Shown here: positions 1-42,476 of the stretch, one piece after another
Position numbering within the stretch: the first letter of the stretch is position 1
Layout: every line of letters starts with the position of its first letter
Source of the DNA: Escherichia phage forsur
Direction: 5' to 3' (one strand)
Sequence record: MN850617.1
Length of the DNA: 42,476 bases
The notes under the pieces: model-generated
Seen by the model: only the letters and a program-made list of their open reading frames with translations
Databases searched by the model: none
What the model was told of the DNA's origin: nothing
Position numbers and translations under genes: made by a program

Positions 1-487
1 CCGTATCATCTCCATGCTGTTGGAGAAGTTCCCGCAGGTTCACGTAGTGTGTGCCGAGGGCAACCACGATATGGCCAGCTCAATCTGGATGCGAGAGCTG
101 CTGCATGTACTGTACGCCGACGAGCCGCGTGTCACTGTTGACCGCAGCCCTGACCCGTACTACTGCTATGAGCATGGCGAGACGGCACTGTTCTTCCACC
201 ATGGTCACAAGCGTAAGGCTGAGCAACTGGAGACTGTGCTGGTTGCGAAGTTCCGCGAAGTGTATGGCCGAACCAAACATGCGTATGCACACGTTGGCCA
301 CCTGCATCACAAGAAGGTGCTGGAGTCTGCCGTCATGATTGTCGAGCAGCACCAGACGCTGGCAGCGAAAGATGCCTATGCTTCTCGTGGTGGTTGGCTG
401 AGCGAGCGCAGCGCGAGCGTGATTACTTACCACGCCCGGTACGGTGAGGTCGCACGATTCACCATTAGCCCGGAGATGTTGGAGTGA
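1..487 (+). CDS. calcineurin-like metallophosphoesterase, 3' portion of a gene that wraps around the window ends (5' portion at 41848..42476)
   Basis: Reading frame is open from position 2 with no upstream stop; contains phosphoesterase motifs GNHD, HHGH and GHLH. Motifs DYH and GDFLHWD sit at the window end in the same frame (the 2 terminal nt plus nt 1 form one codon). Stop TGA at 485..487. Confidence 0.75.
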   Translation, partial: RIISMLLEKFPQVHVVCAEGNHDMASSIWMRELLHVLYADEPRVTVDRSPDPYYCYEHGETALFFHHGHKRKAEQLETVLVAKFREVYGRTKHAYAHVGHLHHKKVLESAVMIVEQHQTLAAKDAYASRGGWLSERSASVITYHARYGEVARFTISPEMLE

Positions 488-708
488 GTAGAACCCTGTA
501 CCAAGAAGATGTGGTGCAGCTCAAAGATGACGGCCTCTCGATAGACTGGGAGGCCAACACGCAGGTCGAGCTGTACAAAGATGGCACCGTCTGTATCTCG
601 CAGGAAGGGGAGCAGGTGTGGGTGCCGTGGGCATATGTCAAAGATATTATCTTCGCTCTTGAGGAAGCACACGATGCACATGAAAGACACCGTAGTAGTA
701 GACCTTGA
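484..708 (+). CDS. hypothetical small acidic protein (GTG start overlapping upstream stop as GTGA)
   Basis: 74-codon ORF from the six-frame track; start codon overlaps the stop of the phosphoesterase gene. Overlaps the next gene by ~35 nt. No recognisable motif. Confidence 0.35.
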   Translation: MSRTLYQEDVVQLKDDGLSIDWEANTQVELYKDGTVCISQEGEQVWVPWAYVKDIIFALEEAHDAHERHRSSRP

Positions 709-1177
709 CGGCACACTGGCTGATGGCCGTTGGCGTCTGCACCTGCTGCCTCCACCGGAGCGTCGGCACCTTGATGAAGCGTGGGCCGAGTTCAACTTGG
801 CTGGCGCTGACGACCCAGCGTTTCAGGACACGATTGATATTGTGAACGCACTGGCCCTCACGTATCGCATTATCATCCTGACCGGACGCGGAGCCGTGGC
901 CCGTGAAGTAACCGAGCAGTGGCTCGATGACAATGGTGTGGTGTACGACAAGCTCATCATGCGTGAGATTGGCGACTGCCGCAAAGACACTGAGATGAAG
1001 CGTGCAGCGCTGGAAGACATTGGCATTGAGAATATTGTCTGTGCCTTTGATGACCTGCCGCACATCGTGGACTTCATGCGAAGCCTAGGCATTACCGTGT
1101 ATGAAGTTACCCGGTACGAGGACAACCATGAGTACGTCCACGCCAATGCGAAATACGATGGAGATAAAGATGCCTAA
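674..1177 (+). CDS. HAD-superfamily phosphatase-like protein
   Basis: ATG at 674 preceded by GAGGAAG; N-terminus MHMKDTVVVDLDGTLADG carries the HAD motif I (DxDGT). The ORF track starts it earlier at 581, but the RBS supports 674. Confidence 0.7.
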   Translation: MHMKDTVVVDLDGTLADGRWRLHLLPPPERRHLDEAWAEFNLAGADDPAFQDTIDIVNALALTYRIIILTGRGAVAREVTEQWLDDNGVVYDKLIMREIGDCRKDTEMKRAALEDIGIENIVCAFDDLPHIVDFMRSLGITVYEVTRYEDNHEYVHANAKYDGDKDA

Positions 1178-1706
1178 ACGTGGTGACAAGTTCTGTCTGG
1201 ATATCAACCGTGAATACCACAACGCTCGGCTCAATGAGCTGCGCGATAACGGTGTCATCCTAACCTACGACGAGCCTTACGATGTACCGAATGACAGTCG
1301 TGATTACTACACCTGCGTGTACAACGGCAAGACTGAGGTGCTGGTGCTGGAACCATATGAGGTGCAGGAAGTGCAGACGGCATTCATCCCGGTAGAGCCG
1401 GAGGCCGGGCCGGGCGGTATGAAGTATGACGGCGGCAAGCCACGCATGGCCCTGCTGCTCGACGGCTGCCCGAATGCACTGGAGGCTGTGGCCAGCGTGC
1501 TGACCTTCGGCGCTCAGAAGTATGCAGCTCACTCATGGCAGACTGTGCCGGAAGGTGAGGAACGTTACAAGTCAGCGCTGCTCCGGCACCTGACTGCGGT
1601 GGGTAAGGGCGAAGAACTCGACCCGGAATCTGGCCTGCACCATCTGGCGCACGCCGCTTGCAACGCACTGTTCATTCTCGAACTGGCATTAAGGAAAACT
1701 AAATGA
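1170..1706 (+). CDS. hypothetical protein with dATP/dGTP pyrophosphohydrolase-like N-terminal-type domain (tentative)
   Basis: ATG at 1170 after GGAGATAAAG; segment KYDGGKPRMALLLDGCPNALEAVASVLTFGAQKYAAHSW resembles, from memory, the KYD..GK..FGA.KY..NW signature of phage dNTP pyrophosphohydrolase N-domains. Domain call unverified. Confidence 0.5.
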   Translation: MPKRGDKFCLDINREYHNARLNELRDNGVILTYDEPYDVPNDSRDYYTCVYNGKTEVLVLEPYEVQEVQTAFIPVEPEAGPGGMKYDGGKPRMALLLDGCPNALEAVASVLTFGAQKYAAHSWQTVPEGEERYKSALLRHLTAVGKGEELDPESGLHHLAHAACNALFILELALRKTK

Positions 1707-1882
1707 GTGCTTTACTTTATGTGATTGCTATGGCATGGTTCGTATACTTCACGCTGGGTTGCCTGAACGCCTGCAAGTCATACAACCTGAGCCACTACCC
1801 GCAACGCGCCGGGTCTGCTGGCTTCATCGTATGGCTGCTGGTAGCTGTGCTGCCAACGTGGTTCATTTGTTACTTAGCATAG
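1703..1882 (+). CDS. small hydrophobic (membrane) protein, 59 aa
   Basis: ATG 1703 overlaps upstream stop (ATGA), RBS AAGGAAAA upstream; product MSALLYVIAMAWFVYFTLGCLNACKSY...FIVWLLVAVLPTWFICYLA has two hydrophobic segments. Absent from the ORF track, presumably because it is under 60 aa. Confidence 0.45.
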   Translation: MSALLYVIAMAWFVYFTLGCLNACKSYNLSHYPQRAGSAGFIVWLLVAVLPTWFICYLA

Positions 1883-1890
1883 GAGATACG

Positions 1891-2124
1891 ATGAGCAGAT
1901 ACCAACGAGCCATTGAGGATACCGTGGTCGAGAAAGGTGTGTGCGGGGAGTGCCACGGCTGTGGCACATTCACCAGCATGACCATTCGACACGAGCTTGT
2001 CCAAACTGAATGTGAAGCCTGTGGTGGCACAGGCGTGACTGACCCGGCACTGCAACGTTCAGTGCTGCGGGAACAAGGTATGCGCTGCCAAGTGCAGCCG
2101 GGCTATGACCAACCAACGGAGTAA
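1891..2124 (+). CDS. small zinc-finger protein (CxxC...CxxC)
   Basis: ATG 1891 preceded by AGGAG; product contains CGECHGCG and CEACGG Cys pairs. Confidence 0.6.
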   Translation: MSRYQRAIEDTVVEKGVCGECHGCGTFTSMTIRHELVQTECEACGGTGVTDPALQRSVLREQGMRCQVQPGYDQPTE

Positions 2125-4559
2125 TGATGGACTTACTTGCTGAGCAGATTCGACTGGAAGAAGAAGCGCGAGCCAGACACCGCGAGGGCTGGCTGGATAA
2201 TATCAGAGAGGCGTTGGCCGCTGGCCGGGCTGGTTCAGTACCATTGCTCCAGCGTATGATGGTTGAGGCGTATCCTCAAGTTGAAGCTGCGATGCAAGAA
2301 CTCCTGAATGAAACTGCCCGTGGCTATGGTGCGCAGTACCGGACATACATGCGGGAGCTGGGGCCGCGAGCTTGTGCCTCACTCGCGTTGAGCATGGCTG
2401 TGTCCGGTGCCGCTGCTGAGCAAGCAGTGCTTAACTTGCTCAAGGACATGGGCAAGGCTCTCATGGCTGAGGTGGTGTACCTTCGGGCCAAGGCTGCCGG
2501 GCCTGTGCAGGCTGCGTACATGGCCAAGGTTAAGACTGACGTTAAGCGCTCTCGTTCCAAGTCAGCTAACCATGTGTATAACAAGGCGAAAGCGTCGGCG
2601 TCTAACGTTGGCGTTGAGCTGGATATCCTGCCACAGCGTGCGCTCATCACCATTGGTAAGATGATGATGAAGTGCATCGAGCCTACTGGTCTGCTGGTCA
2701 CTATGCGTGTCGGCGGCAACCACCGTCAGCGCGGCACCGCGCACTTCGCACTGCATGAAGATGTGCTGGCAACGATGAAAGATTGGATGGACTTGCCACG
2801 GGCAGACGGCCTGTGCTGTCCTCCAATGATTATCCCGCCAGCGCAGATTGCACGCGATGGTCGTAGTGGTATGTGGCACTCGCCGGGGCAGGCTGCCATG
2901 TACCGGGCAATCAGCCGCATGAACCACCGTGGCTACCGTGCGCTGGGTGTTGACCCACTGCCCATCATAGAGCCGTGTATGATGCTCAGCAGCGTTCCGT
3001 ACCGAGTTAACCCAATGGTATTGGAGTTCCTGAGAACGAACCGTACAGGCGTTATGGGGCTGCCTGTGCCGCCTCGTGAGCCTAAGCTCCCGTTCACCAT
3101 CCCGGCTGGTGTCAGCTTCGCTCAGTACATTAGCAAGTTCCCACCAGAAATGCAGCAGCAGATGGAGTCGGAAGCCCACGAGTACAAGGTGAAGACCCGT
3201 CTGTATTACAACGAGCTGCGCAAGTTCACGTCACAAATGCTGGCGCTGAACGGTGCAGTCAAAGAGGCCGAGCGCTATGCGCCATACGATAGGGTATATC
3301 TCCCGACTTACGCCGATACGCGGGGCCGAATTTATTATTCTTCGACCCTTAACCCTCAGTCCATCGACGCGGTGCGAGCGCTGCTCGAACTTGCTGAACC
3401 AGTGGCTCTCGGAGACGAGGGGCTGTTCTGGCTCAAGGTACATGTTGCGAATTGTTTTGGATACGACGCCACCGACTTCGACGACCGGGCGGCGTGGACG
3501 GACAAAACACTCCCCCGACTACGTGAGGCGTGCCGTCTTCCAGAGGCATTTGATTCGTTCTGGTCAGAAGCCGATAGCCCTATCTCAGCGTGGGCTGCTG
3601 CTGTTGAACTCATTCGAGCTATCGACTCAGGAAGTCCTGAGACTTATCCCTGCCGAGTGGTTACGCAGTGGGACGCTACATGTTCAGGACTCCAGCACCT
3701 CAGTGCGATGCTACGCGATGAGGTTGGAGGTGCTGCTGTCAATCTTGTCGATAGCGTGGGAAGAAAAGCAGACATATATCTTAAGACGGCAGCAGCGGCG
3801 ATGCAGGCTCTTGAAGAAAGTGAAGCGGCTGCGCCGACGACAATGGGTTCGTGGCTTGTTTCCATCGGCATTGTTCGGGCTATGGCCAAGAAGCCAGTGA
3901 TGACCTACGTGTACGGGGCAACCCGGCACGGCATGGTTGACTACTACTGCCTGTATCTGCGTGAGAACCGGGTCAAGCTGCCGGAGGGTAAGAGCCTGCT
4001 GGAGTGTGCTCAGTTCATTGCTGAGTTTATGTGGGCTGCTATCCCCCGCGTCGTGCCGAAAGCTGCCGAGCTGATGGCATGGTTGCAGGCTATCGCAGTA
4101 GAGGCTGCGAGCATGGGTGAGTACGTGGAGTTCACTGCGCCGTCCGGTCTTCGTGTGGTCAATCTGTATCAGGCCAGCAAAGAGATTGCGCTGAACAACA
4201 TCAACCTCATGGGTATCCACGGCATCAAGCTGCGCGAGTATCTGGATAAGCCAGATGGTCGCAAGTGTGCCGCTGCGATTGCTCCGAATTTTGTACACGC
4301 CATGGATGCCAGTCACATGATGAAGGTTCTGTGGGAGATGTGGAATAACGGGGTATACATGGTATCCATCCACGACTCGTTCGGTGTAGCGGCAGCCCAT
4401 GCTGGGTTACTGCACAAGGTCATCCGTGAAAAGTTTGTGCAGATGTATGAGGAATGTGACCCTATTCAGCAACTTGCGTCAGCATATAACCGTGAAGCTC
4501 CAGCTCGCGGTAATCTGGACATCCAGCTTGTGAAGAAATCAAGCAAGTTCTTCTGCTGA
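2124..4559 (+). CDS. single-subunit DNA-dependent RNA polymerase (T7-like)
   Basis: 811-aa ORF; contains QWDATCSGLQHLSAM (cf. T7 RNAP motif A DGSCSGIQHF) and VSIHDSFGV (cf. T7 motif C IHDSFG). Position immediately upstream of the structural module. Confidence 0.95.
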   Translation: MMDLLAEQIRLEEEARARHREGWLDNIREALAAGRAGSVPLLQRMMVEAYPQVEAAMQELLNETARGYGAQYRTYMRELGPRACASLALSMAVSGAAAEQAVLNLLKDMGKALMAEVVYLRAKAAGPVQAAYMAKVKTDVKRSRSKSANHVYNKAKASASNVGVELDILPQRALITIGKMMMKCIEPTGLLVTMRVGGNHRQRGTAHFALHEDVLATMKDWMDLPRADGLCCPPMIIPPAQIARDGRSGMWHSPGQAAMYRAISRMNHRGYRALGVDPLPIIEPCMMLSSVPYRVNPMVLEFLRTNRTGVMGLPVPPREPKLPFTIPAGVSFAQYISKFPPEMQQQMESEAHEYKVKTRLYYNELRKFTSQMLALNGAVKEAERYAPYDRVYLPTYADTRGRIYYSSTLNPQSIDAVRALLELAEPVALGDEGLFWLKVHVANCFGYDATDFDDRAAWTDKTLPRLREACRLPEAFDSFWSEADSPISAWAAAVELIRAIDSGSPETYPCRVVTQWDATCSGLQHLSAMLRDEVGGAAVNLVDSVGRKADIYLKTAAAAMQALEESEAAAPTTMGSWLVSIGIVRAMAKKPVMTYVYGATRHGMVDYYCLYLRENRVKLPEGKSLLECAQFIAEFMWAAIPRVVPKAAELMAWLQAIAVEAASMGEYVEFTAPSGLRVVNLYQASKEIALNNINLMGIHGIKLREYLDKPDGRKCAAAIAPNFVHAMDASHMMKVLWEMWNNGVYMVSIHDSFGVAAAHAGLLHKVIREKFVQMYEECDPIQQLASAYNREAPARGNLDIQLVKKSSKFFC

Positions 4560-4586
4560 ATAAAGCATTGTATTCCTTGCTTATTT

Positions 4587-4609
4587 ATGAAAGTGACTAT
4601 AGTGATAGA
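4587..4609 (+). promoter_or_regulatory. candidate phage RNAP promoter (T7/SP6-class core ACTATAG), putative +1 G at 4602
   Basis: ATGAAAGTGACTATAGTGATAG; the ACTATAG heptamer matches the -6..+1 core shared by T7 and SP6 promoters. Lies in the intergenic gap just after the RNAP gene. Exact inverted copy at 26463..26485; 14-mer direct copy at 4854..4867. Confidence 0.5.
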
Positions 4610-4666
4610 ATCACGCTACCGGTAGCCCCGTCAGTGGCGGGGGTGCTGCCACTCAGAGAGGATTGT

Positions 4667-4852
4667 ATGGGTAAAGAATCTCCATTAGATAGAGTAACAT
4701 TCACTAAAGCTCAGATAGCTCTACTGGAAAAGCACTTCGGTACATGGGTACAGGTAGGCAGAACAGTAACACCTGACACTAACCTACCACTGATTAACAG
4801 AGAAGCTGGTAAGCAGGATGTACTGGACTTCATCCGTGAAAGAGTGATTTGA
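4667..4852 (+). CDS. hypothetical protein (61 aa)
   Basis: ATG 4667 preceded by GAGAGG; the ORF track starts it earlier at 4568 but that start lacks an RBS and covers the promoter-like element. Confidence 0.5.
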   Translation: MGKESPLDRVTFTKAQIALLEKHFGTWVQVGRTVTPDTNLPLINREAGKQDVLDFIRERVI

Positions 4853-4853
4853 A

Positions 4854-5273
4854 ATGAAAGTGACTATTATGGGAAATACAACGCACACGACTATGCCTCT
4901 TGACATTCGGCGTGCGGTGGCCGAGGGCATACAAGCCGAGCGGCCATGGTCAGACCTATCTCCCGATGTGATAGTCGAACGCATGTACGAGGCCACTGCC
5001 GCTGGTTGCGTTGACGTTTACATTACTGCCGACGACGATGGCCTCATGGCTGTTGCTCACATCGGCAGGTTATTCGATATTCATGTGGGCGAGATGGTGG
5101 TCATTATGGCCTCATACGTCTGGCCCCAGTACAGAAACCGTGGAGTGATGCGTGCCATCCTCCGTGTACTCAAAGACGTGGCCCGTTCCGAGGGTGTACG
5201 TTGGTGCGGTTACTCCCACATGGTGCGGCCTTACGTTCAGGAGTACCGCTTCATAGATTTGGAGAAACCGTAA
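4854..5273 (+). CDS. hypothetical protein (139 aa; alternative start 4869)
   Basis: ORF in track; first 14 nt are a copy of the promoter-like 14-mer ATGAAAGTGACTAT, so the true start may be the in-frame ATG at 4869. Confidence 0.6.
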   Translation: MKVTIMGNTTHTTMPLDIRRAVAEGIQAERPWSDLSPDVIVERMYEATAAGCVDVYITADDDGLMAVAHIGRLFDIHVGEMVVIMASYVWPQYRNRGVMRAILRVLKDVARSEGVRWCGYSHMVRPYVQEYRFIDLEKP

Positions 5274-5533
5274 TGGGTAGCGTAGGTAAAGTTTTCAAGG
5301 GGATTGGCTCGGTCTTTGGACTAGGTAGCCAGAAACCCCAGTACACGATTAAGACTGACCCGAATCAGGTCAAGGCTGAAACCTTGAATGCAAACTTGCA
5401 GGCTGATTTGGCGAACGATAACACCCCGACGATTCAGGCAGGTGGTCAGGTTACTTCGGCCTCCGACACTTTATCGAGCCGACGCCGCCGCACCGGAACG
5501 GGTGTAGCAAGCAACCTCGGCATCGGGAGTTAA
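5273..5533 (+). CDS. hypothetical small protein upstream of portal gene
   Basis: ATG 5273 overlaps upstream stop (TAATG) and follows GGAGAAACC; 86 aa, Gly/Ser-rich. Confidence 0.55.
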   Translation: MGSVGKVFKGIGSVFGLGSQKPQYTIKTDPNQVKAETLNANLQADLANDNTPTIQAGGQVTSASDTLSSRRRRTGTGVASNLGIGS

Positions 5534-5536
5534 CGA

Positions 5537-7102
5537 ATGGCATACGACGCGCAGAACGTCAGCTATGAATCGCTCTGGCAAAAGTACCGGGACAGTAACG
5601 TAGTCACCAAGGCTCGTGAGTACAGTCGTTACACGTTGGCCAAGCTGGTCAGTGAATACGACCGCGCCGAGGTAGACGACATGAACCGCCAGCAGATTAC
5701 TCGTGACTACCAATCTGTCGGCGCTCTGCTCGTTAACAACCTCGTCGCTCGACTGGGTGAGTTCCTGTTCCCGGCATCAGCCCGGTTCGTAAAGCTGAAA
5801 CTCGATAAGGTGTCTGACCAACAGCGGCAGCAAATGTCCAAGGTCAATCAGGCACTCATCACTATTGAAAAGGGCATCGTAGACAAAGCCAAAGAGAACG
5901 GCGGCTACGCTGACCTGTTAATGACCATTGCCCAACAAGCAGTCACTGGTAACGCCGCGCTGTACCGCGATATGGAAACTGGAACGTACCGAGTGTACGG
6001 GCTGGAATCCTTCGTGGTGCAGCGCGACGGTCGTGGCGTTGTTACGGACGCCGTGGTCAAAGAACGCATCCAGTGGGATTCCCTCGACAAAGCGTTTCAG
6101 GACATGCTGAACGCCAAGGGCTTCCGCTGTGGTGGTAACAAACGTGTGTGGCTGTACACTCGCGTCCTCCGGGTTAGGAAGGACAGTGGGCTGTATGGCT
6201 ATGAAGTAACGCAGCAGGTGGGCAACTACCAAGGCTGTGTCTACACCCCCGGTAAAGATTACTACCCTGAAAAAGTCTGCCCTTGGATTTTCCCAGTGTG
6301 GTCTTTGAAGTCTGGCGAGCATTATGGTCGCGGGATTGTCGAAGACCACGCTGGGGATTTCGCACGTCTGTCGATGCTGTCTGAGCACTCTGCTCTGTAC
6401 ATGCAAGAGGCGCTGCGTGTCCTGTGGATGCTGACTGGTTCTGGCGGCAACGTCGATGACATTGAATCCGCGCAGACTGGGCAGGTCGTACCTCTCCAGA
6501 ATGGCACCACGCTGTCTGGTCTTGAGGTCGGGGATTACCAGAAAGTTCAACAGGCCCGTGACGAAATTAACCAGATTGTGCAGCGACTCGCGCAGGCGTT
6601 CATGTACACTGGTGAGTTCCGTGACTCGGAGCGTACCACCGCAACCGAAGTGCAGCAGGTAGCAACCAGCGCCGAACGTGGGCTGGGTGGCCCGTACTCA
6701 ATGCAGGCAAAGACCCTCCAGATTCCTCTGGCATACGTCTTGCTCGCAGAGATTGACGAGTCCTCCGTACCTGACATTGTGGGCGATATCCTGACGCTTC
6801 AAGTTGAAGCTGGTCTGGATGCCCTCGGTCGCAGCATCGAAGCTGAGACGCTGATTCGTGCGCTCTCTGATTCGCAGGCAGCAATGGTTGCTGTCCAAAA
6901 CATTAACGGCGTTGCCAACGTCATTGACCCTCAGAAGGTCATTGAGGTTATCTTCGCTTCCAACGGCGTCGCGCTTGATGACTATCGTAAGTCAGCGCAA
7001 GACCTCGCAAATGAAGGTCAGCAAATCGACAGAGCAGCAGCCGCTGCCGCAGGCGTACAGCCGGGCGCAGTCGATGTAGCGCCGAACGTCGCTCAGATTT
7101 AA
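5537..7102 (+). CDS. portal (head-tail connector) protein
   Basis: 521 aa; segments FVVQRDGRGVV, KVCPWIFPV...GEHYGRGIVED and LGGPYSMQAKTLQIPLAYVLL parallel recalled T7 gp8 segments (YVVQRDAFGNVL, EACPYIPIR...GESYGRSYIEE, LGGVYSILSQELQLPLVRVLL). Confidence 0.9.
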   Translation: MAYDAQNVSYESLWQKYRDSNVVTKAREYSRYTLAKLVSEYDRAEVDDMNRQQITRDYQSVGALLVNNLVARLGEFLFPASARFVKLKLDKVSDQQRQQMSKVNQALITIEKGIVDKAKENGGYADLLMTIAQQAVTGNAALYRDMETGTYRVYGLESFVVQRDGRGVVTDAVVKERIQWDSLDKAFQDMLNAKGFRCGGNKRVWLYTRVLRVRKDSGLYGYEVTQQVGNYQGCVYTPGKDYYPEKVCPWIFPVWSLKSGEHYGRGIVEDHAGDFARLSMLSEHSALYMQEALRVLWMLTGSGGNVDDIESAQTGQVVPLQNGTTLSGLEVGDYQKVQQARDEINQIVQRLAQAFMYTGEFRDSERTTATEVQQVATSAERGLGGPYSMQAKTLQIPLAYVLLAEIDESSVPDIVGDILTLQVEAGLDALGRSIEAETLIRALSDSQAAMVAVQNINGVANVIDPQKVIEVIFASNGVALDDYRKSAQDLANEGQQIDRAAAAAAGVQPGAVDVAPNVAQI

Positions 7103-7114
7103 TTTGGAGATTAC

Positions 7115-8347
7115 ATGTCTGGTGAATACCAACCTACTGCCGCACCCGCTCCCCAAAACGTACCCGCTGGCCCGACCTATTCTCCCTCTGGTCACGGCGG
7201 TAATGATTATGGTGGAAGCCCACAGGTGGTACAGAACCCAGCGCTCGGACGCTTAGGCACGCCGATTGAACTGCCGCGAGGTGGTGCAACTCCGCAGCCG
7301 CAACAGCCGTTCGGTCAACAGCCGGGCCTGATTCCAAATCAGGAGTACAACCCGTATGCCCAACCGCAGCAGGGAAACCCAAGCCCTTACGCACCCGTAC
7401 CTCAGCAGAACCCGTATGGTGCTCCGCAACCGCAAAGCCCGTTTGCGGCACCACCTATTCCGATTAATGGGTATCCGCAACAGGGCTACACGCCTCCGGG
7501 CCAAGCGGCTCCGGCACAGCAGCCGGGCTTAGCACCGAACAACCCTGCGTATGGCTTCAACCCGTATGGGCAGCAGCCTCAGCAGCAGCAGCCGCAACAG
7601 CAGGCACCTCAGCAGCCGCAGCAGCCTTTCCAGCAGTTGCAGCCGCAGCCGGGCCAGCCGCCTCAGCAGTTCCAGAATCCGAACCTAACGGCAGAGAATC
7701 TGGCAAAGCAGGAAGGTGGACTGACCGCTGACCAAGTGGCTCAGATTTTCCCGGATGAAACCAGTCGTGCTGTGTTCCAAGGTATGGACACCATCGCCCG
7801 TGGCCAGAACATCGACCTGCTTGCAGCGTTCGGTTCTGCATACGAGCGTCGTGACCCTACTCTGGTGAATGAGCGCTATCTGGCGCAGTTCGACCCACAG
7901 ACTGTATCCATCCTCAAAGGTCAATTCGGCGCACTGGTTGCCGCTGGTCAGCAGCGCGATGCTGCAATCGAACAGCAGGTTTACCAGATGGCTGGTGGCC
8001 AAGAGCGTTGGGGTCTGGCAGTGCAGGCATTCAATACCGCTGCCGACAAAGGCACGATTGATGCTGTAGTAGCGGCTGTGAACTCCGGCGACCCTAATCA
8101 GGTACGTCTGGCAGTGAACACCATTCTCCAGTTTGCTGGTTCCCAAGGGAATATGATTCAGCGTTCTGGACAAAGTTTGACGCCTAATGGTGGCGGTCAA
8201 GCACCTCGTGACGTTATGACTAACGAGGCATTCCGTCAGCATCTTGGCTGGCTTGAGCAGGCGCATCCTGTTGGTTCCCCGGAATACAACAAGCATTACG
8301 CCGTACTGGTAGAGCAGCGCCGTCAGGCCAAAGCTCAAGGTTACTAA
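7115..8347 (+). CDS. scaffolding protein with long N-terminal Pro/Gln-rich low-complexity region
   Basis: Sits between portal and capsid genes; C-terminal part (AGGQERWGLAVQAF...) resembles recalled T7 gp9 (AGGRERFDALYNHL). The N-terminal ~180 aa are P/Q/N/Y-rich repeats. Confidence 0.8.
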   Translation: MSGEYQPTAAPAPQNVPAGPTYSPSGHGGNDYGGSPQVVQNPALGRLGTPIELPRGGATPQPQQPFGQQPGLIPNQEYNPYAQPQQGNPSPYAPVPQQNPYGAPQPQSPFAAPPIPINGYPQQGYTPPGQAAPAQQPGLAPNNPAYGFNPYGQQPQQQQPQQQAPQQPQQPFQQLQPQPGQPPQQFQNPNLTAENLAKQEGGLTADQVAQIFPDETSRAVFQGMDTIARGQNIDLLAAFGSAYERRDPTLVNERYLAQFDPQTVSILKGQFGALVAAGQQRDAAIEQQVYQMAGGQERWGLAVQAFNTAADKGTIDAVVAAVNSGDPNQVRLAVNTILQFAGSQGNMIQRSGQSLTPNGGGQAPRDVMTNEAFRQHLGWLEQAHPVGSPEYNKHYAVLVEQRRQAKAQGY

Positions 8348-8368
8348 TTTCTTTCGTAAGGATTTCCC

Positions 8369-9361
8369 ATGGCCGACAACTACTATCAGCCGAATCAGTT
8401 CCGTCCACACTGGGGTGGTGCGAACTCTGATAACGACATTCACCTTGAGGTGTATGACCGTGATGTGCAGACCCAGTTCATCTACAACTCCATCTTCCGC
8501 AGCGGCCTGACCAACTTCAAGTCTGTTGCGAACCAGTCCAACACTTGGCGTGGCGACCGTCTCGGCTCCGTGTCTGTGAAGGGCCGTAAGTCTGGTCAGT
8601 CTCTGGACAACCAGCCAGTTCGCTCTGAGAAGCTGATTGTCACTGTGGATACCGTGTCTTACATCCGTATCCCGATTGACTATCAGGACGACTGGACTGC
8701 GCCGGACTTCCGTGCTGAGCTGACCCGTAACATGGGTACTGCACAGGCGAAAGCGTTCGACCAAGCGCACGTCATCCAGCTCCAGAAGTCTGCTGACTTC
8801 GTTCCTCCGACCTCTCTGGCAGGCGCGTTCAACTCCGGTATCAAGGAGAAAGTAACGCTGACTGGCACCGTGGCTTCTGAGGAAGACGATGCAAGCGCAC
8901 TGGTGCATGGTCACAAGAAAGTCATTGAGGCGTTCATTCGCCGCGACGCCGACCTTGGCCGTCTGGTAACGCTGATTGACCCGGCGTGGTTCAGCATCCT
9001 GCTGGAGCACAAGAAACTGATGAACGTTGAGTTCACTGGTGGTCGTGGTGTGAACGACTTCGCTATGCGTCGTGTTGCTTACGTGAACGGTATCCGTATC
9101 ATCGAGAGCAACGCATTCCCGCAGGCAGCAATCACCAACCACATCCTCGGTGCCGACTTCAACGTCACCGCCGAAGAAATCAAGCGTAAGATGATTATCT
9201 TCGACCCGTCTCTGGCTCTGGTCACTGTCGAAGCCCAACCGCTATTCAACCGCGTGTGGGATGACGAACGTGAACTGACCAACGTTCTGGACAGCTTCCA
9301 CATGTACACCGTGGGTCAGCGTCGTCCTGACGTGGTAGGCGTGGTTACTACCGAAGCCTAA
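8369..9361 (+). CDS. major capsid protein
   Basis: 330-aa ORF in the conserved position after the scaffold gene, followed by a hairpin terminator as in T7-like phages; RBS AAGGA upstream. Confidence 0.85.
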   Translation: MADNYYQPNQFRPHWGGANSDNDIHLEVYDRDVQTQFIYNSIFRSGLTNFKSVANQSNTWRGDRLGSVSVKGRKSGQSLDNQPVRSEKLIVTVDTVSYIRIPIDYQDDWTAPDFRAELTRNMGTAQAKAFDQAHVIQLQKSADFVPPTSLAGAFNSGIKEKVTLTGTVASEEDDASALVHGHKKVIEAFIRRDADLGRLVTLIDPAWFSILLEHKKLMNVEFTGGRGVNDFAMRRVAYVNGIRIIESNAFPQAAITNHILGADFNVTAEEIKRKMIIFDPSLALVTVEAQPLFNRVWDDERELTNVLDSFHMYTVGQRRPDVVGVVTTEA

Positions 9362-9371
9362 TGGTAAACTC

Positions 9372-9394
9372 GAAGCCCTTCATTGAGGGGCTTC
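9372..9394 (+). terminator. hairpin downstream of capsid gene (terminator candidate)
   Basis: GAAGCCC-TTCATTGAG-GGGCTTC, a perfect 7-bp stem followed by TATGATTAT; position is analogous to the T7 terminator after gene 10. Confidence 0.5.
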
Positions 9395-9427
9395 TATGAT
9401 TATCGTTACTCACCCAAAGGAGGGTGC

Positions 9428-9616
9428 ATGAAAGTCATTGTTGCTGATAACGCTGGTGTTTCCTACCACATACCTGAGAGTCACATCTTCTGCTACTACG
9501 CAGATGCCACTGACCCTACGAAGACCACCGTTGTCCACGCAGCGAACGGCACGCAAATCTACAAGAGCACCTTCGACGGTACGCCTGCGGATTTGGATGC
9601 CATACTTACCAGTTAA
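9428..9616 (+). CDS. hypothetical protein (62 aa)
   Basis: ATG 9428 preceded by AAAGGAGGG; lies between capsid and tail tubular A genes. Confidence 0.5.
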   Translation: MKVIVADNAGVSYHIPESHIFCYYADATDPTKTTVVHAANGTQIYKSTFDGTPADLDAILTS

Positions 9617-9628
9617 TGGAGACATGCT

Positions 9629-10177
9629 GTGACTCTACTCGAAGCAGTTAACATTGTTCTTCGGGCATTGTCTGAGCACACCGTATCATCCACAGAGATT
9701 CGTAACCCGTCCGTCACGCTTGCCCTTGACAAGATTAACGTGGCGACGGAGGAAGTTCTCACTGATGGCTGGTGGTTCAACAATATCCGAATCACCATTC
9801 CACGCGAGTCGGATGGTCGAGTCAAATATCCCGCAGACGCACTGAGCTTCATCCCCGATGGGTTTGAGTGTATTGTGCGAGGCGGGTATCTTTACAACGC
9901 GCAATCCCAAACCTTTGTTTTTACTGAGGATGTTCCGGGATTGGTTACTTATGATTTGGGGTGGGATGACCTACCGAGTCCTGTTCAACGACTCATTGCA
10001 TATCAAGCAGCTATCTCAGCTTACGCCGACGACATTGGGGATAACCCTCCGGCCAGCGTGACAGGCGGCTATGCCATGGCGTTGCAGCAGTGCCAGTCAA
10101 TCCATACCCGTCAACGTCGATTCAATGCACGCCAGCGTCAGAGCTGGTGGCGATATGAGAGTGCTCGGAGAGGATAA
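9629..10177 (+). CDS. tail tubular protein A
   Basis: 182 aa, GTG start; N-terminus VNIVLRALSEHTVSS...DKINVATEEVLTDGWWFN parallels recalled T7 gp11 (VNDILASIGEPPVS...NKINRQIQSRGWTFN). Confidence 0.85.
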   Translation: MTLLEAVNIVLRALSEHTVSSTEIRNPSVTLALDKINVATEEVLTDGWWFNNIRITIPRESDGRVKYPADALSFIPDGFECIVRGGYLYNAQSQTFVFTEDVPGLVTYDLGWDDLPSPVQRLIAYQAAISAYADDIGDNPPASVTGGYAMALQQCQSIHTRQRRFNARQRQSWWRYESARRG

Positions 10178-12621
10178 TGCCAGTATACCAAGGCGCTTAT
10201 AAATCCATCCTCGGCGGCGTGAGCCAGCAGGTCTATACTGACCGCCAGCTATCGCAGGTTGAGGAACAGGTCAATATGACCTCTGACACCGTGCGTGGCC
10301 TGCGTAAACGCCCCGGCACCCGCGACACTAAACTGGTGGACTCCACCAACGCCAGTGTCTGGAGCCTTGGTAACTTTGGCCACCTGCGCTTTTACACAAC
10401 CAACCTCGGATGGGGTGTCACTACCTTCGTGGTCAATACGCTGACCGGGTACGTCACCTCATTCGTTGAGACTGAGACTGTCCAATTCATGGGGCAGTCC
10501 AACTACCTGATTACCTCCAACCCTGACGACATTGTATTCACGACCGTGGGCAACACGATGTATGTGGCCAACTGTTCTAAGCTGCCTGTTTTGCTTGAGA
10601 ACGAAACGCGAATGAATCCGGGTCGCCGGGGTTACTTTTTCGTTTTGGCTGGTGCCTATGGCAAGCAGTACACTGTTCGCATCGAGACGAGCGGCGGCGC
10701 ATACAGTGCCACGTACACTACACCGGATGGTACAGACCCCGGTGACTCTACACAAGCCACACCAGAGTACATCATTGGTCAGTTGAAGACTCAGCTCGAT
10801 ACTGCCATCGGAGGCGCTACCGGGCTTGAGGTTGTGCAGACGGACGGGGCGTACATGTACCTCCAGACGACTGCCGCTTACACTGACCTGAACGTGTCCA
10901 CGAACACTGGCTCAACGTATGCCATCGCATCAAACACTCACAGGGTTGACCTGACCACCAAGCTCCCGGCACGCCTGCCGACTCAGGCTGGTGGCTTCAT
11001 CATGACCGTGGGTGATGACAGCTTTGCGCAATACTTCCAGTGGGATTACGCCAACTCGCGCTGGGTGGAGAAGGGTGCCTACGGCTCACCGACCGGGATT
11101 AACCCCAGTGGTATGCCGCTGGTATTCAACACGACCAGCACGCTCAATCAGCACTCGTTCGCTCAAGGCTCTTGGCCGGGGCGTACTGCTGGCGATGACA
11201 AGACCAACGCCATTCCTGCATTCACCGACGCCAATGGCGTGGGTATCACTGGGCTGGCATCGTTCCAAGGTCGCCTGATTATCTTCTCTGGCCCGTACAT
11301 CACCATGGGTTCCAGCGACAAGGATGACCGGACTAACTTCTTCCGCACCACTGTGACCCAGTTGCTGGAGAGTGACCGCATTGAGTTCACCGCGTCGAGC
11401 TTCGCTGGCGCATCGTTCCGGTATGGCATCCCGTTCAACTCTGACCTGATTCTGGCCAGTGAAGAACATCAGGCCGTCATCCCCGGACGTAACCAGATTC
11501 TGTCACCGAGCAACGCCACGGCTGTGCTCACCTCGACGTACCAGATGGACACTGGCGTAGCGCCGACCACCTCTGGCCGCAGCCTGTATTATTCGTACCC
11601 GCGTTCGAACAGCTCGTTCTCCATCAAGGAGATGCTGCCGTCCGGCTACACGGATTTGCAGTACGTGAGTCAGGACGTGACCGACCACCTGCCGACCTAT
11701 CTGGAAGGGGCTAACAGCTACATCTCTGCCAGCACCACGAACAACATCGTCGTGTTTGGCTCGACCACTGAGCGCTCGACACTGTACGTGAACGAGTACC
11801 TCTGGTCAGGGGATGAGAAGGTAATGTCCTCGTGGCATCGCTGGGAGCTGTACGGCACTATCCACGCAGCGTGGTTCGTCCGTGAGGTTCTGGTGGCGCT
11901 GGTTGAGCAGAATGGCCACATGCACATGCTCACGCTGTCTATGCGTGATTCACCAGACCCGACTGACCCAGCACGATTCCTGCCTGCGATGGACTATGCG
12001 CAGAACATGACCGTGACCAACCCAAGCACTGATAGCTCGTACATCCAGTTCGCTGCCGATGGCGTGCAGAAAGCGCTGTGGGATATTATTCAGGCCCGGT
12101 ATCTGGCCGATGGCAACACTGACTTCATGACCACGGTTGTGCCGTCCGGCGACTACATTGGTGCCGAGGTCGGTATCAAGTCAGTGGATACCACGAACCG
12201 CCGTCTGTACCTGCAACCATCTTATGGCTCCACAACTCTGTGGGTTGGCCTGCGCTTCACAGCACTGTTCAGTCCGACGCCGCCGCGCATCTTCAATGGT
12301 GACGGCTCGTACATGGACGTGAACAAGATGGTCGTGATGTTCTACAACTTCACCCTGCGGTACACCAGCCTGTTCAATATCACGGCGACTGACCGGGGAG
12401 CATACGACGCCTACAACATTGAGTCCAGCCCGATTCGTTACACCAGTAAGGAACTCGGATTGGAATCTGCAATGCTGGCGAAACGTGCGCACCTGAAAGT
12501 TCGCATGGGCCTTGAGGTCGAATCCAGCAGCATGGTCGTTGATTCGTCTACGGCTGGCGACCTGAATATTCAGGGGCTGGGTTATTACGTCAAGTTCTAC
12601 AATCGCACTCGGAGAATTTAA
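10177..12621 (+). CDS. tail tubular protein B
   Basis: 814 aa; N-terminus KSILGGVSQQ...GLRKRP parallels recalled T7 gp12 (KNLKGGISQQ...GLQKRP); conserved position. Confidence 0.9.
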   Translation: MPVYQGAYKSILGGVSQQVYTDRQLSQVEEQVNMTSDTVRGLRKRPGTRDTKLVDSTNASVWSLGNFGHLRFYTTNLGWGVTTFVVNTLTGYVTSFVETETVQFMGQSNYLITSNPDDIVFTTVGNTMYVANCSKLPVLLENETRMNPGRRGYFFVLAGAYGKQYTVRIETSGGAYSATYTTPDGTDPGDSTQATPEYIIGQLKTQLDTAIGGATGLEVVQTDGAYMYLQTTAAYTDLNVSTNTGSTYAIASNTHRVDLTTKLPARLPTQAGGFIMTVGDDSFAQYFQWDYANSRWVEKGAYGSPTGINPSGMPLVFNTTSTLNQHSFAQGSWPGRTAGDDKTNAIPAFTDANGVGITGLASFQGRLIIFSGPYITMGSSDKDDRTNFFRTTVTQLLESDRIEFTASSFAGASFRYGIPFNSDLILASEEHQAVIPGRNQILSPSNATAVLTSTYQMDTGVAPTTSGRSLYYSYPRSNSSFSIKEMLPSGYTDLQYVSQDVTDHLPTYLEGANSYISASTTNNIVVFGSTTERSTLYVNEYLWSGDEKVMSSWHRWELYGTIHAAWFVREVLVALVEQNGHMHMLTLSMRDSPDPTDPARFLPAMDYAQNMTVTNPSTDSSYIQFAADGVQKALWDIIQARYLADGNTDFMTTVVPSGDYIGAEVGIKSVDTTNRRLYLQPSYGSTTLWVGLRFTALFSPTPPRIFNGDGSYMDVNKMVVMFYNFTLRYTSLFNITATDRGAYDAYNIESSPIRYTSKELGLESAMLAKRAHLKVRMGLEVESSSMVVDSSTAGDLNIQGLGYYVKFYNRTRRI

Positions 12622-12623
12622 AT

Positions 12624-13358
12624 ATGGGTTGGGCAGCTTTTGCTAAAGCTGGTGCCGACGCCACGAACTCTTTCATCACCACCTATGCTCAAGGACGAGC
12701 AGAGCGTGCGCAGATGAAAGCTGTGCAGGCAGAGAACGAACGCCTGAACAAGCAGACGTGGCAGGCAATGGGCCAGCGCATCAACACCGTCAATCTCCAG
12801 CGTGGCCTACTCCGGCAGCAAACTGGCACCGACCTGTACAACATCAACAAGGAAGCTAACCGGGCAGCAGGTGCCAGCATCAACAACGCCGCCGCCGCTG
12901 GTATTGAAGGTGCATCGGTTGACGAATCAGTCAACGATATCAGTCGTCAGAATCAGGAAAGCCAAGCGCAGACCCGGTTCAATGAGCAGATTCAGGAGAT
13001 GAATCTGGACACGAGCATTGAGGATATTGTGAACACGGCAGTCGCCGCACAGCGATACTCTCAGAAACCTGCAAGCAACAGCATGATTGTTGGCCGCGCC
13101 ATCGGCGTGTCTGCAATGCAGTTCGCTTCCAGCCTCGCGCAGACCAGCTTCGACTACATGCCTACTGAGGGTGCCAAAGGCACAGGTACTCAGGGTGGTA
13201 GCGGATTGGGCGGCCTGTCCGGGAATACTGGTGCGAGCACGGTTCAGCTCGGTACTACCAATTGGATGCAGAAAGCTGGGGAATTTGACCCGGTTCCTGC
13301 TCAGTACAGTTCTAATCGCTACACGGGCTACAGCTCCGGTAGCTTGTTTGGGGGCTAA
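12624..13358 (+). CDS. internal virion protein (gp14-like position)
   Basis: 244 aa, first of three consecutive ORFs between the tail tubular B and tail fiber genes; call is by position and size. Confidence 0.65.
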   Translation: MGWAAFAKAGADATNSFITTYAQGRAERAQMKAVQAENERLNKQTWQAMGQRINTVNLQRGLLRQQTGTDLYNINKEANRAAGASINNAAAAGIEGASVDESVNDISRQNQESQAQTRFNEQIQEMNLDTSIEDIVNTAVAAQRYSQKPASNSMIVGRAIGVSAMQFASSLAQTSFDYMPTEGAKGTGTQGGSGLGGLSGNTGASTVQLGTTNWMQKAGEFDPVPAQYSSNRYTGYSSGSLFGG

Positions 13359-13360
13359 TC

Positions 13361-16057
13361 ATGCCAATTATGCGTGACCAGCGTGGCGCAAATCTCAACG
13401 CTGCGCAACAGGGCGTACCGAATGTGCAGCAGGCTCAGACTCCGTTTAGTCTCGCAGGCCGCGATACTCGCATCGACACGTTCCCTACTGAGTCCATCCA
13501 GCGCGTACTCAACATGGCCAGTCAGTTGGCTGGCCGTGTCACTGAGCGTGCTAACGAGGAAGAATATCTCAAAGGTGCCAACGCCGCCGCGAGCGGTAAG
13601 GCTGTTGAGGATTTGGATTCGAACTGGCTGACTGCACAGTTCCAGAAAGCTGGTTATAACGACCAATTCAAGCGTATGCAGATGGCTGGCGTAGCCTCTG
13701 AAATCTCGGCCAACATGACCGAGTACGCTAAAATGTCTCCGCAAGACTTCCTGAAAGTCATTGATGAGAAGACTACCGGGCTGTTCGACAATACCGATGG
13801 TATGACCCTTCGCGGTCGCCAGTCGCTGCTGGAGAACCAGCTCACGTTCAGCAACACCCTGATTCGCACGCAGGCTGCGCAGCACGGTAAGTATCTGGTT
13901 GAGCAGCGTGCAGCAATGTACAACTCTCAGGGTAACACTCTGGTTACTCTGGCGGCTCAGGCCAAAGCATCCGGCGACGGCGGTGCGTATGCAAACGCCA
14001 CGGCTGCTACCATGGCTTGGGCTAAGTCCATTCTGGCCGATGACAAGCTGCCGCTGGAAACCCGGCGCACGCAGGTCACGTCCATGATGGGCCTGATGCT
14101 TTCGCAGGATTTGCGTACCCCGGTCGAGACGGCGGTTAACTCCGGCCTGTTCAACGACCTGCCTGCTGAGGACTTGGCCAAGCTGCAAGGTCAGATTCGT
14201 GAATCCAAATCTCGTACCGAGGTTCAGGATAACATGGGTCTGCTGGAGGCAAAGGGTCAGCTTGATGCTCGTCAGGCTGTGTTTGGTGACGTTACGCCGG
14301 GCCAGTACGGTCAGGTGCTCCAGCAGTTGGTGGACAACAAGCTCATCACTGCTTCCGGGTACAGCTCTGCTATCGAGTCCTTCTACAAGGATTACGCCAA
14401 GCAAGCCAAGGCCAGCCAGCTCGGTCAGGCATATGCCACCGGGAACCAGACGTACATGCTCCAGCAGGGCGCGAGTGAGCAGGATGGTGCTGACGCATTC
14501 ATCAAAGCTCGCATGAAGCAGCCGGGCGCTACGGCCAGTTCTGTGGCATTCGACCTGCTGCAAGTTGGCGCACAGACTGGCTTCCCATCTGCGTACAAAT
14601 CCGCAGCCAAACTGATTGAGCCATCCCTGTCGAACTTCGGCACCGTGGATGAGATGAACCCGGATGCTGCCCGTACTGTCACTGGTCTGATTGACCGTGT
14701 GACTGTGGCAGAAAATCAGGGTGACAAGACCGCATGGACTAAACTCCTGTCCGGTCTGTCTGAGGAAAACCAAGAGAAGATGGTGTACATGCGCGAGCAG
14801 ATTAAAGCTGGCCGCACCATCGACCAAGCTGGTCAGGGTTACATCAAGCAGCAGCAGGACTACGCTGGCTTGACCCCTGCTCAGAAATCCCAAATCTTAA
14901 CACAGCGTCAATCTGACGTGAACAGTGTAGTCAACTCACTTGAGTCCCAAGGCTTCTTATCTCGCACTTGGCAGGGCTTAGCTGGTCTGTTCTCAGACAC
15001 TCAGCAGAACCTGTTCCAAGCTCGCGTCGCATCTGGTGACATTACTGCTGCTCAGGAAATGTCGGAGGTGTCTGCCGCGTACCGCGAAGAACTGCAAGCC
15101 GTGGTGCTCAAGAACCCGAACATCACGAAAGACGGTATGGAAGCGCTTGCGTCTGCGAAGCTGGCCAACCGCGTGCTGCGCGTCGGGGAGACTACGTTCA
15201 GTCCCGGCTCTGTGCTTATCGCTCCGAGAAACCAAACTGTTCAGTCTATGCTTGGCCTGCCTGCTGACGTGGCACCTGACCGTATCGGTCGCGCCATCGC
15301 CTCACTTGACCAGAGCAAGGCACCAGAAGGTTTCGAATCGTCGTACTCGTTTATGCCCGATGGCTCACTGAACGTTCAGTTCTTCAACAAGACGGGTGAC
15401 GTTTCCCCGAACAGCTACCGGATTACGCCGCAGGCTATTCAGGAACGTATCCGTGAAGACGACCGTGCAGCCGCCACCGCAAATAACGAAGTCTACGGTG
15501 ATGGGAAACTCTTTGTCGATAAGTCCAGCAACATCGGGATTCGTGTCAATGGCGTGAATACTGCCGGGGTTGATGAGCAGCGTATGCTCTATGCCCGTGG
15601 TAAGCTGATTGAGTTCGAAGGTATCCGCAACACCACGTATCGTGACAGCACTGGCGTCCAGACCAACGGCATCGGTATCTCTGACCGCAGCCCGTACTTC
15701 TCTGAGGGTCAGGCTTCTGGTATGCGCGGTGGTACTGAATGGTCGCCTCGTACAATTCACGACACGTTCGTCAATCACACCAACATGGTAGCCCGGCAGA
15801 TGCCCGGTACTGCGGCAGCGCTGGGGTGGAGTCGTGACAACGACGCCCAGTTCCAGTTCATGATGCAGATTGGTTATCAGGCTGGCGCAAGCTGGTATCG
15901 CAACGAGGGTGCGTACAGCAAGCTGGCTGATGCTATCCGTGTTGGCGACCGTGACAAGGCTGTTCAGGCTCTGGCTGCGACTCCGGCTTACAAGCTGTCG
16001 CAGGATGAGCGCAAGCAGTATTACGTCCAAACTCTACTCGCAGGTATGCAGGAATGA
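13361..16057 (+). CDS. internal virion protein (gp15-like position)
   Basis: 898 aa; call is by position and size. Confidence 0.7.
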   Translation: MPIMRDQRGANLNAAQQGVPNVQQAQTPFSLAGRDTRIDTFPTESIQRVLNMASQLAGRVTERANEEEYLKGANAAASGKAVEDLDSNWLTAQFQKAGYNDQFKRMQMAGVASEISANMTEYAKMSPQDFLKVIDEKTTGLFDNTDGMTLRGRQSLLENQLTFSNTLIRTQAAQHGKYLVEQRAAMYNSQGNTLVTLAAQAKASGDGGAYANATAATMAWAKSILADDKLPLETRRTQVTSMMGLMLSQDLRTPVETAVNSGLFNDLPAEDLAKLQGQIRESKSRTEVQDNMGLLEAKGQLDARQAVFGDVTPGQYGQVLQQLVDNKLITASGYSSAIESFYKDYAKQAKASQLGQAYATGNQTYMLQQGASEQDGADAFIKARMKQPGATASSVAFDLLQVGAQTGFPSAYKSAAKLIEPSLSNFGTVDEMNPDAARTVTGLIDRVTVAENQGDKTAWTKLLSGLSEENQEKMVYMREQIKAGRTIDQAGQGYIKQQQDYAGLTPAQKSQILTQRQSDVNSVVNSLESQGFLSRTWQGLAGLFSDTQQNLFQARVASGDITAAQEMSEVSAAYREELQAVVLKNPNITKDGMEALASAKLANRVLRVGETTFSPGSVLIAPRNQTVQSMLGLPADVAPDRIGRAIASLDQSKAPEGFESSYSFMPDGSLNVQFFNKTGDVSPNSYRITPQAIQERIREDDRAAATANNEVYGDGKLFVDKSSNIGIRVNGVNTAGVDEQRMLYARGKLIEFEGIRNTTYRDSTGVQTNGIGISDRSPYFSEGQASGMRGGTEWSPRTIHDTFVNHTNMVARQMPGTAAALGWSRDNDAQFQFMMQIGYQAGASWYRNEGAYSKLADAIRVGDRDKAVQALAATPAYKLSQDERKQYYVQTLLAGMQE

Positions 16058-19000
16058 TTACACAAGAATCGCTCGACAAGTTCATGGCTCCCAAGCAGGG
16101 GGCCAACGCCCCTACGCTGGTGATTCCAGCTCCCGTAAAAGCTGAGACGCTCAGCACTCCACTGCAAGACGCCACTCGTCAGGGTGCCGTTGAGCAGTTT
16201 GATAAGATGCAGGAACTGGAAGCGACACCAATCGCCACGGCTTTGAGCGCTTCTGTGAAGAACTGGGATACCACTCAGCTCTTTGATGCGGCACTCAACA
16301 AGCCTGTGTTTCAGGCTGACCCGAACTTCCACCCGAACGAGGCATTGCAGAATGTCCAGTTCCCGGTGACTGAGGATGACCGCACATTCCTGTTCAAGTC
16401 CAAATCAATGGACGAGTTCAACTGGCGTACACAGCAGCTCCAAGAGATGCGCGAACGTACCCAGTTGGCTCACACTGCGCCAGTGATGAACGCAGTGCTG
16501 CAATTCGCTGACCCGCTGTACCTCGCCACTGACCTGCTCTCGATGGGAGCAGGCACTGCCCTGAAACTTGGTCGCCTCGGAACCGCCGCTGTCGGTGCAG
16601 CTTCAACTGCTGCCACTATGACAGCGGTGGGTAACGAAGCACGCCCAGTGTCTCAGAACGAGATTATCTTTGCGGCTGCCCTGCACGGGGCGGCCACCAC
16701 TGCATTCTATCGCCCCGCCGCTGCGCCAGCCCGTCGCCTTGATGAGCTGTCGCCGGAGGAATTTGCGGCAGAGATGCAGCGCCGTAACGGTATTGACCCG
16801 AACAACCCTCCGCAGTTCGACCCGAACAATGCCATGTCTCCGCTGGCAATGTCACTGGGCTTCGGGCGTCGCGGTGCCATGGAGACTGACGAGGTTCCTG
16901 AATCCATCCGGGCTGCGGCTCAGCGTGGACTCGACCTCGCTCGCCGTGGTGAGCAGACCAACCCTAAGCGTCCATTCCTTGAGTGGTCACTGTTCAAGTC
17001 GTTCAGTCAGCATTCTGACGAAGCCAGTGCTCTGGCCGGGCGTCTGCTGGATGACCCGCTGAATCCGAACATGACCTCTGCTGCTGCAATCCAGCGCGAG
17101 ACTCAGGCTCGCTTCGGTGTGCTGCTGAACCAGTATGAAGACACCCTGCGTAACGCCCTGACCACTGATGGCTGGAGTAACCTCCGGCGCTTCCGTGACC
17201 CGGTAGGCTATCGCCGGGCGCAGCAGGAGTTCGAGGCTGCTGTTCGTCTTGAGCTGGACAAGCGCATGATTGACAACAACTTCCGTGGCGCTAACCCGAA
17301 TGTGGCCGCTGCCGCCGACCGACTGGGCGAATACTCTCGCGCCGTGGGCCGGGAGCTGGAACGCAAGGGGATGGTTGAGCCGGGCTTCGTGGAGAAGAAC
17401 CCGTACTACTACCCTCGCCGGATGAACGTGACCAAGATTGAGCAGGCTGAGCAGTTGCTCGGTAAGAAGCCATTCATGAAGCAGATGACGACTGCTGTGC
17501 AGCGCGGCATCGGTACTGACCGACCGACTGCCAACGTCATTGCCCATGCCATGGTAGAGCGTGCTCGCCGTAAGGGTTACGGTATTGACAACTCCGGTAT
17601 GATTATCAACAAGGAGGGCCGCGATGAGCTGCTCGAAATCATTGAGAACTCGAAAGGACTCGACGAGGCTGCCAAGGCCCGTGCTTCCGCACTCCTTCGT
17701 GAATCTGGCTCGGACGCTGGCCGACCGTCGATGCTCAAGAGTCGTATCAACATCGACATGATGCACCAGCTCGGCCCTAACTTGCAGGTGCGTGACCTAT
17801 TCGACGACAGCATCACCAGCATGATGGATGCGTACAACCGCCGCATTACCGGGCGACTGGCTCTGCATGAAGCTGGACTGGGTACTGACGCCGAACGCGC
17901 TGCTGCTCGTGAGGCTCTGGCCAAATCCATCAAGGATGGTACGGCTCGTCGTCAGGCGCTGGAGCAGTATGACAACATCATGGCTTATTATCAGGGTGCT
18001 CCGGTCGGTGAGGAAATGCCGCAGTTCATGCGCCAGCTCTCAGCACTGACTCAGGCTACTGGTCTGGCTGCATCCGGTCTGTGGCAGTTGGTGGAATACG
18101 GCACGATGATGCAACGTTTTGGGGCGGTCAATACATTTCGCGCCATGATGCGCACAATCCCGGAAGCACGCGCATTATTTAAGCAGATGAGAGTGACTAC
18201 TAAGGAAGGTCGTCAGTTGGCCTTGGATGCTGAGGAAGCTCTGACTGCTGCGGTGGCGAGCGATATTCGTATGCGTCCAATCATGCAGCACTATGACGAC
18301 ATGTTCTCTGCTGACAAGTCACCGTGGGTTATGCGTCTTGAGCACGCCCGTGACGCCACGATGTTCATCAACATGCAGAAATACATCCACTTCCACCAGA
18401 CTCGAACCAACGCAGCTCTCGTGATGCAGACGCTGCGCAAGGCAGCAGAAGGTGATGCCAAGGCTATTGCCGCGATGAAAACCTATGGTGCCAATGATGC
18501 GCTGCTGGCTGATATCCGTAAGCAGGTTGCCAAGTCCGGCACCAAGCCGGATGCGTGGGATGAGGGTGTGTTCAACCGTACCCGCATCGTCATGATTAAC
18601 GCCATGGATGACGCTATTGTTCGCGCCCGTGTGGGCGAGCTGCCTGCATTCGCAGAGTTCAGTACCCTCGGTAAGTTCCTGTTTACGTTCCGTCGATTCG
18701 TCGCGGCTACGCACAACAAGACTCTGGTTGGTACTTGGAATCGTGAGGGTGCCCGTGGCATGGCTACGCTCATGGCGTACCAGTATCCGCTGGCGATGAT
18801 GGCCACCGCTGCCAACAACGTGATTTCCGGTAAAGCATTCTCTGACCCGGAAACCATGGCACCTAACAAGCTGGCTAGTCAAGCGCTGAATTACCTTGGT
18901 GCTATCGGCTTTGCCTCTGAGTTCACTGGTGTCCTGACTGGTCAGCAGCGTAGCTTCGGTGCGCCGGGGCTGCTGTTCCTTGACCGCGCTTATGGTGTGG

Positions 19001-19161
19001 CGGGTGCAGCTACCAGCGCTGCTGGCGGCGTGCTGACTGGCGATACCGAGCAGGCAGTGTCCGGCGCTCGTAAAGCGGCAGGTAACATCATCCAAGCTAT
19101 CCCACTCATCTCAATCGTGCCGGGCGTCCGAGCACTCAACGAAGCAGTTAAGGGTGAATAA
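16054..19161 (+). CDS. internal virion / ejection protein (gp16-like position)
   Basis: 1035 aa, start overlaps upstream stop (ATGA); call is by position and size; no lysozyme motif recognised. Confidence 0.7.
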   Translation: MITQESLDKFMAPKQGANAPTLVIPAPVKAETLSTPLQDATRQGAVEQFDKMQELEATPIATALSASVKNWDTTQLFDAALNKPVFQADPNFHPNEALQNVQFPVTEDDRTFLFKSKSMDEFNWRTQQLQEMRERTQLAHTAPVMNAVLQFADPLYLATDLLSMGAGTALKLGRLGTAAVGAASTAATMTAVGNEARPVSQNEIIFAAALHGAATTAFYRPAAAPARRLDELSPEEFAAEMQRRNGIDPNNPPQFDPNNAMSPLAMSLGFGRRGAMETDEVPESIRAAAQRGLDLARRGEQTNPKRPFLEWSLFKSFSQHSDEASALAGRLLDDPLNPNMTSAAAIQRETQARFGVLLNQYEDTLRNALTTDGWSNLRRFRDPVGYRRAQQEFEAAVRLELDKRMIDNNFRGANPNVAAAADRLGEYSRAVGRELERKGMVEPGFVEKNPYYYPRRMNVTKIEQAEQLLGKKPFMKQMTTAVQRGIGTDRPTANVIAHAMVERARRKGYGIDNSGMIINKEGRDELLEIIENSKGLDEAAKARASALLRESGSDAGRPSMLKSRINIDMMHQLGPNLQVRDLFDDSITSMMDAYNRRITGRLALHEAGLGTDAERAAAREALAKSIKDGTARRQALEQYDNIMAYYQGAPVGEEMPQFMRQLSALTQATGLAASGLWQLVEYGTMMQRFGAVNTFRAMMRTIPEARALFKQMRVTTKEGRQLALDAEEALTAAVASDIRMRPIMQHYDDMFSADKSPWVMRLEHARDATMFINMQKYIHFHQTRTNAALVMQTLRKAAEGDAKAIAAMKTYGANDALLADIRKQVAKSGTKPDAWDEGVFNRTRIVMINAMDDAIVRARVGELPAFAEFSTLGKFLFTFRRFVAATHNKTLVGTWNREGARGMATLMAYQYPLAMMATAANNVISGKAFSDPETMAPNKLASQALNYLGAIGFASEFTGVLTGQQRSFGAPGLLFLDRAYGVAGAATSAAGGVLTGDTEQAVSGARKAAGNIIQAIPLISIVPGVRALNEAVKGE

Positions 19162-21533
19162 TGGCGAACAGCTATAACACTTACGTGGCGAACGGTTCGC
19201 AGACCGCGTTCCTCGTTACGTTTGAGCAGCGCGTGTTCACACAGATTCAGGTGTACCTCAACTCCGAACTCCAAACGAGCGGGTACACCTACAACTCTGT
19301 GACCAAACAGATTGTCTTTGACACCGCCCCGCTCGCCGGGGTGATTGTCCGTTTGCAACGCTACACCTCTGAGACTCTGCTGAACAAGTTCGGACAGGAC
19401 GCTGCCTTTACGGGCAGCAACCTCGACGAGAACTTCGAGCAGATTCTGTTCAAGGCTGAGGAAACTCAGGAAGCATGGCTCGCGCCGCTTGACCGCGCCG
19501 TCCGTGTCCCGAACTCCGAAGTCTCCATCAACGCATTACCGAACGTCGCTGGCCGCCGCAACAAGGCACTGGGCTTTGACAGCAATGGCCAGCCGTTCAT
19601 GATTCCTCTGGTTGATATCCCTGACTCCGCGCTGGCGATTGCTCTGGCAATGGCTGACGGCGGTAAGTGGATTGGTACACTGGGCGGCGGTACGTTCCTC
19701 GACCGTCAGGATACCGTGTGCCTGTCAGAGTTCACCAACAACACCGGGTATGCCTCTGTCGCCGCTGCGGTACAAGCGTGCTTCGATTATGCCAAGGCTA
19801 ACCACAAGACTGTGGATGCCCGTGGTTGGGTCGGTACTGTCAACTCTACTGTCCTGATGGACGGTATTGAGGTTGTCGGCGGCACTTGGAACGGTACGGC
19901 TGATATCCGGCTGCTGGATTCCACATTCCGCGACTTCAAAGCCTCCACTGTCCGTGTCTGTTACTGGGGTGGTAAGGTTCGCATCTCTGATTATGAGTTC
20001 ACTGGTGCGCCGTCGAACTCCAAAGTAGCGAGCATCCTGTTCCAAGGTAACATCGCCGGGGGCAGCTACGTTATTGAGAACGGTATCCACCGCAATGGCA
20101 AGTTCGGTATTCTCCAGCAGGGTACTGGTGAGGCTATCGACAACGGCGTTATCCGCAACATCGCTATGATGAATATGCTGGGTGACGGCATCGAGATGAA
20201 CGTAATCAACAAGCACTATGATGGTGGCCTGCTGATTGAGAACATCTACCTCGAAGACCTCGACGGTACGACCGCTCCTATCCCTCTGTCCAACTGGGGC
20301 ATCGGTATCGGTATCGCTGGTCAAGGCCCGTTCGGTTGGGATGCTGCTGAAACGCAGTACGCCAAGAACGTGGTTGTCCGTAACGTCCATGCTCCGCGTG
20401 GTGTGCGTCAGGTTGTCCACTTCGAAGTTACCCGCGACAGCGTGTGCGAGAACGTGTTCTGTAACCCTGACCTCGCTGTGTCAACTGGTACTGGCCTGAC
20501 GGCGGCAGGTGTAATCACCTACGGCTGCAAGCGAATGACCATTGACGGCGTGGCTGGTGAGCCAATCAACACTGGCGCAACCTCTCCTAACGCGATTCGT
20601 CTCGTTATGTTGGAGTGGGGTGCGAACCAAGCAGGTGCAGGCGGTACGCCGGGCGCGGCATGTCCTTCGTTTGACATGACTGTGCGCAACGTGCAGACCC
20701 GTACCGGACGCTTCTATGCTGGCGTTGGCTCTGATGACGTGAACAACAACACGTACCATCTGGAAAACATCCACTGCCATACGATGAGTCTGTTCGGCGT
20801 GGCAACGCTGCTGAATATGACCAACGTGACCGGGGTAGTGTTCGATGCTGTAGGCGATGACTCCAGCGGCGGTACTTCATCCAACGGCCTATACCCGCGT
20901 AAGAAGACTGTTCTCAACATGGTGAACGTGAACTTCTACGGCGATGGCATGACTGAGGGTGCGCTGTACAGTAAGGCTCGCTATTCGGATATCAGTACGC
21001 TGAACTCCAACGTGCGTGCTATCCCGTACACCAACATCCAAGGTAACGTAGGCGTCATCCTGTCTCCGGTCAACCGCATGTACACGCTGCCGAATAACCT
21101 TGCAACCCTGACTGGTGGGGAGTTCCCGACTGGTAAAGAGTTCTGTGAGGGGACGGTGCTGTTTAAGACTGACGGCTCTGGTGGCAACTTCATCGTGACT
21201 GGCTTCGGCGCGTACATCCCGGATGACGGGAACAACTTCAAGGTGCGTGCTGCTGCCGCTGGCCAGACGTATCTTGAGCAGAACCTGACTCCGGCTGGTA
21301 CTCAGGCTTCCACCTCGTGGCTGTACCATAAGCCTATCTCGGCTGGTACTCGTCTACAGGTGCCGGGCGCTGGCGCTGGTGGTGCGCCCTTGACGGTTAC
21401 GGTGGTTCGTGCGCCTTATCAGGTGGACAATAACATCGGGAACCCGGTACGCATCGACATTACCCCGGCGCTCGTGACGGCTATCCCTGCTGGGACTCAG
21501 CTCGCCGCGACGTACCCGGTCACTTATATCTAA
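19161..21533 (+). CDS. tail fiber / tailspike with T7 gp17-like N-terminal anchor and probable right-handed beta-helix (depolymerase-like) body
   Basis: 790 aa; N-terminal ~110 aa (MANSYNTYVANGS...VRLQRYTSETLLNKFGQDAAF) parallel recalled T7 gp17 N-domain; middle region has repetitive (I/V)xNG(I/V) beta-helix-like rungs (IENGIHRNGKFGI, IDNGVIRNIAMMN). Confidence 0.85.
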   Translation: MANSYNTYVANGSQTAFLVTFEQRVFTQIQVYLNSELQTSGYTYNSVTKQIVFDTAPLAGVIVRLQRYTSETLLNKFGQDAAFTGSNLDENFEQILFKAEETQEAWLAPLDRAVRVPNSEVSINALPNVAGRRNKALGFDSNGQPFMIPLVDIPDSALAIALAMADGGKWIGTLGGGTFLDRQDTVCLSEFTNNTGYASVAAAVQACFDYAKANHKTVDARGWVGTVNSTVLMDGIEVVGGTWNGTADIRLLDSTFRDFKASTVRVCYWGGKVRISDYEFTGAPSNSKVASILFQGNIAGGSYVIENGIHRNGKFGILQQGTGEAIDNGVIRNIAMMNMLGDGIEMNVINKHYDGGLLIENIYLEDLDGTTAPIPLSNWGIGIGIAGQGPFGWDAAETQYAKNVVVRNVHAPRGVRQVVHFEVTRDSVCENVFCNPDLAVSTGTGLTAAGVITYGCKRMTIDGVAGEPINTGATSPNAIRLVMLEWGANQAGAGGTPGAACPSFDMTVRNVQTRTGRFYAGVGSDDVNNNTYHLENIHCHTMSLFGVATLLNMTNVTGVVFDAVGDDSSGGTSSNGLYPRKKTVLNMVNVNFYGDGMTEGALYSKARYSDISTLNSNVRAIPYTNIQGNVGVILSPVNRMYTLPNNLATLTGGEFPTGKEFCEGTVLFKTDGSGGNFIVTGFGAYIPDDGNNFKVRAAAAGQTYLEQNLTPAGTQASTSWLYHKPISAGTRLQVPGAGAGGAPLTVTVVRAPYQVDNNIGNPVRIDITPALVTAIPAGTQLAATYPVTYI

Positions 21534-21542
21534 GGAGAAACC

Positions 21543-21848
21543 ATGGCATCCGTGAACAAGCAGCTCGACGGGCTGCACCGGATGCTGGTGGAGTATCTGT
21601 CCGACCGCTTGGCCGACGCACGTAGGAAAGATGAGAACGGTAATATCATCGAACCTATGGCGGCGGCTGAGCTGTCCGTGCTTCGCCAGTTCCTGAAAGA
21701 CAACGGCATTCAGGCTGATAAAGACCACGCTGACGACCTGCTCGCGCTGCAAGAACAGCTCAACAACGAGAAGACCGAGGCTGGCCGCAAGGATATCATG
21801 ACTGCTGCCATCAACTCAATCGCAGAAGATAGCGGGATGATGCACTAA
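21543..21848 (+). CDS. terminase small subunit (putative)
   Basis: 101-aa ORF immediately upstream of the large terminase gene; call is by position and size. Confidence 0.6.
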   Translation: MASVNKQLDGLHRMLVEYLSDRLADARRKDENGNIIEPMAAAELSVLRQFLKDNGIQADKDHADDLLALQEQLNNEKTEAGRKDIMTAAINSIAEDSGMMH

Positions 21849-23608
21849 TGGATTTACAACGCCGCATGGTGATGGCAGGAATCGTTCGCGCTCACTACGA
21901 GAACAACTTCCCGCTGTTCCTGCACGACTACTTCGCATGGCTGGGCTTTGACCTCACTGAAATGCAGCTCGACATTGGCCGCTACATGGCCGACCGGACG
22001 CTCAAGAACAAGTGCGTCATGGCGCAGCGTGGTGAGGCTAAGTCCACCATCGGCATTGCTCGCGCTCTGTACGAATTTGTGCAGATGCCGAACGCTACTG
22101 TCCTGCTCGTATCCGGTTCCGACGACTATGCTGGTACGCTGTCGCACGCTATCGTGTCGGCTATCATGCAATGGGACAGGTTGGAATGGTTACGCCCGGA
22201 GACTCGCGCTGGCGCACGTACATCGTACACCGATGGCTTCGACGTGCATCACGCATTCCGTATCCCTGACAAACAACCCTCTGTAAAAGCGGTCGGTATC
22301 TTCGGCCAGTTACAGGGGAACCACGTATCGCTGTTGATTGCCGATGACGTGGAGACTACCAGTAACGGTAGCTCTCCTGCCAACCGCGCCCGTATCAACA
22401 CCCTGACCAAAGAGTTCGCGGCTATCGCCAACGATGGTGCAGAGATTCTGTACCTCGGCACGCCACAGACTCAGGACTCCATCTACAACACGCTCCCGCA
22501 GCGTGGCTTCGACGTTCGCATCTGGCCCGGTCGTTTCCCAACGGTTGAGGAAGAAGAACGCTATGGCGGTTGTCTGGCCCCATGGATTAAGCAGAAGATG
22601 GAGGGCCACCCGGAACTTCGCACAGGCTACGGTATCCTTGGAAACCGTGGTGCGCAGACCGACCCGCAACGCTACTCCGAAGAAAAGCAGTTGCAGAACG
22701 AACGAGACTACCAGCAGGCAGGCTTCCAGTTGCAGTTCATGCTGGACACTTCTCTGTCGGATGCTCTCAAACAGACCTTGCATCTCAAGGACTTAATCTT
22801 CTTCCACGGCTCGCCTATCTCCGCGCCGGAAGTCTTGCATTGGTCGAATCACCCACGGCACGCCGCCGAGCTGCCACTGGATTTCCCACTCGCTCGTGCG
22901 CAGCTATTCTTGGCTGCTGATTTCTCGGACACTTATGTACCATTCGAAAATGCCTCGGCGTTTCTTGACCCTGCTGGTGGTGGGTCGGATGAATCAGTTA
23001 TCATCGTCACCGCTTCTATCGGCCCGTTTATCCACGTCCTTGGTATGCACGTCTACCACGGCGGCCAGACGGAGGAAAACATCCAGACGGCGGTGGCGTG
23101 GCTAGGTGAGCTGGGCTGCAAACGTCTCGTCATTGAGGACAACATGGGCCACGGCACCGTGACCAACATGTACCGAGGTGAGATTAAGCGGCAGAAGCTG
23201 ACCATGGGCTGCGAGGGTGTATACTCGTCCGGCCAGAAAGAGGTGCGTATCATCAACCGCCTCGGCCCAATCATGCAGCGCCACCGTGTGGTTATCCACT
23301 GGAGCGTTGTTGAAGAAGACCTGCGGTTATGCCGGGGTATGGCCAACGGTGGCCGTGAGTACAGCCTGTTCTGGCAGCTCCAGAACCTGACTCAAGACCG
23401 TCAATCCATCCCGCATGATGACCGAATTGAAACCTTAGCCGCTGCCGTGTACCTCCACGCCGAGGTGTTGCAGCAAGACGAAAACGAAGAAGCGGAGCGC
23501 CGTGCAGTCGCTGTGGCCAAAGAGTTCATCGCTAACCCTATGGGGTATGATGACCCGAAATGGCGCAGCCACAAGCCTGTACGCGGTACGCGACGGAGAA
23601 TTAGATAA
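21848..23608 (+). CDS. terminase large subunit
   Basis: 586 aa; KAVGIFGQLQGNHVSLLIADDVETTSNGSS...ILYLGTPQTQDSIYNTLPQRGFDVRIWP parallels recalled T7 gp19 ([30 protein letters not shown]...VIYLGTPQTEMTLY). Confidence 0.95.
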   Translation: MDLQRRMVMAGIVRAHYENNFPLFLHDYFAWLGFDLTEMQLDIGRYMADRTLKNKCVMAQRGEAKSTIGIARALYEFVQMPNATVLLVSGSDDYAGTLSHAIVSAIMQWDRLEWLRPETRAGARTSYTDGFDVHHAFRIPDKQPSVKAVGIFGQLQGNHVSLLIADDVETTSNGSSPANRARINTLTKEFAAIANDGAEILYLGTPQTQDSIYNTLPQRGFDVRIWPGRFPTVEEEERYGGCLAPWIKQKMEGHPELRTGYGILGNRGAQTDPQRYSEEKQLQNERDYQQAGFQLQFMLDTSLSDALKQTLHLKDLIFFHGSPISAPEVLHWSNHPRHAAELPLDFPLARAQLFLAADFSDTYVPFENASAFLDPAGGGSDESVIIVTASIGPFIHVLGMHVYHGGQTEENIQTAVAWLGELGCKRLVIEDNMGHGTVTNMYRGEIKRQKLTMGCEGVYSSGQKEVRIINRLGPIMQRHRVVIHWSVVEEDLRLCRGMANGGREYSLFWQLQNLTQDRQSIPHDDRIETLAAAVYLHAEVLQQDENEEAERRAVAVAKEFIANPMGYDDPKWRSHKPVRGTRRRIR

Positions 23609-24288
23609 TGTCCATCATCACCATCACTGATGCTCAGCGGTATGAGCTTGGTTATCGCTGCGGTATCGCAGCTAACGAGACTCAGCGCTTCATCAATGAC
23701 ACCCGTGCAGTGACGGCAGCTCAGGCTGCTGACATTGAAACGGCTATCACCAATCTGGTGGCGGCACTTGAGGCTGCTGGCTATGCTGGTACGCCGGAAG
23801 GTTCCGCTCTGCTGGCTGACGGCGCTACTGTATCTGTGGTCAACTCCGCAGGCAACGACGCGCACAATGCCACAGCCAACGTTACTGGCACCACGCTGGA
23901 TAATGTACAGCTCGTCCTGTCTACCGCAGCACTGGTAGACCACACTGACGCAACTGAGATTCGTCGCTTCGACGGCTCTATCCTTGGCATCACCACCGCT
24001 ACGGCCCGTGTAGCTGATGGTCTGCTGAGCAACGTGCGGCTCCCGGCCAACGCTGATGCAGTGGTTAACGGTACGGCTTATTCCGTCCGTAACTCTGCTG
24101 GCGCTGATGGCCACAACGCCACCGCTGTCGTGGCAAGCAACGGTGCTCTCTCCGGCTTCAACCTCGCCGCTACTGTGGCTATGGTGGATAACGGTGATGC
24201 ACTGGCAATCCCGGTCACTGGCACGTACACCAACACCGTGACCTTCGCTGTTTCCGCTGGTGCAATCACTGGCATTACCCTCTCTTAA
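23608..24288 (+). CDS. hypothetical protein with internal sequence repeat
   Basis: 226 aa; two similar segments (TVSVVNSAGNDAHNATANVTG / YSVRNSAGADGHNATAVVASNG); Ala/Thr/Gly/Asn-rich; located between terminase and lysis genes. Confidence 0.6.
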   Translation: MSIITITDAQRYELGYRCGIAANETQRFINDTRAVTAAQAADIETAITNLVAALEAAGYAGTPEGSALLADGATVSVVNSAGNDAHNATANVTGTTLDNVQLVLSTAALVDHTDATEIRRFDGSILGITTATARVADGLLSNVRLPANADAVVNGTAYSVRNSAGADGHNATAVVASNGALSGFNLAATVAMVDNGDALAIPVTGTYTNTVTFAVSAGAITGITLS

Positions 24289-24299
24289 TAGGAGTCTTT

Positions 24300-24485
24300 A
24301 TGGCACTTGTAGATTCTACCGCAGCCGAACGTGCAGAGTTCGTGGCAGCCTGTAATATGGCGGCTAAGTACCTGAACGTGTGGACTGAGGACTACTTCTT
24401 CGATACCACCAACACCACTCTGGTGGCGGCGTATCAGGCGTATGTCACTCGTGTGTCCAACGCGCTCACTGCGCTGACCAACTAA
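24300..24485 (+). CDS. hypothetical protein (61 aa)
   Basis: ORF in track, RBS AGGAG upstream. Confidence 0.5.
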   Translation: MALVDSTAAERAEFVAACNMAAKYLNVWTEDYFFDTTNTTLVAAYQAYVTRVSNALTALTN

Positions 24486-24494
24486 GGGGTCAAT

Positions 24495-24983
24495 ATGAAA
24501 CTGTCTCGGCTTATGGCCGGGGCAGTCCTGTCACTGTCCTTGACTTTGACGGGCTGCTCCGCAACAAGCGCACTGTCTGCTGTAACCTCGGCTGTCTCTC
24601 CCAATAAGCCGGAACTAACGGCACAGGTTGGCGCAGAGAACACGAAACAGGGCATCGGCTTGACTGCGAAACAGTCCGACGAAACGAAGGTCGGTGACGT
24701 ATCTGGTAACGCGCAAGTGGATACCGCTAAACAGGGTAGTGATTCGACGACTGTGAAGGACGTCACAGGAGGCTCTGTAAACGCTTCTAAGCAGGGTTCG
24801 CAGATTACCAATGGAAACGTGCAGGCTAAGACTATCGTGGTCTCTCAGAGCGACCCACGCAGTCTCCTGTGGGCATTTGGCATGGGCCTTACTTGTATCT
24901 TAGGTCTGGTGATGTGGTTTGTACCATCTCCGTGGAAGAAGAAGGTGAAAGATGACGGAAGCAAAGAAGGAGCCAGCTCCTAA
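24495..24983 (+). CDS. lipoprotein with C-terminal transmembrane segment (unimolecular-spanin-like)
   Basis: N-terminus MKLSRLMAGAVLSLSLTLTGCS is a signal peptide with lipobox LTGC; C-terminus LLWAFGMGLTCILGLVMWFV is a hydrophobic helix followed by KKK; RBS AAGGGG upstream. Confidence 0.6.
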   Translation: MKLSRLMAGAVLSLSLTLTGCSATSALSAVTSAVSPNKPELTAQVGAENTKQGIGLTAKQSDETKVGDVSGNAQVDTAKQGSDSTTVKDVTGGSVNASKQGSQITNGNVQAKTIVVSQSDPRSLLWAFGMGLTCILGLVMWFVPSPWKKKVKDDGSKEGASS

Positions 24984-25335
24984 CATCCACTCGCGTATGG
25001 GCGCTGTGGAGGCTCGTATGCAATCCGTAGAAACACGCCTCGACAAACACGAGATTCAAATCGCCAACCTTGAGAAAGGTGACGCTGCTATGCTGGCCAA
25101 GCTATCGGAGAACGACTCCCGGTGGCTGGAGATTCAGCAGCAGCTCCGTGTCGTCGAGCAAATTCAGGACATTCAAAAGACTATGAGCCACATCGGTAAG
25201 CTGTTCTCTTACGCGGCTCACGCCGTCAAGTGGTGTCTCCTGACCGCTTCACTCGTTAGCGGTATCTATCTTGCGGTCAAGGCTGGCGACCTAACGGCGC
25301 TCCAGTCCTTTATCACAACGATTATGGGGATGTAA
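24952..25335 (+). CDS. holin candidate (coiled-coil N-terminal region, C-terminal TMD)
   Basis: 127 aa; hydrophobic segment VKWCLLTASLVSGIYLAV near the C-terminus; overlaps the lipoprotein gene and directly precedes the endolysin gene. Confidence 0.4.
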   Translation: MTEAKKEPAPNIHSRMGAVEARMQSVETRLDKHEIQIANLEKGDAAMLAKLSENDSRWLEIQQQLRVVEQIQDIQKTMSHIGKLFSYAAHAVKWCLLTASLVSGIYLAVKAGDLTALQSFITTIMGM

Positions 25336-25871
25336 TGACTAACTTTGAAATCTGTATGAAGTTCACCGGGCTGGCCGAGGGTGGATACACCAAGCTGCCC
25401 GGTGACACTGGAGGGGAAACCAACCATGGAATTAGTGACGCTCGTGATGGGAAGCTGGATGGCAGAGCTTGTGGTGTCCCTACTGGGCTTGGCGGCACTG
25501 TGTGCGTGCCTATCAAAGACCTCACCAAAGAGCAAGCCGAGGCAATCTATCGCCGGGACTACTACAGCCCCATCAGAGGTGACGAGCTTCACCCTGCGAT
25601 TGCATGTGCCGTGTTTGATTACGGCGTCAACTCCGGCATCTCCCGTGCTGCTAAAGCTCTACAGCGGGTATGCGGCGTTGCACAGGACGGGGACATTGGT
25701 ACTGTCACCTTGGAAGCAGCACAACGTCTGGAACCTCACGCCGCAGCAGCAGCCATCTGTGACCTTCGTATTGCGTTCCTAAAGGCTTCTAAAGCCCCGA
25801 CAGTCGTTCGGTATAGGGATGCCTTGGTTGCTCGTGCAAAACGCTGTAGCGCTTACTGTGCGACGCTGTAG
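25335..25871 (+). CDS. endolysin, GH108-type muramidase domain with peptidoglycan-binding-like C-terminal region
   Basis: N-terminus FTGLAEGGYTKLPGDTGGETNHGIS matches the recalled GH108 signature (EGGY...D.GG.T..GI); C-terminal AAKALQRVCGVAQDGDIGTVT resembles PG-binding repeats; no signal peptide. Confidence 0.8.
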   Translation: MTNFEICMKFTGLAEGGYTKLPGDTGGETNHGISDARDGKLDGRACGVPTGLGGTVCVPIKDLTKEQAEAIYRRDYYSPIRGDELHPAIACAVFDYGVNSGISRAAKALQRVCGVAQDGDIGTVTLEAAQRLEPHAAAAAICDLRIAFLKASKAPTVVRYRDALVARAKRCSAYCATL

Positions 25872-26039
25872 GGGCATCTGAAAGCTGACACATTGAACAG
25901 GCCGTGGGTGCAATACCCCGGCTTGAAAATTGAACGTTTATGCGTGGGCCTCCCTCGACCCGAATGACCGCGCGTACCCCCATGACGTGTGCGCGGATTA
26001 GCCTCGCGACGTGCGCGATATTGCTCGCGTGCGCTGCGC

Positions 26040-26450
26040 GGCGCGTCAAGAGGATTGCCTGCGTGCGGTATAGCTCGTGCGTGTCGCGTTTCATCGTCTG
26101 CCGTGTGGCGTGCTGTGCGCTGTCCTGCTGGCTGTGCTGTGCGGTGCTGTCCTATGGGGACGCTCTGCGCTGGCTGTGCTGTGCTGCGTGCTGCGCTCGG
26201 TCGGGCGGGTATCTGTCTCTTTTGCCGTGGTACGCTCTGCGCCGTGGTGGTGCTGTGTGGTGGTGGTGCTGCCGTGGTGCTGTCCTGTCTGCTGGTCTAC
26301 TGTCTGCGCCGCCAGCTCTGCGCGTCATGCTCTGCTACCTGCTGCTACTGTCCTACTGCGTTCACTGGCTGCCGCCTGTCATCCTGTCGGATTCCATCCG
26401 TTGCCGTTCCGCGCTCGCTTGTTTCGGCTGCGCCGCGCTCGCTCTGCGTA
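26040..26450. repeat. A-depleted (C/G/T only on + strand) low-complexity block with degenerate GCTG/CTGTG/GGTG repeats; candidate terminal-repeat region
   Basis: Adenine is nearly absent on the + strand over ~400 bp, so no + frame contains a stop; non-coding position between the last late gene and the early promoters. Confidence 0.6.
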
Positions 26451-26462
26451 TCTAGCGATACA

Positions 26463-26485
26463 TATCACTATAGTCACTTTCATAA
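26463..26485 (-). promoter_or_regulatory. inverted exact copy of the T7-class promoter-like element at 4585..4607 (would fire leftward into the A-depleted block)
   Basis: + strand TATCACTATAGTCACTTTCATAA is the reverse complement of 4585..4607 (23/23). Confidence 0.4.
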
Positions 26486-26499
26486 TTATCTATTGATAT

Positions 26500-26590
26500 C
26501 AGTAACTTATAACCTATCTGATAACGGTATCTATCCTATGCAATAACCTATTCAATCAAATATTTATTCCTAATGATTACAGTAACTTAT
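26500..26590. repeat. AT-rich segment with 11-bp direct repeat CAGTAACTTAT (26500..26510 and 26580..26590)
   Basis: Read directly; copies are 80 bp apart, each preceded by TGAT; candidate origin or packaging iterons. Confidence 0.4.
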
Positions 26591-26622
26591 CCACTATTTG
26601 AGCTATTCAGTGAAAATAAATC

Positions 26623-26651
26623 TTGCAATGCTGTTTGTGATTTGCTGTAAT
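26623..26651 (+). promoter_or_regulatory. host sigma70-type early promoter P1
   Basis: -35 TTGCAA (26623..26628), 17-bp spacer, extended -10 TGcTGTAAT (hexamer 26646..26651); A-rich UP-like tract upstream. Confidence 0.6.
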
Positions 26652-26726
26652 TCTCATCGCCGGGTAGCAGAACATCGCTACACGGTGGCAAGACGGTAAC
26701 ACTGCTCTTTAACAATCTGGAGTGTA

Positions 26727-26755
26727 TTGACAAGGCAAGCTCACTATGCTGTAAT
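26727..26755 (+). promoter_or_regulatory. host sigma70-type early promoter P2
   Basis: -35 TTGACA (26727..26732), 17-bp spacer, extended -10 TGcTGTAAT (hexamer 26750..26755). Confidence 0.65.
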
Positions 26756-26863
26756 GCTTCCAGTCAGCCAGACAAGCCAAACAGTCATGGATAAAGACGT
26801 TAAAACCCGCGCAGGCTAACTGGTACGGATTATTCATCTCAGAATGGGCGCTGAATAAAACGG

Positions 26864-26892
26864 TTGACAGGATGAAACGAGTATGCTGTAAT
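26864..26892 (+). promoter_or_regulatory. host sigma70-type early promoter P3
   Basis: -35 TTGACA (26864..26869), 17-bp spacer, extended -10 TGcTGTAAT (hexamer 26887..26892); AATAAAA upstream. Confidence 0.65.
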
Positions 26893-26944
26893 ACGCTCCA
26901 GATTGACAGGGCAAGCAAGCCTGACAGTCAGTAGTAAAAAGTAG

Positions 26945-26973
26945 TTGACAAGCTGAATACACTGTGTTGTAAT
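26945..26973 (+). promoter_or_regulatory. host sigma70-type early promoter P4
   Basis: -35 TTGACA (26945..26950), 17-bp spacer, extended -10 TGtTGTAAT (hexamer 26968..26973); GTAAAAAG upstream. Confidence 0.65.
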
Positions 26974-27451
26974 CAGCACCGAGTTGGAAGGATGCAAAAC
27001 ATCCTGCTCTGAGTGAACGCAAACTGGCCGCGTAGTGTCACGGCTCACTGGGTATCCGCCGCAGGTTGGAACTGGGTGAGGCATCGCCGAAAGGCAACGG
27101 TATCGCAACAATGCTAACGCCGTAGGGGTAGCGCCTGATGCAAGGTAACGGAGAAGCGCGATAGACGCAGCGCAGTATCAGTACAATACCAAACGTCTTA
27201 TAAGGCGCGGAGTATAGCGGGTAGGTAGTCAAACGGCTTGTTAGCTGGCAACGGTGAGCAAGATACGCGACGGACTGCTGGAAGACTCCTGAGAGTGGAT
27301 GCAGACAATATCCACAGCGCGAAATGGGCGGGGCGATTTTTCAGGGTAGTGAATCCGACAAGCCAATCAATGCCACTGAGTGCAGACTGTACGGCGCGTC
27401 ACAATGGGTTCACTATCCACCTGAAAATAGCCAACAACTGGAGAAATAACT

Positions 27452-27844
27452 ATGTACCGTATCTATGCAAGCGCATATCGTCAGAACAACGCTGAGTGTG
27501 TTAATCTGGCGCTTCATTGCAAGGCACTGCGAACGGTGCAGGATATGTTCGGAGTGATTCCGGTCACACTGACAGGCAAGTTCGACAATGCGTATGAGTT
27601 AAGCATGGTCTTTCCTGTCGATGGAATCTACGAAATCAGACAGGCTGTTAAGCTGTTCTGTAAAGCCTTTGAACAGGACTGCATCATGGTAGTGACCGAT
27701 GACAATGATGCAATCTTCATGGATTCACCATATCCGGGCAAGCCTGCTGGCAAGTTTGTCAGCAAGACAGAAGCGGAGATGGAAGCCGGGCAGTTCACTG
27801 CTTGGACTTACGATGGTGAGCAATTTTGGGTAGTGGAGGCGTAA
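27452..27844 (+). CDS. hypothetical early protein (130 aa), first gene after the leader
   Basis: ATG 27452 with GGAG 8 nt upstream; ORF in track. Confidence 0.7.
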   Translation: MYRIYASAYRQNNAECVNLALHCKALRTVQDMFGVIPVTLTGKFDNAYELSMVFPVDGIYEIRQAVKLFCKAFEQDCIMVVTDDNDAIFMDSPYPGKPAGKFVSKTEAEMEAGQFTAWTYDGEQFWVVEA

Positions 27845-27845
27845 T

Positions 27846-27917
27846 ATGTTCACTGCACTCTGTGTGATAGCGGCGGCGTGCTGGCTGATTGACCAGCGCC
27901 TGTCTAAGCGAGCCTGA
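27846..27917 (+). CDS. tiny hydrophobic peptide (23 aa), speculative
   Basis: ATG follows upstream stop by 1 nt with GGAGG 8 nt upstream; MFTALCVIAAACWLIDQRLSKRA. Confidence 0.25.
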   Translation: MFTALCVIAAACWLIDQRLSKRA

Positions 27918-27918
27918 T

Positions 27919-28002
27919 ATGTGGGACTTACTGGTAGCGTTGTTCTGGTTTGTCTTTGCAGGCTTGTGGATTTACTGGTTGACTCGTCCCAAATTATGGT
28001 GA
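27919..28002 (+). CDS. tiny hydrophobic peptide (27 aa), speculative
   Basis: MWDLLVALFWFVFAGLWIYWLTRPKLW; weak RBS. Confidence 0.25.
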   Translation: MWDLLVALFWFVFAGLWIYWLTRPKLW

Positions 28003-28008
28003 CTGCCT

Positions 28009-28030
28009 AATGCGTCTTGCGAGGCGCATT
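28009..28030 (+). promoter_or_regulatory. intergenic hairpin with UUGCGA hexaloop (copy 1 of 4)
   Basis: AATGCGTC-TTGCGA-GGCGCATT; 8-bp stem including one G-U pair. Confidence 0.45.
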
Positions 28031-28066
28031 GTGAAGTAACCAACCAACAACCCGACGAGGTGTATC

Positions 28067-28594
28067 ATGACTACTGTTAAATATACTGCATTCAAAGATG
28101 CTGCGGCGCTGGACAAAGCTATCGAAGCGACTGTCAAAAAGGCGCACTCACTCCGTAACGATATTCAGAATGTTGCGGTCGGTATTATCCTGCACGCTTA
28201 CCATCACGGCGACTACACTCGTGCTGAGTCGTTCACTCACCAACTGGGTGATGGCGTCCGTGGTAAGGCACTGGTTGACTGGTTCGTCCAGTTCGGCGGC
28301 CTGATTGTGGGTGAGCATGAAGATGGCAAGTCCGGCTTCGTTGGCTGGAAGGGTGCCGACTTCATCAAAGAGAACATCGACAAGGCGAAAGCCACGATGT
28401 GGTGGACTTGCAAGCCAGAAGCGGCCTTTGATGGCTTCGACCTGCAAGATGCGCTCGAAAAGCTGATTGCCAAAGCTGAAAAGGCAATGAACAAGGCGAA
28501 CGAGCTGCGCCACGAAGGGCGCGATGAGGATGCGAACAAGGTTGTCGTGCCTCAGAACGTGCTGGACGGCCTGCGCAAGCTGAAAGCTGCGTAA
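28067..28594 (+). CDS. hypothetical early protein (175 aa)
   Basis: ORF in track; RBS GAGG upstream. Confidence 0.7.
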   Translation: MTTVKYTAFKDAAALDKAIEATVKKAHSLRNDIQNVAVGIILHAYHHGDYTRAESFTHQLGDGVRGKALVDWFVQFGGLIVGEHEDGKSGFVGWKGADFIKENIDKAKATMWWTCKPEAAFDGFDLQDALEKLIAKAEKAMNKANELRHEGRDEDANKVVVPQNVLDGLRKLKAA

Positions 28595-28607
28595 GCGGGA
28601 TTGACTC

Positions 28608-28629
28608 AAGCCATCTTGCGAGGTGGCTT
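28608..28629 (+). promoter_or_regulatory. intergenic hairpin with UUGCGA hexaloop (copy 2 of 4)
   Basis: AAGCCATC-TTGCGA-GGTGGCTT; followed by GGCAATTCTGCC at 28633..28644. Confidence 0.45.
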
Positions 28630-28667
28630 TATGGCAATTCTGCCCCAACAATTACGGAGTATCATCC

Positions 28668-28952
28668 ATGACCACTAAAACTGTTCTGGCCTACGTCACC
28701 AAGAAAGGCGAAGAAGTGTACGGCTATGCTGTGTCTATCGACGGCGGCCACAACTACCTGCATCACGTTCGTGAAGAAGGTGAACCGACTGACCACGATG
28801 GCATTCTGGAAACGCTGAAAGGCATCCCGCTGCCGCACGAAATCATCTGTATGCTGGCTGGCCAGACGGAAGATGACCTGCAACTGCGTCACGGCGACGA
28901 CCTGACCATTCAGGGTATCGGCAGCTTCGAAGCTGACGTAGACGACGAATAA
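28668..28952 (+). CDS. hypothetical early protein with acidic C-terminal tail (...GSFEADVDDE)
   Basis: ATG 28668 preceded by GGAG; ORF track starts it earlier (GTG 28623) across the hairpin, which is unlikely. Confidence 0.7.
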   Translation: MTTKTVLAYVTKKGEEVYGYAVSIDGGHNYLHHVREEGEPTDHDGILETLKGIPLPHEIICMLAGQTEDDLQLRHGDDLTIQGIGSFEADVDDE

Positions 28953-28962
28953 GCGTTGTCCT

Positions 28963-28986
28963 GCTGCATCCTTGCGAGGGTGCAGC
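28963..28986 (+). promoter_or_regulatory. intergenic hairpin with UUGCGA hexaloop (copy 3 of 4)
   Basis: GCTGCATCC-TTGCGA-GGGTGCAGC; followed by GGCAATACTGCC at 28989..29000. Confidence 0.45.
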
Positions 28987-29025
28987 GTGGCAATACTGCC
29001 TTATTCCAATCTGAGGATTAATCCT

Positions 29026-29106
29026 ATGTCTACACTGAAACTGGTACTGATTTCTAACATCGCTGCTGACGCTTTCGACGCTGATGACGTGGACTTCTCT
29101 GCGTGA
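29026..29106 (+). CDS. tiny acidic peptide (26 aa), possible remnant of the acidic-tail family
   Basis: ATG 29026 with GAGG 8 nt upstream; MSTLKLVLISNIAADAFDADDVDFSA. Confidence 0.3.
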   Translation: MSTLKLVLISNIAADAFDADDVDFSA

Positions 29107-29113
29107 TACCTTA

Positions 29114-29135
29114 CTGCCTCGTTGCGACGGGGCAG
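29114..29135 (+). promoter_or_regulatory. intergenic hairpin with UUGCGA hexaloop (copy 4 of 4)
   Basis: CTGCCTCG-TTGCGA-CGGGGCAG; followed by GGCAATCATGCC at 29139..29150. Confidence 0.45.
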
Positions 29136-29171
29136 TGCGGCAATCATGCCCAACCTAACTGGAGATTTACC

Positions 29172-29453
29172 ATGGCTACAATCAACGTGTATTCCCTGAG
29201 CAACGGCGGTCTGGCATTCATCGCTGGTGATAAGGTAGACGAAGCGCCGTCGCTGGGCGTGACGCCGAAACCGGAGGCCAGCCGTGATGATGTTATCGCG
29301 GAAGTCAAGGGTGCGCTGGAAGACCTCGGCGGTCTGCTGTTCGTCCTGAATGGTGGCAAGCTGTCGGTTGAAAAGCTGGACGCGCTGGAACCTGTCTTTG
29401 TTGAGAGCTTCGAAGCTGACAACATCGACCTCGCTGCTTTCGCTGACGCCTAA
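29172..29453 (+). CDS. small acidic early protein, tandem paralog A (MATINVY...SFEADNIDLAAFADA)
   Basis: ATG 29172 preceded by GGAG; alignable end-to-end with 29791..30099. Confidence 0.75.
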   Translation: MATINVYSLSNGGLAFIAGDKVDEAPSLGVTPKPEASRDDVIAEVKGALEDLGGLLFVLNGGKLSVEKLDALEPVFVESFEADNIDLAAFADA

Positions 29454-29491
29454 GCATAACCCGAAACCCACAACCAAAGAGGACAATCAAC

Positions 29492-29722
29492 ATGGCTAAG
29501 TTTGAACTGGTACGCTTCATTGACCCGAACGATGGCGAAGAAACCTTCGCGCAGTTTGCTGATGACCGCTCGCTGGTCGCCATCTACAACACTGAGCGCA
29601 CGGCGCGGCGCTGGTTCAAGGAAGACGACGACATGGACAGCATCGAAGAAGCGCTGGCTATGCCGGGCTACGCTGAGGCTGTCGAGGCAGCACTGAAAGG
29701 CGAAGTCGTAGCGACTGCGTGA
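29492..29722 (+). CDS. hypothetical small acidic protein (76 aa)
   Basis: ORF in track; RBS AAGAGGA upstream. Confidence 0.7.
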   Translation: MAKFELVRFIDPNDGEETFAQFADDRSLVAIYNTERTARRWFKEDDDMDSIEEALAMPGYAEAVEAALKGEVVATA

Positions 29723-29790
29723 TTTCTGTCAGCCCATCCATAGCGGTGGGCTGTAGGGCAATCATGCCACAACAACTGAGGGTATACACC

Positions 29791-30099
29791 ATGGCAACTA
29801 TCAACGTCTACAAAACTATCACTGGCTCACTGGTATTCGTAGTGGGTGAACTGCGTGAAGATGCACCAATCGTTGGCGTGTCTCTGCGTGAAGGGGCAAC
29901 CGAGGCTGACGCCATCGCTGAGATTCGTCAGAACATTGAGAACCTCGGCGGCCTGTTCTTCCTGCTGCAAGGTGGCAGCCTGAACCTCGCTAAGTTGCAG
30001 GAGCATGAGCCTGTACTCGTGACCAGCTTCGAAGCGGAAGATGTAGACGCCAGTGACTTCGAAGCCAGCCGCGCTGACGAAGAAGAAGCAGGCGAGTAA
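29791..30099 (+). CDS. small acidic early protein, tandem paralog B (MATINVY...SFEAEDVDASDFEAS...)
   Basis: ATG 29791; upstream hairpin 29730..29753 and GGCAATCATGCC at 29757..29768 mirror paralog A. Confidence 0.75.
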   Translation: MATINVYKTITGSLVFVVGELREDAPIVGVSLREGATEADAIAEIRQNIENLGGLFFLLQGGSLNLAKLQEHEPVLVTSFEAEDVDASDFEASRADEEEAGE

Positions 30100-30212
30100 T
30101 GAGCGCCATCGAGGTGGCACTGATGTTGGGCTGTCATGCAGGTATTGGCAGCCTCGTCATCTACATCGTTGGCGCGGCACGCAAATCATACGATAGGAGA
30201 ACCAAGCTATGA
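30099..30212 (+). CDS. tiny hydrophobic peptide (37 aa), speculative
   Basis: ATG overlaps upstream stop (TAATG); MSAIEVALMLGCHAGIGSLVIYIVGAARKSYDRRTKL. Confidence 0.3.
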   Translation: MSAIEVALMLGCHAGIGSLVIYIVGAARKSYDRRTKL

Positions 30213-30385
30213 AGTTTGCAGTATCGCGCAGCGGTGCAAGCCATGCGGCACACAAGTTGCACTTCCTGTTCCACTCGCTGTACCTTACAGCGGCTGCGAT
30301 GGAGGGTCACTTGTTCTATAGCCTCATGGCTGGCGGCACCTTACTGTTCATGGTTGGCACGGCGGTGCTGGGCAATGAACATTAA
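30209..30385 (+). CDS. small hydrophobic protein (58 aa), speculative
   Basis: ATG overlaps upstream stop (ATGA), AGGAG upstream; contains LMAGGTLLFMVGTAVLG. Confidence 0.3.
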   Translation: MKFAVSRSGASHAAHKLHFLFHSLYLTAAAMEGHLFYSLMAGGTLLFMVGTAVLGNEH

Positions 30386-30548
30386 TCTGTTACAACGGGT
30401 CAAGGGTATGGAGCGTCGGCACTGGGAGACGGCCATCATCCTTAAGGTAAGCATAAGCGCTGGACTGGCTGCTGCTTATTTCCTGCCAACCACCGCAGCA
30501 ATAGCCGTTGGTATCAGCACCAACCTGCTATGGTTGTGGAAGTTGTAA
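30375..30548 (+). CDS. small membrane protein (57 aa)
   Basis: In-frame ATG within track ORF 30216..30548; contains AIAVGISTNLLWLW; followed by terminator-like hairpin. Confidence 0.4.
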   Translation: MNINLLQRVKGMERRHWETAIILKVSISAGLAAAYFLPTTAAIAVGISTNLLWLWKL

Positions 30549-30562
30549 GCAGTGGATTACTC

Positions 30563-30590
30563 AAGGCTGTCCAGCGGGTAGCCTTTTTGA
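30563..30590 (+). terminator. intrinsic terminator candidate
   Basis: AAGGCTGTCC-AGC-GGGTAGCCTT stem-loop followed by TTTTGA. Confidence 0.5.
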
Positions 30591-30612
30591 AATCCATTGA
30601 CGAGAGGGGAGC

Positions 30613-30951
30613 ATGGCACTACATCGAGTGAAGGTAATGCGTGGGCCTGACTTCGAAGACGGGCAAGAGATTGCTGCATTGCAGTACCGCTTGCCGTCCG
30701 GTCAGGAGGGGCTGGTCATCATTGACCAGATTGAAATCATGGGTGAGCACATGCTGATTGCTGATGCCACCGATGAGCAAATCATTGAGCGCTGCAAGGC
30801 ATACGCCGGGGGCAGACCGTTCATCATCGACCTGATGAATGACCAGCACATCAATGCTGATGGTTCGCTGCTGTTCAAGGCATGGCTTTATGCTCTCACA
30901 ACAATCTACGAAGGGGAGATGTATCTCTTTGGCGTAGACAACGAGGGTTAA
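30613..30951 (+). CDS. hypothetical protein (112 aa)
   Basis: ORF in track; RBS GAGAGGGGAG upstream. Confidence 0.7.
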   Translation: MALHRVKVMRGPDFEDGQEIAALQYRLPSGQEGLVIIDQIEIMGEHMLIADATDEQIIERCKAYAGGRPFIIDLMNDQHINADGSLLFKAWLYALTTIYEGEMYLFGVDNEG

Positions 30952-30954
30952 ATC

Positions 30955-31269
30955 ATGAAGGTAAGCAAAGGATATCTGTTCGTGCTGTTGATGCTGGCCA
31001 CCCTGTATCTCAGCACCGTGCATGTGGCACTGGCAGCCACTGTGGAGAAGGTGCATTTGGATGCGTATGACGTACCGCTGGGCGCACCTGATGGACAGGT
31101 GTACTCTGCTTGCGTCATTGACCTACGCAAAGGCGGCACTGTCAGCACACTGGCCTACGTTGGTGAGTGTGAGGATGTGCTGCCACACCTGAAAGAAAAG
31201 CTGGAGCATGATGGCGTGACCACCATCGTGACTCTCTCAATCAACGGTCATAACATCAACCTAACGTGA
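30955..31269 (+). CDS. secreted/periplasmic small protein with N-terminal signal peptide
   Basis: MKVSKGYLFVLLMLATLYLSTVHVALA-ATVEK: charged N-region, hydrophobic core, ALA-A cleavage-like site; mature part has two Cys. Confidence 0.7.
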   Translation: MKVSKGYLFVLLMLATLYLSTVHVALAATVEKVHLDAYDVPLGAPDGQVYSACVIDLRKGGTVSTLAYVGECEDVLPHLKEKLEHDGVTTIVTLSINGHNINLT

Positions 31270-31277
31270 GGTTTTAT

Positions 31278-31529
31278 ATGAGCACTCAAGCTAAGATTGT
31301 AATTCTGCGCAACGACTATGGCCGTCCTACTCCGTTCGGCACCTTCTGTCCGTTCCTCGATACCATTGAGGGTAAAGAGTACGATGTACTCATCCTTGAG
31401 CCGGGCGAAGTGGACGCCGAAGGGGATGAAGTTGACAAGCGCTCGGTCAGTTTCCGCGATGAAGTGGGTGACTTAGCTGGCGCACACATTGACTACCATG
31501 AAGGTAAGTCATTCAAGTTCGTCGAGTAA
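31278..31529 (+). CDS. hypothetical protein (83 aa)
   Basis: ATG 31278 with GAGG 6 nt upstream. Confidence 0.65.
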   Translation: MSTQAKIVILRNDYGRPTPFGTFCPFLDTIEGKEYDVLILEPGEVDAEGDEVDKRSVSFRDEVGDLAGAHIDYHEGKSFKFVE

Positions 31530-31587
31530 TAATCTACAGCCTCTGCTTGCTGGGGCTGTGTCACTATCAAATAAACGAGAGGCAAAC

Positions 31588-31833
31588 ATGGCTAAGTATG
31601 ACGTATACAAAGACGGTGAGGGTGACTGGACTATCGTACCGGAAGGGCAGCAGATTGTAGCCCCGGTCGATGTGATTGCAATGAACGGCGCGGCGGCTGA
31701 GACACTGGCTGATGTGCAGCGCATCGCAACCACCAAGCGTGCAGGCTTCGAAGCTAACCGCACGCATGTCAAGTCGCAGGCTGTCATCAATCGCTTCGGC
31801 CCGTATGAACTGGCCGGGACTATTGAAGTGTGA
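31588..31833 (+). CDS. hypothetical protein (81 aa)
   Basis: ATG 31588 with GAGAGG upstream; preceded by hairpin 31537..31558 and motif TGTCACTATCAAA. Confidence 0.65.
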   Translation: MAKYDVYKDGEGDWTIVPEGQQIVAPVDVIAMNGAAAETLADVQRIATTKRAGFEANRTHVKSQAVINRFGPYELAGTIEV

Positions 31834-31890
31834 TAAGCTACTGCCCCTGCGTGCCGGGGGCAGTGTCATTATCAAACGATGGAGGTGGGT

Positions 31891-32175
31891 ATGGTACTGG
31901 CATCTGAATCAATCATTGAACACGCTGCTGATATCCGGGCGGCGGTTGAAAAGCGCGGGGTCGCAGCTACCCGTGGTCATCTCTCTGGCAACGGTGGCCT
32001 GCGTGGTCACAGCGTAGGCGGTGTGTTTCCCTGCGTTATCTTTGCTCGTGGCAATCCTAATGTGAAGCTCGACTGGTGCTTCCTCACACCAGCGGGTGAT
32101 GAGTTCGATGGCTTCATTAGTTATGAGGATGCGTATGCAGCCGCGCAGGAATGGCTGGAGAAAAGAGAGGTGTAA
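31891..32175 (+). CDS. hypothetical protein (94 aa)
   Basis: ATG 31891 with GGAGG upstream; preceded by hairpin 31841..31863 and motif TGTCATTATCAAA. Confidence 0.65.
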   Translation: MVLASESIIEHAADIRAAVEKRGVAATRGHLSGNGGLRGHSVGGVFPCVIFARGNPNVKLDWCFLTPAGDEFDGFISYEDAYAAAQEWLEKREV

Positions 32176-32176
32176 C

Positions 32177-32470
32177 ATGAGCAGAAGTGCTAAGTGGGAT
32201 GCGCTGGTACAGTGGGTGAAGGATAGCTTCGGGCCACCGCCTACCCCTGACCACGATGACTCGCCGTTCCAATACGTCGAGAAGAAAACGCAGGAGCTTA
32301 AGCTGGGCGACTACGTTGTAGCATACGGTGGATACATCCAGCGCATCGGTGCCGTTGAATATGATGGCAGCCGACTGGTTGTAACCAAGCTGGGGCATGG
32401 CCCTGAACGTGAATGGCAGGCGTTTGAAGACGACGAGTTCACAATCCGCACACTGAAAGAAGGAAAGTAA
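32177..32470 (+). CDS. hypothetical protein (97 aa)
   Basis: ATG 32177 with AGAGAGG upstream. Confidence 0.65.
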   Translation: MSRSAKWDALVQWVKDSFGPPPTPDHDDSPFQYVEKKTQELKLGDYVVAYGGYIQRIGAVEYDGSRLVVTKLGHGPEREWQAFEDDEFTIRTLKEGK

Positions 32471-32472
32471 TC

Positions 32473-32988
32473 ATGGCTATTGACTTTAAATTATTCAACG
32501 CCGAGCAACTTGAAACTGTCAAGTCTCTGGCTGAGTTCATCGACAACCACCCGGAGCTGAGCGAACTGGTTGAGTTCAAGGGTGGCTACCTGCCGAAGCA
32601 AAGTTACATCGGCGCGGTGCGTAAAGGTCGTGAAGGTATGCTGGATATTATTCCGCAGACCAGAACCGGGGCGCTGCTGGCACGCAACGTCAGCGTGCTG
32701 ATTGGCATGAACGTGAAGCGTGCCAGTGAGCAGGGCAATGCGGCTGAGGTTGAGACGCTGCGCCTGACAGGTACGCTCGCAGCTAAGGCCATGTCGGAAC
32801 CGGACATTGCCGAGCGCTATCATGACTGGTACATGGCGTGCGCTAATGTGCCAAGCGATATCAGTGAGACGACGCTGGGCCTGCTGTTCGTAGGTGAGTT
32901 CATCGACGCAACCATCCGTGCAGTCAGCGGTCAGGTGGGTGAATTAATTCAGGCAATGCAGCAGGCCAAGAATGCAACACGTCACTAA
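32473..32988 (+). CDS. hypothetical protein (171 aa)
   Basis: ORF in track; RBS GAAGGAAAG upstream. Confidence 0.7.
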   Translation: MAIDFKLFNAEQLETVKSLAEFIDNHPELSELVEFKGGYLPKQSYIGAVRKGREGMLDIIPQTRTGALLARNVSVLIGMNVKRASEQGNAAEVETLRLTGTLAAKAMSEPDIAERYHDWYMACANVPSDISETTLGLLFVGEFIDATIRAVSGQVGELIQAMQQAKNATRH

Positions 32989-33213
32989 GCTCACCGTAAC
33001 CAAATCACCCACCGGATTATTCTGGTGGGTAGTTGATAAGCTGCAACCAAATAAACCTTTGGCTGTGCGTGATACAAAGTGGGAAGCCGAGAGTAAACTC
33101 GAAGACCTTCAACGTATTATGCGGAATGTTATTCCAGCTTAGCCATCTACTCATGCCAGTTATTATTTAGCTGGCATTATGAAGGTGACTATATTGGACA
33201 ACCCGGAGGAAAT

Positions 33214-33381
33214 ATGTTTCGTGTATTAATGTTATTCGTACTCGTCGTTATATTGTGGGGCGCGTTATGGGTAGGCGTTGCCTATTTAATTCAGCCTTAC
33301 ATTGGCGAACAGCTTACCTCTGTAATTGGTACGCTGCTTGGGCTTTGTTGTTGGCGCAGTTGGTATGTCCAAGTGCATTGA
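33214..33381 (+). CDS. small membrane protein (55 aa)
   Basis: ATG 33214 with GGAGG upstream; MFRVLMLFVLVVILWGALWVGVAYLIQPY... has two hydrophobic helices; preceded by promoter-like GGTGACTATAT. Confidence 0.45.
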   Translation: MFRVLMLFVLVVILWGALWVGVAYLIQPYIGEQLTSVIGTLLGLCCWRSWYVQVH

Positions 33382-33408
33382 CATTGGCTGGAGTAAGGGG
33401 TGGATTAA

Positions 33409-33849
33409 ATGGTAAAGCCAAAGTACAAAGTCGGGGATGAAATCGTGGGCGACGATGGCACTGGCACCCGGTCGGGTAAGCTGGGTATCATCGCATGGGT
33501 TAACCCTGACCGCCGAGCGTGGGAACGCAGCGGGGAAACTCGTTACATCGTGAGCTGGATTGGCGAGCGCTTGAATGCGCAGCCGGATATCAGCCACTAC
33601 AAATCTGACTGGCTGGAGGACAACACCAGTCTGGTCAGTACCCCGGCGCAGAAGCGCGGTCGGTTCATGTGTCTGCTTGAGGGCGGCAGCACGCCGCCGA
33701 AGATTGAACACATCACTGAACGTGAAGCGCGTGATGAAGCTGAGCGTCTGGCAGAACGCCACGGTGGTACTGTCCGTGTGCTGCAAGTTGTGGCCAGCGT
33801 GAAGATGAAGAAGAAGATTCAGTACATACCGGACTGGGATAACGAATGA
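33409..33849 (+). CDS. hypothetical protein (146 aa)
   Basis: ORF in track; RBS AAGGGGTGG upstream. Confidence 0.7.
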   Translation: MVKPKYKVGDEIVGDDGTGTRSGKLGIIAWVNPDRRAWERSGETRYIVSWIGERLNAQPDISHYKSDWLEDNTSLVSTPAQKRGRFMCLLEGGSTPPKIEHITEREARDEAERLAERHGGTVRVLQVVASVKMKKKIQYIPDWDNE

Positions 33850-34556
33850 TGAAATCAGTGAGCAACGACGAGTGGCCGGAGCTGGCGAAGCGTCTGCCTG
33901 TAGGACAAAAGCGAAGGACGTTTCACAGTTGCTCGCGGTCATTCAACAAGACCAACTTCGAGTATGGCCGTGCGCCGGATTACATCTGGTGCAAGTGCCA
34001 CCGCTGTGGGTACAGCCAGAAGCGTGACCTGACTCACGCTGTGTATGTGCCGCCAGCCGAGGTGCAGGTGAAGGTGCCGACTGATGTGGTGCCTATCACT
34101 GAGGTGATTGCCAAGCAGCCACGACTGCTGCTGCCAGTGCTGGAGCGGGAGAACCTGATGCCGCACCTGTCACTCCTGACTGCAAGCCCAACGTATGGCA
34201 GGCTGTATCTGCCGGACGACACGGGCAGCTACTGTGGTCTGGACTACACCGGGCGGCAGTTCATCCCGTGGCGCTCGCCGCATAAGCATAGCTTGGCGAT
34301 GAAGGTCAGTCCTCGTGGTGACGCGGAGACTAACTGCCTCTGGATTTATGGTGAGGTGGATGAGTATCTCCAGCAGGTGCGCGATGGTGGTAACTGTGCA
34401 TTCGTTCCGAACGTGGATGATGCAACGTTGCAGGCTCTGGTCAGTGTGACGCTGGCGTATGGGTACAACCTCGTAGTCGTCTGCCACCACCCAAGCGCCC
34501 AACGTATCCGCAGGGAGCTGCGTATTGTGGGGCGTGTGCAAATCGTAGGAGAGTGA
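33846..34556 (+). CDS. DNA primase-like protein (putative; Cys/His cluster)
   Basis: 236 aa directly upstream of the helicase gene, with CSRSF...CKCHRCG zinc-binding-like cluster; call is by position plus motif, weak. Confidence 0.5.
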   Translation: MMKSVSNDEWPELAKRLPVGQKRRTFHSCSRSFNKTNFEYGRAPDYIWCKCHRCGYSQKRDLTHAVYVPPAEVQVKVPTDVVPITEVIAKQPRLLLPVLERENLMPHLSLLTASPTYGRLYLPDDTGSYCGLDYTGRQFIPWRSPHKHSLAMKVSPRGDAETNCLWIYGEVDEYLQQVRDGGNCAFVPNVDDATLQALVSVTLAYGYNLVVVCHHPSAQRIRRELRIVGRVQIVGE

Positions 34557-34557
34557 T

Positions 34558-35823
34558 GTGCTTGACAAGCTGTTGTTAACGGTGATGCGCGAGCGCGGGA
34601 AGTTCAACTCCCTGCGACACGCCATCCCGGAAGATACGATGAGCCAGACCACGAGCTATATGCTCAAGGCTTACGGCTCATACTTTGATGCGTTCCCGGA
34701 CAGTGACTACATTGACATTGACACGCTGGGTACGCACGTTCGTTTAAAGACAGGCAGCACGCCTGAACAGATGGCAGCCTTTGATTCGTTGTGCTCGCAG
34801 CTTCGAGAGTACAAGCCAACGAAGGAACAGAAGGAAGGTGTGCTTGACCAGCTCGTCGAGTTGGATACCGCTGGCCGTGCTAACCTGCTAATGCAGAGGT
34901 ACGACAATGGTGAGGAACTGGATATTATCTATGAGCTGGGCCGTCTTGCTGAGGGCGCACGTCGCAGCCGGGGGCAGTCATCTGTCACTGATTACGTGGA
35001 CGATGATGTGGTTGATATTCTCAACCGGACGGATGATAATCACGGCCTCAAGTTCGGTCTGCTCTGCTTGCAAGACAGCGTTCGCGTACTTCTACCCGGC
35101 GACTCCGTTGCCATCGGTGCTCGACCTGACAGCGGAAAGACTTCCTTCATCGCGTTTAACCTTACGCGAATGGCGGCGACAGCAGCGAAGCTCTATCCGG
35201 GCAGGCCAATCCTCTGGTTCAACAACGAGGGGCAGGGCATCAACATCATCCCGCGCATCTACCAAGCGGCGCTCAACTGCACGCTCCCAGAACTGAAAGA
35301 ACTGGGAGAGGACAGGGCTAAGCTGCACGCTGCGTATGCCAAAGCGCTGGGTGCGCCAGCCAACATCATTCGTGTGAAGGATATGCACGGCGCATCGCTG
35401 GCGAAAGCTGAGCAGGTTATCGAAGCGATGAACCCATGCGTTGTGGTGTGGGATATGCTGGCGAACTTCAAGCTGTCTGTCTCCGATGCCAACAGCAACA
35501 AGGCGTCGCAGGTTGAGCAGCTATGGCAGGAGGTACGTGAGCTGGCTGTGCGCCATGACTTCGTATCAATGGCCACGGTGCAGGTATCAGCCGATGGCAA
35601 GGATGATATGTTCCCTGCGCTGGATGCACTCAAGGATTCCAAGACTGGTATCCAAGGTGCGACTGATGTTATCGTCATGCTCGGCAGCGTGGATGACCCA
35701 TCGCTGGCAGCACGGCGCGGCGTCAGCACCCCAAAGAACAAACGCCAGATTGCTGGGCGTCCATCCAACGTGCGGTCACAGGTTCACTTCTTTGCTGACC
35801 GCTGCCAATTCGAGGATATGTAA
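34558..35823 (+). CDS. DnaB-like replicative DNA helicase
   Basis: 421 aa; Walker A GARPDSGKTSF resembles the DnaB/T7 gp4 family P-loop; GTG start after AGGAGAG. Confidence 0.8.
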   Translation: MLDKLLLTVMRERGKFNSLRHAIPEDTMSQTTSYMLKAYGSYFDAFPDSDYIDIDTLGTHVRLKTGSTPEQMAAFDSLCSQLREYKPTKEQKEGVLDQLVELDTAGRANLLMQRYDNGEELDIIYELGRLAEGARRSRGQSSVTDYVDDDVVDILNRTDDNHGLKFGLLCLQDSVRVLLPGDSVAIGARPDSGKTSFIAFNLTRMAATAAKLYPGRPILWFNNEGQGINIIPRIYQAALNCTLPELKELGEDRAKLHAAYAKALGAPANIIRVKDMHGASLAKAEQVIEAMNPCVVVWDMLANFKLSVSDANSNKASQVEQLWQEVRELAVRHDFVSMATVQVSADGKDDMFPALDALKDSKTGIQGATDVIVMLGSVDDPSLAARRGVSTPKNKRQIAGRPSNVRSQVHFFADRCQFEDM

Positions 35824-36176
35824 TGAGCGTGATTAAGGTAGGCGACCGAGTTCGTAACTGTGACACCAAGAGCGTACACTATGGCGCGACTGGTACTGTG
35901 GTTGATATCGACAGCAAGTGTATCAGCATCAAGCGCGACGATGGCTCTCGCGGTTCCGGTATCTATGGCTCGTGGACTGCGCGGCCTGAGTGCTGGGAGC
36001 TGCTGGTTGAGGTAGCCGAGGTGCCGGAGCCGACGACCACTGACGAGGACTGGAGCTACGCTGAGGCTGAGCGTCTGTATCAGGCAGCGTGTGATGCGAT
36101 GGCCAAGTACAATCAGTACGTTGAGCGTAAGCCAACGACCAGCTACCTGCCCGGTAGCAAGCCGAGTAAGTGGTGA
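35823..36176 (+). CDS. hypothetical protein (117 aa)
   Basis: ORF in track. Confidence 0.7.
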   Translation: MSVIKVGDRVRNCDTKSVHYGATGTVVDIDSKCISIKRDDGSRGSGIYGSWTARPECWELLVEVAEVPEPTTTDEDWSYAEAERLYQAACDAMAKYNQYVERKPTTSYLPGSKPSKW

Positions 36177-36340
36177 AGGGGCGCAGCTATCGCCGTTGCT
36201 CTTGCGGCGGCTGCCTGCTGGTTGAGCAGGTCAAGGGCAAAGCCACTGGCAAACCGCTGGTGATTTACGAGTGTGAAAAGTGTGGAGCTAAGCAGTATGG
36301 AAGACAAGGTGTATCGAGCAGCACCCTTAACCCAGCGTGA
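36173..36340 (+). CDS. small zinc-ribbon protein (55 aa), speculative
   Basis: GTG start overlapping upstream stop (GTGA); product has CSCGGC...CEKCG (two Cys pairs ~20 residues apart); not in ORF track; overlaps next ORF. Confidence 0.35.
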   Translation: MKGRSYRRCSCGGCLLVEQVKGKATGKPLVIYECEKCGAKQYGRQGVSSSTLNPA

Positions 36341-36488
36341 ACAAGACACCATCCGGGCGCAGTACCGGAAGGGTGATGCGTTCCGTGGGGAAGAAGCATT
36401 GGGTGAGCGCTACAATGTGGCACCCGAAGATATCGTGGCTGTGGTTAACTTCACCTACCGTAAGGGGAAACAGAAGCATGATAAGTAA
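36297..36488 (+). CDS. hypothetical protein (63 aa)
   Basis: In-frame ATG within track ORF 36273..36488; weak RBS. Confidence 0.45.
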   Translation: MEDKVYRAAPLTQREQDTIRAQYRKGDAFRGEEALGERYNVAPEDIVAVVNFTYRKGKQKHDK

Positions 36489-37161
36489 TGCCGAAGCTAA
36501 GCGCGTGTGGGCAGAAGACATCTGCCGTCTGCTGCAATCCGAAGAACTGAACTTCGTGGTTGCCGGGGGAGGGGCAAGGGATACCGCGTTGGGTGTTGAG
36601 CCGAAGGACTACGACATTGTGGTCTTTGGTTGGGGTGGTGATGTGAGCCGTGTGGCTGGCCGACTGGACTGGCTGGACTCCAGACTGGAGGACTATGCCA
36701 AGCAGCACGAGCTGTCGTATGAATACATGCCGAGCTATCACGATGCAGCAGAGGGTGGCGACTTCGGCTCCCGGCTGTGGGGTGTGTATAAGATTGGCCC
36801 GGTCGATGTGATTATCAGTAAGTGTGGGTGCTGGTCACAGGTACTGAACGAGTTCGACTTCAACCTGAACCAGTTCTACTTCCCGTCCAGTATCCCGCGT
36901 TACTCCGGCCAGTACAGCCGTGACCCCGGCGAGTTCATGGCGTATCCGTATGAGCCGAACCTCACTGCCGAAGATGTGCAGTGGTTCCCGGCGCTGGCCA
37001 GCCTGGTAGAAAGCTATGATGACCTGCTGACTCTCCGTGTCTGCCGACCGGATGCCAGCCTGAGTCGTGTGGCTTACATGCTGGAGAAGCACGAGAAGTA
37101 TCTGCCAGCCATTGAAGCATACGTTAATCGTATGCCCGACCACTTAGGTGGCAAAGCATAG
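36478..37161 (+). CDS. Pol-beta-superfamily nucleotidyltransferase (CCA-adding / poly(A) polymerase head-domain-like)
   Basis: ATG 36478 with AAGGGGAAA upstream; VVAGGGARDTALGVEPKDYDIVVFG matches the recalled GG.VRD...DxD head-domain signature. Confidence 0.6.
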   Translation: MISNAEAKRVWAEDICRLLQSEELNFVVAGGGARDTALGVEPKDYDIVVFGWGGDVSRVAGRLDWLDSRLEDYAKQHELSYEYMPSYHDAAEGGDFGSRLWGVYKIGPVDVIISKCGCWSQVLNEFDFNLNQFYFPSSIPRYSGQYSRDPGEFMAYPYEPNLTAEDVQWFPALASLVESYDDLLTLRVCRPDASLSRVAYMLEKHEKYLPAIEAYVNRMPDHLGGKA

Positions 37162-37171
37162 CGGGGGATTG

Positions 37172-39637
37172 ATGGCTATTCGAGCACAGATTATCGACGT
37201 TGAAACTGAGAACCATGAGTGGTATGGGGAGCTGGCATCACCTCGCTGCCCTGACAACTACGTGGTGATGCAGGGACAGCGCGACTGTGTGCTGACCAAG
37301 GATGGCTGGGAGTTCTACAAGCGTGAGGAATATCGGTACGCATCCCGTGAGGATTGGCTGGCGAACAAGAGCCTGCACCTCCACCCGGATACGAACATAC
37401 TGGTTGCACACAACGCGCCGTATGAACTGAGCTGGTGGTTCGAGCATTACGGTGACGAGTTCAAGGCATTCCTCTTACGAGGTGGCCGCGTATTCTGTAC
37501 CGCTTATGCTGAGTATCTGCTGACACACCAGCAATCCCAGTACCCATCCTTGAACGAGACAGCACCGAAGTATGGTGGTACTCACAAGGTGGATGCAGTC
37601 AAGGCAATGTGGGAGTCAGGTTATCTGACCAGCCAGATTGACGCTGAGCTGCTGAGCGAGTATCTGTCCGGGCCGTCCGGCGATATCGAGAACACGACCA
37701 AGCTGTTCGTTGGTCAGTGGGCAGAGCTGACGAAGCAGGGCATGTTGCAGATGGCACTGACCCGGTTCGAAGGTATGCTCATGTGGGCGTACATGATGCA
37801 CTCCGGTCTGCACGTTGACCGTGAGGTAGCAGAGCGTAACCGCCGTGAGTTGCAGGATTCAATCAGTGGGTTAACCGAGACACTGATGGGCTACCTGCCT
37901 GCCGACATGCCGAGTGAAGCGCGTGAGCAATTCAAGTTCACGTCTGCATATCACATGAGCGCGTTCGTGTTCGGCGGCGTGATGAAGTACAAGGCGCGGG
38001 TCGAGCGCCGGGATGCCGATGGCAATCTCATTTACGTGAAGGTGGATGCACCACTGTTCAAGCGTGGCAAGGACAAGTGGCTCAAGCATACCAGCGAGTG
38101 CGTGTGGGATGATGAGACTGGGTTGTGGTATGACCCGGTTGAGAAGGTACACCAGACTATCTACTCCAGCGGCAAGCACAAAGGCGAGCCGAAGTTTGAG
38201 AAGCTGGCGACCGATGAGGTGGACACTAAGTGGGGTGAGGTACTGTTCCGGCTGCCCGGTCTGCTGCGTGTGCAGGACAGACGGGCGCGGGAGATTGCCG
38301 ACAACCTTGAGTGGGAAGACCCGAAGCGTCCGGGTGAATATCTCCGGCGCACTGGTGACTGGGTAGGTAAGCGCAAGCTGGCTGACGGTTCTCCTGTATT
38401 CAGTACGGCGGGTGAGGTGCTGGACATTCTGGCAGCTCGTAAGATTCCCGGCGTCGTGGAGATTGCTGACCGGGCCAAGGCGCAGAAAGACCTAGGCACC
38501 TACTACCTCAGCGAGACGTTTGATGAGGATGGCAACGTGACTGGCCAGTCGGGGATGATGCAGTTCATCCAGCCGGACAGTATCGTACACCACACCATCA
38601 ACATGACCGCGACTGAGACGACACGCTTGTCGTCGCAGCGACCGAACAGCCAGAACCTGCCGCGTAAAGGTACGAGTAAAGTTAAGCAGATGTTCACCTC
38701 CCGCTTTGGCGAAGGTGGCCGCATCGTTGAGGCTGACTACTCGGCACTGGAAGTGGTGGGGTTGGCCGGGTTCAGTAAGGACAAGAACCTGATTCGTGCA
38801 TTGCTCGATGGTATCGACATGCACTGTATGCGATTGTCTGCTCAACTCAATGAGCCATACGAGGACGTGCTTAAGAAGTGCAAGGATGAGTCCCATCCTG
38901 ACCATGCACGATACAGTCAGATGCGTACTGACATCAAGCCCAAGGCGTTCTCCTATCAGTATGGTGCAACAGCGCGGGGCATTGCCTACTCGACTGGTTG
39001 CTCGGAGGAAGAAGCACAGGCGTTCATCGACAACGAGAAGGGTCTGTTCCCGGAAGTTGAAGAATGGTTCGACGCTGTAATCTTCCCCGCCGTTGAGCGT
39101 AGTGGACAGAGCAACGTGTTCAAGGAACAAGATGAGAACGGACGGTGGCAGGTGTATCGCCGTGGTCACTTCCGCTCGCCGGGTGGAACTTGTTATTCAT
39201 TCCGTCAGTACGAGAAATGGAACAAGGCGGCGCGTGCTTATCTGATGGAATACAAACCAACCCAAATGCGTAACTATCCTATTCAGGGTGAGACAGCGTT
39301 TTGGGTACAGGGAATTGGTGGGCTGCTGTTCCGCTGGCTGCTGGCCAATGACTTCTTTGGTGGGCGTGTGGTTCCCATCAACCAAGTGCATGACGCATTC
39401 TATTTCGACGTGGCACCTGACTGCCCTCACGAGTTCTTCGTTGGACTCAAGGCAATCATGGAATCCATACCGGAATACTACAACCACATCTGGCCTGAAT
39501 ATAACCTGACAGTTCCGTTTCCGGCAGAGGTAGAAGCTGGGCCAAGCATGTACGAAAAGCATCACGTAGAGACGACAGCCGAAGAAGTGCTGGAGTTCAA
39601 ACGTAACTTCCTGACGAGTAAGGGTATTAGCATATGA
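37172..39637 (+). CDS. family A DNA polymerase with 3'-5' exonuclease domain
   Basis: Exo motif IIDVETE; polymerase motif A ADYSALEVV, motif B KPKAFSYQYGATARG, motif C QVHDAFYFD; ATG 37172 with GGGGGA upstream (track lists GTG 37148). Confidence 0.95.
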   Translation: MAIRAQIIDVETENHEWYGELASPRCPDNYVVMQGQRDCVLTKDGWEFYKREEYRYASREDWLANKSLHLHPDTNILVAHNAPYELSWWFEHYGDEFKAFLLRGGRVFCTAYAEYLLTHQQSQYPSLNETAPKYGGTHKVDAVKAMWESGYLTSQIDAELLSEYLSGPSGDIENTTKLFVGQWAELTKQGMLQMALTRFEGMLMWAYMMHSGLHVDREVAERNRRELQDSISGLTETLMGYLPADMPSEAREQFKFTSAYHMSAFVFGGVMKYKARVERRDADGNLIYVKVDAPLFKRGKDKWLKHTSECVWDDETGLWYDPVEKVHQTIYSSGKHKGEPKFEKLATDEVDTKWGEVLFRLPGLLRVQDRRAREIADNLEWEDPKRPGEYLRRTGDWVGKRKLADGSPVFSTAGEVLDILAARKIPGVVEIADRAKAQKDLGTYYLSETFDEDGNVTGQSGMMQFIQPDSIVHHTINMTATETTRLSSQRPNSQNLPRKGTSKVKQMFTSRFGEGGRIVEADYSALEVVGLAGFSKDKNLIRALLDGIDMHCMRLSAQLNEPYEDVLKKCKDESHPDHARYSQMRTDIKPKAFSYQYGATARGIAYSTGCSEEEAQAFIDNEKGLFPEVEEWFDAVIFPAVERSGQSNVFKEQDENGRWQVYRRGHFRSPGGTCYSFRQYEKWNKAARAYLMEYKPTQMRNYPIQGETAFWVQGIGGLLFRWLLANDFFGGRVVPINQVHDAFYFDVAPDCPHEFFVGLKAIMESIPEYYNHIWPEYNLTVPFPAEVEAGPSMYEKHHVETTAEEVLEFKRNFLTSKGISI

Positions 39638-40521
39638 CCGCATCAGTATTGAACCGCATGAACTCCATCGTCGAACAGTATGTTGACGAGGAAGAACTTG
39701 ACTTTAACGAAGCCACGTCTGGTGGTGGTAAGCTCCTGCCGGAAGGTAAGGCGCTGGCCCGTCTGGTTGGCTACGTTGAGGTGGGGCCGCACGCCACTAA
39801 GCAGGCACCGGACAAACCGCCAGTCAATAAGTTCTTCCTCCAGTTCGCACTGTGGGGCAAGGCCAAGAACGGCGAGACTTACCACGAAGTTGTCAATGGT
39901 AAGATGGTGCCGGGCAAAGTTCGCACGCAGTTCATCGCTGTGAAGAAAGACCTGAACAGTAAGTCCGGCGCTTACAAATTGTTCAAGCGCATGAACCCGG
40001 ACAAGACTGCGAAGCACTTCGCGCAGTTGCTGAACCACACGTTCATCGTTCCGATTACCCACAACGAATCTGGTGAGGGTGATAACAAGAAGGTGTATGC
40101 GAACATCGACCTTGAGAACATCATGCTCGCTGTTGACCCGGTAACTGACCAGCCGTACCCGGTGCCGGAAGTCGAAGACGAGACGCTGTTCAAGCTGTTC
40201 CTGTGGAACCGTCCGACCAAGGAAGACTGGGAATCGCTGTACATCGACGGCAAGAACGACGATGGTAAATCCAAGAACTGGATTCAGGACAAGCTGCTTG
40301 AGTCTCCTGAGTTCCCCGGCTCACCGCTCGACCTGCTGCTCAATGGTGCTGGCGCTGGCTCTGCCATCGCTGAGCTGCCGGAGCTGGGTGATGCAGGCCA
40401 GCCGGAGGAAGTGAAGGAAGTCAAGCAGGAAGTCGCTGAGCTTCCGGTGAAGGGTGAAGCCGACAGCAAGAAAGAGCCGGACGTGACTGGCGAAGCTGAC
40501 TTCGGTTTGCCTAGCCTGTAA
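39634..40521 (+). CDS. hypothetical protein with strongly acidic C-terminal tail (possible ssDNA-binding protein)
   Basis: 295 aa; C-terminal ~60 aa rich in E/D ending ...GEADFGLPSL, reminiscent of T7 gp2.5-type acidic tails; function unverified. Confidence 0.7.
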   Translation: MTASVLNRMNSIVEQYVDEEELDFNEATSGGGKLLPEGKALARLVGYVEVGPHATKQAPDKPPVNKFFLQFALWGKAKNGETYHEVVNGKMVPGKVRTQFIAVKKDLNSKSGAYKLFKRMNPDKTAKHFAQLLNHTFIVPITHNESGEGDNKKVYANIDLENIMLAVDPVTDQPYPVPEVEDETLFKLFLWNRPTKEDWESLYIDGKNDDGKSKNWIQDKLLESPEFPGSPLDLLLNGAGAGSAIAELPELGDAGQPEEVKEVKQEVAELPVKGEADSKKEPDVTGEADFGLPSL

Positions 40522-40557
40522 GACTGGTGGCCACAGGGACGTGGCCGGAGGACAACG

Positions 40558-41532
40558 ATGAGTAGACTTCAACGCTTACTCCACAATGCAGAGGAACTTG
40601 ATGACCAGTTTGATGGTTACGTGTCTGGTCGTATCTTGCTGTGCGATGCTGACTCCACGGTCTACGTCGCGGCAGCAACCACGAAGAACATCGAGACAGC
40701 GAAGACACGATTCTGTTCCGGGGTACTGACCGCCAAGTTCCTCGCCAATGCTCAGTCAGTTCGTATCGAGTTGACCGCTGCGGAGTGTACGAAAGCTGGA
40801 CGGTACAAGCTGCGTGGGGCCAAGCTGTACCAAGGCAACCGAGACAAAGACCGCAAGCCCGGTCTGGTCGAACCGTTGCGTAAAGCAATTGGCCGGAACA
40901 TGTTCAACGTCCCGGATGGTGAGGACTGGTACGTCCACCTGAACTTTGAGTTCGAGGCAGACGATACCTTAATCATGGATGCGTGGACGATTGGCATTAA
41001 CGATGCAGTAATCTACAGCGCGGATAAAGACCTGCGTTGTTGGCCGGGCAGATTCCTTGACCCGTATGACAACAAGGTGCTGGAGCCGTGCGTTGGTATT
41101 GGCAGGCTGTGGTGGCATGAAACGAAAAGCGACAAGTCGCTGGTCGGCCATGGGCCTATCTTCTTTTGGGCGCAGATGTTGATGGGCGACACCGCCGACA
41201 ACATTGCTGGCGTGAAGAAGGTTGGTAAGCAGACTGCCTACGACATGCTGGTTGATTATCAAGAGATTGATGATGAATCAGTGGTTGCGGAATTGGTGCT
41301 GCGTGAGTACATGCAGCGTGACCAGAACCCGTGGCCGGAGGCAGTGGCGCTGTGGCTGTACCGCACGCCGACCTACTCATTCGCAGCCCACTTGAACACG
41401 CTGACCTTGAGCAAGGAGCTGCGTGTCTGGCTGCATAAGAAACTGGGTGAGGAATGGTATGCGGAAAGTGACTGGCGCGACTCTGTTGCAGCTTCGGAAG
41501 AATGCGATGGGTTGCAACTGCCCACTCTGTGA
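40558..41532 (+). CDS. 5'-3' exonuclease (T7 gp6-like)
   Basis: ILLCDADSTVYVAAA, FEADDTLIMDAW...AVIYSADKDLRCWP and FFWAQMLMGDTADNIAGV parallel recalled T7 gp6 segments (ILVMDGDWLVFQAM, LEGDDVMGVI...AVIISCDKDFKTIP, WHLFQTIKGDITDGYSGI). Confidence 0.85.
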   Translation: MSRLQRLLHNAEELDDQFDGYVSGRILLCDADSTVYVAAATTKNIETAKTRFCSGVLTAKFLANAQSVRIELTAAECTKAGRYKLRGAKLYQGNRDKDRKPGLVEPLRKAIGRNMFNVPDGEDWYVHLNFEFEADDTLIMDAWTIGINDAVIYSADKDLRCWPGRFLDPYDNKVLEPCVGIGRLWWHETKSDKSLVGHGPIFFWAQMLMGDTADNIAGVKKVGKQTAYDMLVDYQEIDDESVVAELVLREYMQRDQNPWPEAVALWLYRTPTYSFAAHLNTLTLSKELRVWLHKKLGEEWYAESDWRDSVAASEECDGLQLPTL

Positions 41533-41839
41533 TGAGCCGATGGTTGACCTCAAGCTCATGGTGGTTGACCACGACCATGTGACTGGAGAGATTCGCGGTG
41601 TTATCTGCCGCTGGTGTAATGCTCAGCTCGGTAAGGTGGAGAACTCTGCCAACCGAGCAAAGCGCCAGCGCACAGTGGATGACTGGTTGGATAGCGCCAT
41701 CGAGTGGCGACGTAAGCAGCACACTGGTCTGATGTATCCGACACATAAGACAGAGGCTGAGAAGAAAGCGGCAGCAGCCGACAGACGTAAAAAGGCAGCA
41801 GCAGCTAAAGCGCGTGCCATAATCACTAAGGGGAAATGA
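41459..41839 (+). CDS. recombination endonuclease VII
   Basis: CNCPLCDEPM...VDHDHVTGEIRGVICRWCNAQLG matches the Endonuclease VII zinc-binding/catalytic signature; start uncertain (41459 with GAGGA upstream, or 41507); overlaps exonuclease gene end. Confidence 0.8.
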   Translation: MRKVTGATLLQLRKNAMGCNCPLCDEPMVDLKLMVVDHDHVTGEIRGVICRWCNAQLGKVENSANRAKRQRTVDDWLDSAIEWRRKQHTGLMYPTHKTEAEKKAAAADRRKKAAAAKARAIITKGK

Positions 41840-41847
41840 TGACGAAG

Positions 41848-42476
41848 TTAAGTAACGCACAGCTCAAGGCAGATATCGCTGAGGGTCTTGGCACCACTGA
41901 GATTGCTGAGAAGCATGACATGACCACGGGTGCCATTCGATACCGGAAGCGCCAGCTTGCCAAGAGCGGCTGGAGTCCTGAGCACGACATGACCAAGGAA
42001 GTGCCGGAGCCGTATGCGGTTAAGGGTACGTCCACGCTGTATGATAAGGACGGCAACGTGGTCATGCAGTGGGTGAAGACTGCGCTCGACCGTGAGCAGG
42101 AGCTGGCCCTGCTGCAAGAGGCAGTGGATGCAATCAGCGAAACCATTACCCCGGAAGTGGCCCGGCCATTCAGCGGTGGCCCGGCACCTGCTGAGCTGCT
42201 GAACCTGTTCATCCTCACTGACTACCACCTCGGTATGCTGGCGTGGTCAGAGGAAACTGGTGATGACTGGGATATGAAGATTGCCGAAGACCTGCTGGTC
42301 AAGTGGTTCGCGGCAGCCATTGCCAGTGCGCCACCAGCACAGGTTGCTATCTTCGGACAGCTCGGTGACTTCCTACACTGGGATGGGTTAGATGCAGTGA
42401 CGCCATCGAGTGGGCATGTGCTGGATGCTGACACGCGATTCCAGAAGCTGGTGCGTGTGGCTATCCGGGCGCAGCG
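41848..42476 (+). CDS. calcineurin-like metallophosphoesterase, 5' portion (continues into 1..487); N-terminal HTH-like segment
   Basis: No stop before window end; carries phosphoesterase motif I (LTDYH) and II (GDFLHWD); N-terminal TEIAEKHDMTTGAIRYRKRQLAKSGW looks like a helix-turn-helix. Confidence 0.75.

Follow-up and report, generated by a model that had tools for sequence, protein, structure and literature searches.

The early region of phage forsur and its recurrent 12-mer

The window analysed here, the whole 42,476-bp stretch of DNA from Escherichia phage forsur, represents a phiKMV-type coliphage (Bonnellvirus) with 98.5% identity to phage glasur, and its phage RNA polymerase gene is positioned after the DNA metabolism genes. 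TTGACA-type promoters are located at 26623-26973 and are followed by an early region of small ORFs. Within the intergenic gaps of this region the 12-mer GGCAATNNTGCC occurs four times, always downstream of the TTGACA-type promoters and, in genome order, ahead of the phage RNA polymerase gene. Because the early region follows these promoters, the cassettes containing the 12-mer (Table 1) should be transcribed into polycistronic early mRNA. Copy 2 is followed by an ORF of only 26 codons, what is left of a 112-codon gene, and copies 3 and 4 precede paralogous genes whose products both begin MATINVY. Scans of ten early ORFs returned no significant Pfam domain (a single match did not reach the curated cut-off) and no functionally assigned PHROG family, and an Rfam search of positions 26400-34000 gave no family match.

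Exactly four exact matches to GGCAATNNTGCC were found in the window, at 28633, 28989, 29139 and 29757, all on the plus strand, intergenic and absent from coding sequence. In dinucleotide-preserving shuffles (n=100) the mean count was 0.14 and the maximum 1, such that none of the 100 shuffles reached four. When one mismatch was allowed, the sole additional match was the reverse-strand reading of the copy at 28989; the window thus holds no degenerate copies. Each copy lies 1-5 nt 3' of a GC-rich hairpin, the distance from motif start to ATG is 35, 37, 33 and 34 nt (ATGs at 28668, 29026, 29172 and 29791), and 9-12 nt separate the end of the 12-mer from the Shine-Dalgarno sequence. The original prediction of four copies, each preceded by a hairpin and at near-constant distance (33-37 nt) from a start codon, was therefore confirmed, and the motif is non-random and strand-specific. 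Each of the four early start codons that it named is indeed preceded by the motif, but they are not strictly consecutive, as a gene devoid of the motif (29492-29722) intervenes between copies 3 and 4.

The motif is kept in every Bonnellvirus relative examined. Most of the Bonnellvirus genomes fetched possess three to four copies at equivalent sites, with a single copy in ROV85, and a more distant IMG/VR relative carries two. GGCAAT and TGCC, including C12, are invariant, and the orientation is uniform, in 35 of 35 distinct copies collected, an invariance partly imposed by the exact-pattern search, yet matched by the lack of degenerate copies in the window. In the relative L014 the 12-mer is unchanged despite completely different upper stems and flanks. 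Neither copies inside coding regions nor absence from relatives, the two observations that the original prediction had named as evidence against it, were seen. Identical cassettes precede different genes in different relatives, indicating that the cassettes move by recombination.

Table 1 Features of the forsur window (T7-only, covariance model R1 built from T7 sites; R2, reciprocal model; E-values are rough).
Feature	Position	Strand	Sequence	Evidence or remarks
Small early ORFs downstream of the 12-mer cassettes	28668-28952, 29026-29106, 29172-29453, 29791-30099	+		All ORFans
Cassette 1, composite hairpin	28595..28644	+		MFE; pair probabilities; T7-only match at 28598-28643, E 1.5e-3; alignment with T7 R0.5, R0.3 and R1.1
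Cassette 1, lower-stem 5' strand	28595-28603		GCGGGAUUG	
Cassette 1, internal loop			ACUCAA / UUUAU	T7-like
Cassette 1, upper stem-loop	28608-28629			
Cassette 1, 12-mer	28633-28644		GGCAAUUCUGCC	Lower-stem 3' strand
Cassette 1, RNase III cut	between 28632 and 28633			Predicted
Cassette 2	28952..29000	+		Folding; R2 match at 28953-29000 by construction
Cassette 2, upper stem-loop	28962-28987			
Cassette 2, 12-mer	28989-29000		GGCAAUACUGCC	
Cassette 3	29101..29150	+		Pair probabilities; covariation; z = -2.96 against shuffled 12-mer
Cassette 3, lower-stem 5' strand	29101-29107; 29109-29110		GCG-UGA-U; CC	Last codon and stop of the 26-codon ORF (29101-29107)
Cassette 3, upper stem-loop	29112-29137			
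Cassette 3, 12-mer	29139-29150		GGCAAUCAUGCC	
Cassette 4	29717..29768	+		Folding; marginal T7-only match at 29720-29769, E 0.95
Cassette 4, lower-stem 5' strand	29717-29727		GCGUGAUUUCU	Last codon and stop of gene 29492-29722
Cassette 4, upper stem-loop	29730-29753			
Cassette 4, 12-mer	29757-29768		GGCAAUCAUGCC	
Hairpin of the same architecture without 12-mer	27997..28042	+	GUGAAGUAACCA (3' strand)	Upstream of gene 28067-28594
Best T7-like RNase III-type site in the window	30553..30601	+	ACUCAAGG...CCUUUUUGAAAUCCA	T7-only, 37.3 bits, E 7.9e-8; upstream of gene 30613-30951
Hairpin cassette	31527..31574	+	UGUCACUAUCAAA (3' strand)	Weak T7-only match, E 1.8; upstream of gene 31588-31833
Hairpin cassette	31831..31879	+	UGAUAAG / UUAUCA (lower stem)	Lower stem with upstream stop codon; T7-only, E 0.45; upstream of gene 31891-32175
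Hairpin cassette	33142..33193	+	TTATGAAGGTGACTATATTGG	3' flank overlaps candidate phage RNA polymerase promoter; T7-only, E 1.2e-3
T7-like RNase III-type hairpin	9362..9408	+		Directly 3' of major capsid gene; T7-only, E 1.2e-6
Candidate phage promoter	4585-4607, 33177-33197		TTATGAARGTGACTATAKTG	
Candidate phage promoter	26463-26485	-	TTATGAARGTGACTATAKTG	

A composite hairpin with a covarying lower stem

RNA folding pairs positions 1-11 of the 12-mer with a 5' flank of the form GCG-nn-AU(U)G..CC, which starts at the final codon and stop of the upstream gene, or next to that stop. The 12-mer and this flank constitute a lower stem beneath the GC-rich upper stem-loop (9-11 bp), from which it is separated by a small internal loop or bulge, giving 17-20 bp in total; folds including the full lower stem have a total helix of 20, 19, 20 and 20 bp in cassettes 1-4. 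The hairpin, originally regarded as a separate upstream feature, is thus the upper half of the same structure as the 12-mer. In cassettes 1, 3 and 4, as in the two copies of the distant relative L014, motif positions 1-11 pair with the 5' flank at a probability of about 0.9. The fold of cassette 2 is ambiguous: a lower stem GUUGUC:GGCAAU can form, but a local hairpin in the 5' flank competes with it, and in longer context the 12-mer is predicted to pair with itself as a mini-hairpin. Across distinct cassettes the true 12-mer folds better than its own permutations (z -1.2 to -4.2). The small GGCA/UGCC stem proposed earlier is not the main structure, the probability of self-pairing being close to zero in three of the four window copies; it is predicted solely where other pairing occupies the 5' flank, at the 28989 copy and at one J8-65/Lidtsur site, or after the predicted RNase III cut.

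The two NN positions, formerly read as a spacer, covary with their partners in the 5' flank, with the combinations CA:UG, UA:UG, UC:GG, CC:GG, AG:CU and AA:UU. In an alignment of 16 distinct cassettes 95.6% of the cells are paired, compared to 37-48% with the partners slid. In six pairs, the two NN positions among them, both partners change; compensatory changes occur in both stems, and the observed covariation score was reached by none of 500 shuffles. The lower-stem pairs of two type-2 rows are undercounted in this analysis, since the MAFFT alignment shifts these rows by two columns. Covariation of NN with bases some 45 nt away makes sense only for a folded single strand. Lower-stem pairing does not, however, explain all of the sequence conservation: C12 is unpaired in the long hairpin yet invariant, and one J8-65/Lidtsur site has its 12-mer outside the long hairpin. 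The gap between hairpin and 12-mer is 12 nt in one relative, instead of 3.

Comparison with the RNase III sites of T7

RNase III processing of T7 early mRNA is textbook biology, and its early-region signals R0.3, R0.5, R1, R1.1 and R1.3 were reportedly described by Dunn and Studier in 1983. A covariance model (R1) was built from these five T7 early sites alone and used to search the whole window on both strands with filters off. It returned seven matches, all of them plus-strand intergenic hairpins and including cassette 1 and, at the margin, cassette 4, with no match to cassettes 2 and 3 at E <= 10; the same model matches equivalent sites in relatives. A reciprocal model (R2), built from the 12-mer cassettes and searched against T7 nt 400-6600, had its best T7 match at 1430-1477, i.e. 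R0.5, with an E-value of 1.6e-3, which like all covariance-model E-values here is rough because calibration was shortened. The hairpin directly 3' of the major capsid gene is present at the same position in the relatives L004 and L005.

The sequence of T7 R0.5 is GACUCAAGG-hairpin-CCUUUAUGAUUAUCAC and that of cassette 1 is GACUCAAGCC-hairpin-GGCUUUAUGGCAAUUCUGCC. In alignment, the T7 cleavage point falls at the base immediately 5' of G1 of the 12-mer. In all four cassettes G1 lies 12-13 nt 3' of the apical loop, which equals the T7 cut-site distance. We take the T7 cut coordinates of Dunn and Studier to be 890, 1468, 3138 and 6450; of these, 890 and 1468 (R0.3 and R0.5) fall between UUUAU and GAU in the T7 sequence. 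Both sets of sites occupy intergenic gaps of polycistronic early mRNA transcribed by the host, exclusively on the sense strand, and in both an internal loop separates the upper from the lower stem, the whole spanning about two helical turns. The lower stem often holds the upstream stop codon (UGAU...AUCA), T7 R0.5 and R1 being examples. Cassette 1 shares with T7 the sequence block GACUCAAG...CUUUAUG, and related cassettes of relatives share an ACAGG...GGCCUGAAU block. The distance from hairpin to AUG is comparable, with leaders of 33-37 nt here and 24-35 nt in T7, and the covariance-model matches are reciprocal.

The two systems also differ. Forsur comes from another branch of the Autographiviridae and has a phiKMV-type gene order, and the invariant self-complementary 12-nt lower-stem 3' strand GGCAAUNNUGCC, present at four sites, has no T7 counterpart. 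Cleavage, experimentally defined in T7, is predicted here. Cassette 1 alone has a T7-type internal loop; the loops of cassettes 2-4 are much smaller, so that either both strands or neither might be cut at these sites. Substrates of E. coli RNase III span about two helical turns, and internal loops limit the enzyme to a single strand, so that a protective hairpin stays behind at the 3' end (PMC1540722). Within the T7 early region, R0.5 and R1.1 work efficiently in vivo (PMC3643576).

Taken together, the 12-mer is probably the lower-stem 3' strand of T7-related RNase III-type hairpins in Bonnellvirus early mRNA. Given how closely the hairpins resemble T7 RNase III sites, the motif would be an ordinary mRNA-processing signal, previously unannotated, rather than a protein-binding site. 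Host RNase III would cut the 3' side immediately before G1, both cleavage of the cassettes and its exact position being predictions. The upstream message would then end in a protective 3' hairpin, and the downstream message would start approximately 33-37 nt before the AUG, its C/A-rich leader unstructured and its Shine-Dalgarno sequence free. Our literature searches found nothing on regulatory elements of Bonnellvirus, LIMEzero or J8-65, and no description of early-mRNA RNase III processing in Bonnellvirus or other phiKMV-type phages.

Alternative readings and significance for the phage group

The hairpins could instead be structural and uncut by RNase III, serving as partial attenuators or as barriers to 3' exonucleases, with the 12-mer conserved only through recent paralogous copying of the cassettes. 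The missing large T7 internal loop and the weak or absent T7-model scores of cassettes 2-4 are in line with this, as are the paralogous MATINVY genes after copies 3 and 4 and the identical cassettes before different genes in relatives. We nevertheless consider it unlikely: cassette 1 and several neighbouring cassettes are clearly T7-site-like, no U-tract follows the hairpins and none was called terminator-like, a simple barrier or attenuator has no need of 17-20 bp held by a covarying lower stem, and the intact 12-mer in L014, where stems and flanks differ, favours selection over recent copying. A DNA operator for a dimeric phage or host protein, as originally suggested, or an RNA operator for a sequence-specific translational regulator would account for the GGCA/TGCC inverted repeat, the constant distance to the Shine-Dalgarno sequence, and the invariance of GGCAAT and TGCC in 35 distinct copies, with C12 lacking a partner in the long hairpin. 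That invariance is partly imposed by the exact-pattern search, however, and no candidate binding protein was found among the ten early ORFs (Pfam, PHROGs). Moreover, the conserved part is asymmetric and in a single orientation throughout, and the NN positions pair with the upstream flank; such an operator thus appears very unlikely. Still harder to credit is a promoter from which the phage single-subunit RNA polymerase (as a second class, as in KP34) or host RNA polymerase would begin transcription just downstream. The motif does sit where a promoter would, 3' of a hairpin and some 20 nt ahead of the Shine-Dalgarno sequence, its AATNNT agrees with a -10 element at A(-11), T(-10) and T(-7) and has an A 7 nt further on, and the KP34 RNA polymerase uses two unrelated promoter classes (PMC6834552). 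However, there is no -35 element at workable spacing and no TG extension, the motif shows no likeness to the phage's probable own promoter TTATGAARGTGACTATAKTG and is confined to four small early genes, and a promoter would give NN no reason to covary with a distant 5' flank.

A range of specific elements was tried and rejected. The original view that the motif is not a sigma-70 promoter was upheld: a consensus scan of 26400-34000 gave no plus-strand site at the motifs, and the hairpin-loop TTGCGA is just 14 bp from AATNNT, where 16-18 bp are expected. The sigma-54 consensus (GG-N10-GC) has its GG and GC elements at a fixed -24/-12 spacing, and those of GGCAATNNTGCC are 3 bp too close. For sigma-28, sigma-E and sigma-32 promoters the spacing or the hexamers are unfit. 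In the terminator scan none of the four hairpins was called an intrinsic terminator, their tails (UUUAUGG, CGUGGC, UGCGGC, UAGGGC) containing no U-tract. A palindromic dimer operator was dismissed on account of unequal halves (GGCAAT and TGCC), the same orientation in 35 of 35 copies, and a spacer that covaries with the flank about 45 nt away. RfaH ops, the hairpin-dependent pause and boxA/nut show partial likeness with unfit registers, and in one relative the gap between 12-mer and hairpin is 12 nt; inspection revealed no match to host factor sites (IHF, CRP, NtrC and others). The KP34 weak promoter and the Syn5 promoter have only GG.A in common with the 12-mer, which in turn shares nothing with TTATGAARGTGACTATAKTG, the candidate promoter of the phage RNA polymerase and similar to the tested CD23823 promoter (PMC12272871).

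If the 12-mer is a strand of an RNase III-type hairpin, its sequence constraint calls for comment. To our knowledge, RNase III does not need a specific lower-stem sequence, and the invariance of GGCAAU/UGCC across paralogous sites must therefore have another reason, either an extra function or spread by recombination. One possible, albeit doubtful, explanation is that the 12-mer is a two-state RNA element: a lower-stem strand before the cut and a protective 5'-terminal hairpin after it. Before processing, the lower stem would supply the length required by an RNase III site. It would also couple folding to the upstream stop codon, so that a ribosome terminating there would melt the pairing of the 12-mer. 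After the cut, the downstream 5' end is predicted to form a flush 4-bp hairpin, GGCA-AUNN-UGCC (P > 0.9, -3.5 to -3.7 kcal/mol), which would keep RNase E away from the 5'-monophosphate end and make the downstream early mRNA more stable. A flush 5'-terminal hairpin is known to shield the 5' end from RNase E, and 5'-terminal stem-loops that stabilise mRNA, such as that of the ompA 5' UTR, were reportedly described by Emory, Bouvet and Belasco in 1992. Like these, the forsur mRNA would begin with a flush 5' hairpin after the predicted cut; unlike them, the forsur hairpin is short, and its stabilising role is purely putative. If true, the two-state model would explain the invariance of C12, the self-complementarity of the motif and its retention outside the long hairpin at one site in relatives.

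Similar cassettes are known from elsewhere. PeSL (promoter-early stem-loop) cassettes, which Arbiol et al. are said to have described in T4-type phages in 2010, combine a stem-loop with a sigma-70 early promoter. As in forsur, these are short intergenic stem-loop cassettes repeated between small early ORFans, and the same cassette flanks different genes across relatives, suggesting a modular role in gene shuffling; in contrast to PeSL, no promoter is detectable at the forsur cassettes, which resemble RNase III sites instead. In KP34-like Klebsiella phages, Eriksson et al. (2015) reported a 'putative phage promoter' AGCCTATAGCGTCCTACGGGGCGCTATGTGAA (PMC4411677). A near-identical copy of this element lies upstream of the gp2 homologue in the Bonnellvirus relatives HHU8, J8-65, Lidtsur and L014, and a variant is found at 27997-28042 of the window, again as an intergenic early hairpin with a conserved 3' flank, which differs in having GUGAAGUAACC instead of the 12-mer. 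The promoter reading is unsupported by the experimentally determined KP34 promoters (PMC6834552). The shared architecture, with weak model scores, suggests that this element too is RNase III-like in Bonnellvirus.

The cassettes may represent a set of compact, naturally occurring RNase III-type insulators that share a conserved lower stem and are comparable in kind to T7 R0.5 and R1.1, which synthetic biology already employs (PMC3643576). The refolding that may follow the cut would add a small idea on how phages may protect the 5'-monophosphate ends made by RNase III. Palindromes of T7 RNase III sites trigger the Lamassu (DdmABC) defence system (PMC11707656), and with ten or so such palindromes the phage is therefore a plausible Lamassu target. 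Finally, since the related KP34-like hairpin was published as a promoter, the present result would correct and fill the annotation for the whole phage group.

Motif occurrence and early-region context

A search of the whole window for GGCAATNNTGCC, the GGCAAT-NN-TGCC 12-mer, returned four exact matches (28633, 28989, 29139 and 29757), all on the plus strand, against a mean of 0.14 and a maximum of one in dinucleotide-preserving shuffles; permitting one mismatch added only the reverse reading of one copy. On inspection of the sequence, every copy is intergenic, lies 1-5 nt past a GC-rich hairpin and precedes an ATG (28668, 29026, 29172 and 29791) by 33-37 nt, with a Shine-Dalgarno sequence 9-12 nt past the motif end. 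The original prediction of a motif that follows a hairpin at near-constant distance from an ATG is thus borne out, as are its four start codons, but these are not strictly consecutive: copies 3 and 4 are separated by a gene that has no motif (29492-29722). Three or four copies are present in most of the Bonnellvirus genomes and early regions examined, one in ROV85, and two in the more distant IMG/VR relative L014 (gp2 65% identical in protein), all plus-strand, intergenic and equivalently positioned relative to the next gene, with NN as TC, AC, CA, AA, CC, TA or AG. The 12-mer was not found in the more distant relatives examined (41-48% identity).

The window represents a circularly permuted Bonnellvirus (Autographiviridae) with a phiKMV-like gene order and an early region 98.5% identical to that of Escherichia phage glasur. 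Four TTGACA- or TTGCAA-type promoters lie upstream of the early genes which, together with the gene order, places the motif-bearing hairpins (cassettes 1-4, in order of position) inside a host-transcribed polycistronic early mRNA. These tandem promoters (17-bp spacer) were missed by a consensus scan because their identical, unusual -10 hexamer, TGTAAT, has G in place of the near-invariant A(-11); TTGACA-N17-TGTAAT also occurs in L014. The early leader contains a perfect boxA of the rrn type, TGCTCTTTAACAA, 3' of the first promoter (TTGCAA, 26623-26628) and 5' of the next three, and a similar TGTTCTTTAACAA occurs in a distant relative (L017); the element points to antitermination of host RNA polymerase by Nus factors in this operon.

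Pfam and PHROG matching gave no known function for the ORFs flanking the cassettes and no match for the small early proteins downstream. The ORF after copy 2 (29026-29106) has only 26 codons and is a homologue of glasur gp4 (112 aa) carrying a 258-bp in-frame deletion between two direct repeats of GATGACGTGG. The proteins of 28668-28952, 29026-29106, 29172-29453 and 29791-30099 share an acidic C-terminal tail with a FEAD/FDAD-x-(V/I)D pattern, and genes 29172 and 29791 are paralogous, both beginning MATINVY.

Coordinates of features in the window (and, where named, in relatives), with E values of the covariance model built from T7 sites
Feature	Position	Strand	E value
Small early ORFs	from about 27450		
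DNA polymerase gene	37148-39637		
RNA polymerase gene (structural genes then follow)	2124-4559		
Tandem early promoters (-35 TTGACA or TTGCAA)	26623-26651, 26727-26755, 26864-26892, 26945-26973		
boxA TGCTCTTTAACAA	26703-26715		
TTATGAARGTGACTATAKTG element, probable promoter	4585-4607, 33177-33197	+	
TTATGAARGTGACTATAKTG element, probable promoter	26463-26485	-	
AGCCTATAGCGTCCTACGGGGCGCTATGTGAA element, 5' of gp2 homologue in several Bonnellviruses	27997-28042; L006 about 5826-5900; L008 about 1858-2004; L014 about 2211-2268		
T7-model match	30553-30601	+	7.9e-8
T7-model match, strong T7-RNase-III-site-like hairpin directly 3' of major capsid gene	9362-9408	+	1.2e-6
T7-model match	33142-33193	+	1.2e-3
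T7-model match, cassette 1	28598-28643	+	1.5e-3
T7-model match	31831-31879	+	0.45
T7-model match, cassette 4	29720-29769	+	0.95
T7-model match	31527-31574	+	1.8

A composite RNA hairpin

In RNA folds of cassettes 1, 3 and 4 and of both L014 copies, positions 1-11 of the 12-mer pair with the 5' flank, which reads GCG-nn-AU(U)G..CC; the pairing probability is about 0.9, and that of self-pairing about 0. The small self-contained GGCA/UGCC stem originally envisaged mostly does not form. The flank starts either directly past a UAA stop (UAA GCG...) or with the upstream gene's last sense codon and UGA stop (GCG UGA U...). With the GC-rich upper hairpin above it, this lower stem gives a composite structure of 17-20 bp that a small internal loop or bulge interrupts, and the real 12-mer folds better than its own permutations (z between -1.2 and -4.2). 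The fold of cassette 2 is ambiguous, because its flank can form a local hairpin.

The NN bases, seemingly a spacer, pair and covary with the flank nn (CA:UG, UA:UG, UC:GG, CC:GG, AG:CU, AA:UU), mismatches being confined to two AC variants. Across an alignment of 16 distinct cassettes, standard pairs fill 95.6% of cells, and sliding the partners by 1-3 columns lowers this to 37-48%. Both sides have changed in six pairs, four of them in the upper stem and the other two at NN, and none of 500 shuffles reached the observed covariation score. Between relatives, the upstream hairpins vary through compensatory changes, and in L014 they are wholly different with the 12-mer intact.

This long-range covariation, together with the asymmetry of the conserved part and the single orientation of all copies, makes a DNA operator for a dimeric protein, suggested by the short inverted repeat, unlikely. 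A promoter is also unlikely: the sigma-70 consensus scan found neither a -35 nor a TG element at the motif, in line with the original statement that it does not match a sigma70 promoter, and the motif does not resemble TTATGAARGTGACTATAKTG, probably the promoter of the phage RNA polymerase. That element is SP6-like and close to AATGTATACCCCTATATACAC, the CD23823 promoter tested by experiment. Its copy on the minus strand lies near the start of the glasur GenBank record, directed at glasur's only annotated minus-strand gene. Intrinsic termination fails as a reading because the hairpins have no U-tract. A related hairpin, AGCCTATAGCGTCCTACGGGGCGCTATGTGAA, was published as a 'putative phage promoter' in KP34-like phages (PMC4411677). 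Since it has the same cassette architecture, an RNA processing or stability hairpin is the more likely reading, and experimentally determined KP34 promoters give no support to the published one (PMC6834552).

Resemblance to T7 RNase III sites

An Rfam search of the cassette region gave no match. In the T7 early region, the five sites processed by RNase III (R0.3, R0.5, R1, R1.1 and R1.3) fold as the cassettes do and share sequence with them, as in R0.5 (UGAUAGACUCAAGGUCGCUCCUAGCGAGUGGCCUUUAUGAUUAUCAC) and cassette 1 (GGAUUGACUCAAGCCAUCUUGCGAGGUGGCUUUAUGGCAAUUCUGCC); other cassette types of relatives resemble T7 R1 (ACAGG...GGCCUGAAU). A covariance model built from the five T7 sites alone and run on both strands of the whole window (filters off, E <= 10) gave seven matches, all plus-strand intergenic hairpins, and in relatives it also matched cassettes between early genes as well as the hairpin after the capsid gene. 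In the window this last hairpin occupies the place of T7's main terminator, and its position is conserved in RZ4 and Kc261. Reciprocally, the best match of a model from the 12-mer cassettes in T7 nt 400-6600 was the R0.5 site (1430-1477, E 1.6e-3), whose lower stem, GUGAUAG/UUAUCAC, likewise takes in the stop codon of gene 0.4 upstream.

In the model alignments, the T7 cleavage point (between UUUAU and GAU) falls at the bond just 5' of G1, the first base of the 12-mer. The T7 cuts, which we take to lie at 890 and 1468 after Dunn and Studier 1983, are consistent with the T7 sequence inspected. In each of the four cassettes G1 lies 12-13 nt past the apical loop on its 3' side, as the T7 cuts do. 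Leaders from the predicted cut measure 33-37 nt, compared with 24-35 nt in T7.

Predicted processing, 5' ends and cassette mobility

Substrates of E. coli RNase III span about two helical turns, internal loops or bulges limit the enzyme to cutting one strand, and the product retains a 3' hairpin protective against 3'-5' exonucleases (PMC1540722); T7 R0.5 and R1.1 are efficient in vivo (PMC3643576). From these properties, the composite structure and the T7 similarity, we infer cleavage at the cassettes and its position: host RNase III would cut the early polycistronic transcript there, yielding messages, monocistronic or short, that end in a 3' hairpin and start with a defined 5' leader.

Paralogous sites and divergent relatives all keep GGCAAU and UGCC unchanged, down to the last base, C12, which is unpaired in the long hairpin; RNase III requires no particular lower-stem sequence. 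The 12-mer is kept even outside the long hairpin: one copy in J8-65 and Lidtsur lies 12 nt, not 3 nt, past its hairpin, where another box, AUUGUAACCAC, makes the lower stem and the 12-mer folds outside as a mini-hairpin. HHU8 and megetsur carry this cassette type before another gene and without the 12-mer. In all four leaders starting at the predicted cut, the 12-mer forms a flush 5'-terminal hairpin (P > 0.9, -3.5 to -3.7 kcal/mol), an arrangement that protects a 5' end against RNase E. Most of the Shine-Dalgarno region stays unpaired: cassettes 3 and 4 leave it free, and weak local stems touch it in 1 and 2. Refolding of the cut 5' end into a protective hairpin is one tentative, rather doubtful explanation of the invariance and of the retention outside the long hairpin; the dull alternative is a single cassette spread by recombination with no extra function. 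Identical cassettes do border different genes across Bonnellviruses (early regions L004-L010 compared with 28595-29768 here), with MTTKTV following the cassette 1 type in the window, MAKFELV following it in J8-65 and MTKLVLI in Lidtsur. Recombination boundaries among the early ORFans therefore coincide with the cassettes, much as with T4 PeSLs. A recombination-linker role in gene shuffling, as proposed for PeSLs, is compatible with RNase III processing, and the two roles may coexist.

The motif is real and is probably accounted for by a well-known mechanism: the cassettes are putative T7-type RNase III processing signals, previously unannotated, in a coliphage of the phiKMV type, and their lower stem is locally conserved. 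Read as RNase III sites, they correct annotation, including that of the related KP34 hairpin (PMC4411677), and the refolding explanation offers a small, testable idea on 5'-end protection.

Follow-up and report, generated by a model that had tools for sequence, protein, structure and literature searches.

Known systems and the forsur locus

The early region of T7 carries the RNase III signals R0.3, R0.5, R1, R1.1 and R1.3. In SSB and in T7 gp2.5 and gp4, the C-terminal tail is disordered and Phe is the very last residue, following an acidic run. In Ocr and ArdA, DNA mimics that inhibit restriction enzymes, carboxylates on the surface take positions like those of the phosphates in DNA. General features of RNase III have been described (PMC1540722), and in T4-like phages the PeSL cassettes combine a strong sigma-70 promoter with a terminator hairpin (Arbiol et al. 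2010, PMC2839356; Comeau et al. 2014, PMC4122927). The DNA studied here, referred to as the window (42,476 nt, MN850617.1), is from Escherichia phage forsur, a T7-like coliphage and Bonnellvirus of the Autographiviridae. Comparison of gene order with 14 relatives placed a variable array between two conserved genes, and the forsur region, from a phage of the phiKMV/T7-like type, belongs to this array, whose early genes encode small acidic proteins. Next to it lies a gene for an anti-restriction SAM lyase. The features of the forsur array and its leader are as follows:

26727..26973, + strand: three strong host-type early promoters, TTGACA-N17-TGCTGTAAT (repeat family D5)
28668..28952, + strand: ORF A (forsur_31), 94 aa, net charge -14, ending in ...IGSFEADVDDE
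29026..29106, + strand: tiny ORF, 26 aa, a remnant of a G4-family gene by comparison with glasur_4 (112 aa)
29172..29453, + strand: ORF C, 93 aa, net charge -11, C/E/F branch
29492..29722, + strand: ORF D, 76 aa, net charge -10, ending in ...VATA
29791..30099, + strand: ORF E, 102 aa, net charge -14, tail SFEAEDVDASDFEASRADEEEAGE, paralog of ORF C

The four ORFs singled out in the initial annotation (A, the tiny ORF, C and E) were all recovered at the same coordinates. C and E had been taken as consecutive, which does not hold, since ORF D lies between them. D shows no similarity to the other array families and has no SFEA tail. The spacer between C and D is 38 nt long and unstructured (fold dG -0.2), which places C and D together in a single hairpin-bounded unit. 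In most relatives the slot of ORF E is occupied by a different paralog, F. The strong acidity noticed at the outset was borne out, with net charges of -14, -11 and -14 for A, C and E and pI values of 4.0–4.5; for the small array proteins together, net charge is -10 to -14 in 76–102 aa. The three promoters at 26.7–27.0 kb probably drive the whole early operon.

We propose, with a probability of roughly 0.6, that the array encodes an acidic protein superfamily in which the shared SFEA sequence is a strand of the fold, and that stem-loops enclosing the stop codons bound its gene cassettes. In the mRNA, a conserved two-tier stem-loop bounds each gene unit; the polycistronic early transcript from the three host promoters would be processed or 3'-stabilised at these stem-loops, as in T7, and the array proteins would, most likely, have host or defence proteins as their binding partners early in infection.

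Homology among the array proteins

ORFs C and E, both beginning with MATINVY, are paralogs as first supposed: pairwise alignment gave 47% identity over 90 aa (E=1e-28), with an old divergence (dS 1.23). C/E match F with E=4e-8, while in the other branch, to which ORF A belongs, A matches I (E=7e-11) and I matches H (7.5e-5). ORF A had been regarded as unrelated to C and E. However, the enlarged A family aligned with the C/E/F family in hhalign with E=4.9e-5 and 68% probability, against values of at least 0.087 for 30 shuffled controls, and the match of A to the C/E/F profile persisted (E=0.0017) when the last strand was left out. A is thus a remote homologue of C/E/F, with the same predicted order of secondary-structure elements. 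Judged by these alignments, A, C and E, together with F, H and I in the relatives, belong to one phage-restricted superfamily of alpha/beta proteins of about 90 aa, in which the link between A and C/E is remote. G4 and J possibly also belong: G4 matches A collinearly with E=0.0012, and its relationship to C/E is weak. Profile comparison detected no homology of D, K or M to the superfamily, and a relationship of K to C/E was likewise not detectable. No relatives of the superfamily were found in Pfam, PHROG or PDB; only 16 clusters among 1.84 billion representative proteins represent it. A search of BFVD with the model of A found the A, I and H families, with C/E/F not among them.

The tiny ORF is what remains of a G4-family gene: compared with the intact glasur_4, it lacks 258 bp, lost in frame between a pair of 11-bp repeats (TGATGACGTGG), and the N-terminal AFDADDV now runs directly into DFSA, the true C-terminus. 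Because of this in-frame deletion, its apparent tail AFDADDVDFSA is an artificial fusion.

The SFEA sequence and the C-terminal ends

The initial annotation had viewed the acidic-aromatic ends of A, the tiny ORF, C and E as docking tails carried on different N-terminal domains and binding one partner, the set perhaps being host-takeover or anti-defence proteins of a DNA-mimic-like kind; in the model developed from this, the partner would be of host or phage origin and the proteins would act as decoys or DNA mimics. The tails of A, C and E stand as quoted, with 3 occurrences of SFEA among the 12,005 residues of the proteome, each in the last 20 residues of one of these three proteins (0.14 expected; 0 of 2000 shuffles reached 3), whereas that of the tiny ORF is the deletion product described above. 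In AlphaFold models (AF2; pLDDT 85 for A and 76 for C), the two proteins have the common order strand-strand-strand-helix-helix-helix-strand, as compared by element order and not by superposition, and SFEA lies inside the last beta-strand (residues 79–91 of A and 75–82 of C). Since SFEA falls within this strand in both models, it is predicted to belong to the fold and not to be a docking tail; the last strand follows the pattern h-x-h-x-[ST]-[FWYI]-[ED]-[AVI], and its carriers A, C, E and F are related. Structure prediction and alignment, which had been suggested as checks, showed an element order common to A and C, bore out the paralogy of C and E, and did not give SFEA the status of a separate tail. 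The models suggest that the shared SFEA is mostly a conserved last beta-strand inherited by descent and not a sequence added to unrelated domains.

Beyond the fold, the C/E subfamily has a conserved, low-confidence extension, D[DNG][IV]DA[SAE]DF[EA], containing a second aromatic residue (D-x-D-F). In C the last strand PVFVESFE is followed by ADNIDLAAFADA, and in C and E the 10–20 residues after the SFEA strand are modelled at pLDDT of about 55–72 and may be flexible. If any part serves as a genuine interaction tail, it can only be this acidic extension. Similar ends are seen in the families G4 (DVDFSA), K (EDFEVA) and L (GDFEVE). These and ORF6 of LIMEzero (DEFDA) carry a motif [DE]F[DESN] in the last 8 residues, chosen post hoc, which no protein of the window outside the array has. 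Common descent alone does not explain the conserved D-x-D-F ends of G4, whose relationship to C/E is weak, of K, where none was detected, and of L.

These ends, the low pLDDT of the conserved C/E extension, the net charges and the neighbouring SAM lyase gene are what speaks for docking on a common partner, an explanation that we nevertheless consider unlikely. SFEA itself is a strand of the shared fold, A is homologous to C/E/F and G4 may be homologous too (E=0.0012), the tail of the tiny ORF is a deletion artefact, and the motif was defined after the data were seen. The proposed likeness to the tails of gp2.5, gp4 and SSB extends to the presence of acidic residues and a Phe near the C-terminus in several proteins of one phage, but the terminal Phe is absent. 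The observed tails are ...FEADVDDE, ...AAFADA, ...DFEASRADEEEAGE, ...DFSA and ...DFE, in which the Phe near the C-terminus is never terminal and is followed by 1–13 residues; the first Phe lies in a beta-strand, and it is the second that is followed by these 1–13 residues. The carriers are also not OB-fold or helicase proteins. Like Ocr and ArdA, the forsur proteins are small, very acidic and early, and encoded next to an anti-restriction gene (here that for the SAM lyase), but they have no sequence or fold similarity to either. A role in host takeover, anti-defence or DNA mimicry is compatible with location and charge and is put forward here as a guess.

Intercistronic RNA stem-loops

The upstream element reported as a hairpin plus motif was confirmed before A, the tiny ORF, C and E, where the hairpin is followed by GGCAATNNTGCC; the window contains exactly 4 exact copies. 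Hairpin and GGCAATNNTGCC together form one two-tier stem-loop with a helix of 16–24 bp and small internal loops. Five copies were located:

28593..28646, + strand: stem-loop 1, between the phrog_1448 gene and ORF A; dG -27.2, z = -3.6; covariance-model match 28.7 bits
28947..29006, + strand: stem-loop 2, A to G4, about 24 bp in total; covariance model 33.5 bits
29099..29152, + strand: stem-loop 3, G4 to C, upper stem 11 bp; covariance model 68.2 bits
29715..29770, + strand: stem-loop 4, D to E; covariance model 75.5 bits
31826..31880, + strand: weaker fifth copy; covariance model 19.3 bits, E about 1e-3

The upper stem has 8–11 bp and the lower stem 7–13 bp, separated by loops of 1x1 to 3x4, and the folds have z values of -2.4 to -3.6. 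The 3' arm is the GGCAAUNNUGCC 'motif', whose pairing partners are the final sense codon and the stop codon of the upstream gene plus the bases that follow. In stem-loop 1, the upper hairpin is GCCAUCUUGCGAGGUGGC and the lower stem pairs GCGGGAUUG with CAAUUCUGC. In the lowest tier of stem-loop 2, GAAUAAG (the last Glu codon and the stop) pairs with CUUAUUC, and altidsur has the compensatory combination GAG/CUUACUC in place of the GAA/CUUAUUC of forsur. In stem-loop 3, GCG-UGA-U pairs with AUCAUGC of the GGCAAUCAUGCC motif; in stem-loop 4, GCGUGAUUUCU pairs with AGG-CAAUCAUGC below an upper stem of CAGCCCAUC/GGUGGGCUG; and in the fifth copy, the stop codon (GUG UGA UAA...) lies in the lower stem and pairs with UUAUCA.

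The two-tier structure is present in nearly all of about 40 cassettes when those of the relatives are included. Among 16 sequences, 98.9% of cells were paired, compared with 36–52% in slid controls, with 6 compensatory pairs and none of 500 shuffles as good; among 35 sequences, 97.3% were paired, and all 8 upper-stem pairs showed compensatory changes. A change of the stop codon from UGA to UAA is compensated by C to U in the stem, and covariation backs both the upper and the lower stem. As many of the pairs are G.U, the structure can form only in the sense strand. No match was found in Rfam. Since the stem-loop fixes the last codon, many array proteins end in Ala. Several GenBank start codons placed at an AUG inside a stem-loop are probably wrong; the AUG inside GGCAAUCAUGCC was rejected as the start of a leader peptide and as an alternative start, since its frame with respect to the gene that follows varies (26 nt before C and 27 nt before E).

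The stem-loops are most likely T7-style RNase III processing or 3'-stabilising sites, an assignment by analogy. Both they and the T7 signals are intercistronic, belong to early operons that host RNA polymerase transcribes in phages of the Autographiviridae, and form irregular hairpins of about two helical turns with upper and lower stems and an internal loop. At either, cleavage of a single strand would leave the RNA with a protective hairpin at its 3' end. Unlike the T7 signals, with which they share no sequence similarity, the forsur stem-loops always hold the last codon and stop of the upstream gene in the lower stem, and their helices are somewhat shorter (16–24 bp). These helices are near the short limit for E. 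coli RNase III.

It appears improbable that the stem-loops instead act in transcription, as promoters, terminators or attenuators, or in translation, as operators. In favour of such a role, each start codon follows its stem-loop at a distance of 21–25 nt, a dimeric protein could recognise the small inverted repeat GGCA-N4-TGCC, and a related hairpin around 30560–30590 has a U-run behind it; the PeSL cassettes, too, combine promoter and terminator functions (PMC2839356). Against this, i) no sigma-70-like promoter is present in or near the stem-loops, ii) no U-run follows the four array hairpins, iii) the Shine-Dalgarno sequences are not sequestered, iv) the motif is absent elsewhere in the genome, and it is another 18-mer, ATTATGAARGTGACTATA, that has the look of the phage-polymerase promoter, and v) the G.U pairs and covariation point to sense-strand RNA. 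A consensus scan of the + strand from 26400 to 31000, which missed the three leader promoters because of their TGTAAT -10 element, found no promoter outside the leader region and none in the cassettes. Three promoter candidates were rejected individually: a sigma-70 promoter with the TTGCGA loop as -35, for which there was no acceptable -10 or spacing; a sigma-54-like GG-N-GC, with wrong spacing; and a phage-polymerase promoter, since the motif occurs only in the array and the different 18-mer is found at the expected promoter positions.

A last explanation, that SFEA is a by-product of a DNA element, the 12-bp perfect palindrome AGCTTCGAAGCT acting as a protein-binding or recombination site, is very improbable and was rejected: the palindrome is exact at 28923 and 29406 and has one mismatch at 30025 and 31744 (0.05 expected), and A and C share 15 identical nucleotides at SFEA (repeat family D9), but it is lost in relatives that keep FEA through synonymous codons (acc ttt gaa gcc, acg ttc gaa gca, agc ttt gaa gct), and dN/dS of the tail-bearing genes is well below 1 (0.04–0.40; 0.06–0.37 for A and 0.04–0.40 for C), indicating selection at the protein level. 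The identity between A and C in forsur may have come from a small local gene conversion.

Probable cassette exchange and implications

The stem-loops mark the breakpoints of gene gain and loss between related phages. Gene content in 14 phages differs exactly at cassette boundaries, as in the presence or absence of genes H, K or N among the relatives, and in mellemsur a hybrid hairpin fuses the phrog_1448 cassette straight to the F cassette. The conserved stem-loop sequences would thus serve as recombination joints, and we infer that the array cassettes have been gained, lost and swapped as units. The PeSL cassettes are similar in being short conserved stem-loop cassettes repeated between small non-essential early ORFs of a hypervariable region and in lying at the breakpoints where close relatives differ by insertions, deletions or replacements. 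In contrast to PeSL, the forsur cassettes have no recognisable promoter or U-run and extend into the upstream coding sequence.

A joint extension of this account, which we regard as a long shot, combines three ideas. As a dual termination and processing signal, the stem-loop would have its lower stem opened by the ribosome at the stop codon, coupling termination to the processing or expression of the next cistron. The RNA constraint would also fix a C-terminal Ala (GCG) on every upstream protein, often giving Ala-Ala, as an ssrA-like degron timing the destruction of the early proteins. Finally, the acidic D-x-D-F ends would dock on one host hub, the array providing diversifying decoys against defence or takeover targets.

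The array defines a superfamily of uncharacterised, phage-restricted, acidic early proteins, and this protein family accounts for most gene-content differences between otherwise near-identical Bonnellvirus phages. Such variable positions are the usual place for host-takeover and anti-defence genes, and natural variants of the mellemsur type, with a minimal array (F only), are ready-made deletion mutants; in usur C is truncated, in forsur G4 is deleted, and glasur has the complete array. With an RNA structure that reaches into the coding sequence and fixes the last codon and stop of the upstream gene, the cassettes present a clear case of constrained protein C-termini, and the stem-loops offer testable processing sites for the early-mRNA biology of phiKMV-like phages.

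Genomic setting and composition of the array

Escherichia phage glasur shares 99% identity with the region, and ORF A matches forsur_31 exactly. Phage forsur belongs to the genus Bonnellvirus of the Autographiviridae (PMC7552041), and the window sequence is circularly permuted. The features concerned are:

26727-26755, 26864-26892 and 26945-26973: three strong, near-identical host-type promoters, TTGACA-N17-TGCTGTAAT, with extended -10
27452-27844: SAM lyase gene (Pfam PF23780)
28067-28594: widely conserved phrog_1448 gene (175 aa)
28668-28952 (+): ORF A
29026-29106 (+): tiny ORF (26 aa)
29172-29453 (+): ORF C
29492-29722 (+): ORF D
29791-30099 (+): ORF E

The three leader promoters resemble T7 A1-A3 and were missed by a simple consensus scan because their -10 element is TGTAAT. 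Between the lysis genes and these promoters, short GC-rich direct repeats (CTGTGCTG-like units) are densely clustered at 26099-26294. These repeats probably belong to the terminal-repeat or genome-end region, and the Cys- and Arg-rich ORF of 171 aa that spans them (25940-26455) may not be a gene.

The initial annotation, which proposed a common acidic SFEA docking tail on unrelated N-domains, described a real pattern but misread part of it. The ORFs and tails are as described, C and E are paralogs (47% identity across 90 residues, E=1e-28), and the upstream motif GGCAATNNTGCC has exactly four copies in the window, one each before A, the tiny ORF, C and E. The proteome of 12,005 residues contains three SFEA, against 0.14 expected (0 of 2000 shuffles reached 3), and all are within the last 20 residues of A, C or E. 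Net charges are -14 (A), -11 (C), -10 (D) and -14 (E). The low dN/dS of A (0.06–0.37), C (0.04–0.40) and the related family F of other phages (0.18–0.34), with 0.11–0.17 for the neighbouring conserved gene, indicates that these are real genes under purifying selection.

The tail of the tiny ORF, AFDADDVDFSA, is a deletion junction and not a natural tail. From the same start codon, glasur, Kc261, usur, RZ4 and others encode a protein of 111–113 aa (family G4). TGATGACGTGG is found twice in glasur (2616-2626 and 2875-2885), and the 258 bp between the copies are missing from the window, an in-frame loss that joins residues 16–22 of the full protein to its last four.

Homology and fold of the tail-bearing proteins

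BLASTP detected no similarity of A to C or E, which had been regarded as unrelated to it. Profile comparisons contradict this view. Family A matched family I (E=7e-11), and I matched both H (E=7.5e-5) and LIMEzero ORF9 (E=1.7e-5), while C/E matched F (E=4.4e-8). The A/I/H and C/E/F alignments, enlarged with database homologues, matched each other over 55 collinear columns (E=4.9e-5), against E=0.28 for a reversed control and at least 0.087 for 30 column-shuffled controls; the match gave E=0.0017 without the last strand and tail, and E=2.2e-4 with the C-terminal piece alone. An enlarged G4/J alignment matched the A family collinearly in its C-terminal half (E=0.0012), so that G4 may, on profile similarity, be homologous to this superfamily. 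The profiles of families D, K and M showed no link to it.

AlphaFold models of A and C made from the enlarged alignments
A: pLDDT 85, pTM 0.73; E2-13, E16-23, E30-34, H43-51, H58-64, H68-75, E79-91
C: pLDDT 76, pTM 0.68; E2-8, E14-18, E26-30, H38-52, H55-60, H66-71, E75-82, H88-91

The last-strand pattern h-x-h-x-[ST]-[FWYI]-[ED]-[AVI] is kept throughout the C/E/F family. From the profile matches and the predicted structures, we conclude that SFEA is a fold element common by descent. Its codons form a perfect palindrome in the window (AGCTTCGAAGCT), but the DNA palindrome is not the conserved unit: other phages encode the Phe by ttt or ttc and the Ala by gct, gcc or gca, and sometimes have Thr for Ser, while the peptide is kept. 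A and C also have 15 identical nucleotides in common (AGCTTCGAAGCTGAC; 28923-28937 and 29406-29420). This identity is confined to the lineage of forsur, glasur and usur, in which A carries Ser where other phages have Thr, and it may stem from a small gene conversion between paralogs.

Beyond the last strand, C/E-type proteins carry an extension, D[DNG][IV]DA[SAE]DF[EA], which is kept even in members of ~45% identity and is modelled with low confidence. A pattern defined post hoc, with the data already seen, [DE]F[DESN] in the last eight residues, is found in G4 (DVDFSA), K (EDFEVA), L (GDFEVE or GDFEALE) and LIMEzero ORF6 (DEFDA), and in 0 of ~50 non-array proteins of the window. Even with this caveat and the possible homology of G4, a short interaction motif common to several array families is conceivable. 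The proposed analogy to SSB or gp2.5 tails does not hold, since no tail ends in Phe and none of the carriers has an OB fold. The DnaB-like helicase (34585-35823) ends in FFADRCQFEDM, which is aromatic and acidic and bears a loose likeness to the FE[AD] ends of array proteins.

A conserved RNA stem-loop between the genes

The hairpin and motif noticed upstream of these ORFs are both present, but they are two parts of one RNA structure that had been seen only in part. Folding of the intergenic RNAs (z = -3.6, -3.5, -2.4 and -2.4) places GGCAAUNNUGCC as the 3' arm of a lower stem under the visible hairpin. Once a few upstream codons are included, this arm is seen to pair with the upstream gene's final sense codon, its stop codon and the bases just after, e.g. 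GCG-UGA-UU with AAUCAUGC. The helix totals 16–24 bp with small internal loops, and the stop-codon stem is present in nearly all of ~40 cassettes (the intercistronic stem-loop units) from 9 phages.

In 16 aligned cassettes, 98.9% of cells are paired (36–52% in slid controls), with 6 compensatory pairs (23 cells) and 0 of 500 shuffles as good. A covariance model from this set was run over loci picked by DNA pattern; in the resulting 35 distinct sequences (38 IMG/VR loci), whose alignment was fitted to the model and is biased towards the structure, 97.3% of cells are paired, 0 of 500 shuffles are as good, and all 8 upper-stem pairs show compensatory changes. Where the stop has changed from UGA to UAA, the 3' arm changes to match: AAUCAUGC becomes AAUUAUGC in LIMEzero, and locus L034 has AUUACGC. 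Likewise, CUUACUC becomes CUUAUUC where the final codon of A changes synonymously from GAG to GAA. Since G.U pairs are frequent, the helix forms in the sense strand only, and the element therefore acts as RNA. Run on the window, the model recovers the four array copies (75.5, 68.2, 33.5 and 28.7 bits) plus a weaker fifth (31826-31880), again with a stop codon within the lower stem. A conserved RNA element is well supported by this covariation.

Genes preceding the stem-loop almost always end in Ala (GCG) plus UGA or UAA because both codons belong to the lower stem (in the window, 28592-28594, 29104-29106 and 29720-29722; also loci L002–L053). In roughly a third, the last two residues are Ala-Ala (KAA, AAA, EAA, VLAA), resembling an ssrA-like ClpXP degron; the Ala ends may reflect the RNA constraint alone or additionally a protein signal. 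Some GenBank starts lie at an AUG inside GGCAAUCAUGCC, giving MPQLTEG... or MAILPQ... (RZ4, L009, 1386 and 2770; Lidtsur, L004, 2558; ROV85, L005, 3919). This AUG is in the lower stem, lacks a Shine-Dalgarno sequence and is not conserved in frame, and these starts are probably wrong.

In T7, RNase III cuts the polycistronic early mRNA between cistrons, at irregular hairpins some two helical turns long, and the cassettes match these sites in position, size and architecture. Internal loops limit RNase III to one cut, leaving a protective 3' hairpin (PMC1540722). By this analogy, we tentatively read the stem-loops as T7-style RNase III processing sites, at slightly less than even odds (about 0.45). 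The cassettes are also like the T4 PeSL cassettes (PMC2839356) in marking rearrangement breakpoints but, unlike these, have no recognisable promoter. A phage-polymerase promoter was rejected, as it is a different 18-mer, ATTATGAARGTGACTATA, that resembles an SP6/T7-type promoter core (three copies, 0.01 expected):

4584-4601 (+): directly after the RNA polymerase gene
33176-33193 (+)
26469-26486 (-): beside the genome-end region

Middle and late promoters would be expected at two of these positions; the third copy lies on the minus strand, in a genome with genes on the plus strand only. Sigma-70 promoter and intrinsic terminator were likewise rejected, and no Rfam family matches the stem-loop. 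At 30548-30612, upstream of the conserved MALHRVKV gene, lies a conserved hairpin of another kind (GGCUGUCCAGCGGGUAGCC), which is flanked by arms complementary to each other (GGAUUAC.../...GAAAUCC) and followed by UUUUU; it is also found in Lidtsur and may be a leaky terminator.

Variation of the array among relatives

The same region was read in 14 relatives (glasur, Kc261, altidsur, Lidtsur, ROV85, J8-65, LF82-23, usur, RZ4, smaasur, HHU8, mellemsur, Ec1-ASingh and Pantoea phage LIMEzero). Bounded by the conserved phrog_1448 and MALHRVKV genes, each contains 1 to 7 small acidic ORFs, which sort into recurring families (A, C/E, D, F, G4/J, H, I, K, L and N). Bonnellviruses have been reported to differ 'primarily in small hypothetical genes' (PMC7552041), in agreement with this pattern. 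Presence or absence of genes H, K or N breaks exactly at cassette borders. In mellemsur (L012, 4525-4594), a hybrid hairpin combines the left arm of the phrog_1448 cassette with the right arm of the F cassette; everything between is deleted, so that only F is left of the whole array. In ROV85 (L005, 3072-3602) an in-frame fusion at a common 'KPEA' joins the phrog_1448 gene to the C-terminal two-thirds of C, and in usur (L008, 3516-3614) C is cut off after 29 residues. The slot of E, with the same upstream cassette, is that of F in most phages, and dS between C and E is 1.23. C and E are hence old paralogs united by cassette replacement, not a recent tandem duplication.

Possible function

No homology and no informative fold match were found for the array proteins. 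It is a rare family: among 1.84 billion representative proteins it forms 16 clusters, every one of them from these phages or from contigs like theirs. A putative role as host-takeover or anti-defence effectors fits the context, given the early expression, the adjoining anti-restriction SAM lyase, the strong acidity and the fast turnover among close relatives. What this early region contains is an ordinary-looking, uncharacterised paralog family together with a conserved RNA element.

What the first reader, a model, noticed from the sequence alone, without database searches (positions are those of the whole stretch)
30955..31269. Early gene encoding a small secreted protein
The product begins with a canonical Sec signal peptide (MKVSKGYLFVLLMLATLYLSTVHVALA) and a ~77-aa mature domain with two cysteines. 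An exported protein in the early module suggests action in the periplasm (superinfection exclusion, receptor masking or inhibition of an envelope defence).
Basis: partly seen in the sequence, partly recalled or inferred. Interest (0 to 1): 0.45.

Follow-up and report, generated by a model that had tools for sequence, protein, structure and literature searches.

The report
Exported small early phage protein
A lytic T7-like coliphage carries a real but optional early gene for a small protein that all sequence evidence says is sent into the host periplasm; it belongs to a tiny uncharacterised phage-only family, and its job, most plausibly blocking other phages at the cell envelope, is untested.

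Summary
ORF 30955-31269 (+), 104 aa, has a good Shine-Dalgarno site. It is annotated as a hypothetical CDS in seven related GenBank phages and is under purifying selection (dN/dS about 0.16).

The window is a complete Bonnellvirus genome (Autographiviridae, phiKMV-like order). The gene lies about 4 kb downstream of a cluster of host-type promoters and about 2 kb upstream of the early/middle boundary.

The N-terminus has a charged start, a hydrophobic core and Ala-Leu-Ala before residue 28. This pattern is kept in 19 of 20 homologues down to 30% identity, and the -1 Ala is invariant. Export and cleavage are therefore well supported, though not run through a dedicated predictor or tested.

The 77-aa mature part is acidic (pI 4.85) and has two invariant Cys. 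It is modelled as a small beta-beta-beta-alpha-beta-beta domain with no specific structural or sequence relative.

The family is phage-only, narrow and optional. It is absent from about half of bonnellviruses, always follows a gp10 homologue, and is swapped for an unrelated gene in phage HHU8.

Function is unknown. My best guess is a Spackle-like envelope block to superinfection (about 0.35-0.4). It is a moderately interesting candidate, not a surprise.

The parts
30943..30947 (+). Shine-Dalgarno GAGGG, 7 nt upstream of the ATG
   Evidence: Read directly. The upstream gene's TAA is at 30949-30951.
30955..31269 (+). CDS of the 104-aa precursor (orthologue of glasur_11, LIMEzero ORF11)
   Evidence: dN/dS is 0.16.
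30955..31035 (+). Predicted Sec signal peptide, residues 1-27: n-region MKVSK, h-region GYLFVLLMLATLYL, c-region STVHVALA
   Evidence: The pattern is conserved in 19 of 20 homologues. The AF2 model gives a helix at 5-27.
31027..31035 (+). A25-L26-A27, the predicted signal peptidase I site (cleavage before A28)
   Evidence: A27 is invariant in 15 sequences down to 30% identity. Position -3 is always A, V or S.
31036..31266 (+). Mature 77-aa domain, 8.2 kDa, pI 4.85, modelled as beta-beta-beta-alpha-beta-beta
   Evidence: Model mec92fcc7e482, pLDDT 82, pTM 0.68. pI. Invariant residues are D36, D39, C53, D56, T65, C72, I96-N97-G98 and N102-L103.
31111..31113 (+). Cys53 codon (invariant)
31168..31170 (+). 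Cys72 codon (invariant); the presumed disulfide partner of Cys53
   Evidence: The disulfide is inferred, because no model coordinates were available.
30613..30951 (+). Upstream 112-aa cytoplasmic gene (gp10 homologue), tightly packed against the exported-protein gene (4-nt gap; coupling inferred) and always found upstream of it
   Evidence: A gp10 homologue sits directly upstream in all 13 loci that carry the exported protein. It has no family hit.
26623..26973 (+). Context: cluster of host-type early promoters (TTGACA/TTGCAA, 17-nt spacer, TGnTGTAAT) that presumably drive the early block
   Evidence: Three exact pattern matches against 0 expected. A fourth variant was read.
33156..33202 (+). 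Context: stem-loop plus promoter-like sequence resembling the annotated terminator and phage promoter of LIMEzero, marking the end of the early block

Best explanation
This is an optional early gene of a lytic phiKMV-like coliphage.

Proposed sequence of events:
1. Host RNA polymerase transcribes the gene from the left-end promoter cluster soon after infection (inferred from position).
2. The 104-aa precursor is targeted to the Sec translocon by its N-terminal signal peptide and cut by signal peptidase I after Ala27. This is inferred from sequence and its conservation; I put it at about 0.85 for export and about 0.75 for cleavage.
3. An acidic 8.2-kDa domain is released into the periplasm, probably stabilised by a Cys53-Cys72 disulfide (inferred).
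4. The domain is far too small, and too unlike any enzyme, to be catalytic. It most likely acts by binding a partner in the envelope.

I commit to the reading that it protects the already infected cell against secondary infection, that is, superinfection exclusion at the DNA-entry step (about 0.35-0.4). The most concrete version has it binding something that incoming related phages must deploy in the periplasm: the basic C-terminal lysozyme domain of the 898-aa internal virion protein, or the ejectosome tunnel proteins. That would be functionally analogous to T4 Spackle inhibiting the gp5 tail lysozyme, but with an unrelated fold.
For: - Real gene: it has a Shine-Dalgarno site, tight packing and annotated orthologues. 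dN/dS is 0.16.
- Early position: it lies downstream of three to four consensus host promoters at 26.6-27.0 kb and upstream of a LIMEzero-like terminator and phage promoter at 33.16-33.20 kb.
- Signal peptide: the n/h/c pattern and -3/-1 small residues are kept in 19 of 20 homologues. The -1 Ala is invariant, and Pro at -5 and charges at -2/-5 are tolerated.
- There is no lipobox or twin-arginine in the window protein.
- The signal-peptide region evolves about 3.5 times faster than the mature part at non-synonymous sites.
- Both mature-domain Cys are invariant.
- It is the only predicted soluble exported protein of the phage.
- Optional distribution: it occurs in 9 of about 19 related phage records, is replaced by an unrelated gene in HHU8 and aldrigsur, and is absent from J8-65. 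This fits a competitive or accessory function.
- Format match to T4 Spackle, which is an early gene with a 22-aa signal, a 75-aa mature protein, one disulfide and binding to a basic patch on a lysozyme (PMC7677548).
- Here the mature pI is 4.85. The phage has a virion lysozyme domain of pI 8.9.
- Periplasmic small proteins can block T7-type DNA entry, as shown for bacterial HxsA (PMC13128918).
Against: - No experiment and no dedicated predictor supports export. The uncharged run is 20-25 residues, long enough for a membrane anchor.
- There is no homology or fold similarity to Spackle, Llp/Cor, Sim, Imm, RI or lysozyme inhibitors.
- The virion lysozyme domain is equally conserved in phages with and without the gene, so there is no co-variation signal.
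- The charge complementarity is trivial evidence.
- The prior for exclusion rests on a handful of characterised phage periplasmic proteins (own knowledge).
Confidence: 0.4

Rival explanations
1. A periplasmic effector aimed at the host rather than at other phages. It would bind and neutralise a host envelope component. Candidates are a periplasmic or membrane-associated defence (DNA-entry blockers such as HXS, for example), a protease or nuclease, an envelope-stress sensor, or the capsule (colanic acid) export machinery that supplies the receptor for this phage's colanidase tailspike.
For: - The same export evidence applies as above.
- It is accessory and patchily distributed like anti-defence genes, and sits in the same block as the SAM lyase anti-restriction gene.
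- The protein is nearly identical (96-97%) in phages of Escherichia, Pantoea, Kosakonia and Cronobacter. This fits a target conserved across Enterobacterales.
- Periplasmic defences do exist (PMC13128918).
Against: - No hit in PADLOC or any other family library.
- No phage-encoded periplasmic anti-defence protein is known to me.
- The cross-genus identity simply tracks overall genome similarity.
Confidence: 0.25
2. The hydrophobic N-terminus is not cleaved. The protein would then be a bitopic inner-membrane protein (N-in, C-out) with its 77-aa domain tethered at the periplasmic face. This concerns topology and is compatible with any of the functional readings.
For: - The uncharged run is 20-25 residues (31 in LIMEzero).
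- AF2 models one continuous helix at 5-27.
Against: - The -1 Ala is invariant and position -3 is always small.
- Polar residues, Pro and charges sit in the last 5-8 residues of the segment in all lineages. That is the signature of a signal peptidase I site and is not needed for an anchor.
Confidence: 0.12
3. A lysis-timing factor. It would be a secreted antiholin-like or spanin-modulating protein acting on the periplasmic parts of the lysis machinery, as T4 RI does.
For: - T4 RI is also a roughly 97-aa early exported protein (own knowledge; PMC11413866, listed).
- The bonnellvirus Kc261 has a long latent period of about 60 min (PMC8402661).
Against: - The gene is far from the lysis cassette at 24.5-25.9 kb.
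- Its strongly hydrophobic core is unlike a releasable signal-anchor (SAR) domain.
- It has no sequence or fold similarity to RI.
- Close relatives lack it.
Confidence: 0.07
4. A minimal metal-binding or nuclease-like domain. The beta-beta-beta-alpha-beta core resembles the first half of RNase H-like and sugar-kinase (ASKHA) folds. Three invariant Asp (D36, D39, D56) could hold a divalent cation and act on nucleic acid passing through the periplasm.
For: - The protein has invariant acidic residues on strands 1 and 2.
Against: - 77 aa cannot hold the full catalytic core.
- No sequence hit to any nuclease family.
Confidence: 0.03
5. A chance ORF, or a decaying gene without function.
For: Rule-based signal-peptide look-alikes occur in about 4% of random ORFs of this genome.
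Against: - The length is conserved at 96-117 aa in homologues down to 30% identity.
- dN/dS is 0.16.
- It has a Shine-Dalgarno site and conserved synteny.
Confidence: 0.01

Closest known systems
T4 Spackle (Sp, gene 61.3), a periplasmic inhibitor of the gp5 tail lysozyme that gives superinfection exclusion
   Same: Both are early genes of a lytic coliphage. Both have a cleavable Sec signal (22 vs 27 aa) and a mature protein of 75 vs 77 aa with two Cys (PMC7677548). The protein here is acidic, and Spackle binds a basic patch. This phage also ejects a virion lysozyme domain.
   Different: There is no sequence similarity: the profile search against PDB found nothing at E up to 10. The fold differs, alpha-helical bundle vs beta-beta-beta-alpha-beta-beta. 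The phage type differs, a podovirus with an internal ejected lysozyme vs a myovirus tail spike. No functional data exist.
Lipoprotein exclusion factors T5 Llp and Cor (T1, phi80, N15) that block FhuA
   Same: They are small exported phage proteins that act at the envelope, and some are made by lytic phages.
   Different: Those are lipoproteins with a lipobox Cys at +1. The window protein has no Cys in its signal peptide and has an Ala-x-Ala site. Some homologues have a Cys 4-5 residues before the site in lipobox-like contexts, but it is not conserved. This phage's tailspike is a colanidase, not a porin or FhuA binder.
T4 RI antiholin
   Same: It is also an early exported protein of about 100 aa, acting through a periplasmic domain.
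   Different: RI uses a weakly hydrophobic releasable signal-anchor (SAR) domain and is helical. No sequence or fold match was found.
Bacterial HxsA (HXS system), a periplasmic blocker of phage DNA entry
   Same: It is a small periplasmic protein that interferes with T7-type genome entry (PMC13128918). It shows that the proposed mode of action is feasible.
   Different: It is host-encoded, needs maturation by a radical-SAM enzyme, and is basic with His-x-Ser repeats. It is unrelated in sequence.
Periplasmic proteinaceous lysozyme inhibitors (Ivy, PliC/MliC, PliG)
   Same: They are small, exported and beta-rich, and bind lysozymes.

Membership tests
Sec-type signal peptide cleaved by signal peptidase I | Positively charged n-region | tested here: met
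   K2 and K5 are present. Net charge is at least +1 in 19 of 20 homologues.
Sec-type signal peptide cleaved by signal peptidase I | Hydrophobic h-region without charges | tested here: met
   Residues 6-19, with a best 10-residue Kyte-Doolittle mean of 2.9. The range across homologues is 2.4-3.3.
Sec-type signal peptide cleaved by signal peptidase I | Polar c-region with small uncharged residues at -3 and -1 | tested here: met
   The site is A25-L26-A27. The -1 Ala is invariant, position -3 is A, V or S, and Pro at -5 is common.
Sec-type signal peptide cleaved by signal peptidase I | Score from a trained predictor (SignalP, DeepTMHMM) | not testable with these tools
   No such tool was available. 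Only rule-based and comparative evidence was used.
Sec-type signal peptide cleaved by signal peptidase I | Actual export and processing | not testable with these tools
   This needs PhoA or Bla fusions, cell fractionation and N-terminal mass spectrometry.
Lipoprotein signal (signal peptidase II) | Lipobox [LVI][ASTVI][GAS]C with Cys at +1 | tested here: not met
   The window signal peptide has no Cys. Lipobox-like ISAC, VSAC and LVSC occur in only a few homologues, upstream of the invariant Ala site.
Tat signal | Twin-arginine motif in the n-region | tested here: not met
   The n-region is MKVSK, with no RR.
T4 Spackle family | Sequence homology to Spackle | tested here: not met
   The PHROG scan gave no annotated hit. 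The profile against all PDB sequences gave nothing at E up to 10 except a ribosomal protein at E 0.44.
T4 Spackle family | Compact alpha-helical bundle fold | tested here: not met
T4 Spackle family | Binds and inhibits the virion lysozyme | not testable with these tools
   A candidate target exists: the 898-aa internal virion protein, residues 751-871, has a weak Phage_lysozyme match and relatives are annotated as lysozyme. No co-variation was seen.
T4 RI antiholin | Releasable signal-anchor (SAR) N-terminus and helical periplasmic domain | tested here: not met
   The core is strongly hydrophobic and Leu/Val/Phe-rich. There is no sequence or fold match.
RNase H-like / ASKHA fold enzymes | Complete catalytic core with significant structural match | tested here: not met
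   Only a half-domain topology match was found, Z no higher than 5.7 and 5-23% identity. The domain is 77 aa.
Known anti-phage defence proteins (PADLOC) | Profile match | tested here: not met
   0 families at E up to 1.

The most novel reading that the evidence does not exclude
This would be the first envelope-acting early effector described for phiKMV/T7-type lytic podoviruses. It would be a new-fold periplasmic protein that blocks assembly or function of the incoming phage's periplasm-spanning ejection apparatus, either its lysozyme domain or its tunnel proteins. That would explain how such phages exclude competitors. It would also give a small, portable inhibitor of podovirus genome entry, possibly working together with the always-adjacent gp10.
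Probability: 0.25. Interest if true: 0.6.

Novelty: new variant of a known kind. Interest (0 to 1): 0.35.

Why it matters
Few periplasmic proteins made by strictly lytic phages have a known function; T4 Spackle and RI and T5 Llp are the main examples. To my knowledge none is known for the phiKMV/T7 group.

This is a compact 77-aa, disulfide-containing domain that is easy to express. It is naturally present or absent among otherwise similar E. coli K-12 phages: forsur, glasur, usur and Lidtsur carry it, while aldrigsur, J8-65 and HHU8 do not. That makes a clean test system for exclusion or envelope takeover.

If it blocks genome entry, it would be a useful tool. It would also be a caveat for phage cocktails.

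If it turns out to have no phenotype, it is one more orphan early gene.

Tried and rejected
- **Family libraries.** Pfam, PHROGs, NCBIfam and PADLOC gave no meaningful hit for the protein or its two neighbours. The only weak hits were phrog_3644 of unknown function at E 0.22 and argB at E 0.022, far below cut-off.
- **Exhaustive profile search of 1.84 billion representatives.** This gave only 6 hits. One, P0015, is a 7,702-aa Thr/Ser-rich repeat adhesin with 29 weak stretches. I judged it compositional and spurious after reading the sequence.
- **Lipoprotein idea.** Rejected for the window protein, which has no Cys in its signal peptide.
- **TonB-box resemblance.** TTIVTLS (residues 89-95) resembles a TonB box, but this is not conserved in distant homologues (KTALIHLT, KQAILYVT) and the segment is modelled as a core strand.
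- **Co-variation with the virion lysozyme domain.** None was seen. Identity is 84-99% regardless of whether the gene is present.
- **Host origin.** Rejected. There was no match in 5,426 complete E. coli genomes and none in 185,579 species genomes. GC and GC3 match the rest of the phage.
- **Rfam.** A scan of the early region found nothing.
- **Sigma-70 scan tool.** It missed the early promoters because their -10 element is TGTAAT.
- **Literature.** The LIMEzero paper was not in the library. The bonnellvirus papers say nothing about this gene.
- **Disulfide geometry.** It could not be checked, because model coordinates are not exposed.

Full report
**What is there.**

- GAGGG lies 7 nt upstream of the ATG.
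- The preceding gene ends at 30949-30951 and the next gene starts at 31278, so the three genes are tightly packed.
- The predicted cleavage site A25-L26-A27 is at 31027-31035.
- The two cysteines of the mature part are encoded at 31111-31113 and 31168-31170.

**Where it is.**

The window is a complete, circularly permuted genome of a bonnellvirus (Autographiviridae).

- It is 98% identical over the tested 6 kb to Escherichia phages glasur and usur.
- All but one of the annotated genes are on one strand, in phiKMV-like order.
- Its length of 42,476 bp equals that published for phage forsur (PMC7552041). The identity with forsur is inferred from that match.
- The gene is the orthologue of glasur_11, annotated 'hypothetical protein'.

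The gene lies in the leftmost block of small unknown genes, between the SAM lyase gene and the primase gene.

- Upstream, at 26.6-27.0 kb, I found three exact copies of TTGACA-N14-TGnTGTAAT against 0 expected, plus one variant. This is a typical cluster of strong host promoters.
- Downstream, at 33156-33202, there is a stem-loop followed by a sequence resembling the annotated terminator and phage promoter that precede the primase module in Pantoea phage LIMEzero.

'Early gene' is therefore well supported by position, though not by expression data.

**Is it a real gene?**

Yes, on three grounds.

- Homologues of 96-117 aa exist down to 30% identity.
- Nei-Gojobori dN/dS between the window and Lidtsur is 0.158, with 0.11 for the mature part and 0.26 for the signal peptide.
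- Composition matches the rest of the genome.

**Is it exported?**

The precursor has a basic start (MKVSK), a 14-residue strongly hydrophobic core, and a polar end (STVHVALA) with Ala at -3 and -1.

My rule-based detector also fires on about 4% of random ORFs in this genome, so a single sequence is not decisive. The comparative evidence is much stronger.

- 19 of 20 homologues, and a further IMG/VR one, keep the same three-part layout, although the segment itself diverges fast. Non-synonymous divergence is 0.20 against 0.057 in the mature part.
- The -1 Ala is invariant across 15 aligned sequences.
- Position -3 is always Ala, Val or Ser.
- Pro at -5 and charged residues at -2/-5 appear in several lineages, but never at -1 or -3.
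- The window protein has no lipobox and no twin-arginine.

This is the pattern expected of a Sec signal peptide cut by signal peptidase I.

The residual doubt is that the uncharged run is 20-25 residues, long enough for an uncleaved anchor. No trained predictor or experiment was available.

Among all annotated proteins of the phage, this is the only one with such a signal. The others with hydrophobic segments are tiny membrane proteins and a lipobox-bearing spanin-like protein.

**The mature domain.**

It is 77 aa, 8.2 kDa, with pI 4.85, and all homologues are acidic.

- Invariant residues are D36, D39, C53, D56, T65, C72, I96-N97-G98 and N102-L103.
- The stretches HLDAYDVPL and TTIVTLSINGHNINLT are identical in all sequences above 56% identity.
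- AlphaFold2 on the family alignment gives a moderately confident model: pLDDT 77 for the full protein, and pLDDT 82 with pTM 0.68 for the mature part.
- The topology is beta-beta-beta-alpha-beta-beta.
- A Cys53-Cys72 disulfide is plausible from that topology, but I could not measure it.

It is a small binding-type domain with no identifiable relative.

**Distribution.**

The family is phage-only and narrow.

- 9 of 50,697 phage records.
- 5 of 2.9 million IMG/VR contigs, all 42-44 kb.
- 21 clusters among 5.8 billion proteins.
- 6 hits among 1.84 billion representatives, one of them spurious.
- None in 185,579 species genomes or in 5,426 E. coli genomes.

Within bonnellviruses it is optional.

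- Present in forsur, glasur, usur, Lidtsur, Kc261, RZ4 and ROV85, and in the separate genus of LIMEzero.
- Absent from J8-65, smaasur, aldrigsur, altidsur, megetsur, mellemsur, HHU8, LF82-23 and others.

In all 13 loci that carry it, a homologue of the 112-aa upstream gene (gp10) sits directly before it, with at most one inserted ORF. gp10 also occurs alone. In HHU8 the slot between the gp10 and gp12 homologues holds an unrelated ~80-aa gene instead.

It therefore behaves as a swappable accessory cassette.

**What it probably does.**

Nothing here identifies the function. An accessory, early, exported, binding-sized protein of a lytic phage most resembles in format T4 Spackle. Spackle is an early gene with a 22-aa signal and a 75-aa mature protein with one disulfide, and it binds a basic patch on the tail lysozyme (PMC7677548).

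This phage does eject a peptidoglycan hydrolase. The 898-aa internal virion protein has a weak C-terminal Phage_lysozyme match, relatives are annotated as lysozyme, and the domain has pI 8.9. Small periplasmic proteins can block T7-type DNA entry (PMC13128918).

I therefore favour a block to superinfection at the entry step, at about 0.35-0.4. I found no co-variation with the lysozyme domain, and the charge argument is weak.

The main rivals are:

- an effector against a host envelope component or defence (0.25);
- an uncleaved anchor topology (0.12, orthogonal to function);
- a lysis-timing role (0.07);
- a minimal metal-binding or nuclease-like domain (0.03).

**Verdict.**

It is not a member of any known family. 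In kind it resembles known exported early phage proteins but has an unrelated sequence and fold, so I rate it a new variant of a known kind.

It is a sound and easily testable candidate, but not surprising to a specialist. Interest 0.35.

Noticed in passing
window 1-42476: The window length (42,476 bp) equals the published length of Escherichia phage forsur MN850617 (PMC7552041). The window is 98% identical to glasur and usur, so it is probably forsur itself, circularly permuted relative to the glasur record.
   Followed up: partly
window 26623-26973 (+): There is a cluster of four host-type promoters with a 17-nt spacer and an extended -10 element, TGnTGTAAT. Three are exact matches to TTGACA-N14-TGnTGTAAT against 0 expected. 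The consensus scan tool missed them because the -10 is TGTAAT.
   Followed up: yes
window 26490-26601 (+): Two AT-rich direct repeats of about 32 nt (CTATTGATATCAGTAACTTATAACCTATCTGA and a 78% copy) lie 80 nt apart, just upstream of the promoter cluster and near the position of the glasur genome end. They could be end-related or regulatory.
   Followed up: no
window 33156-33202 (+): A stem-loop (ATGCCAG...CTGGCAT) is followed by AAGGTGACTATATTGGACAAC. This resembles the annotated terminator and phage-specific promoter of LIMEzero upstream of its primase module. It is unique in the window.
   Followed up: partly
window 30099-30548 (+): A run of tiny hydrophobic proteins lies just upstream of gp10 and the exported-protein gene: 37 aa (30099-30212), 58 aa (30209-30385), and an ORF of 57 aa (30375-30548, MNINLL...LLWLWKL). 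The last is unannotated and fills a 228-nt 'gap' in the glasur annotation. None has homologues in J8-65, aldrigsur, HHU8 or LIMEzero.
   Followed up: partly
window 24495-24983 (+): A 162-aa protein has an N-terminal lipobox (LTLTGC) and a C-terminal transmembrane segment (LLWAFGMGLTCILGLVMWFV). This is the architecture of a unimolecular spanin. It is followed by a 127-aa protein with a C-terminal hydrophobic segment and by a GH108 endolysin.
   Followed up: partly
window 13361-16057 (+), residues 751-871: The 898-aa internal virion protein has a weak C-terminal Phage_lysozyme match (E 0.0028, below cut-off). RefSeq relatives are annotated 'internal virion lysozyme motif'. The domain is basic (pI 8.9) and conserved at 84-99% across bonnellviruses.
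   Followed up: partly
window 28.6-31.6 kb; loci L002, L004-L006: The early block contains paralogue families. Two 'MATINV...' genes are 46% identical to each other. A family of ~80-aa proteins (gp12, aldrigsur_10/11/12, HHU8_10, LIMEzero ORF4/5) varies in copy number between phages. Many early genes are separated by regular gaps of 60-75 nt.
   Followed up: partly
window 19161-21533 (+): The tailspike is annotated as a colanidase in relatives, with a T7 tail-fibre N-terminal domain here. Capsule polysaccharide is therefore the likely primary receptor, which matters for any receptor-masking idea.
   Followed up: no
protein P0013 (56 aa): A C-terminal fragment of this protein is deposited as an Escherichia coli hypothetical protein on an 11.5-kb contig. 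No complete E. coli genome carries the gene, so this is likely phage DNA in a bacterial assembly.
   Followed up: partly

Follow-up and report, generated by a model that had tools for sequence, protein, structure and literature searches.

RNase III acts on substrates of about two helical turns, in which internal loops limit cutting to one strand, and the 3' hairpin that remains shields the upstream RNA from exonucleases (PMC1540722). The shortest helix above the cut that gives good reactivity is 11 bp; in an 11-bp helix, the canonical boxes are GC; AU/UA; AU; AU/UA (proximal) and UA, UG (distal), and a C-G pair at position 2 of the proximal box is a reported binding antideterminant (PMC1540722). 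In phage T7, sites R0.3, R0.5, R1, R1.1, R1.3, R4.7, and R18.5 all fold into a two-tier layout in which an internal loop (no larger than 1x1 in R1.3) separates a lower from an upper stem. The T7 early sites were folded at the cleavage coordinates attributed to Dunn and Studier (1983), including the R0.5 cut CCUUUAU|GAU. Each of these cuts falls on the 3' side of the internal loop of the predicted hairpin, which supports the coordinates used; annotated RNase III features are not displayed in T7 records NC_001604 and V01146.

Cleavage is proven at T7 site R0.5, an intercistronic site that separates genes 0.4 and 0.5 in the early mRNA transcribed by the host polymerase and reads GAGUGAUAG...AUUAUCAC. 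Site B of Escherichia phage forsur, a candidate counterpart, has the same intercistronic early position and two-tier layout and reads GUGUGAUAAG...CAUUAUCA. The 5' strand of the lower stem carries tandem stop codons in both (GAG-UGA-UAG, gene 0.4, in R0.5 and GUG-UGA-UAA in site B), and the 3' strand is AUUAUCAC in R0.5 and CAUUAUCA at site B. The two differ above the lower stem: R0.5 has an ACUC/UAUGA internal loop and an AAGGUC...GGCCUU upper stem with canonical proximal and distal boxes, whereas in site B a C.U mismatch and a bulged A take the place of this loop and the upper stem is all GC (ACUGCCCC/GGGGCAGU). Site B and its diverged copy, site A, are read here, with moderate confidence, as RNase III-type processing or stability hairpins of the early mRNA that also mark cassette junctions. 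The sites were previously unannotated and would belong to a well-known kind of element; the cassette-junction pattern is a modest addition.

Two repeated hairpins in the early cluster of forsur

The window analyzed is the whole forsur sequence of 42,476 nt, circularly permuted as presented. Around the sites, sequence identity is 98% to Escherichia phage glasur and 93% to Cronobacter phage RZ4, Pantoea phage ROV85, and Kosakonia virus Kc261. These four phages belong to Bonnellvirus (Autographiviridae), as does forsur by this identity. The sequence TTGACA-N17-TGTAAT occurs three times, at 26727, 26864, and 26945 (0.13 expected by chance), and a run of small genes lies downstream, from 27452 to about 33150. 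The phage-polymerase-type promoter TATGAARGTGACTATA appears first at 33181 and again at 4589, before the structural genes, with a third copy on the minus strand at 26469; the phage polymerase itself is encoded by gene 2124-4559. The resulting working map of early transcription has three host-type promoters at the left end, followed by a polycistronic RNA that would be cut into short messages. A scan for sigma-70 promoters and terminators reported nothing at site A or site B; it also overlooks the TTGACA-N17-TGTAAT triplet because it demands A at position 2 of the -10 hexamer. The three triplet sequences resemble T7 promoters A1 to A3, but have G at that position. Between the triplet and the S-adenosylmethionine (SAM) hydrolase gene (27452) lies a GC-rich leader of ~480 nt with no convincing gene (region 26727-27451), which was matched neither by Rfam nor by the RNase III-site model.

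Both sites lie on the plus strand, between a stop codon and the next Shine-Dalgarno sequence. The site A hairpin (ACAGCCTC-TGCTTGCT-GGGGCTGT, about 31535-31560) overlaps and runs into the motif TGTCACTATCAAA (31559-31571), which is followed by the Shine-Dalgarno sequence GAGAGG (31577-31582) and ATG 31588. At site B, the hairpin (ACTGCCCC-TGCGTGCC-GGGGGCAGT, about 31839-31865) likewise overlaps and runs into TGTCATTATCAAA (31864-31876), followed by GGAGG (31881-31885) and ATG 31891. The two ATGs are the annotated starts of glasur_13 and glasur_14. A sequence-only reading of this DNA had described two hairpins, each followed by the motif TGTCAYTATCAAA, a ribosome binding site, and an ATG, and inspection of the sequence bears this out. 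The boundary that it drew between hairpin and motif needs correction, as the first two bases of the motif form the last two pairs of the hairpin (11-bp stem in the alignment fold). Its assignment of the sites to middle genes does not hold, both being inside the early cluster, downstream of the TTGACA-N17-TGTAAT triplet and upstream of the promoter at 33181.

The exact motif has only two copies in 42.5 kb on both strands, against ~0.0025 expected from base frequencies. The sole other near-match (TGTCGTTATCAGA, two mismatches, 8426-8438 on the minus strand) lies inside the capsid gene on the opposite strand and is at chance level. Folding energies compared with shuffles are -14.6 kcal/mol (z = -3.8) for site A and -19.5 kcal/mol (z = -3.0) for site B. 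The likeness between the sites spans ~50 nt (TRATAAKCTACnGCCnCTGCnTGC(C)nGGGGCnGTGTCAYTATCAAA), which identifies them as diverged duplicates of a single element rather than independent coincidences. Paralogy of the downstream genes as a cause of the repeated upstream sequence was ruled out: the two proteins are unrelated, and gene paralogy is therefore no explanation for the repeat. The gene between the copies (31588-31833, plus strand) has 81 codons. PHROGs gave no function for the genes flanking the sites, and a 94-codon gene matched an uncharacterized family.

Folded structure and conservation

When its flanks are included in the fold, site B extends below the hairpin: UUAUCA (31869-31874) pairs with UGAUAA (31831-31836), the tandem stops of the upstream gene, with an additional pair G31837-C31867. 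In the minimum-energy fold, the 5' strand of the lower stem is UGAUAAG (31831-31837, including the stops TGA TAA of gene 31588-31833) and the 3' strand is C(A)UUAUCA (31867-31874), the core of the motif. A C.U mismatch and a bulged A separate this 7-bp lower stem from the upper hairpin (31839-31865, plus strand) of 11 bp with a 5-nt loop, the dimensions also found in T7 R3.8. In this folding model, the site B motif is the 3' strand of the lower stem of a two-tier hairpin. Six contiguous Watson-Crick lower-stem pairs beside a hairpin have a chance of ~0.009 for random flanks, and none of the other 25 perfect-stem hairpins in the forsur genome has more than four contiguous flank pairs.

Thus site B has the two-tier layout (11-bp upper and 7-bp lower stem), and site A does not. 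The lower stem of site A has changed from TGATAAG to TAATAAT and from CATTATC to CACTATC, leaving A.C mismatches, and three of the seven lower-stem pairs are broken in all six site A variants aligned. The position of the 5' strand is held, in degenerate form, by the tandem stops TAA TAA (31527-31532, plus strand) of the upstream gene (31278-31529); relatives with a single copy of the element have TGATAA where site A has TAATAA. The upper hairpin of site A keeps its pairing in six relatives, where its pairs have changed from C-G to U.G and from U.G to U-A.

Covariation was examined in 12 distinct element versions (A type, B type, and single-copy type). The set is limited to this size because searches for more distant relatives came up nearly empty: the protein of gene 31588-31833 found no relatives in IMG/VR and only six close relatives by tblastn against phage genomes, and a DNA pattern scan gave one contig. 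The upper stem is 100% paired in 12 of 12 sequences, with one compensatory swap from A-U to U-A between types; its other changes are C-G to U.G and U.G to U-A or C-G. These wobble-type (G.U) changes keep the pairing, which fits an RNA read from the plus strand. All B-type and single-copy rows retain the lower stem, with its strand UGAUAAG invariant, and RNAalifold on all 12 sequences returns the 11-bp upper stem only.

Of the third codon positions, 14.6% vary among the seven phages with both sites. At site B, one of 46 columns varies, by a C-to-U change that keeps the pairing. Near-invariant against the third positions, site B is therefore constrained as a whole, and these alignments indicate that it is under purifying selection. 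Site A has 6 variable columns of 45, 3 of them among the 12 columns of the motif. By this comparison, its upper stem alone looks maintained, while its motif (31559-31571, plus strand), by its variability and low profile score (below) a decayed lower-stem 3' strand, drifts at about the neutral rate.

Comparison with T7 RNase III sites by profile models

BLAST searching with a forsur T7-type site failed to reach T7, and covariance models were therefore used. Model R1 was built from seven T7 sites alone and run on both strands of the whole forsur genome with filters off. Site R3.8 was left out of the training alignment because MAFFT misaligned it, and R6.5 and R13 because the coordinates used for them are not centered on clean hairpins; the model found a match in the R6.5 region unaided. 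Four R1 matches were significant, all intergenic and on the plus strand (covariance-model E-values being rough by a factor of about five): 30546-30602, the best in the genome (46.7 bits, E = 1e-8); 9355-9411, the hairpin ACUCGAAGCCC...GGGGCUUCUAUGAUUAUCG directly 3' of the major capsid gene (38.4 bits, E = 1e-6); 28591-28646 (ACUCAAG...CUUUAUGG; 32.5 bits, E = 3e-5); and 33136-33194, at the end of the early cluster and overlapping the first phage-type promoter (29.1 bits, E = 2e-4). These four share gene-relative position, strand, and two-tier layout with T7 R0.3, R1, R1.1, R1.3, R3.8, R4.7, and R18.5. The 9355-9411 hairpin is conserved in RZ4 and HHU8, and the equivalent place in T7 is held by terminator T-phi. 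In the 33136-33194 element, the upstream half of the promoter, UAUGAAGGUG, is the 3' strand of the lower stem of the hairpin.

On site B, R1 gave a full-length match in register, which at 12.2 bits and E = 3.2 (eighth best) is not significant alone, and it did not find site A in the forsur genome. The model was iterated with matches from forsur, seven relatives, and T7 added at E < 0.01 (round 1) and E < 0.001 (round 2), and the added matches included neither of the two sites nor their orthologues. Site B (31824-31880, plus strand, as matched by all three models) then scored 18.7 bits (E = 0.067) with R2 and 24.4 bits (E = 7e-4) with R3, again full length and in register. Model R3 gave 28.3 bits (E = 5e-5) on the single-copy elements of relatives and 6.8 bits on site A, with noncanonical lower-stem pairs. 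Profile scores were strongly strand specific. Sites A and B are outliers in the T7-type class, reached by iterated profile search only and, in site A, lacking the lower stem. As the significance of site B arises only via intermediate Bonnellvirus elements, the profile match may owe more to common descent within the phage than to a function in common with T7 sites.

The box sequences of the upper stems depart from those of T7, which has AAGG/CCUU as the proximal and UA/UG as the distal box; sites A and B lack both. From its base, the upper stem of site B reads U.G, A-U, C-G, U-A, G-C, C-G, C-G, C-G, C-G, U.G, G-C, without the canonical boxes and with no UA/UG distal box, and in the register of R1.1 it places C-G, the reported antideterminant, at position 2 of the proximal box. 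These noncanonical boxes lower the case for membership of site B in the class, yet cleavage is still compatible with them since natural substrates vary.

The same two-tier fold recurs in the early cluster, in the intergenic hairpins at about 28008, 28603, 28963, 29112, 29730, and 30566. In those at about 28603, 28963, 29112, and 29730, the recurrent downstream motif GGCAATnnTGCC is the 3' strand of the lower stem; the element at 29713-29770 (plus strand; R1 E = 0.22, R2 E = 3e-5, and fold) has GGCAATCATGCC in this role. The hairpin at 28603 reads ACUCAAGCCAUCUUGCGAGGUGGCUUUAUGGC, and T7 R1.1 reads ACUCAAGGUCAUUCGCAAGAGUGGCCUUUAUGAU. The GGCAATnnTGCC group is probably the first class of hairpin plus motif in the sequence-only reading. 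Since GGCAATnnTGCC and TGTCAYTATCAAA are both lower-stem strands, the motif classes are different lower stems of one kind of element, and both early-region motifs are recast in this way.

Sites of the same type occur in other phages. The T7-only model R1 found four sites at E < 0.004 in the early region of J8-65, the type Bonnellvirus, and two in the early region of Pantoea phage LIMEzero (E = 2e-7 and E = 3e-4); the first 9 kb of Pseudomonas phage phiKMV and of Salmonella phage SP6 gave none at E < 0.01. The LIMEzero counterpart of forsur 33136-33194 (FR751545, 7255-7313) is annotated as a "putative factor-independent terminator" followed by a phage promoter. The R3 match to this counterpart covers the upper stem (7254-7283, model positions 17 to 46 of 58, E = 6e-4), and R1 gives a marginal full-length match at 7237-7293 (E = 0.034). 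Unlike this element, neither site A nor site B of forsur adjoins a promoter. Among the hairpins examined in records of Bonnellvirus and LIMEzero, one, in LIMEzero, is labeled as a terminator and the others are unannotated; none is annotated as an RNase III site. Literature searches on such sites in Bonnellvirus, LIMEzero, and phiKMV-like phages yielded no report, and the Bonnellvirus papers located do not treat RNA processing. The presence of a T7-type signal outside the classical T7 subfamily suggests adaptation to enterobacterial RNase III or horizontal spread.

Proposed processing model, cassette junctions, and competing explanations

Sites A and B are two diverged copies of a ~50-nt intercistronic RNA element in the early polycistronic Bonnellvirus transcript, read here as a signal for RNase III-type processing or mRNA stability. 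In the intact element, a GC-rich upper stem of 11 bp is joined through a small internal loop to a lower stem of UUAUCA on the UGAUAA stops. Host RNase III would cut the early polycistronic RNA in or beside the internal loop; by covariance-model alignment to T7 R0.5, the predicted cut at site B falls between 31866 and 31867 (TGT|CATTATC, plus strand), inside the motif. The upstream mRNA would terminate in a protective 3' hairpin, and the downstream mRNA would start with a short unstructured A/C-rich leader, ~15 nt before the Shine-Dalgarno sequence. Both the cleavage and its effect on mRNA stability or translation are predicted from the analyses above, and recognition of the sites as T7-type RNase III-like predicts exact mRNA ends. 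PMC6212723 gives cutting of both strands as the usual in vivo pattern of RNase III in E. coli; as site B is a nearly continuous double helix, both of its strands could be cut, which would remove the protective hairpin. Site A keeps an 11-bp upper stem and therefore could still be a weak RNase III substrate; with its lower stem lost, it probably has a hairpin function only, as a weak substrate or an exonuclease barrier.

The two element copies are direct repeats that flank the single gene 31588-31833. Eight phages (megetsur, aldrigsur, altidsur, mellemsur, BHUENT7, LF82-23, Ec1-ASingh, and SS-2025) have a single element at the equivalent place, as does one IMG/VR contig, and the gene is missing from all nine. 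The single element mixes both sites: its hairpin is that of site A, and its TGATAAGCT and CATTATCAAACGA correspond to site B. Over ~55 nt, a stretch that takes in the final two codons, GTCGAG, the element is identical behind differing upstream genes, which in some phages are homologues of the 31278-31529 gene (41% identity, E = 5e-12) and in others are unrelated. The gene that follows site B also differs between relatives. A hairpin plus GGCAATCATGCC precedes each of the paralogous early genes 29172-29453 and 29791-30099 (47% identity, E = 1e-28), which indicates tandem duplication of units of element plus gene. The flanking of one gene by two copies, the single and double copies, the differing neighbors, and the paralogues together place the elements at junctions of gain, loss, and duplication of early cassettes. 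Elsewhere in the cluster, between the elements at about 28963 and 29112, forsur has only a 26-codon open reading frame (29027-29107) where glasur has glasur_4 (339 nt), equivalent to a ~258-nt deletion in forsur bounded by elements.

A tentative extension is that RNase III-type hairpins double as portable cassette borders, early genes traveling as units of hairpin, leader, gene, and hairpin, with the conserved 50-nt element as the homologous sequence through which enterobacterial phiKMV-like and T7-like phages gain, lose, and exchange single anti-host genes. If true, this could explain the recurrence of T7-type sites in subfamilies with distantly related proteins, and sites A and B would be the direct repeats left by one insertion, copy A decaying afterwards. 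The boundary or linker sequences at mosaic junctions of lambdoid phages, associated with the modular theory of Susskind and Botstein and reportedly with work of Clark and colleagues in 2001, are a similar case, being short conserved intergenic sequences common to phages with differing or unrelated flanking genes. The forsur element differs from them in also being a structured RNA with covarying stems and in belonging to a virulent T7-like phage. For phage engineering, the sites are natural insulators as well as cassette junctions.

The main rival to the RNase III reading, rather unlikely on the evidence assembled here, is that the sites are generic intercistronic stabilizer hairpins and not RNase III substrates, with a GC-rich stem that blocks 3'-to-5' exonucleases or guides RNase E to the neighboring single-stranded, AU-rich AUUAUCAAA and a lower stem that is incidental or a relic. 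It would account for the upper stem being the sole structure common to all 12 variants, for its retention at site A without the lower stem, for the noncanonical proximal and distal boxes (PMC1540722), and for the lack of a U-tract, which removes termination as a role. It leaves unexplained the invariance of the site B lower stem and motif where synonymous sites vary, the full-length match of site B in register to the RNase III-site profile, and the four unambiguous T7-type sites at equivalent positions in the same operon. Intrinsic termination itself was ruled out: neither site is reported by the terminator scan, and the tails read GTCAYTATC with no T run. That the sites serve chiefly as conserved DNA linkers, whose short homology lets recombination shuffle early-gene cassettes among phages, any RNA structure being secondary, appears improbable. 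The direct repeats around a gene that the eight single-copy phages lack, the identical 55-nt element (with its GTCGAG codons) behind two unrelated upstream genes in different phages, the varying gene after site B, and the tandem paralogues with their elements all agree with it; however, the stem has changed by compensation or by way of wobble pairs, a sign that RNA pairing is selected. A linker role in recombination is likely, as an addition to the RNA function and not a replacement for it.

Two further explanations are very improbable. The sequence-only reading had suggested, from a CACTAT core, that the sites could be weaker promoters used by the phage RNA polymerase. Site A does have GT-ACTAT in common with the promoter GTGACTATAG, and T7 promoters and RNase III sites are often adjacent. 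Yet the promoter consensus TATGAARGTGACTATA, matched at 4589, 33181, and 26469 (minus strand), is unmatched at 31559 and 31864 in a pattern search allowing up to 3 mismatches, and CACTAT is a derived variant of site A, with CATTAT at site B and in every single-copy relative. In addition, the site A motif varies in glasur, usur, and HHU8, the would-be upstream half of the promoter is the GC-rich hairpin, and both sites lie inside the early cluster. What survives of the proposal of a distinct regulatory site class is a repeated site that precedes genes; the promoter function does not. That reading had also allowed for processing at these sites, in line with the present prediction. Action at the level of DNA, whether as the operator of a dimeric DNA-binding protein or as a replication signal in cruciform or hairpin form, would suit the inverted repeat at each site. 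Palindromes resembling RNase III sites, from a T7-like vibriophage, trigger the Lamassu DdmABC defense, which senses them as DNA (PMC11707656), and host defense can thus also sense such palindromes. Against a DNA-level role, the G.U-type changes retain pairing in plus-strand RNA only, the stem sequences differ between copies with complementarity retained, and the profile scores depend strongly on strand.

Rfam searches gave no matches for the whole genome at gathering thresholds and, for 26400-33400 at permissive E-values, one chance-level match (E = 0.47) and nothing relevant. Next to the genome end, an exact inverted copy of the 21-nt late promoter TATGAAAGTGACTATAGTGAT occupies 26469-26489 on the minus strand, aimed back at the lysis genes. 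The glasur annotation has a minus-strand open reading frame at the counterpart of this segment, and neither this frame nor the plus-strand open reading frame 25940-26455 matched a PHROG family. The same minus-strand copy of TATGAAAGTGACTATAGTGAT is present in glasur (2-22), RZ4, and ROV85.

Follow-up and report, generated by a model that had tools for sequence, protein, structure and literature searches.

The tRNA is gripped in class II CCA-adding enzymes by the neck, body and tail domains, which also contain EDxxR, the motif that templates base selection. T7-like phages keep counter-defence genes in the early/middle region of their genomes, examples being T7 genes 4.5, 5.5 and 5.9. The phage family that concerns us here was described by Evseev et al. 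(PMC7693777) as putative CCA-nucleotidyltransferases, in a paper that presents no experiments; these authors reported the gene in 37 of 46 Pectobacterium Autographiviridae versus 60 of more than 500 others, and modelled one of the proteins, PP47 gp28, on tRNA nucleotidyltransferases. According to a 2026 preprint on the P. putida phage Emajogi, the nucleotidyltransferase gp22 of this phage cuts host growth 4.2-fold at high induction. Gad2, the anti-Gabija protein of Bacillus phage SPbetaL7 (OQ921347, 109563-110765; WIT28108.1; 400 aa), is needed for the escape of that phage from Gabija, is toxic when expressed, and has an NTase domain predicted by AlphaFold (10.1101/2023.05.01.538930). A literature search found no mechanistic studies of Gad2 after the preprint, or of phage head-only CCA-like enzymes, and a search on the Pfam entry PF26128 ('Gad2') gave no result.

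The window analyzed in this study, a stretch of 42,476 nucleotides from Escherichia phage forsur (MN850617.1), is an almost exact match to Escherichia phage usur (MN850624), a member of the genus Bonnellvirus in the Autographiviridae. Since an ORF of 374 aa (usur_26, 'phosphoesterase') leaves the end of the window at 42476 and resumes at its first base (41839..42476, then 1..487), the window represents a circular permutation of a complete Bonnellvirus genome. The gene under study, hereafter the NTase gene, corresponds to usur_31, which is labelled 'hypothetical protein'; its features are collected in Table 1. Translation of the + strand from the ATG at 36478 yields 227 residues followed by a stop. 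This start is favored over an in-frame GTG at 36337 because it is also where homologs of 222-229 aa begin; the longer form was rejected, as it would run into the upstream ORF and has no homolog support. The gene is under strong purifying selection (dN/dS = 0.017, 0.134 and 0.114 versus three relatives), and cannot be regarded as a chance ORF. Around it the genes run in the order primase, helicase, two small ORFs, NTase, DNA polymerase, a 295-aa ORF, exonuclease and endonuclease VII. The stop of the NTase gene lies 11 nt 5' of the ATG of the polymerase (for which a GTG at 37148 is an alternative start); the latter gene is called "DNA polymerase I" in usur, and the PF00476 (DNA_pol_A) match is found in an identical metagenomic contig. 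The small ORF immediately upstream is kept beside the NTase gene in Bonnellvirus and LIMEzero-like loci (58-79% identity), and could be translationally coupled to it. A scan for sigma-70 promoters and terminators on the coding strand around the NTase gene returned nothing meaningful.

Table 1. Features of the NTase locus, in coordinates of the window.
Feature	Coordinates	Strand	Basis or remarks
NTase gene, 227 aa + stop	36478..37161	+	phrog_1614 (E = 7.7e-42); 99.6% identical to usur_31
Shine-Dalgarno-like AAGGGG, ending 10 nt 5' of the ATG	36462..36467	+	putative; read from the sequence
Small upstream ORF, 63 aa in the usur annotation	36297..36488	+	11-nt overlap with the NTase start; no Pfam match
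Family A DNA polymerase, downstream neighbor	37172..39637	+	usur annotation and PF00476
Motif A, residues 27-50, VVAGGGARDTALGVEPKDYDIVVF	36556..36627	+	strand, GG turn, helix, strand with D44 and D46
Beta-hairpin, residues 99-114, RLWGVYKIGPVDVIIS	36772..36819	+	invariant R99, K105, D110; predicted strands 100-106 and 109-114
Family signature FDFNLNQFYFPSSIP, residues 126-140	36853..36897	+	counterpart of class II motif B 'RRDFTINA'; Phe replaces Arg-Arg before the Asp
C-terminal long helix, residues 195-218	37060..37131	+	invariant R197, near-invariant K204; secondary structure prediction

[quoted passage not shown] The shortness of the protein, which the same reading had remarked upon, turns out to be the rule in an entire family of phage NTases that have a head alone: a HMMER scan of 1.84 billion representatives gave 401 clusters (50% identity) at E<=1e-3, nearly all of 145-230 aa. 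Homologs occur in 160-189 phage records, overwhelmingly of Autographiviridae, whose hosts are Pseudomonas, Vibrio, Escherichia, Dickeya, Klebsiella, Yersinia and Pectobacterium, and in BFVD there are full-length structural matches to small NTases from many genera. The Bonnellvirus proteins are longer than the others (227 versus about 165-200 aa); the extra length is due to an insertion at about residues 140-185, behind the FDFNxNQ block. When one genome of each bacterial species was scanned with a pattern as seed, only three loci were recovered, all on phage-like Pseudomonas contigs. One of them is a family member on a 120-kb contig of Pseudomonas fontis (NZ_JAMDGX010000046.1, 35549-47923), which suggests an integrated or co-assembled Autographiviridae-like element; the other two matches are on short, phage-like contigs. 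Two much larger proteins were also encountered, one of 1455 aa (P0125) with four tandem units of PolyA_pol head plus PolyA_pol RNA-binding domain, the other of 3111 aa (P0165) with 11 separate stretches that match the family profile; proteins with so many CCA/PAP-like heads are uncommon, and either fusion or an artefact of assembly may account for them.

The signature on which the original assignment was based is present in the translated ORF, where VAGGGARDTALGVEPKDYDIVVF contains G30-G31-x-x-R34-D35 ... D44-x-D46. The glycine turn and two carboxylates of the superfamily, hG[GS]-x(9-13)-Dh[DE]h, appear as VAGG-x12-DYDIVV, and the pattern is found in 186/186 representatives of the family; motif A as a whole, VVAGGGARDTALGVEPKDYDIVVF, aligns to GGGVRDLLLGKKPKDFDV of E. 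coli PAP I. In an alignment of 33 homologs, with identity down to 26%, the invariant residues are G30, G31, R34, D35, G39, D44, D46, R99, K105, D110, F126, D127, N129, N131, F133 and R197. The two catalytic Asp residues are thus among the positions that never vary; in the predicted secondary structure they open the second strand, which follows the GG turn and the helix. A likely third catalytic carboxylate is D110, equally invariant, in the VDVII segment of a predicted strand (109-114); by inspection of the PcnB sequence, the hairpin to which it belongs would correspond to the class II hairpin '...GPE-IIEVATFR'. Further downstream the FDFNLNQFYFPSSIP block aligns to RRDFTINS of PcnB and to FDFTVCMG of Gad2, and the C-terminal helix may be what is left of the first neck helix found in class II enzymes. 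Together D44, D46, D110 and the GG turn are predicted to form a complete two-metal catalytic site, and because the three Asp residues have the classical Pol-beta three-carboxylate arrangement, the NTase is very probably an active enzyme.

The question then is what such an enzyme would act upon. The nearest solved folds are those of CCA/A-adding enzymes, with 134-147 residues aligned versus enzymes of 372-415 residues. When the family profile is compared to solved class II enzymes, the alignment is confined to motif A (E about 1e-4), while a broader profile built from 188 family sequences covers the E. coli PcnB head in full (37.9 bits) and places the FDFNxNQ block on motif B, RRDFTINS. The NTase does not reach the threshold of the Pfam model of the PolyA_pol head, PF01743 (14.3 bits versus a cut-off of 23, for residues 28-50 only), although a few family members score 21-27 bits; in NCBIfam there are only pcnB/CCA matches, far below cut-off, and no match to a Gad2 model. 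At motif B the RRD of class II enzymes is E-F-D in the NTase: Arg-Arg occurs in none of 186 representatives, and nearly all family members have Phe immediately before the Asp. By inspection of the sequence the EDxxR of motif D is absent, the nearest segment being R190-P-D192-A-S-L-S-R197, with a different spacing, and Pfam gives no match to PolyA_pol_RNAbd or other RNA-binding domains. Beyond the head the NTase has only a short C-terminal region, with one long helix, and therefore no neck, body or tail domains. It is strongly acidic as well (pI 4.65, net charge -14), a property common to the whole family (median pI 4.84, with no member above 8); for comparison PAP I has a pI of 9.7, and the E. 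coli CCA enzyme a pI of 6.2 with 5.3 for its head. As the latter head is acidic too, the acidity of the NTase is only suggestive and does not by itself exclude RNA substrates. Without neck, body and tail, without RRD and EDxxR, and with this strong acidity, the NTase would probably not work on its own as a tRNA CCA-adding enzyme or a poly(A) polymerase.

The same comparison bears on a less demanding hypothesis, namely that the NTase mends tRNA 3' ends damaged during infection or by host toxins, as a minimal enzyme for the addition of CCA, CC or A. The identity of the nearest folds and a motif A nearly identical to that of class II enzymes speak for this hypothesis, as do the many database records that read 'tRNA nucleotidyltransferase' or 'tRNA maturase' and the modelling of PP47 gp28 mentioned above. 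Against it stand the missing neck, body and tail (only ~134-147 of the 227 residues align), the replacement of RRD by x-F-D, the sub-threshold scores with PF01743 and with the NCBIfam CCA/PcnB models, and the very negative charge. No RNA-repair pathway is evident in the phage either. A T4-like arrangement (NTase, PNK and ligase) was considered and rejected: the putative 'PNK' is a phosphatase only, the 'phosphoesterase' has no Pfam match, and no RNA ligase was seen in the phage; moreover many phages that bear the NTase, for example gh-1, are devoid of PNK and phosphoesterase genes. On balance we consider repair of tRNA ends unlikely.

The genes just mentioned, and one further ORF, deserve a brief description. 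The 'polynucleotide 5' kinase/3' phosphatase' of the usur annotation (581..1177, + strand) has the HAD phosphatase domain of PNKP as its sole match (PF25109, E = 2.1e-15), with no kinase domain detected by Pfam in its product. The usur_26 'phosphoesterase' ORF has no Pfam match at E<=0.01; it contains AEGNHD and HHGH, and looks metallophosphoesterase-like by eye. A 201-aa ORF at 1101..1706 (+ strand), which is usur_23 and is labelled hypothetical in that phage, gives a match (E = 4.4e-34) to PF18909 ('dATP/dGTP diphosphohydrolase, N-terminal'), a Pfam family that we equate with the MazZ-type enzyme known from phages whose genomes contain 2-aminoadenine (Z).

Activity on RNA could also be directed against the host, either as PAP I-like addition of poly(A) or oligo(N) that would mark transcripts for decay, or as MenT-like addition to tRNA acceptor stems that would stop host translation. 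The acidic surface charge and the lack of an RNA-binding domain argue against both forms of attack, and a lytic phage depends on host translation; no cognate antitoxin-like partner is kept across the family, because the neighbors of the gene vary. We regard tailing of, or toxin-like attack on, host RNA as quite doubtful.

The variability of the neighborhood affects another part of the original reading, in which the gene was described as encoded just upstream of the DNA polymerase and as a member of the replication module. The adjacency holds in Bonnellvirus, in LIMEzero-like phages and in a few others, such as PP99, but not elsewhere: in gh-1 and Emajogi the NTase gene lies between lysozyme and gene 3.8/primase-helicase, in Vibrio SrVc9 it is downstream of the polymerase, and in other contigs it follows the exonuclease. 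A functional link to the polymerase by synteny was consequently rejected. Because its position varies among genera, the NTase gene is better viewed as an accessory gene of the early/middle region than as a polymerase partner, and the distribution of the family in Autographiviridae is patchy as well as position-variable within that region. These observations weigh on the idea of a replication accessory, that is, of a terminal-transferase-like action on DNA 3' ends or primers together with the neighboring polymerase. Such a role would suit the location of the gene in forsur and several relatives, in a DNA-metabolism module directly 5' of the polymerase, and, from what is known of class II motif B, the loss of the ribose-discriminating Arg-Arg could allow the use of dNTPs. 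Beyond the lack of conserved adjacency, the protein is acidic and has no DNA-binding domain, and most Autographiviridae, T7 included, replicate without an NTase; the idea is in our judgment improbable.

A further clue comes from the relationship to Gad2. Emajogi gp22 (PP496445, 11819-12358) is a homolog of the NTase (34% identity over 152 residues, E = 6e-20), and Gad2 itself matches phrog_1614 over residues 26-118 (E = 8.2e-6). In the opposite direction, phrog_4400, which is related to Gad2, is matched by one of the small NTases (P0106, E = 9.4e-8) and by the gh-1 protein (E = 0.003), and with a Gad2 HMM several of the small NTases can be aligned in a stretch that runs from motif A through the FDF motif (best E = 4.5e-5 in the set of 188). 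The HMM of the NTase family aligns Gad2 residues 18-158 at 16.5 bits. The link between Gad2 and the NTase is transitive rather than direct. The Pfam assignments were taken from precomputed hits: PF26128 is found on all listed Gad2 homologs and on 15 NTase homologs, in the latter only as a 'weak' (P0025, 38% identity) or 'faint' (P0018, 69% identity) hit, and no PF26128 hit is on record for the NTase of forsur. An hhalign comparison of the alignments of the two families recovered motif A only (E = 0.02), and Gad2 as a single sequence gave a likewise weak result, again confined to motif A; only broader profiles, such as those above, bring out a significant, in-register match. With the family profile PAP I scores higher than Gad2 (37.9 versus 16.5 bits), and motif A is also closer to that of PAP I, which would suit an RNA 3'-end activity just as well. 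The TF-D form of motif B occurs in 91/120 Gad2 homologs. Our reading of these alignments is that the small NTases and the N-terminal domain of Gad2 are probably distant homologs within the lineage of class II heads, and that the NTase is not a member of the Gad2 family proper.

Overall, the interpretation that we prefer, with a probability of about 0.5, is that the NTase is a stand-alone Pol-beta nucleotidyltransferase, composed of a class II-type head and a short C-terminal helix, with an accessory role in host interaction or counter-defence. It would bind NTP-Mg2+ and transfer NMP to a 3'-OH; the acceptor could be a nucleotide, a nucleic-acid end or a protein. It would act in a way analogous to Gad2, a probable distant relative, and the resulting nucleotidyl-transfer product or modification would be harmful to the host when overproduced. 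We place this role ahead of the others because the distribution of the family is patchy and host-correlated, its position varies among accessory genes, one family member is toxic, the elements with which class II enzymes hold and read RNA have all been lost, and Gad2 is probably related. The distant relationship to Gad2 lends some support to the anti-defence role, which the sequence-only reading had suggested beside the modification of 3' ends; the very distance of that relationship counts against it, as does the fact that the toxicity of Emajogi gp22, observed at very high induction, is non-specific evidence. PADLOC, whose library consists of defence rather than anti-defence proteins, gave no hits for the NTase. 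The phage already encodes at least one recognized counter-defence function, because an anti-restriction SAM hydrolase gene is annotated in the early region of usur (usur_51), in correspondence with 27452..27844 (+ strand) of the window.

That the NTase might synthesize a nucleotide second messenger or a competitor ligand, as do the MNT-like phage NTases whose cyclic dinucleotides serve to block TIR-STING, seems highly improbable: matches to class II heads outscore those to CD-NTases, and neither the NTase nor the family consensus contains the motifs of the CDN-making phage family of Ho et al., namely GS-x-AY[GAN]T-x4-SDxD and NP-x-h2[DE]. As a mechanism, however, synthesis of cyclic or linear nucleotides overlaps with the counter-defence explanation. 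Within the host-interaction or counter-defence reading one can venture, more tentatively, that the head-only NTases of Autographiviridae (phrog_1614) are minimal Gad2-type enzymes that neutralize Gabija or another defence that senses nucleotides or nucleic acid ends. They might do so, for example, by making a nucleotide product that would keep a nuclease off, or by capping a 3' end that the defence system senses.

The NTase gene and its family are already known, in databases and in the literature, as putative nucleotidyltransferases. Their identification as such therefore adds little: the usur gene is in GenBank, its RefSeq relatives are named nucleotidyltransferase, a PHROG exists, and the Pectobacterium paper dates from 2020. 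The names attached to homologs are nucleotidyltransferase, tRNA nucleotidyltransferase, poly(A) polymerase, tRNA maturase and hypothetical protein. The widespread name 'tRNA nucleotidyltransferase / poly(A) polymerase' is probably incorrect if taken literally, because these proteins consist of a head without RRD, EDxxR or an RNA-binding domain. What the comparison does offer is a testable hypothesis, Gad2 being the only relative with a known phenotype. If the counter-defence role is true, the family would be a small and tractable system for the study of how a nucleotidyltransferase disarms bacterial defence, and the role would explain the patchy, host-correlated distribution among phages that are therapeutic candidates; if, in addition, the enzymes are of a minimal Gad2 type, proteins of 160-230 aa would serve as a model for the mechanism of Gad2.

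The position of the NTase can be summarized by its likeness to the known systems. It has in common with class II enzymes a nearly identical motif A, GGxVRD...DxD, but these are proteins of 350-470 aa, whereas the NTase is a head of 227 aa from a phage-restricted, acidic family. The stand-alone CCA-head-domain protein of Streptococcus pneumoniae (NP_344798.1, PDB 2la3) is bacterial, and is a weaker match than the full-length class II enzymes. No relationship at the sequence level was detected with the MenT1 toxin (PDB 8an4) or with ANT(2'')-Ia, whose substrates are tRNA acceptor ends and aminoglycosides, respectively, and the NTase has no antitoxin partner. Much closer are the small NTases of phrog_1614, among them those of Pantoea phage LIMEzero, Pseudomonas phage gh-1 (AAO73152.1), Emajogi (gp22), Pectobacterium PP99 (gp21) and Vibrio SrVc9 (g24), which have 23-40% identity to the NTase and the same invariant residues; the LIMEzero protein is a full-length structural match (TM 0.74/0.83). 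Gad2 differs in that it has no R-D after the GG and carries an extra C-terminal ~240 residues that are missing from the NTase. Its N-terminal ~120-160 residues, on the other hand, probably form a related NTase core, with hGG...DxD, F-D-F-[TN] and then a helix with a conserved Arg, and like the phrog_1614 family Gad2 is phage-encoded, accessory and toxic on overexpression.

Follow-up and report, generated by a model that had tools for sequence, protein, structure and literature searches.

The genome record of Escherichia phage forsur (MN850617.1; 42,476 bp, GC 55.39%), which was analysed over its whole length and is referred to here as the window, opens and closes inside one and the same gene, and the join of its last segment (41839..42476) to its first (1..487) is real rather than a product of chance, as judged from the homologues of the encoded protein. 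Very probably, the record derives from a linear, non-permuted virion DNA of ~42.7 kb with a direct terminal repeat of ~250 bp and its left end at window position 25955, which was collapsed by assembly and opened within this HTH-phosphoesterase gene; the position and length of the repeat and the history of the assembly are what we infer within this explanation. The splitting of the gene is an artefact of assembly bookkeeping and not a biological feature, and both the phage and the phenomenon of records opening in this manner were already known. The features that bear on this reading are collected in Table 1.

Table 1. Features of the forsur window, in window coordinates, ordered from the split gene through the genome to the predicted left end.
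Feature	Position	Strand	Remarks
Split gene, 5' part	41839..42476	+	Codons 1-212 and two bases of codon 213; N-terminal helix-turn-helix, beta-hairpin, motifs I and II
Split gene, 3' part	1..487	+	Third base of Arg213, codons 214-374, TGA 485-487; motifs III-V
Motif I DYH; motif II GDFLHWD	42220-42228; 42364-42384	+	
Motif III GNHD; motif IV HHGH; motif V GHLH	59-70; 197-208; 296-307	+	
Deposited CDS QHR71802.1, 'calcineurin-like phosphoesterase [Escherichia phage forsur]'	14..487	+	157 aa, internal Met start
Recombination endonuclease VII	41540..41839	+	PF02945; directly upstream of the split gene
dATP/dGTP diphosphohydrolase-like gene	1170-1706		Two genes downstream of the split gene; PF18909 N-terminal domain, E 3e-34
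RNA polymerase ORF (single-subunit)	2124-4559	+	
TerS	21543-21848	+	PF11123, T7 gp18 family, E 2.5e-17
TerL	21848-23608	+	PF22530, T7 terminase RNaseH-like domain, E 1.7e-23
Putative collapsed single copy of the terminal repeat	25955..26201	+	By homology to J8-65; right boundary +/-20 bp
Short-repeat arrays	26202-26455	+	GC-rich, A-poor, non-coding
165-bp island	26456-26620	+	27% GC, non-coding
Putative host-type early promoters TTGACA-N17-TGTAAT	26727, 26864, 26945	+	TTGCAA variant at 26623; cluster 26623..26973

The plus-strand frame that starts at ATG 41839 comprises 212 codons and two further nucleotides before the window closes. When the ends are joined in silico, these two nucleotides (CG) and the first base of the window (C) form codon 213 in phase with the 3' part, and translation up to its TGA yields a product of 374 amino acids. 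The exact phase claimed for the two open frames in a preliminary description of this DNA was thereby reproduced, and it is further sustained by the full-length match to phage glasur given below. The start of the gene had been set at 41848 in that description; this position lies in frame but corresponds to codon 4, and the true start is 41839. The ATG at this position shares one nucleotide with the TGA of the preceding endonuclease VII gene and is preceded by a ribosome binding site (AAGGGG) 5 nt upstream, while another in-frame ATG at 41836 is the less likely start. No direct repeat of at least 10 nt is common to the two window ends, so that sequence has been neither gained nor lost where they meet.

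Two open frames agree in phase by chance in one of three cases, so that it is homology that settles the question of the join. The joined protein aligns over 374 of 374 residues, with 99.7% identity, to the uninterrupted glasur_29 'phosphoesterase' of phage glasur, and the DNA around the junction (the last 300 plus the first 300 nt of the window) aligns to glasur 15962-16560 with 98.3% identity and 0 gaps. At least 80% of the joined protein is matched in one piece in 1946 of the 2041 matching phage records, and a large protein collection holds more than 6000 full-length homologues of ~372-392 aa. It is hardly credible, then, that the pieces at either end of the window are distinct entities (halves of a naturally split or pseudogenised gene, or the ends of a prophage or concatemer fragment) that meet in phase by accident. 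The one-in-three chance of agreement would allow for such an accident, as would the annotation of the homologue in phage LIMEzero as two ORFs. Against this, the joined product has the length of its homologues and aligns end to end, the junction DNA lacks gaps with respect to glasur, all parts of glasur are present once in the window with neither host DNA nor a duplicated segment, and the window length equals the published length of the forsur genome. The earlier claim that the ends of the record divide a single gene of the phosphoesterase type is upheld by this homology and by the gap-free junction.

The joined protein carries the five metallophosphoesterase motifs in canonical order (DYH 128-130, GDFLHWD 176-182, GNHD 233-236, HHGH 279-282 and GHLH 312-315), with motifs I and II at the end of the window and III to V at its start, all five where the preliminary description had placed them. 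They follow the pattern of the superfamily (DXH / GDXXD(H) / GNH(D/E) / H / GHXH), which supplies the metal ligands. Thirteen positions (D128, H130, D177, H180, D182, N234, H235, D236, H279, H280, H282, H313 and H315) are invariant in a set of 53 homologous sequences spanning 56-89% identity. That the joined protein should match a calcineurin-like phosphoesterase profile across the junction proved true in part: Pfam PF00149 (Metallophos) gave no match even at E<=1, but residues 2-373 align to positions 2-389 of the 390 of PHROG 704 ('DNA repair exonuclease'; E 8.5e-145), across codon 213. No NCBIfam family was found for the joined protein, and a profile of the 53 sequences retrieved no relevant match among PDB sequences. 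Among the 120 homologues listed, a precomputed PF00149 match is present in one (P0073); precomputed HTH matches (GerE, HTH_8, HTH_1, HTH_23) occur in some homologues. Since Pfam, NCBIfam and the PDB profile search find nothing, the phosphoesterase assignment rests on PHROG 704 together with the motifs and the fold.

The fold was evaluated on an AlphaFold2 model of a 99%-identical homologue (P0001), with a mean pLDDT of 78.4. In the predicted layout, a three-helix HTH (residues 1-45) is followed by a beta-hairpin and helix (59-99) and by the phosphoesterase core (120-368), and the junction codon falls within a helix (194-222) between motifs II and III. Foldseek searches of the PDB with this model recovered 127 matches at E<=1e-3, and the top ones are all metallophosphoesterases, including Mre11 (4nzv, E 2e-7), PolD DP1, Rv0805, YfcE, Vps29, acid sphingomyelinase and GpdQ, with modest TM-scores of 0.3-0.46. 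The model is consistent with the two-layer beta-sandwich phosphoesterase fold of the superfamily. Taken with PHROG 704 and the invariance of the motifs, it identifies the predicted product as an HTH domain fused to a divergent calcineurin-like metallophosphoesterase. Mre11/SbcD, PolD-DP1 and Rv0805/GpdQ resemble the forsur protein in the five ordered motifs and the predicted alpha/beta sandwich, whereas the N-terminal HTH and beta-hairpin (residues 1-100) are an addition of the forsur protein.

Most likely, the enzyme is a nuclease or phosphodiesterase that depends on metal and acts on nucleic acid, a substrate that we infer. Action on something other than DNA ends, such as host signalling nucleotides, appears improbable; it is conceivable because phosphodiesterases of cyclic nucleotides and glycerophosphodiesters (Rv0805, GpdQ) are found besides Mre11 among the neighbours in fold, and it would give a core gene of the Autographiviridae a new activity, but the present evidence gives it no preference over an ordinary DNA nuclease. 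The family of the split gene, which forms more than 6000 clusters of proteins at 90% identity and occurs in 2041 phage records, appears to have no characterised member, and the PHROG label 'DNA repair exonuclease' is a transferred name only. An Mre11/SbcD orthologue was considered as well and ruled out, as there is neither a Rad50/SbcC partner nor a match to the family models, and the likeness is at the level of the fold only; no SbcC/Rad50-like gene occurs among the 55 glasur annotations colinear with the window.

Because the record opens arbitrarily inside the gene, its annotation is truncated. The ORF at 14..487 is identical, residue for residue, to the deposited protein QHR71802.1, and the full 374-aa product of forsur is absent from a collection of ~15 billion proteins. 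The corrected gene call is join(41839..42476,1..487). The LIMEzero homologue (FR751545, 15326-16449) is annotated as ORF27 and ORF28, two pieces that are joined by tblastn; a frameshift, or else an error made in sequencing the older record, accounts for this state.

The closest DNA matches of the window are the Bonnellvirus (Autographiviridae) phages usur, glasur, RZ4 and Kc261. Glasur (MN850583) and usur (MN850624) are ~96-98% identical to forsur in DNA and colinear with it throughout, and all long ORFs that are colinear with glasur genes lie on the plus strand. Upon rotation, the window and the whole glasur record (42,507 bp) are colinear, with 93-98% identity and each part present once, and the ends of the glasur record fall on the adjacent window bases 26462 and 26463. 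By its RNA polymerase, unidirectional genes, gene order and nucleotide identity, forsur is, at the level of sequence, a member of Bonnellvirus and of the Autographiviridae. The colinearity with all of glasur also supports the earlier proposal that the window represents a genome of full unit length and no fragment. The description of the record as complete holds for the unit length, but not for the second copy of the ~247-bp terminal repeat, which is missing from it.

The place at which the record opens is matched by similar irregularity among its relatives. In sibling records, whose gene order is unchanged, the phosphoesterase gene is found at 15623(+), 25257(-), 29980(-), 13492(+), 25866(+), 14749(-) and 12354(-), among other positions, so that the origin and strand of records are arbitrary in this genus. 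Arbitrary openings are seen, too, in two metagenomic contigs that each comprise a whole related phage (42,649 and 42,767 bp). The rotated colinearity of the record and the varied starts of its siblings therefore bear out the view that an assembly closed into a circle was opened arbitrarily in this record. In the source study, Nextera XT Illumina libraries were assembled de novo with CLC or SPAdes, with no mention of PhageTerm, terminal repeats, circularity or permutation (Olsen et al. 2020, Viruses 12:986). A later bonnellvirus announcement reports a SPAdes contig that was 'circularised' by trimming an overlap of ~55 bp, and in another study Unicycler 'circularised' contigs of T7-type phages were re-organised after PhageTerm analysis and run-off sequencing. 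The sequence of events proposed for forsur is as follows. Phages of the T7 type replicate as head-to-tail concatemers, which the terminase cuts at fixed sites, duplicating the repeat; short-read assembly would then merge the identical repeat copies, closing the assembly graph into a circle, and the contig would be written out from an arbitrary break point without termini analysis, in the case of forsur from the codon for Arg213.

The physical ends were predicted by comparison with the type phage J8-65 (KM247287). Its record carries an annotated 259-bp repeat_region at both ends (1-259 and 40723-40981), the two copies being identical; the left end reads TCGACCCGAA, and at the right end GGGCCTCCC precedes the same sequence. 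The corresponding junction, CTCCC/TCGACCC, occurs once in the window (25950-25961) and is also found in glasur and altidsur. In a global alignment, positions 1-255 of J8-65 map onto the repeat segment of Table 1 with ~65% identity, a low value because of which the right boundary of the repeat is approximate. The predicted repeat begins 84 bp past the last gene, which encodes the endolysin (25335-25871). These data place the physical left end most likely at window position 25955, and the virion DNA is most likely linear and non-permuted, with a length of ~42.7 kb (42,476 + 247). J8-65 and forsur share their gene order, a phosphoesterase with 86% identity and the left-end motif; in contrast, the J8-65 record begins at the repeat and contains both copies, whereas that of forsur contains a single interior copy and begins inside a gene.

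The terminal repeat is found in no other bonnellvirus record among those compared. None is annotated in the LIMEzero record, the 'repeat_region' of altidsur is a 41-bp internal feature, and a scan of IMG/VR with the terminus motif retrieved only J8-65 itself and one Enterobacter-derived contig, which ends 1.3 kb downstream of the motif. The J8-65 paper states that MiSeq reads were 'assembled using SSAKE', without an account of how the repeat was determined. It could therefore be asked whether the J8-65 repeat is an assembly overlap, the true bonnellvirus ends lying elsewhere in the non-coding region at 25.9-27.4 kb or having a repeat of another length. This is suggested by its restriction to a single record, by the brevity of the published assembly description and by the closeness of 259 bp to the length of a read, and we regard it as unlikely. 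In J8-65 the repeat sits exactly in the gap from the last gene to the first; it starts 73 bp past the last gene and before the early promoters, where repeats of the T7 type lie; a random overlap would land in this ~1.5-kb region only ~4% of the time; and the CTCCC/TCGACCC junction is conserved in the window, glasur and altidsur despite diverged flanks.

The preliminary description had called the genome circularly permuted. This holds for the record alone; as a property of the virion it is unlikely in view of the T7-type terminase subunits, the 259-bp repeats of J8-65 and the description of the family. A virion DNA that is truly permuted and terminally redundant, packaged by headful as in P22, Sf6 and T4 and without fixed ends, would yield an assembly that closes into a circle and a record whose ends carry no repeat. 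It would also fit with the arbitrary opening of the relatives' metagenomic contigs and with the lack of a termini analysis in the source study of forsur. A collapsed terminal repeat, however, predicts a circular assembly equally well, and other lines of evidence make permutation highly unlikely. Both TerL and TerS are of the T7 type and not of the headful (P22/Sf6/T4-like) type, the J8-65 repeat stands at both ends of its record, the motif of the left end is conserved and occurs a single time in the window, and descriptions of the Autographiviridae give unidirectional genes and short exact terminal repeats without permutation.

The reading of forsur as a linear genome with fixed ends is also in agreement with its resemblance to T7-type phages. 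As in these, a TerS of the gp18 family and a TerL with the T7 nuclease domain are encoded, the genes lie on one strand, a single-subunit RNA polymerase is present, and the non-coding left end has arrays of short repeats with clustered, putative host-type promoters behind them. The terminal repeat of T7 measures 160 bp; that of forsur, at a predicted ~250 bp, is longer and without sequence similarity to it.

Downstream of the repeat, the sequence is organised as one would expect for the left end of a T7-type genome. The promoter-like sites of 26623-26973 were detected by direct pattern search, and the window contains no other such sites. All four have a -10 region reading TGCTGTAAT or TGTTGTAAT, and they lie 670-1020 nt from the predicted left end, ahead of the first gene, which encodes a SAM lyase (27452-27844). 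By analogy with A1-A3 of T7, these sites are probably early promoters for the host polymerase. A generic sigma-70 scan of 25800-27600 called no promoters; it missed these sites because the -10 hexamer TGTAAT has G for A at position 2.

The interval 25955-26620 is strongly strand-asymmetric, with ~500 bp at 63-66% GC that are almost without A, and contains degenerate short repeats (TGCTG, GTGCTGC and GCCGTGGTGCT). The plus-strand ORFs 25940..26455 and 25989..26546, as well as the homologous minus-strand CDS glasur_55, look spurious.

The value of these observations is practical and not conceptual: they allow the forsur record to be re-oriented and one gene annotation to be repaired. For uses such as the comparison of gene orders, pangenome counts, synthetic rebooting or cloning that depends on the termini, the record should be given a new first position at ~25955, supplied with the other copy of the ~247-bp repeat and corrected by calling the split gene anew. 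In the case of T7-type phages, circularity of an assembly does not imply circular permutation.

Further observations concern the surroundings of the split gene and other loci. The gene belongs to a DNA-metabolism module in the order DNA polymerase, 5'-3' exonuclease, endonuclease VII, split gene, PNK-type phosphatase, dATP/dGTP diphosphohydrolase-like gene and RNA polymerase; in siblings, the homologue of the diphosphohydrolase-like gene is annotated as 'putative phosphodiesterase'. With respect to glasur, the window lacks ~241 bp (glasur 2628-2868) in the early region, at ~29076-29092, and shows a diverged stretch of ~390 bp (23827-24216) within the gene that follows TerL (23608-24288). Proteins of the 90% cluster of P0001 are also encoded on contigs of whole-phage size (42.4-42.9 kb) filed under assemblies of Enterobacter kobei, E. 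bugandensis and E. asburiae, with the product names 'winged helix-turn-helix domain-containing protein' or 'oxidoreductase'. These contigs indicate that DNA of bonnellviruses was assembled along with that of bacterial isolates, either as contamination or in a carrier state. Finally, an ORF of 62 aa with a strong ribosome binding site (9429-9617) lies between a hairpin resembling a terminator of the capsid gene (9372-9394) and the tail tube A gene. It is missing in glasur, usur and J8-65, is found only in mellemsur (79% DNA identity), and looks like a small moron.
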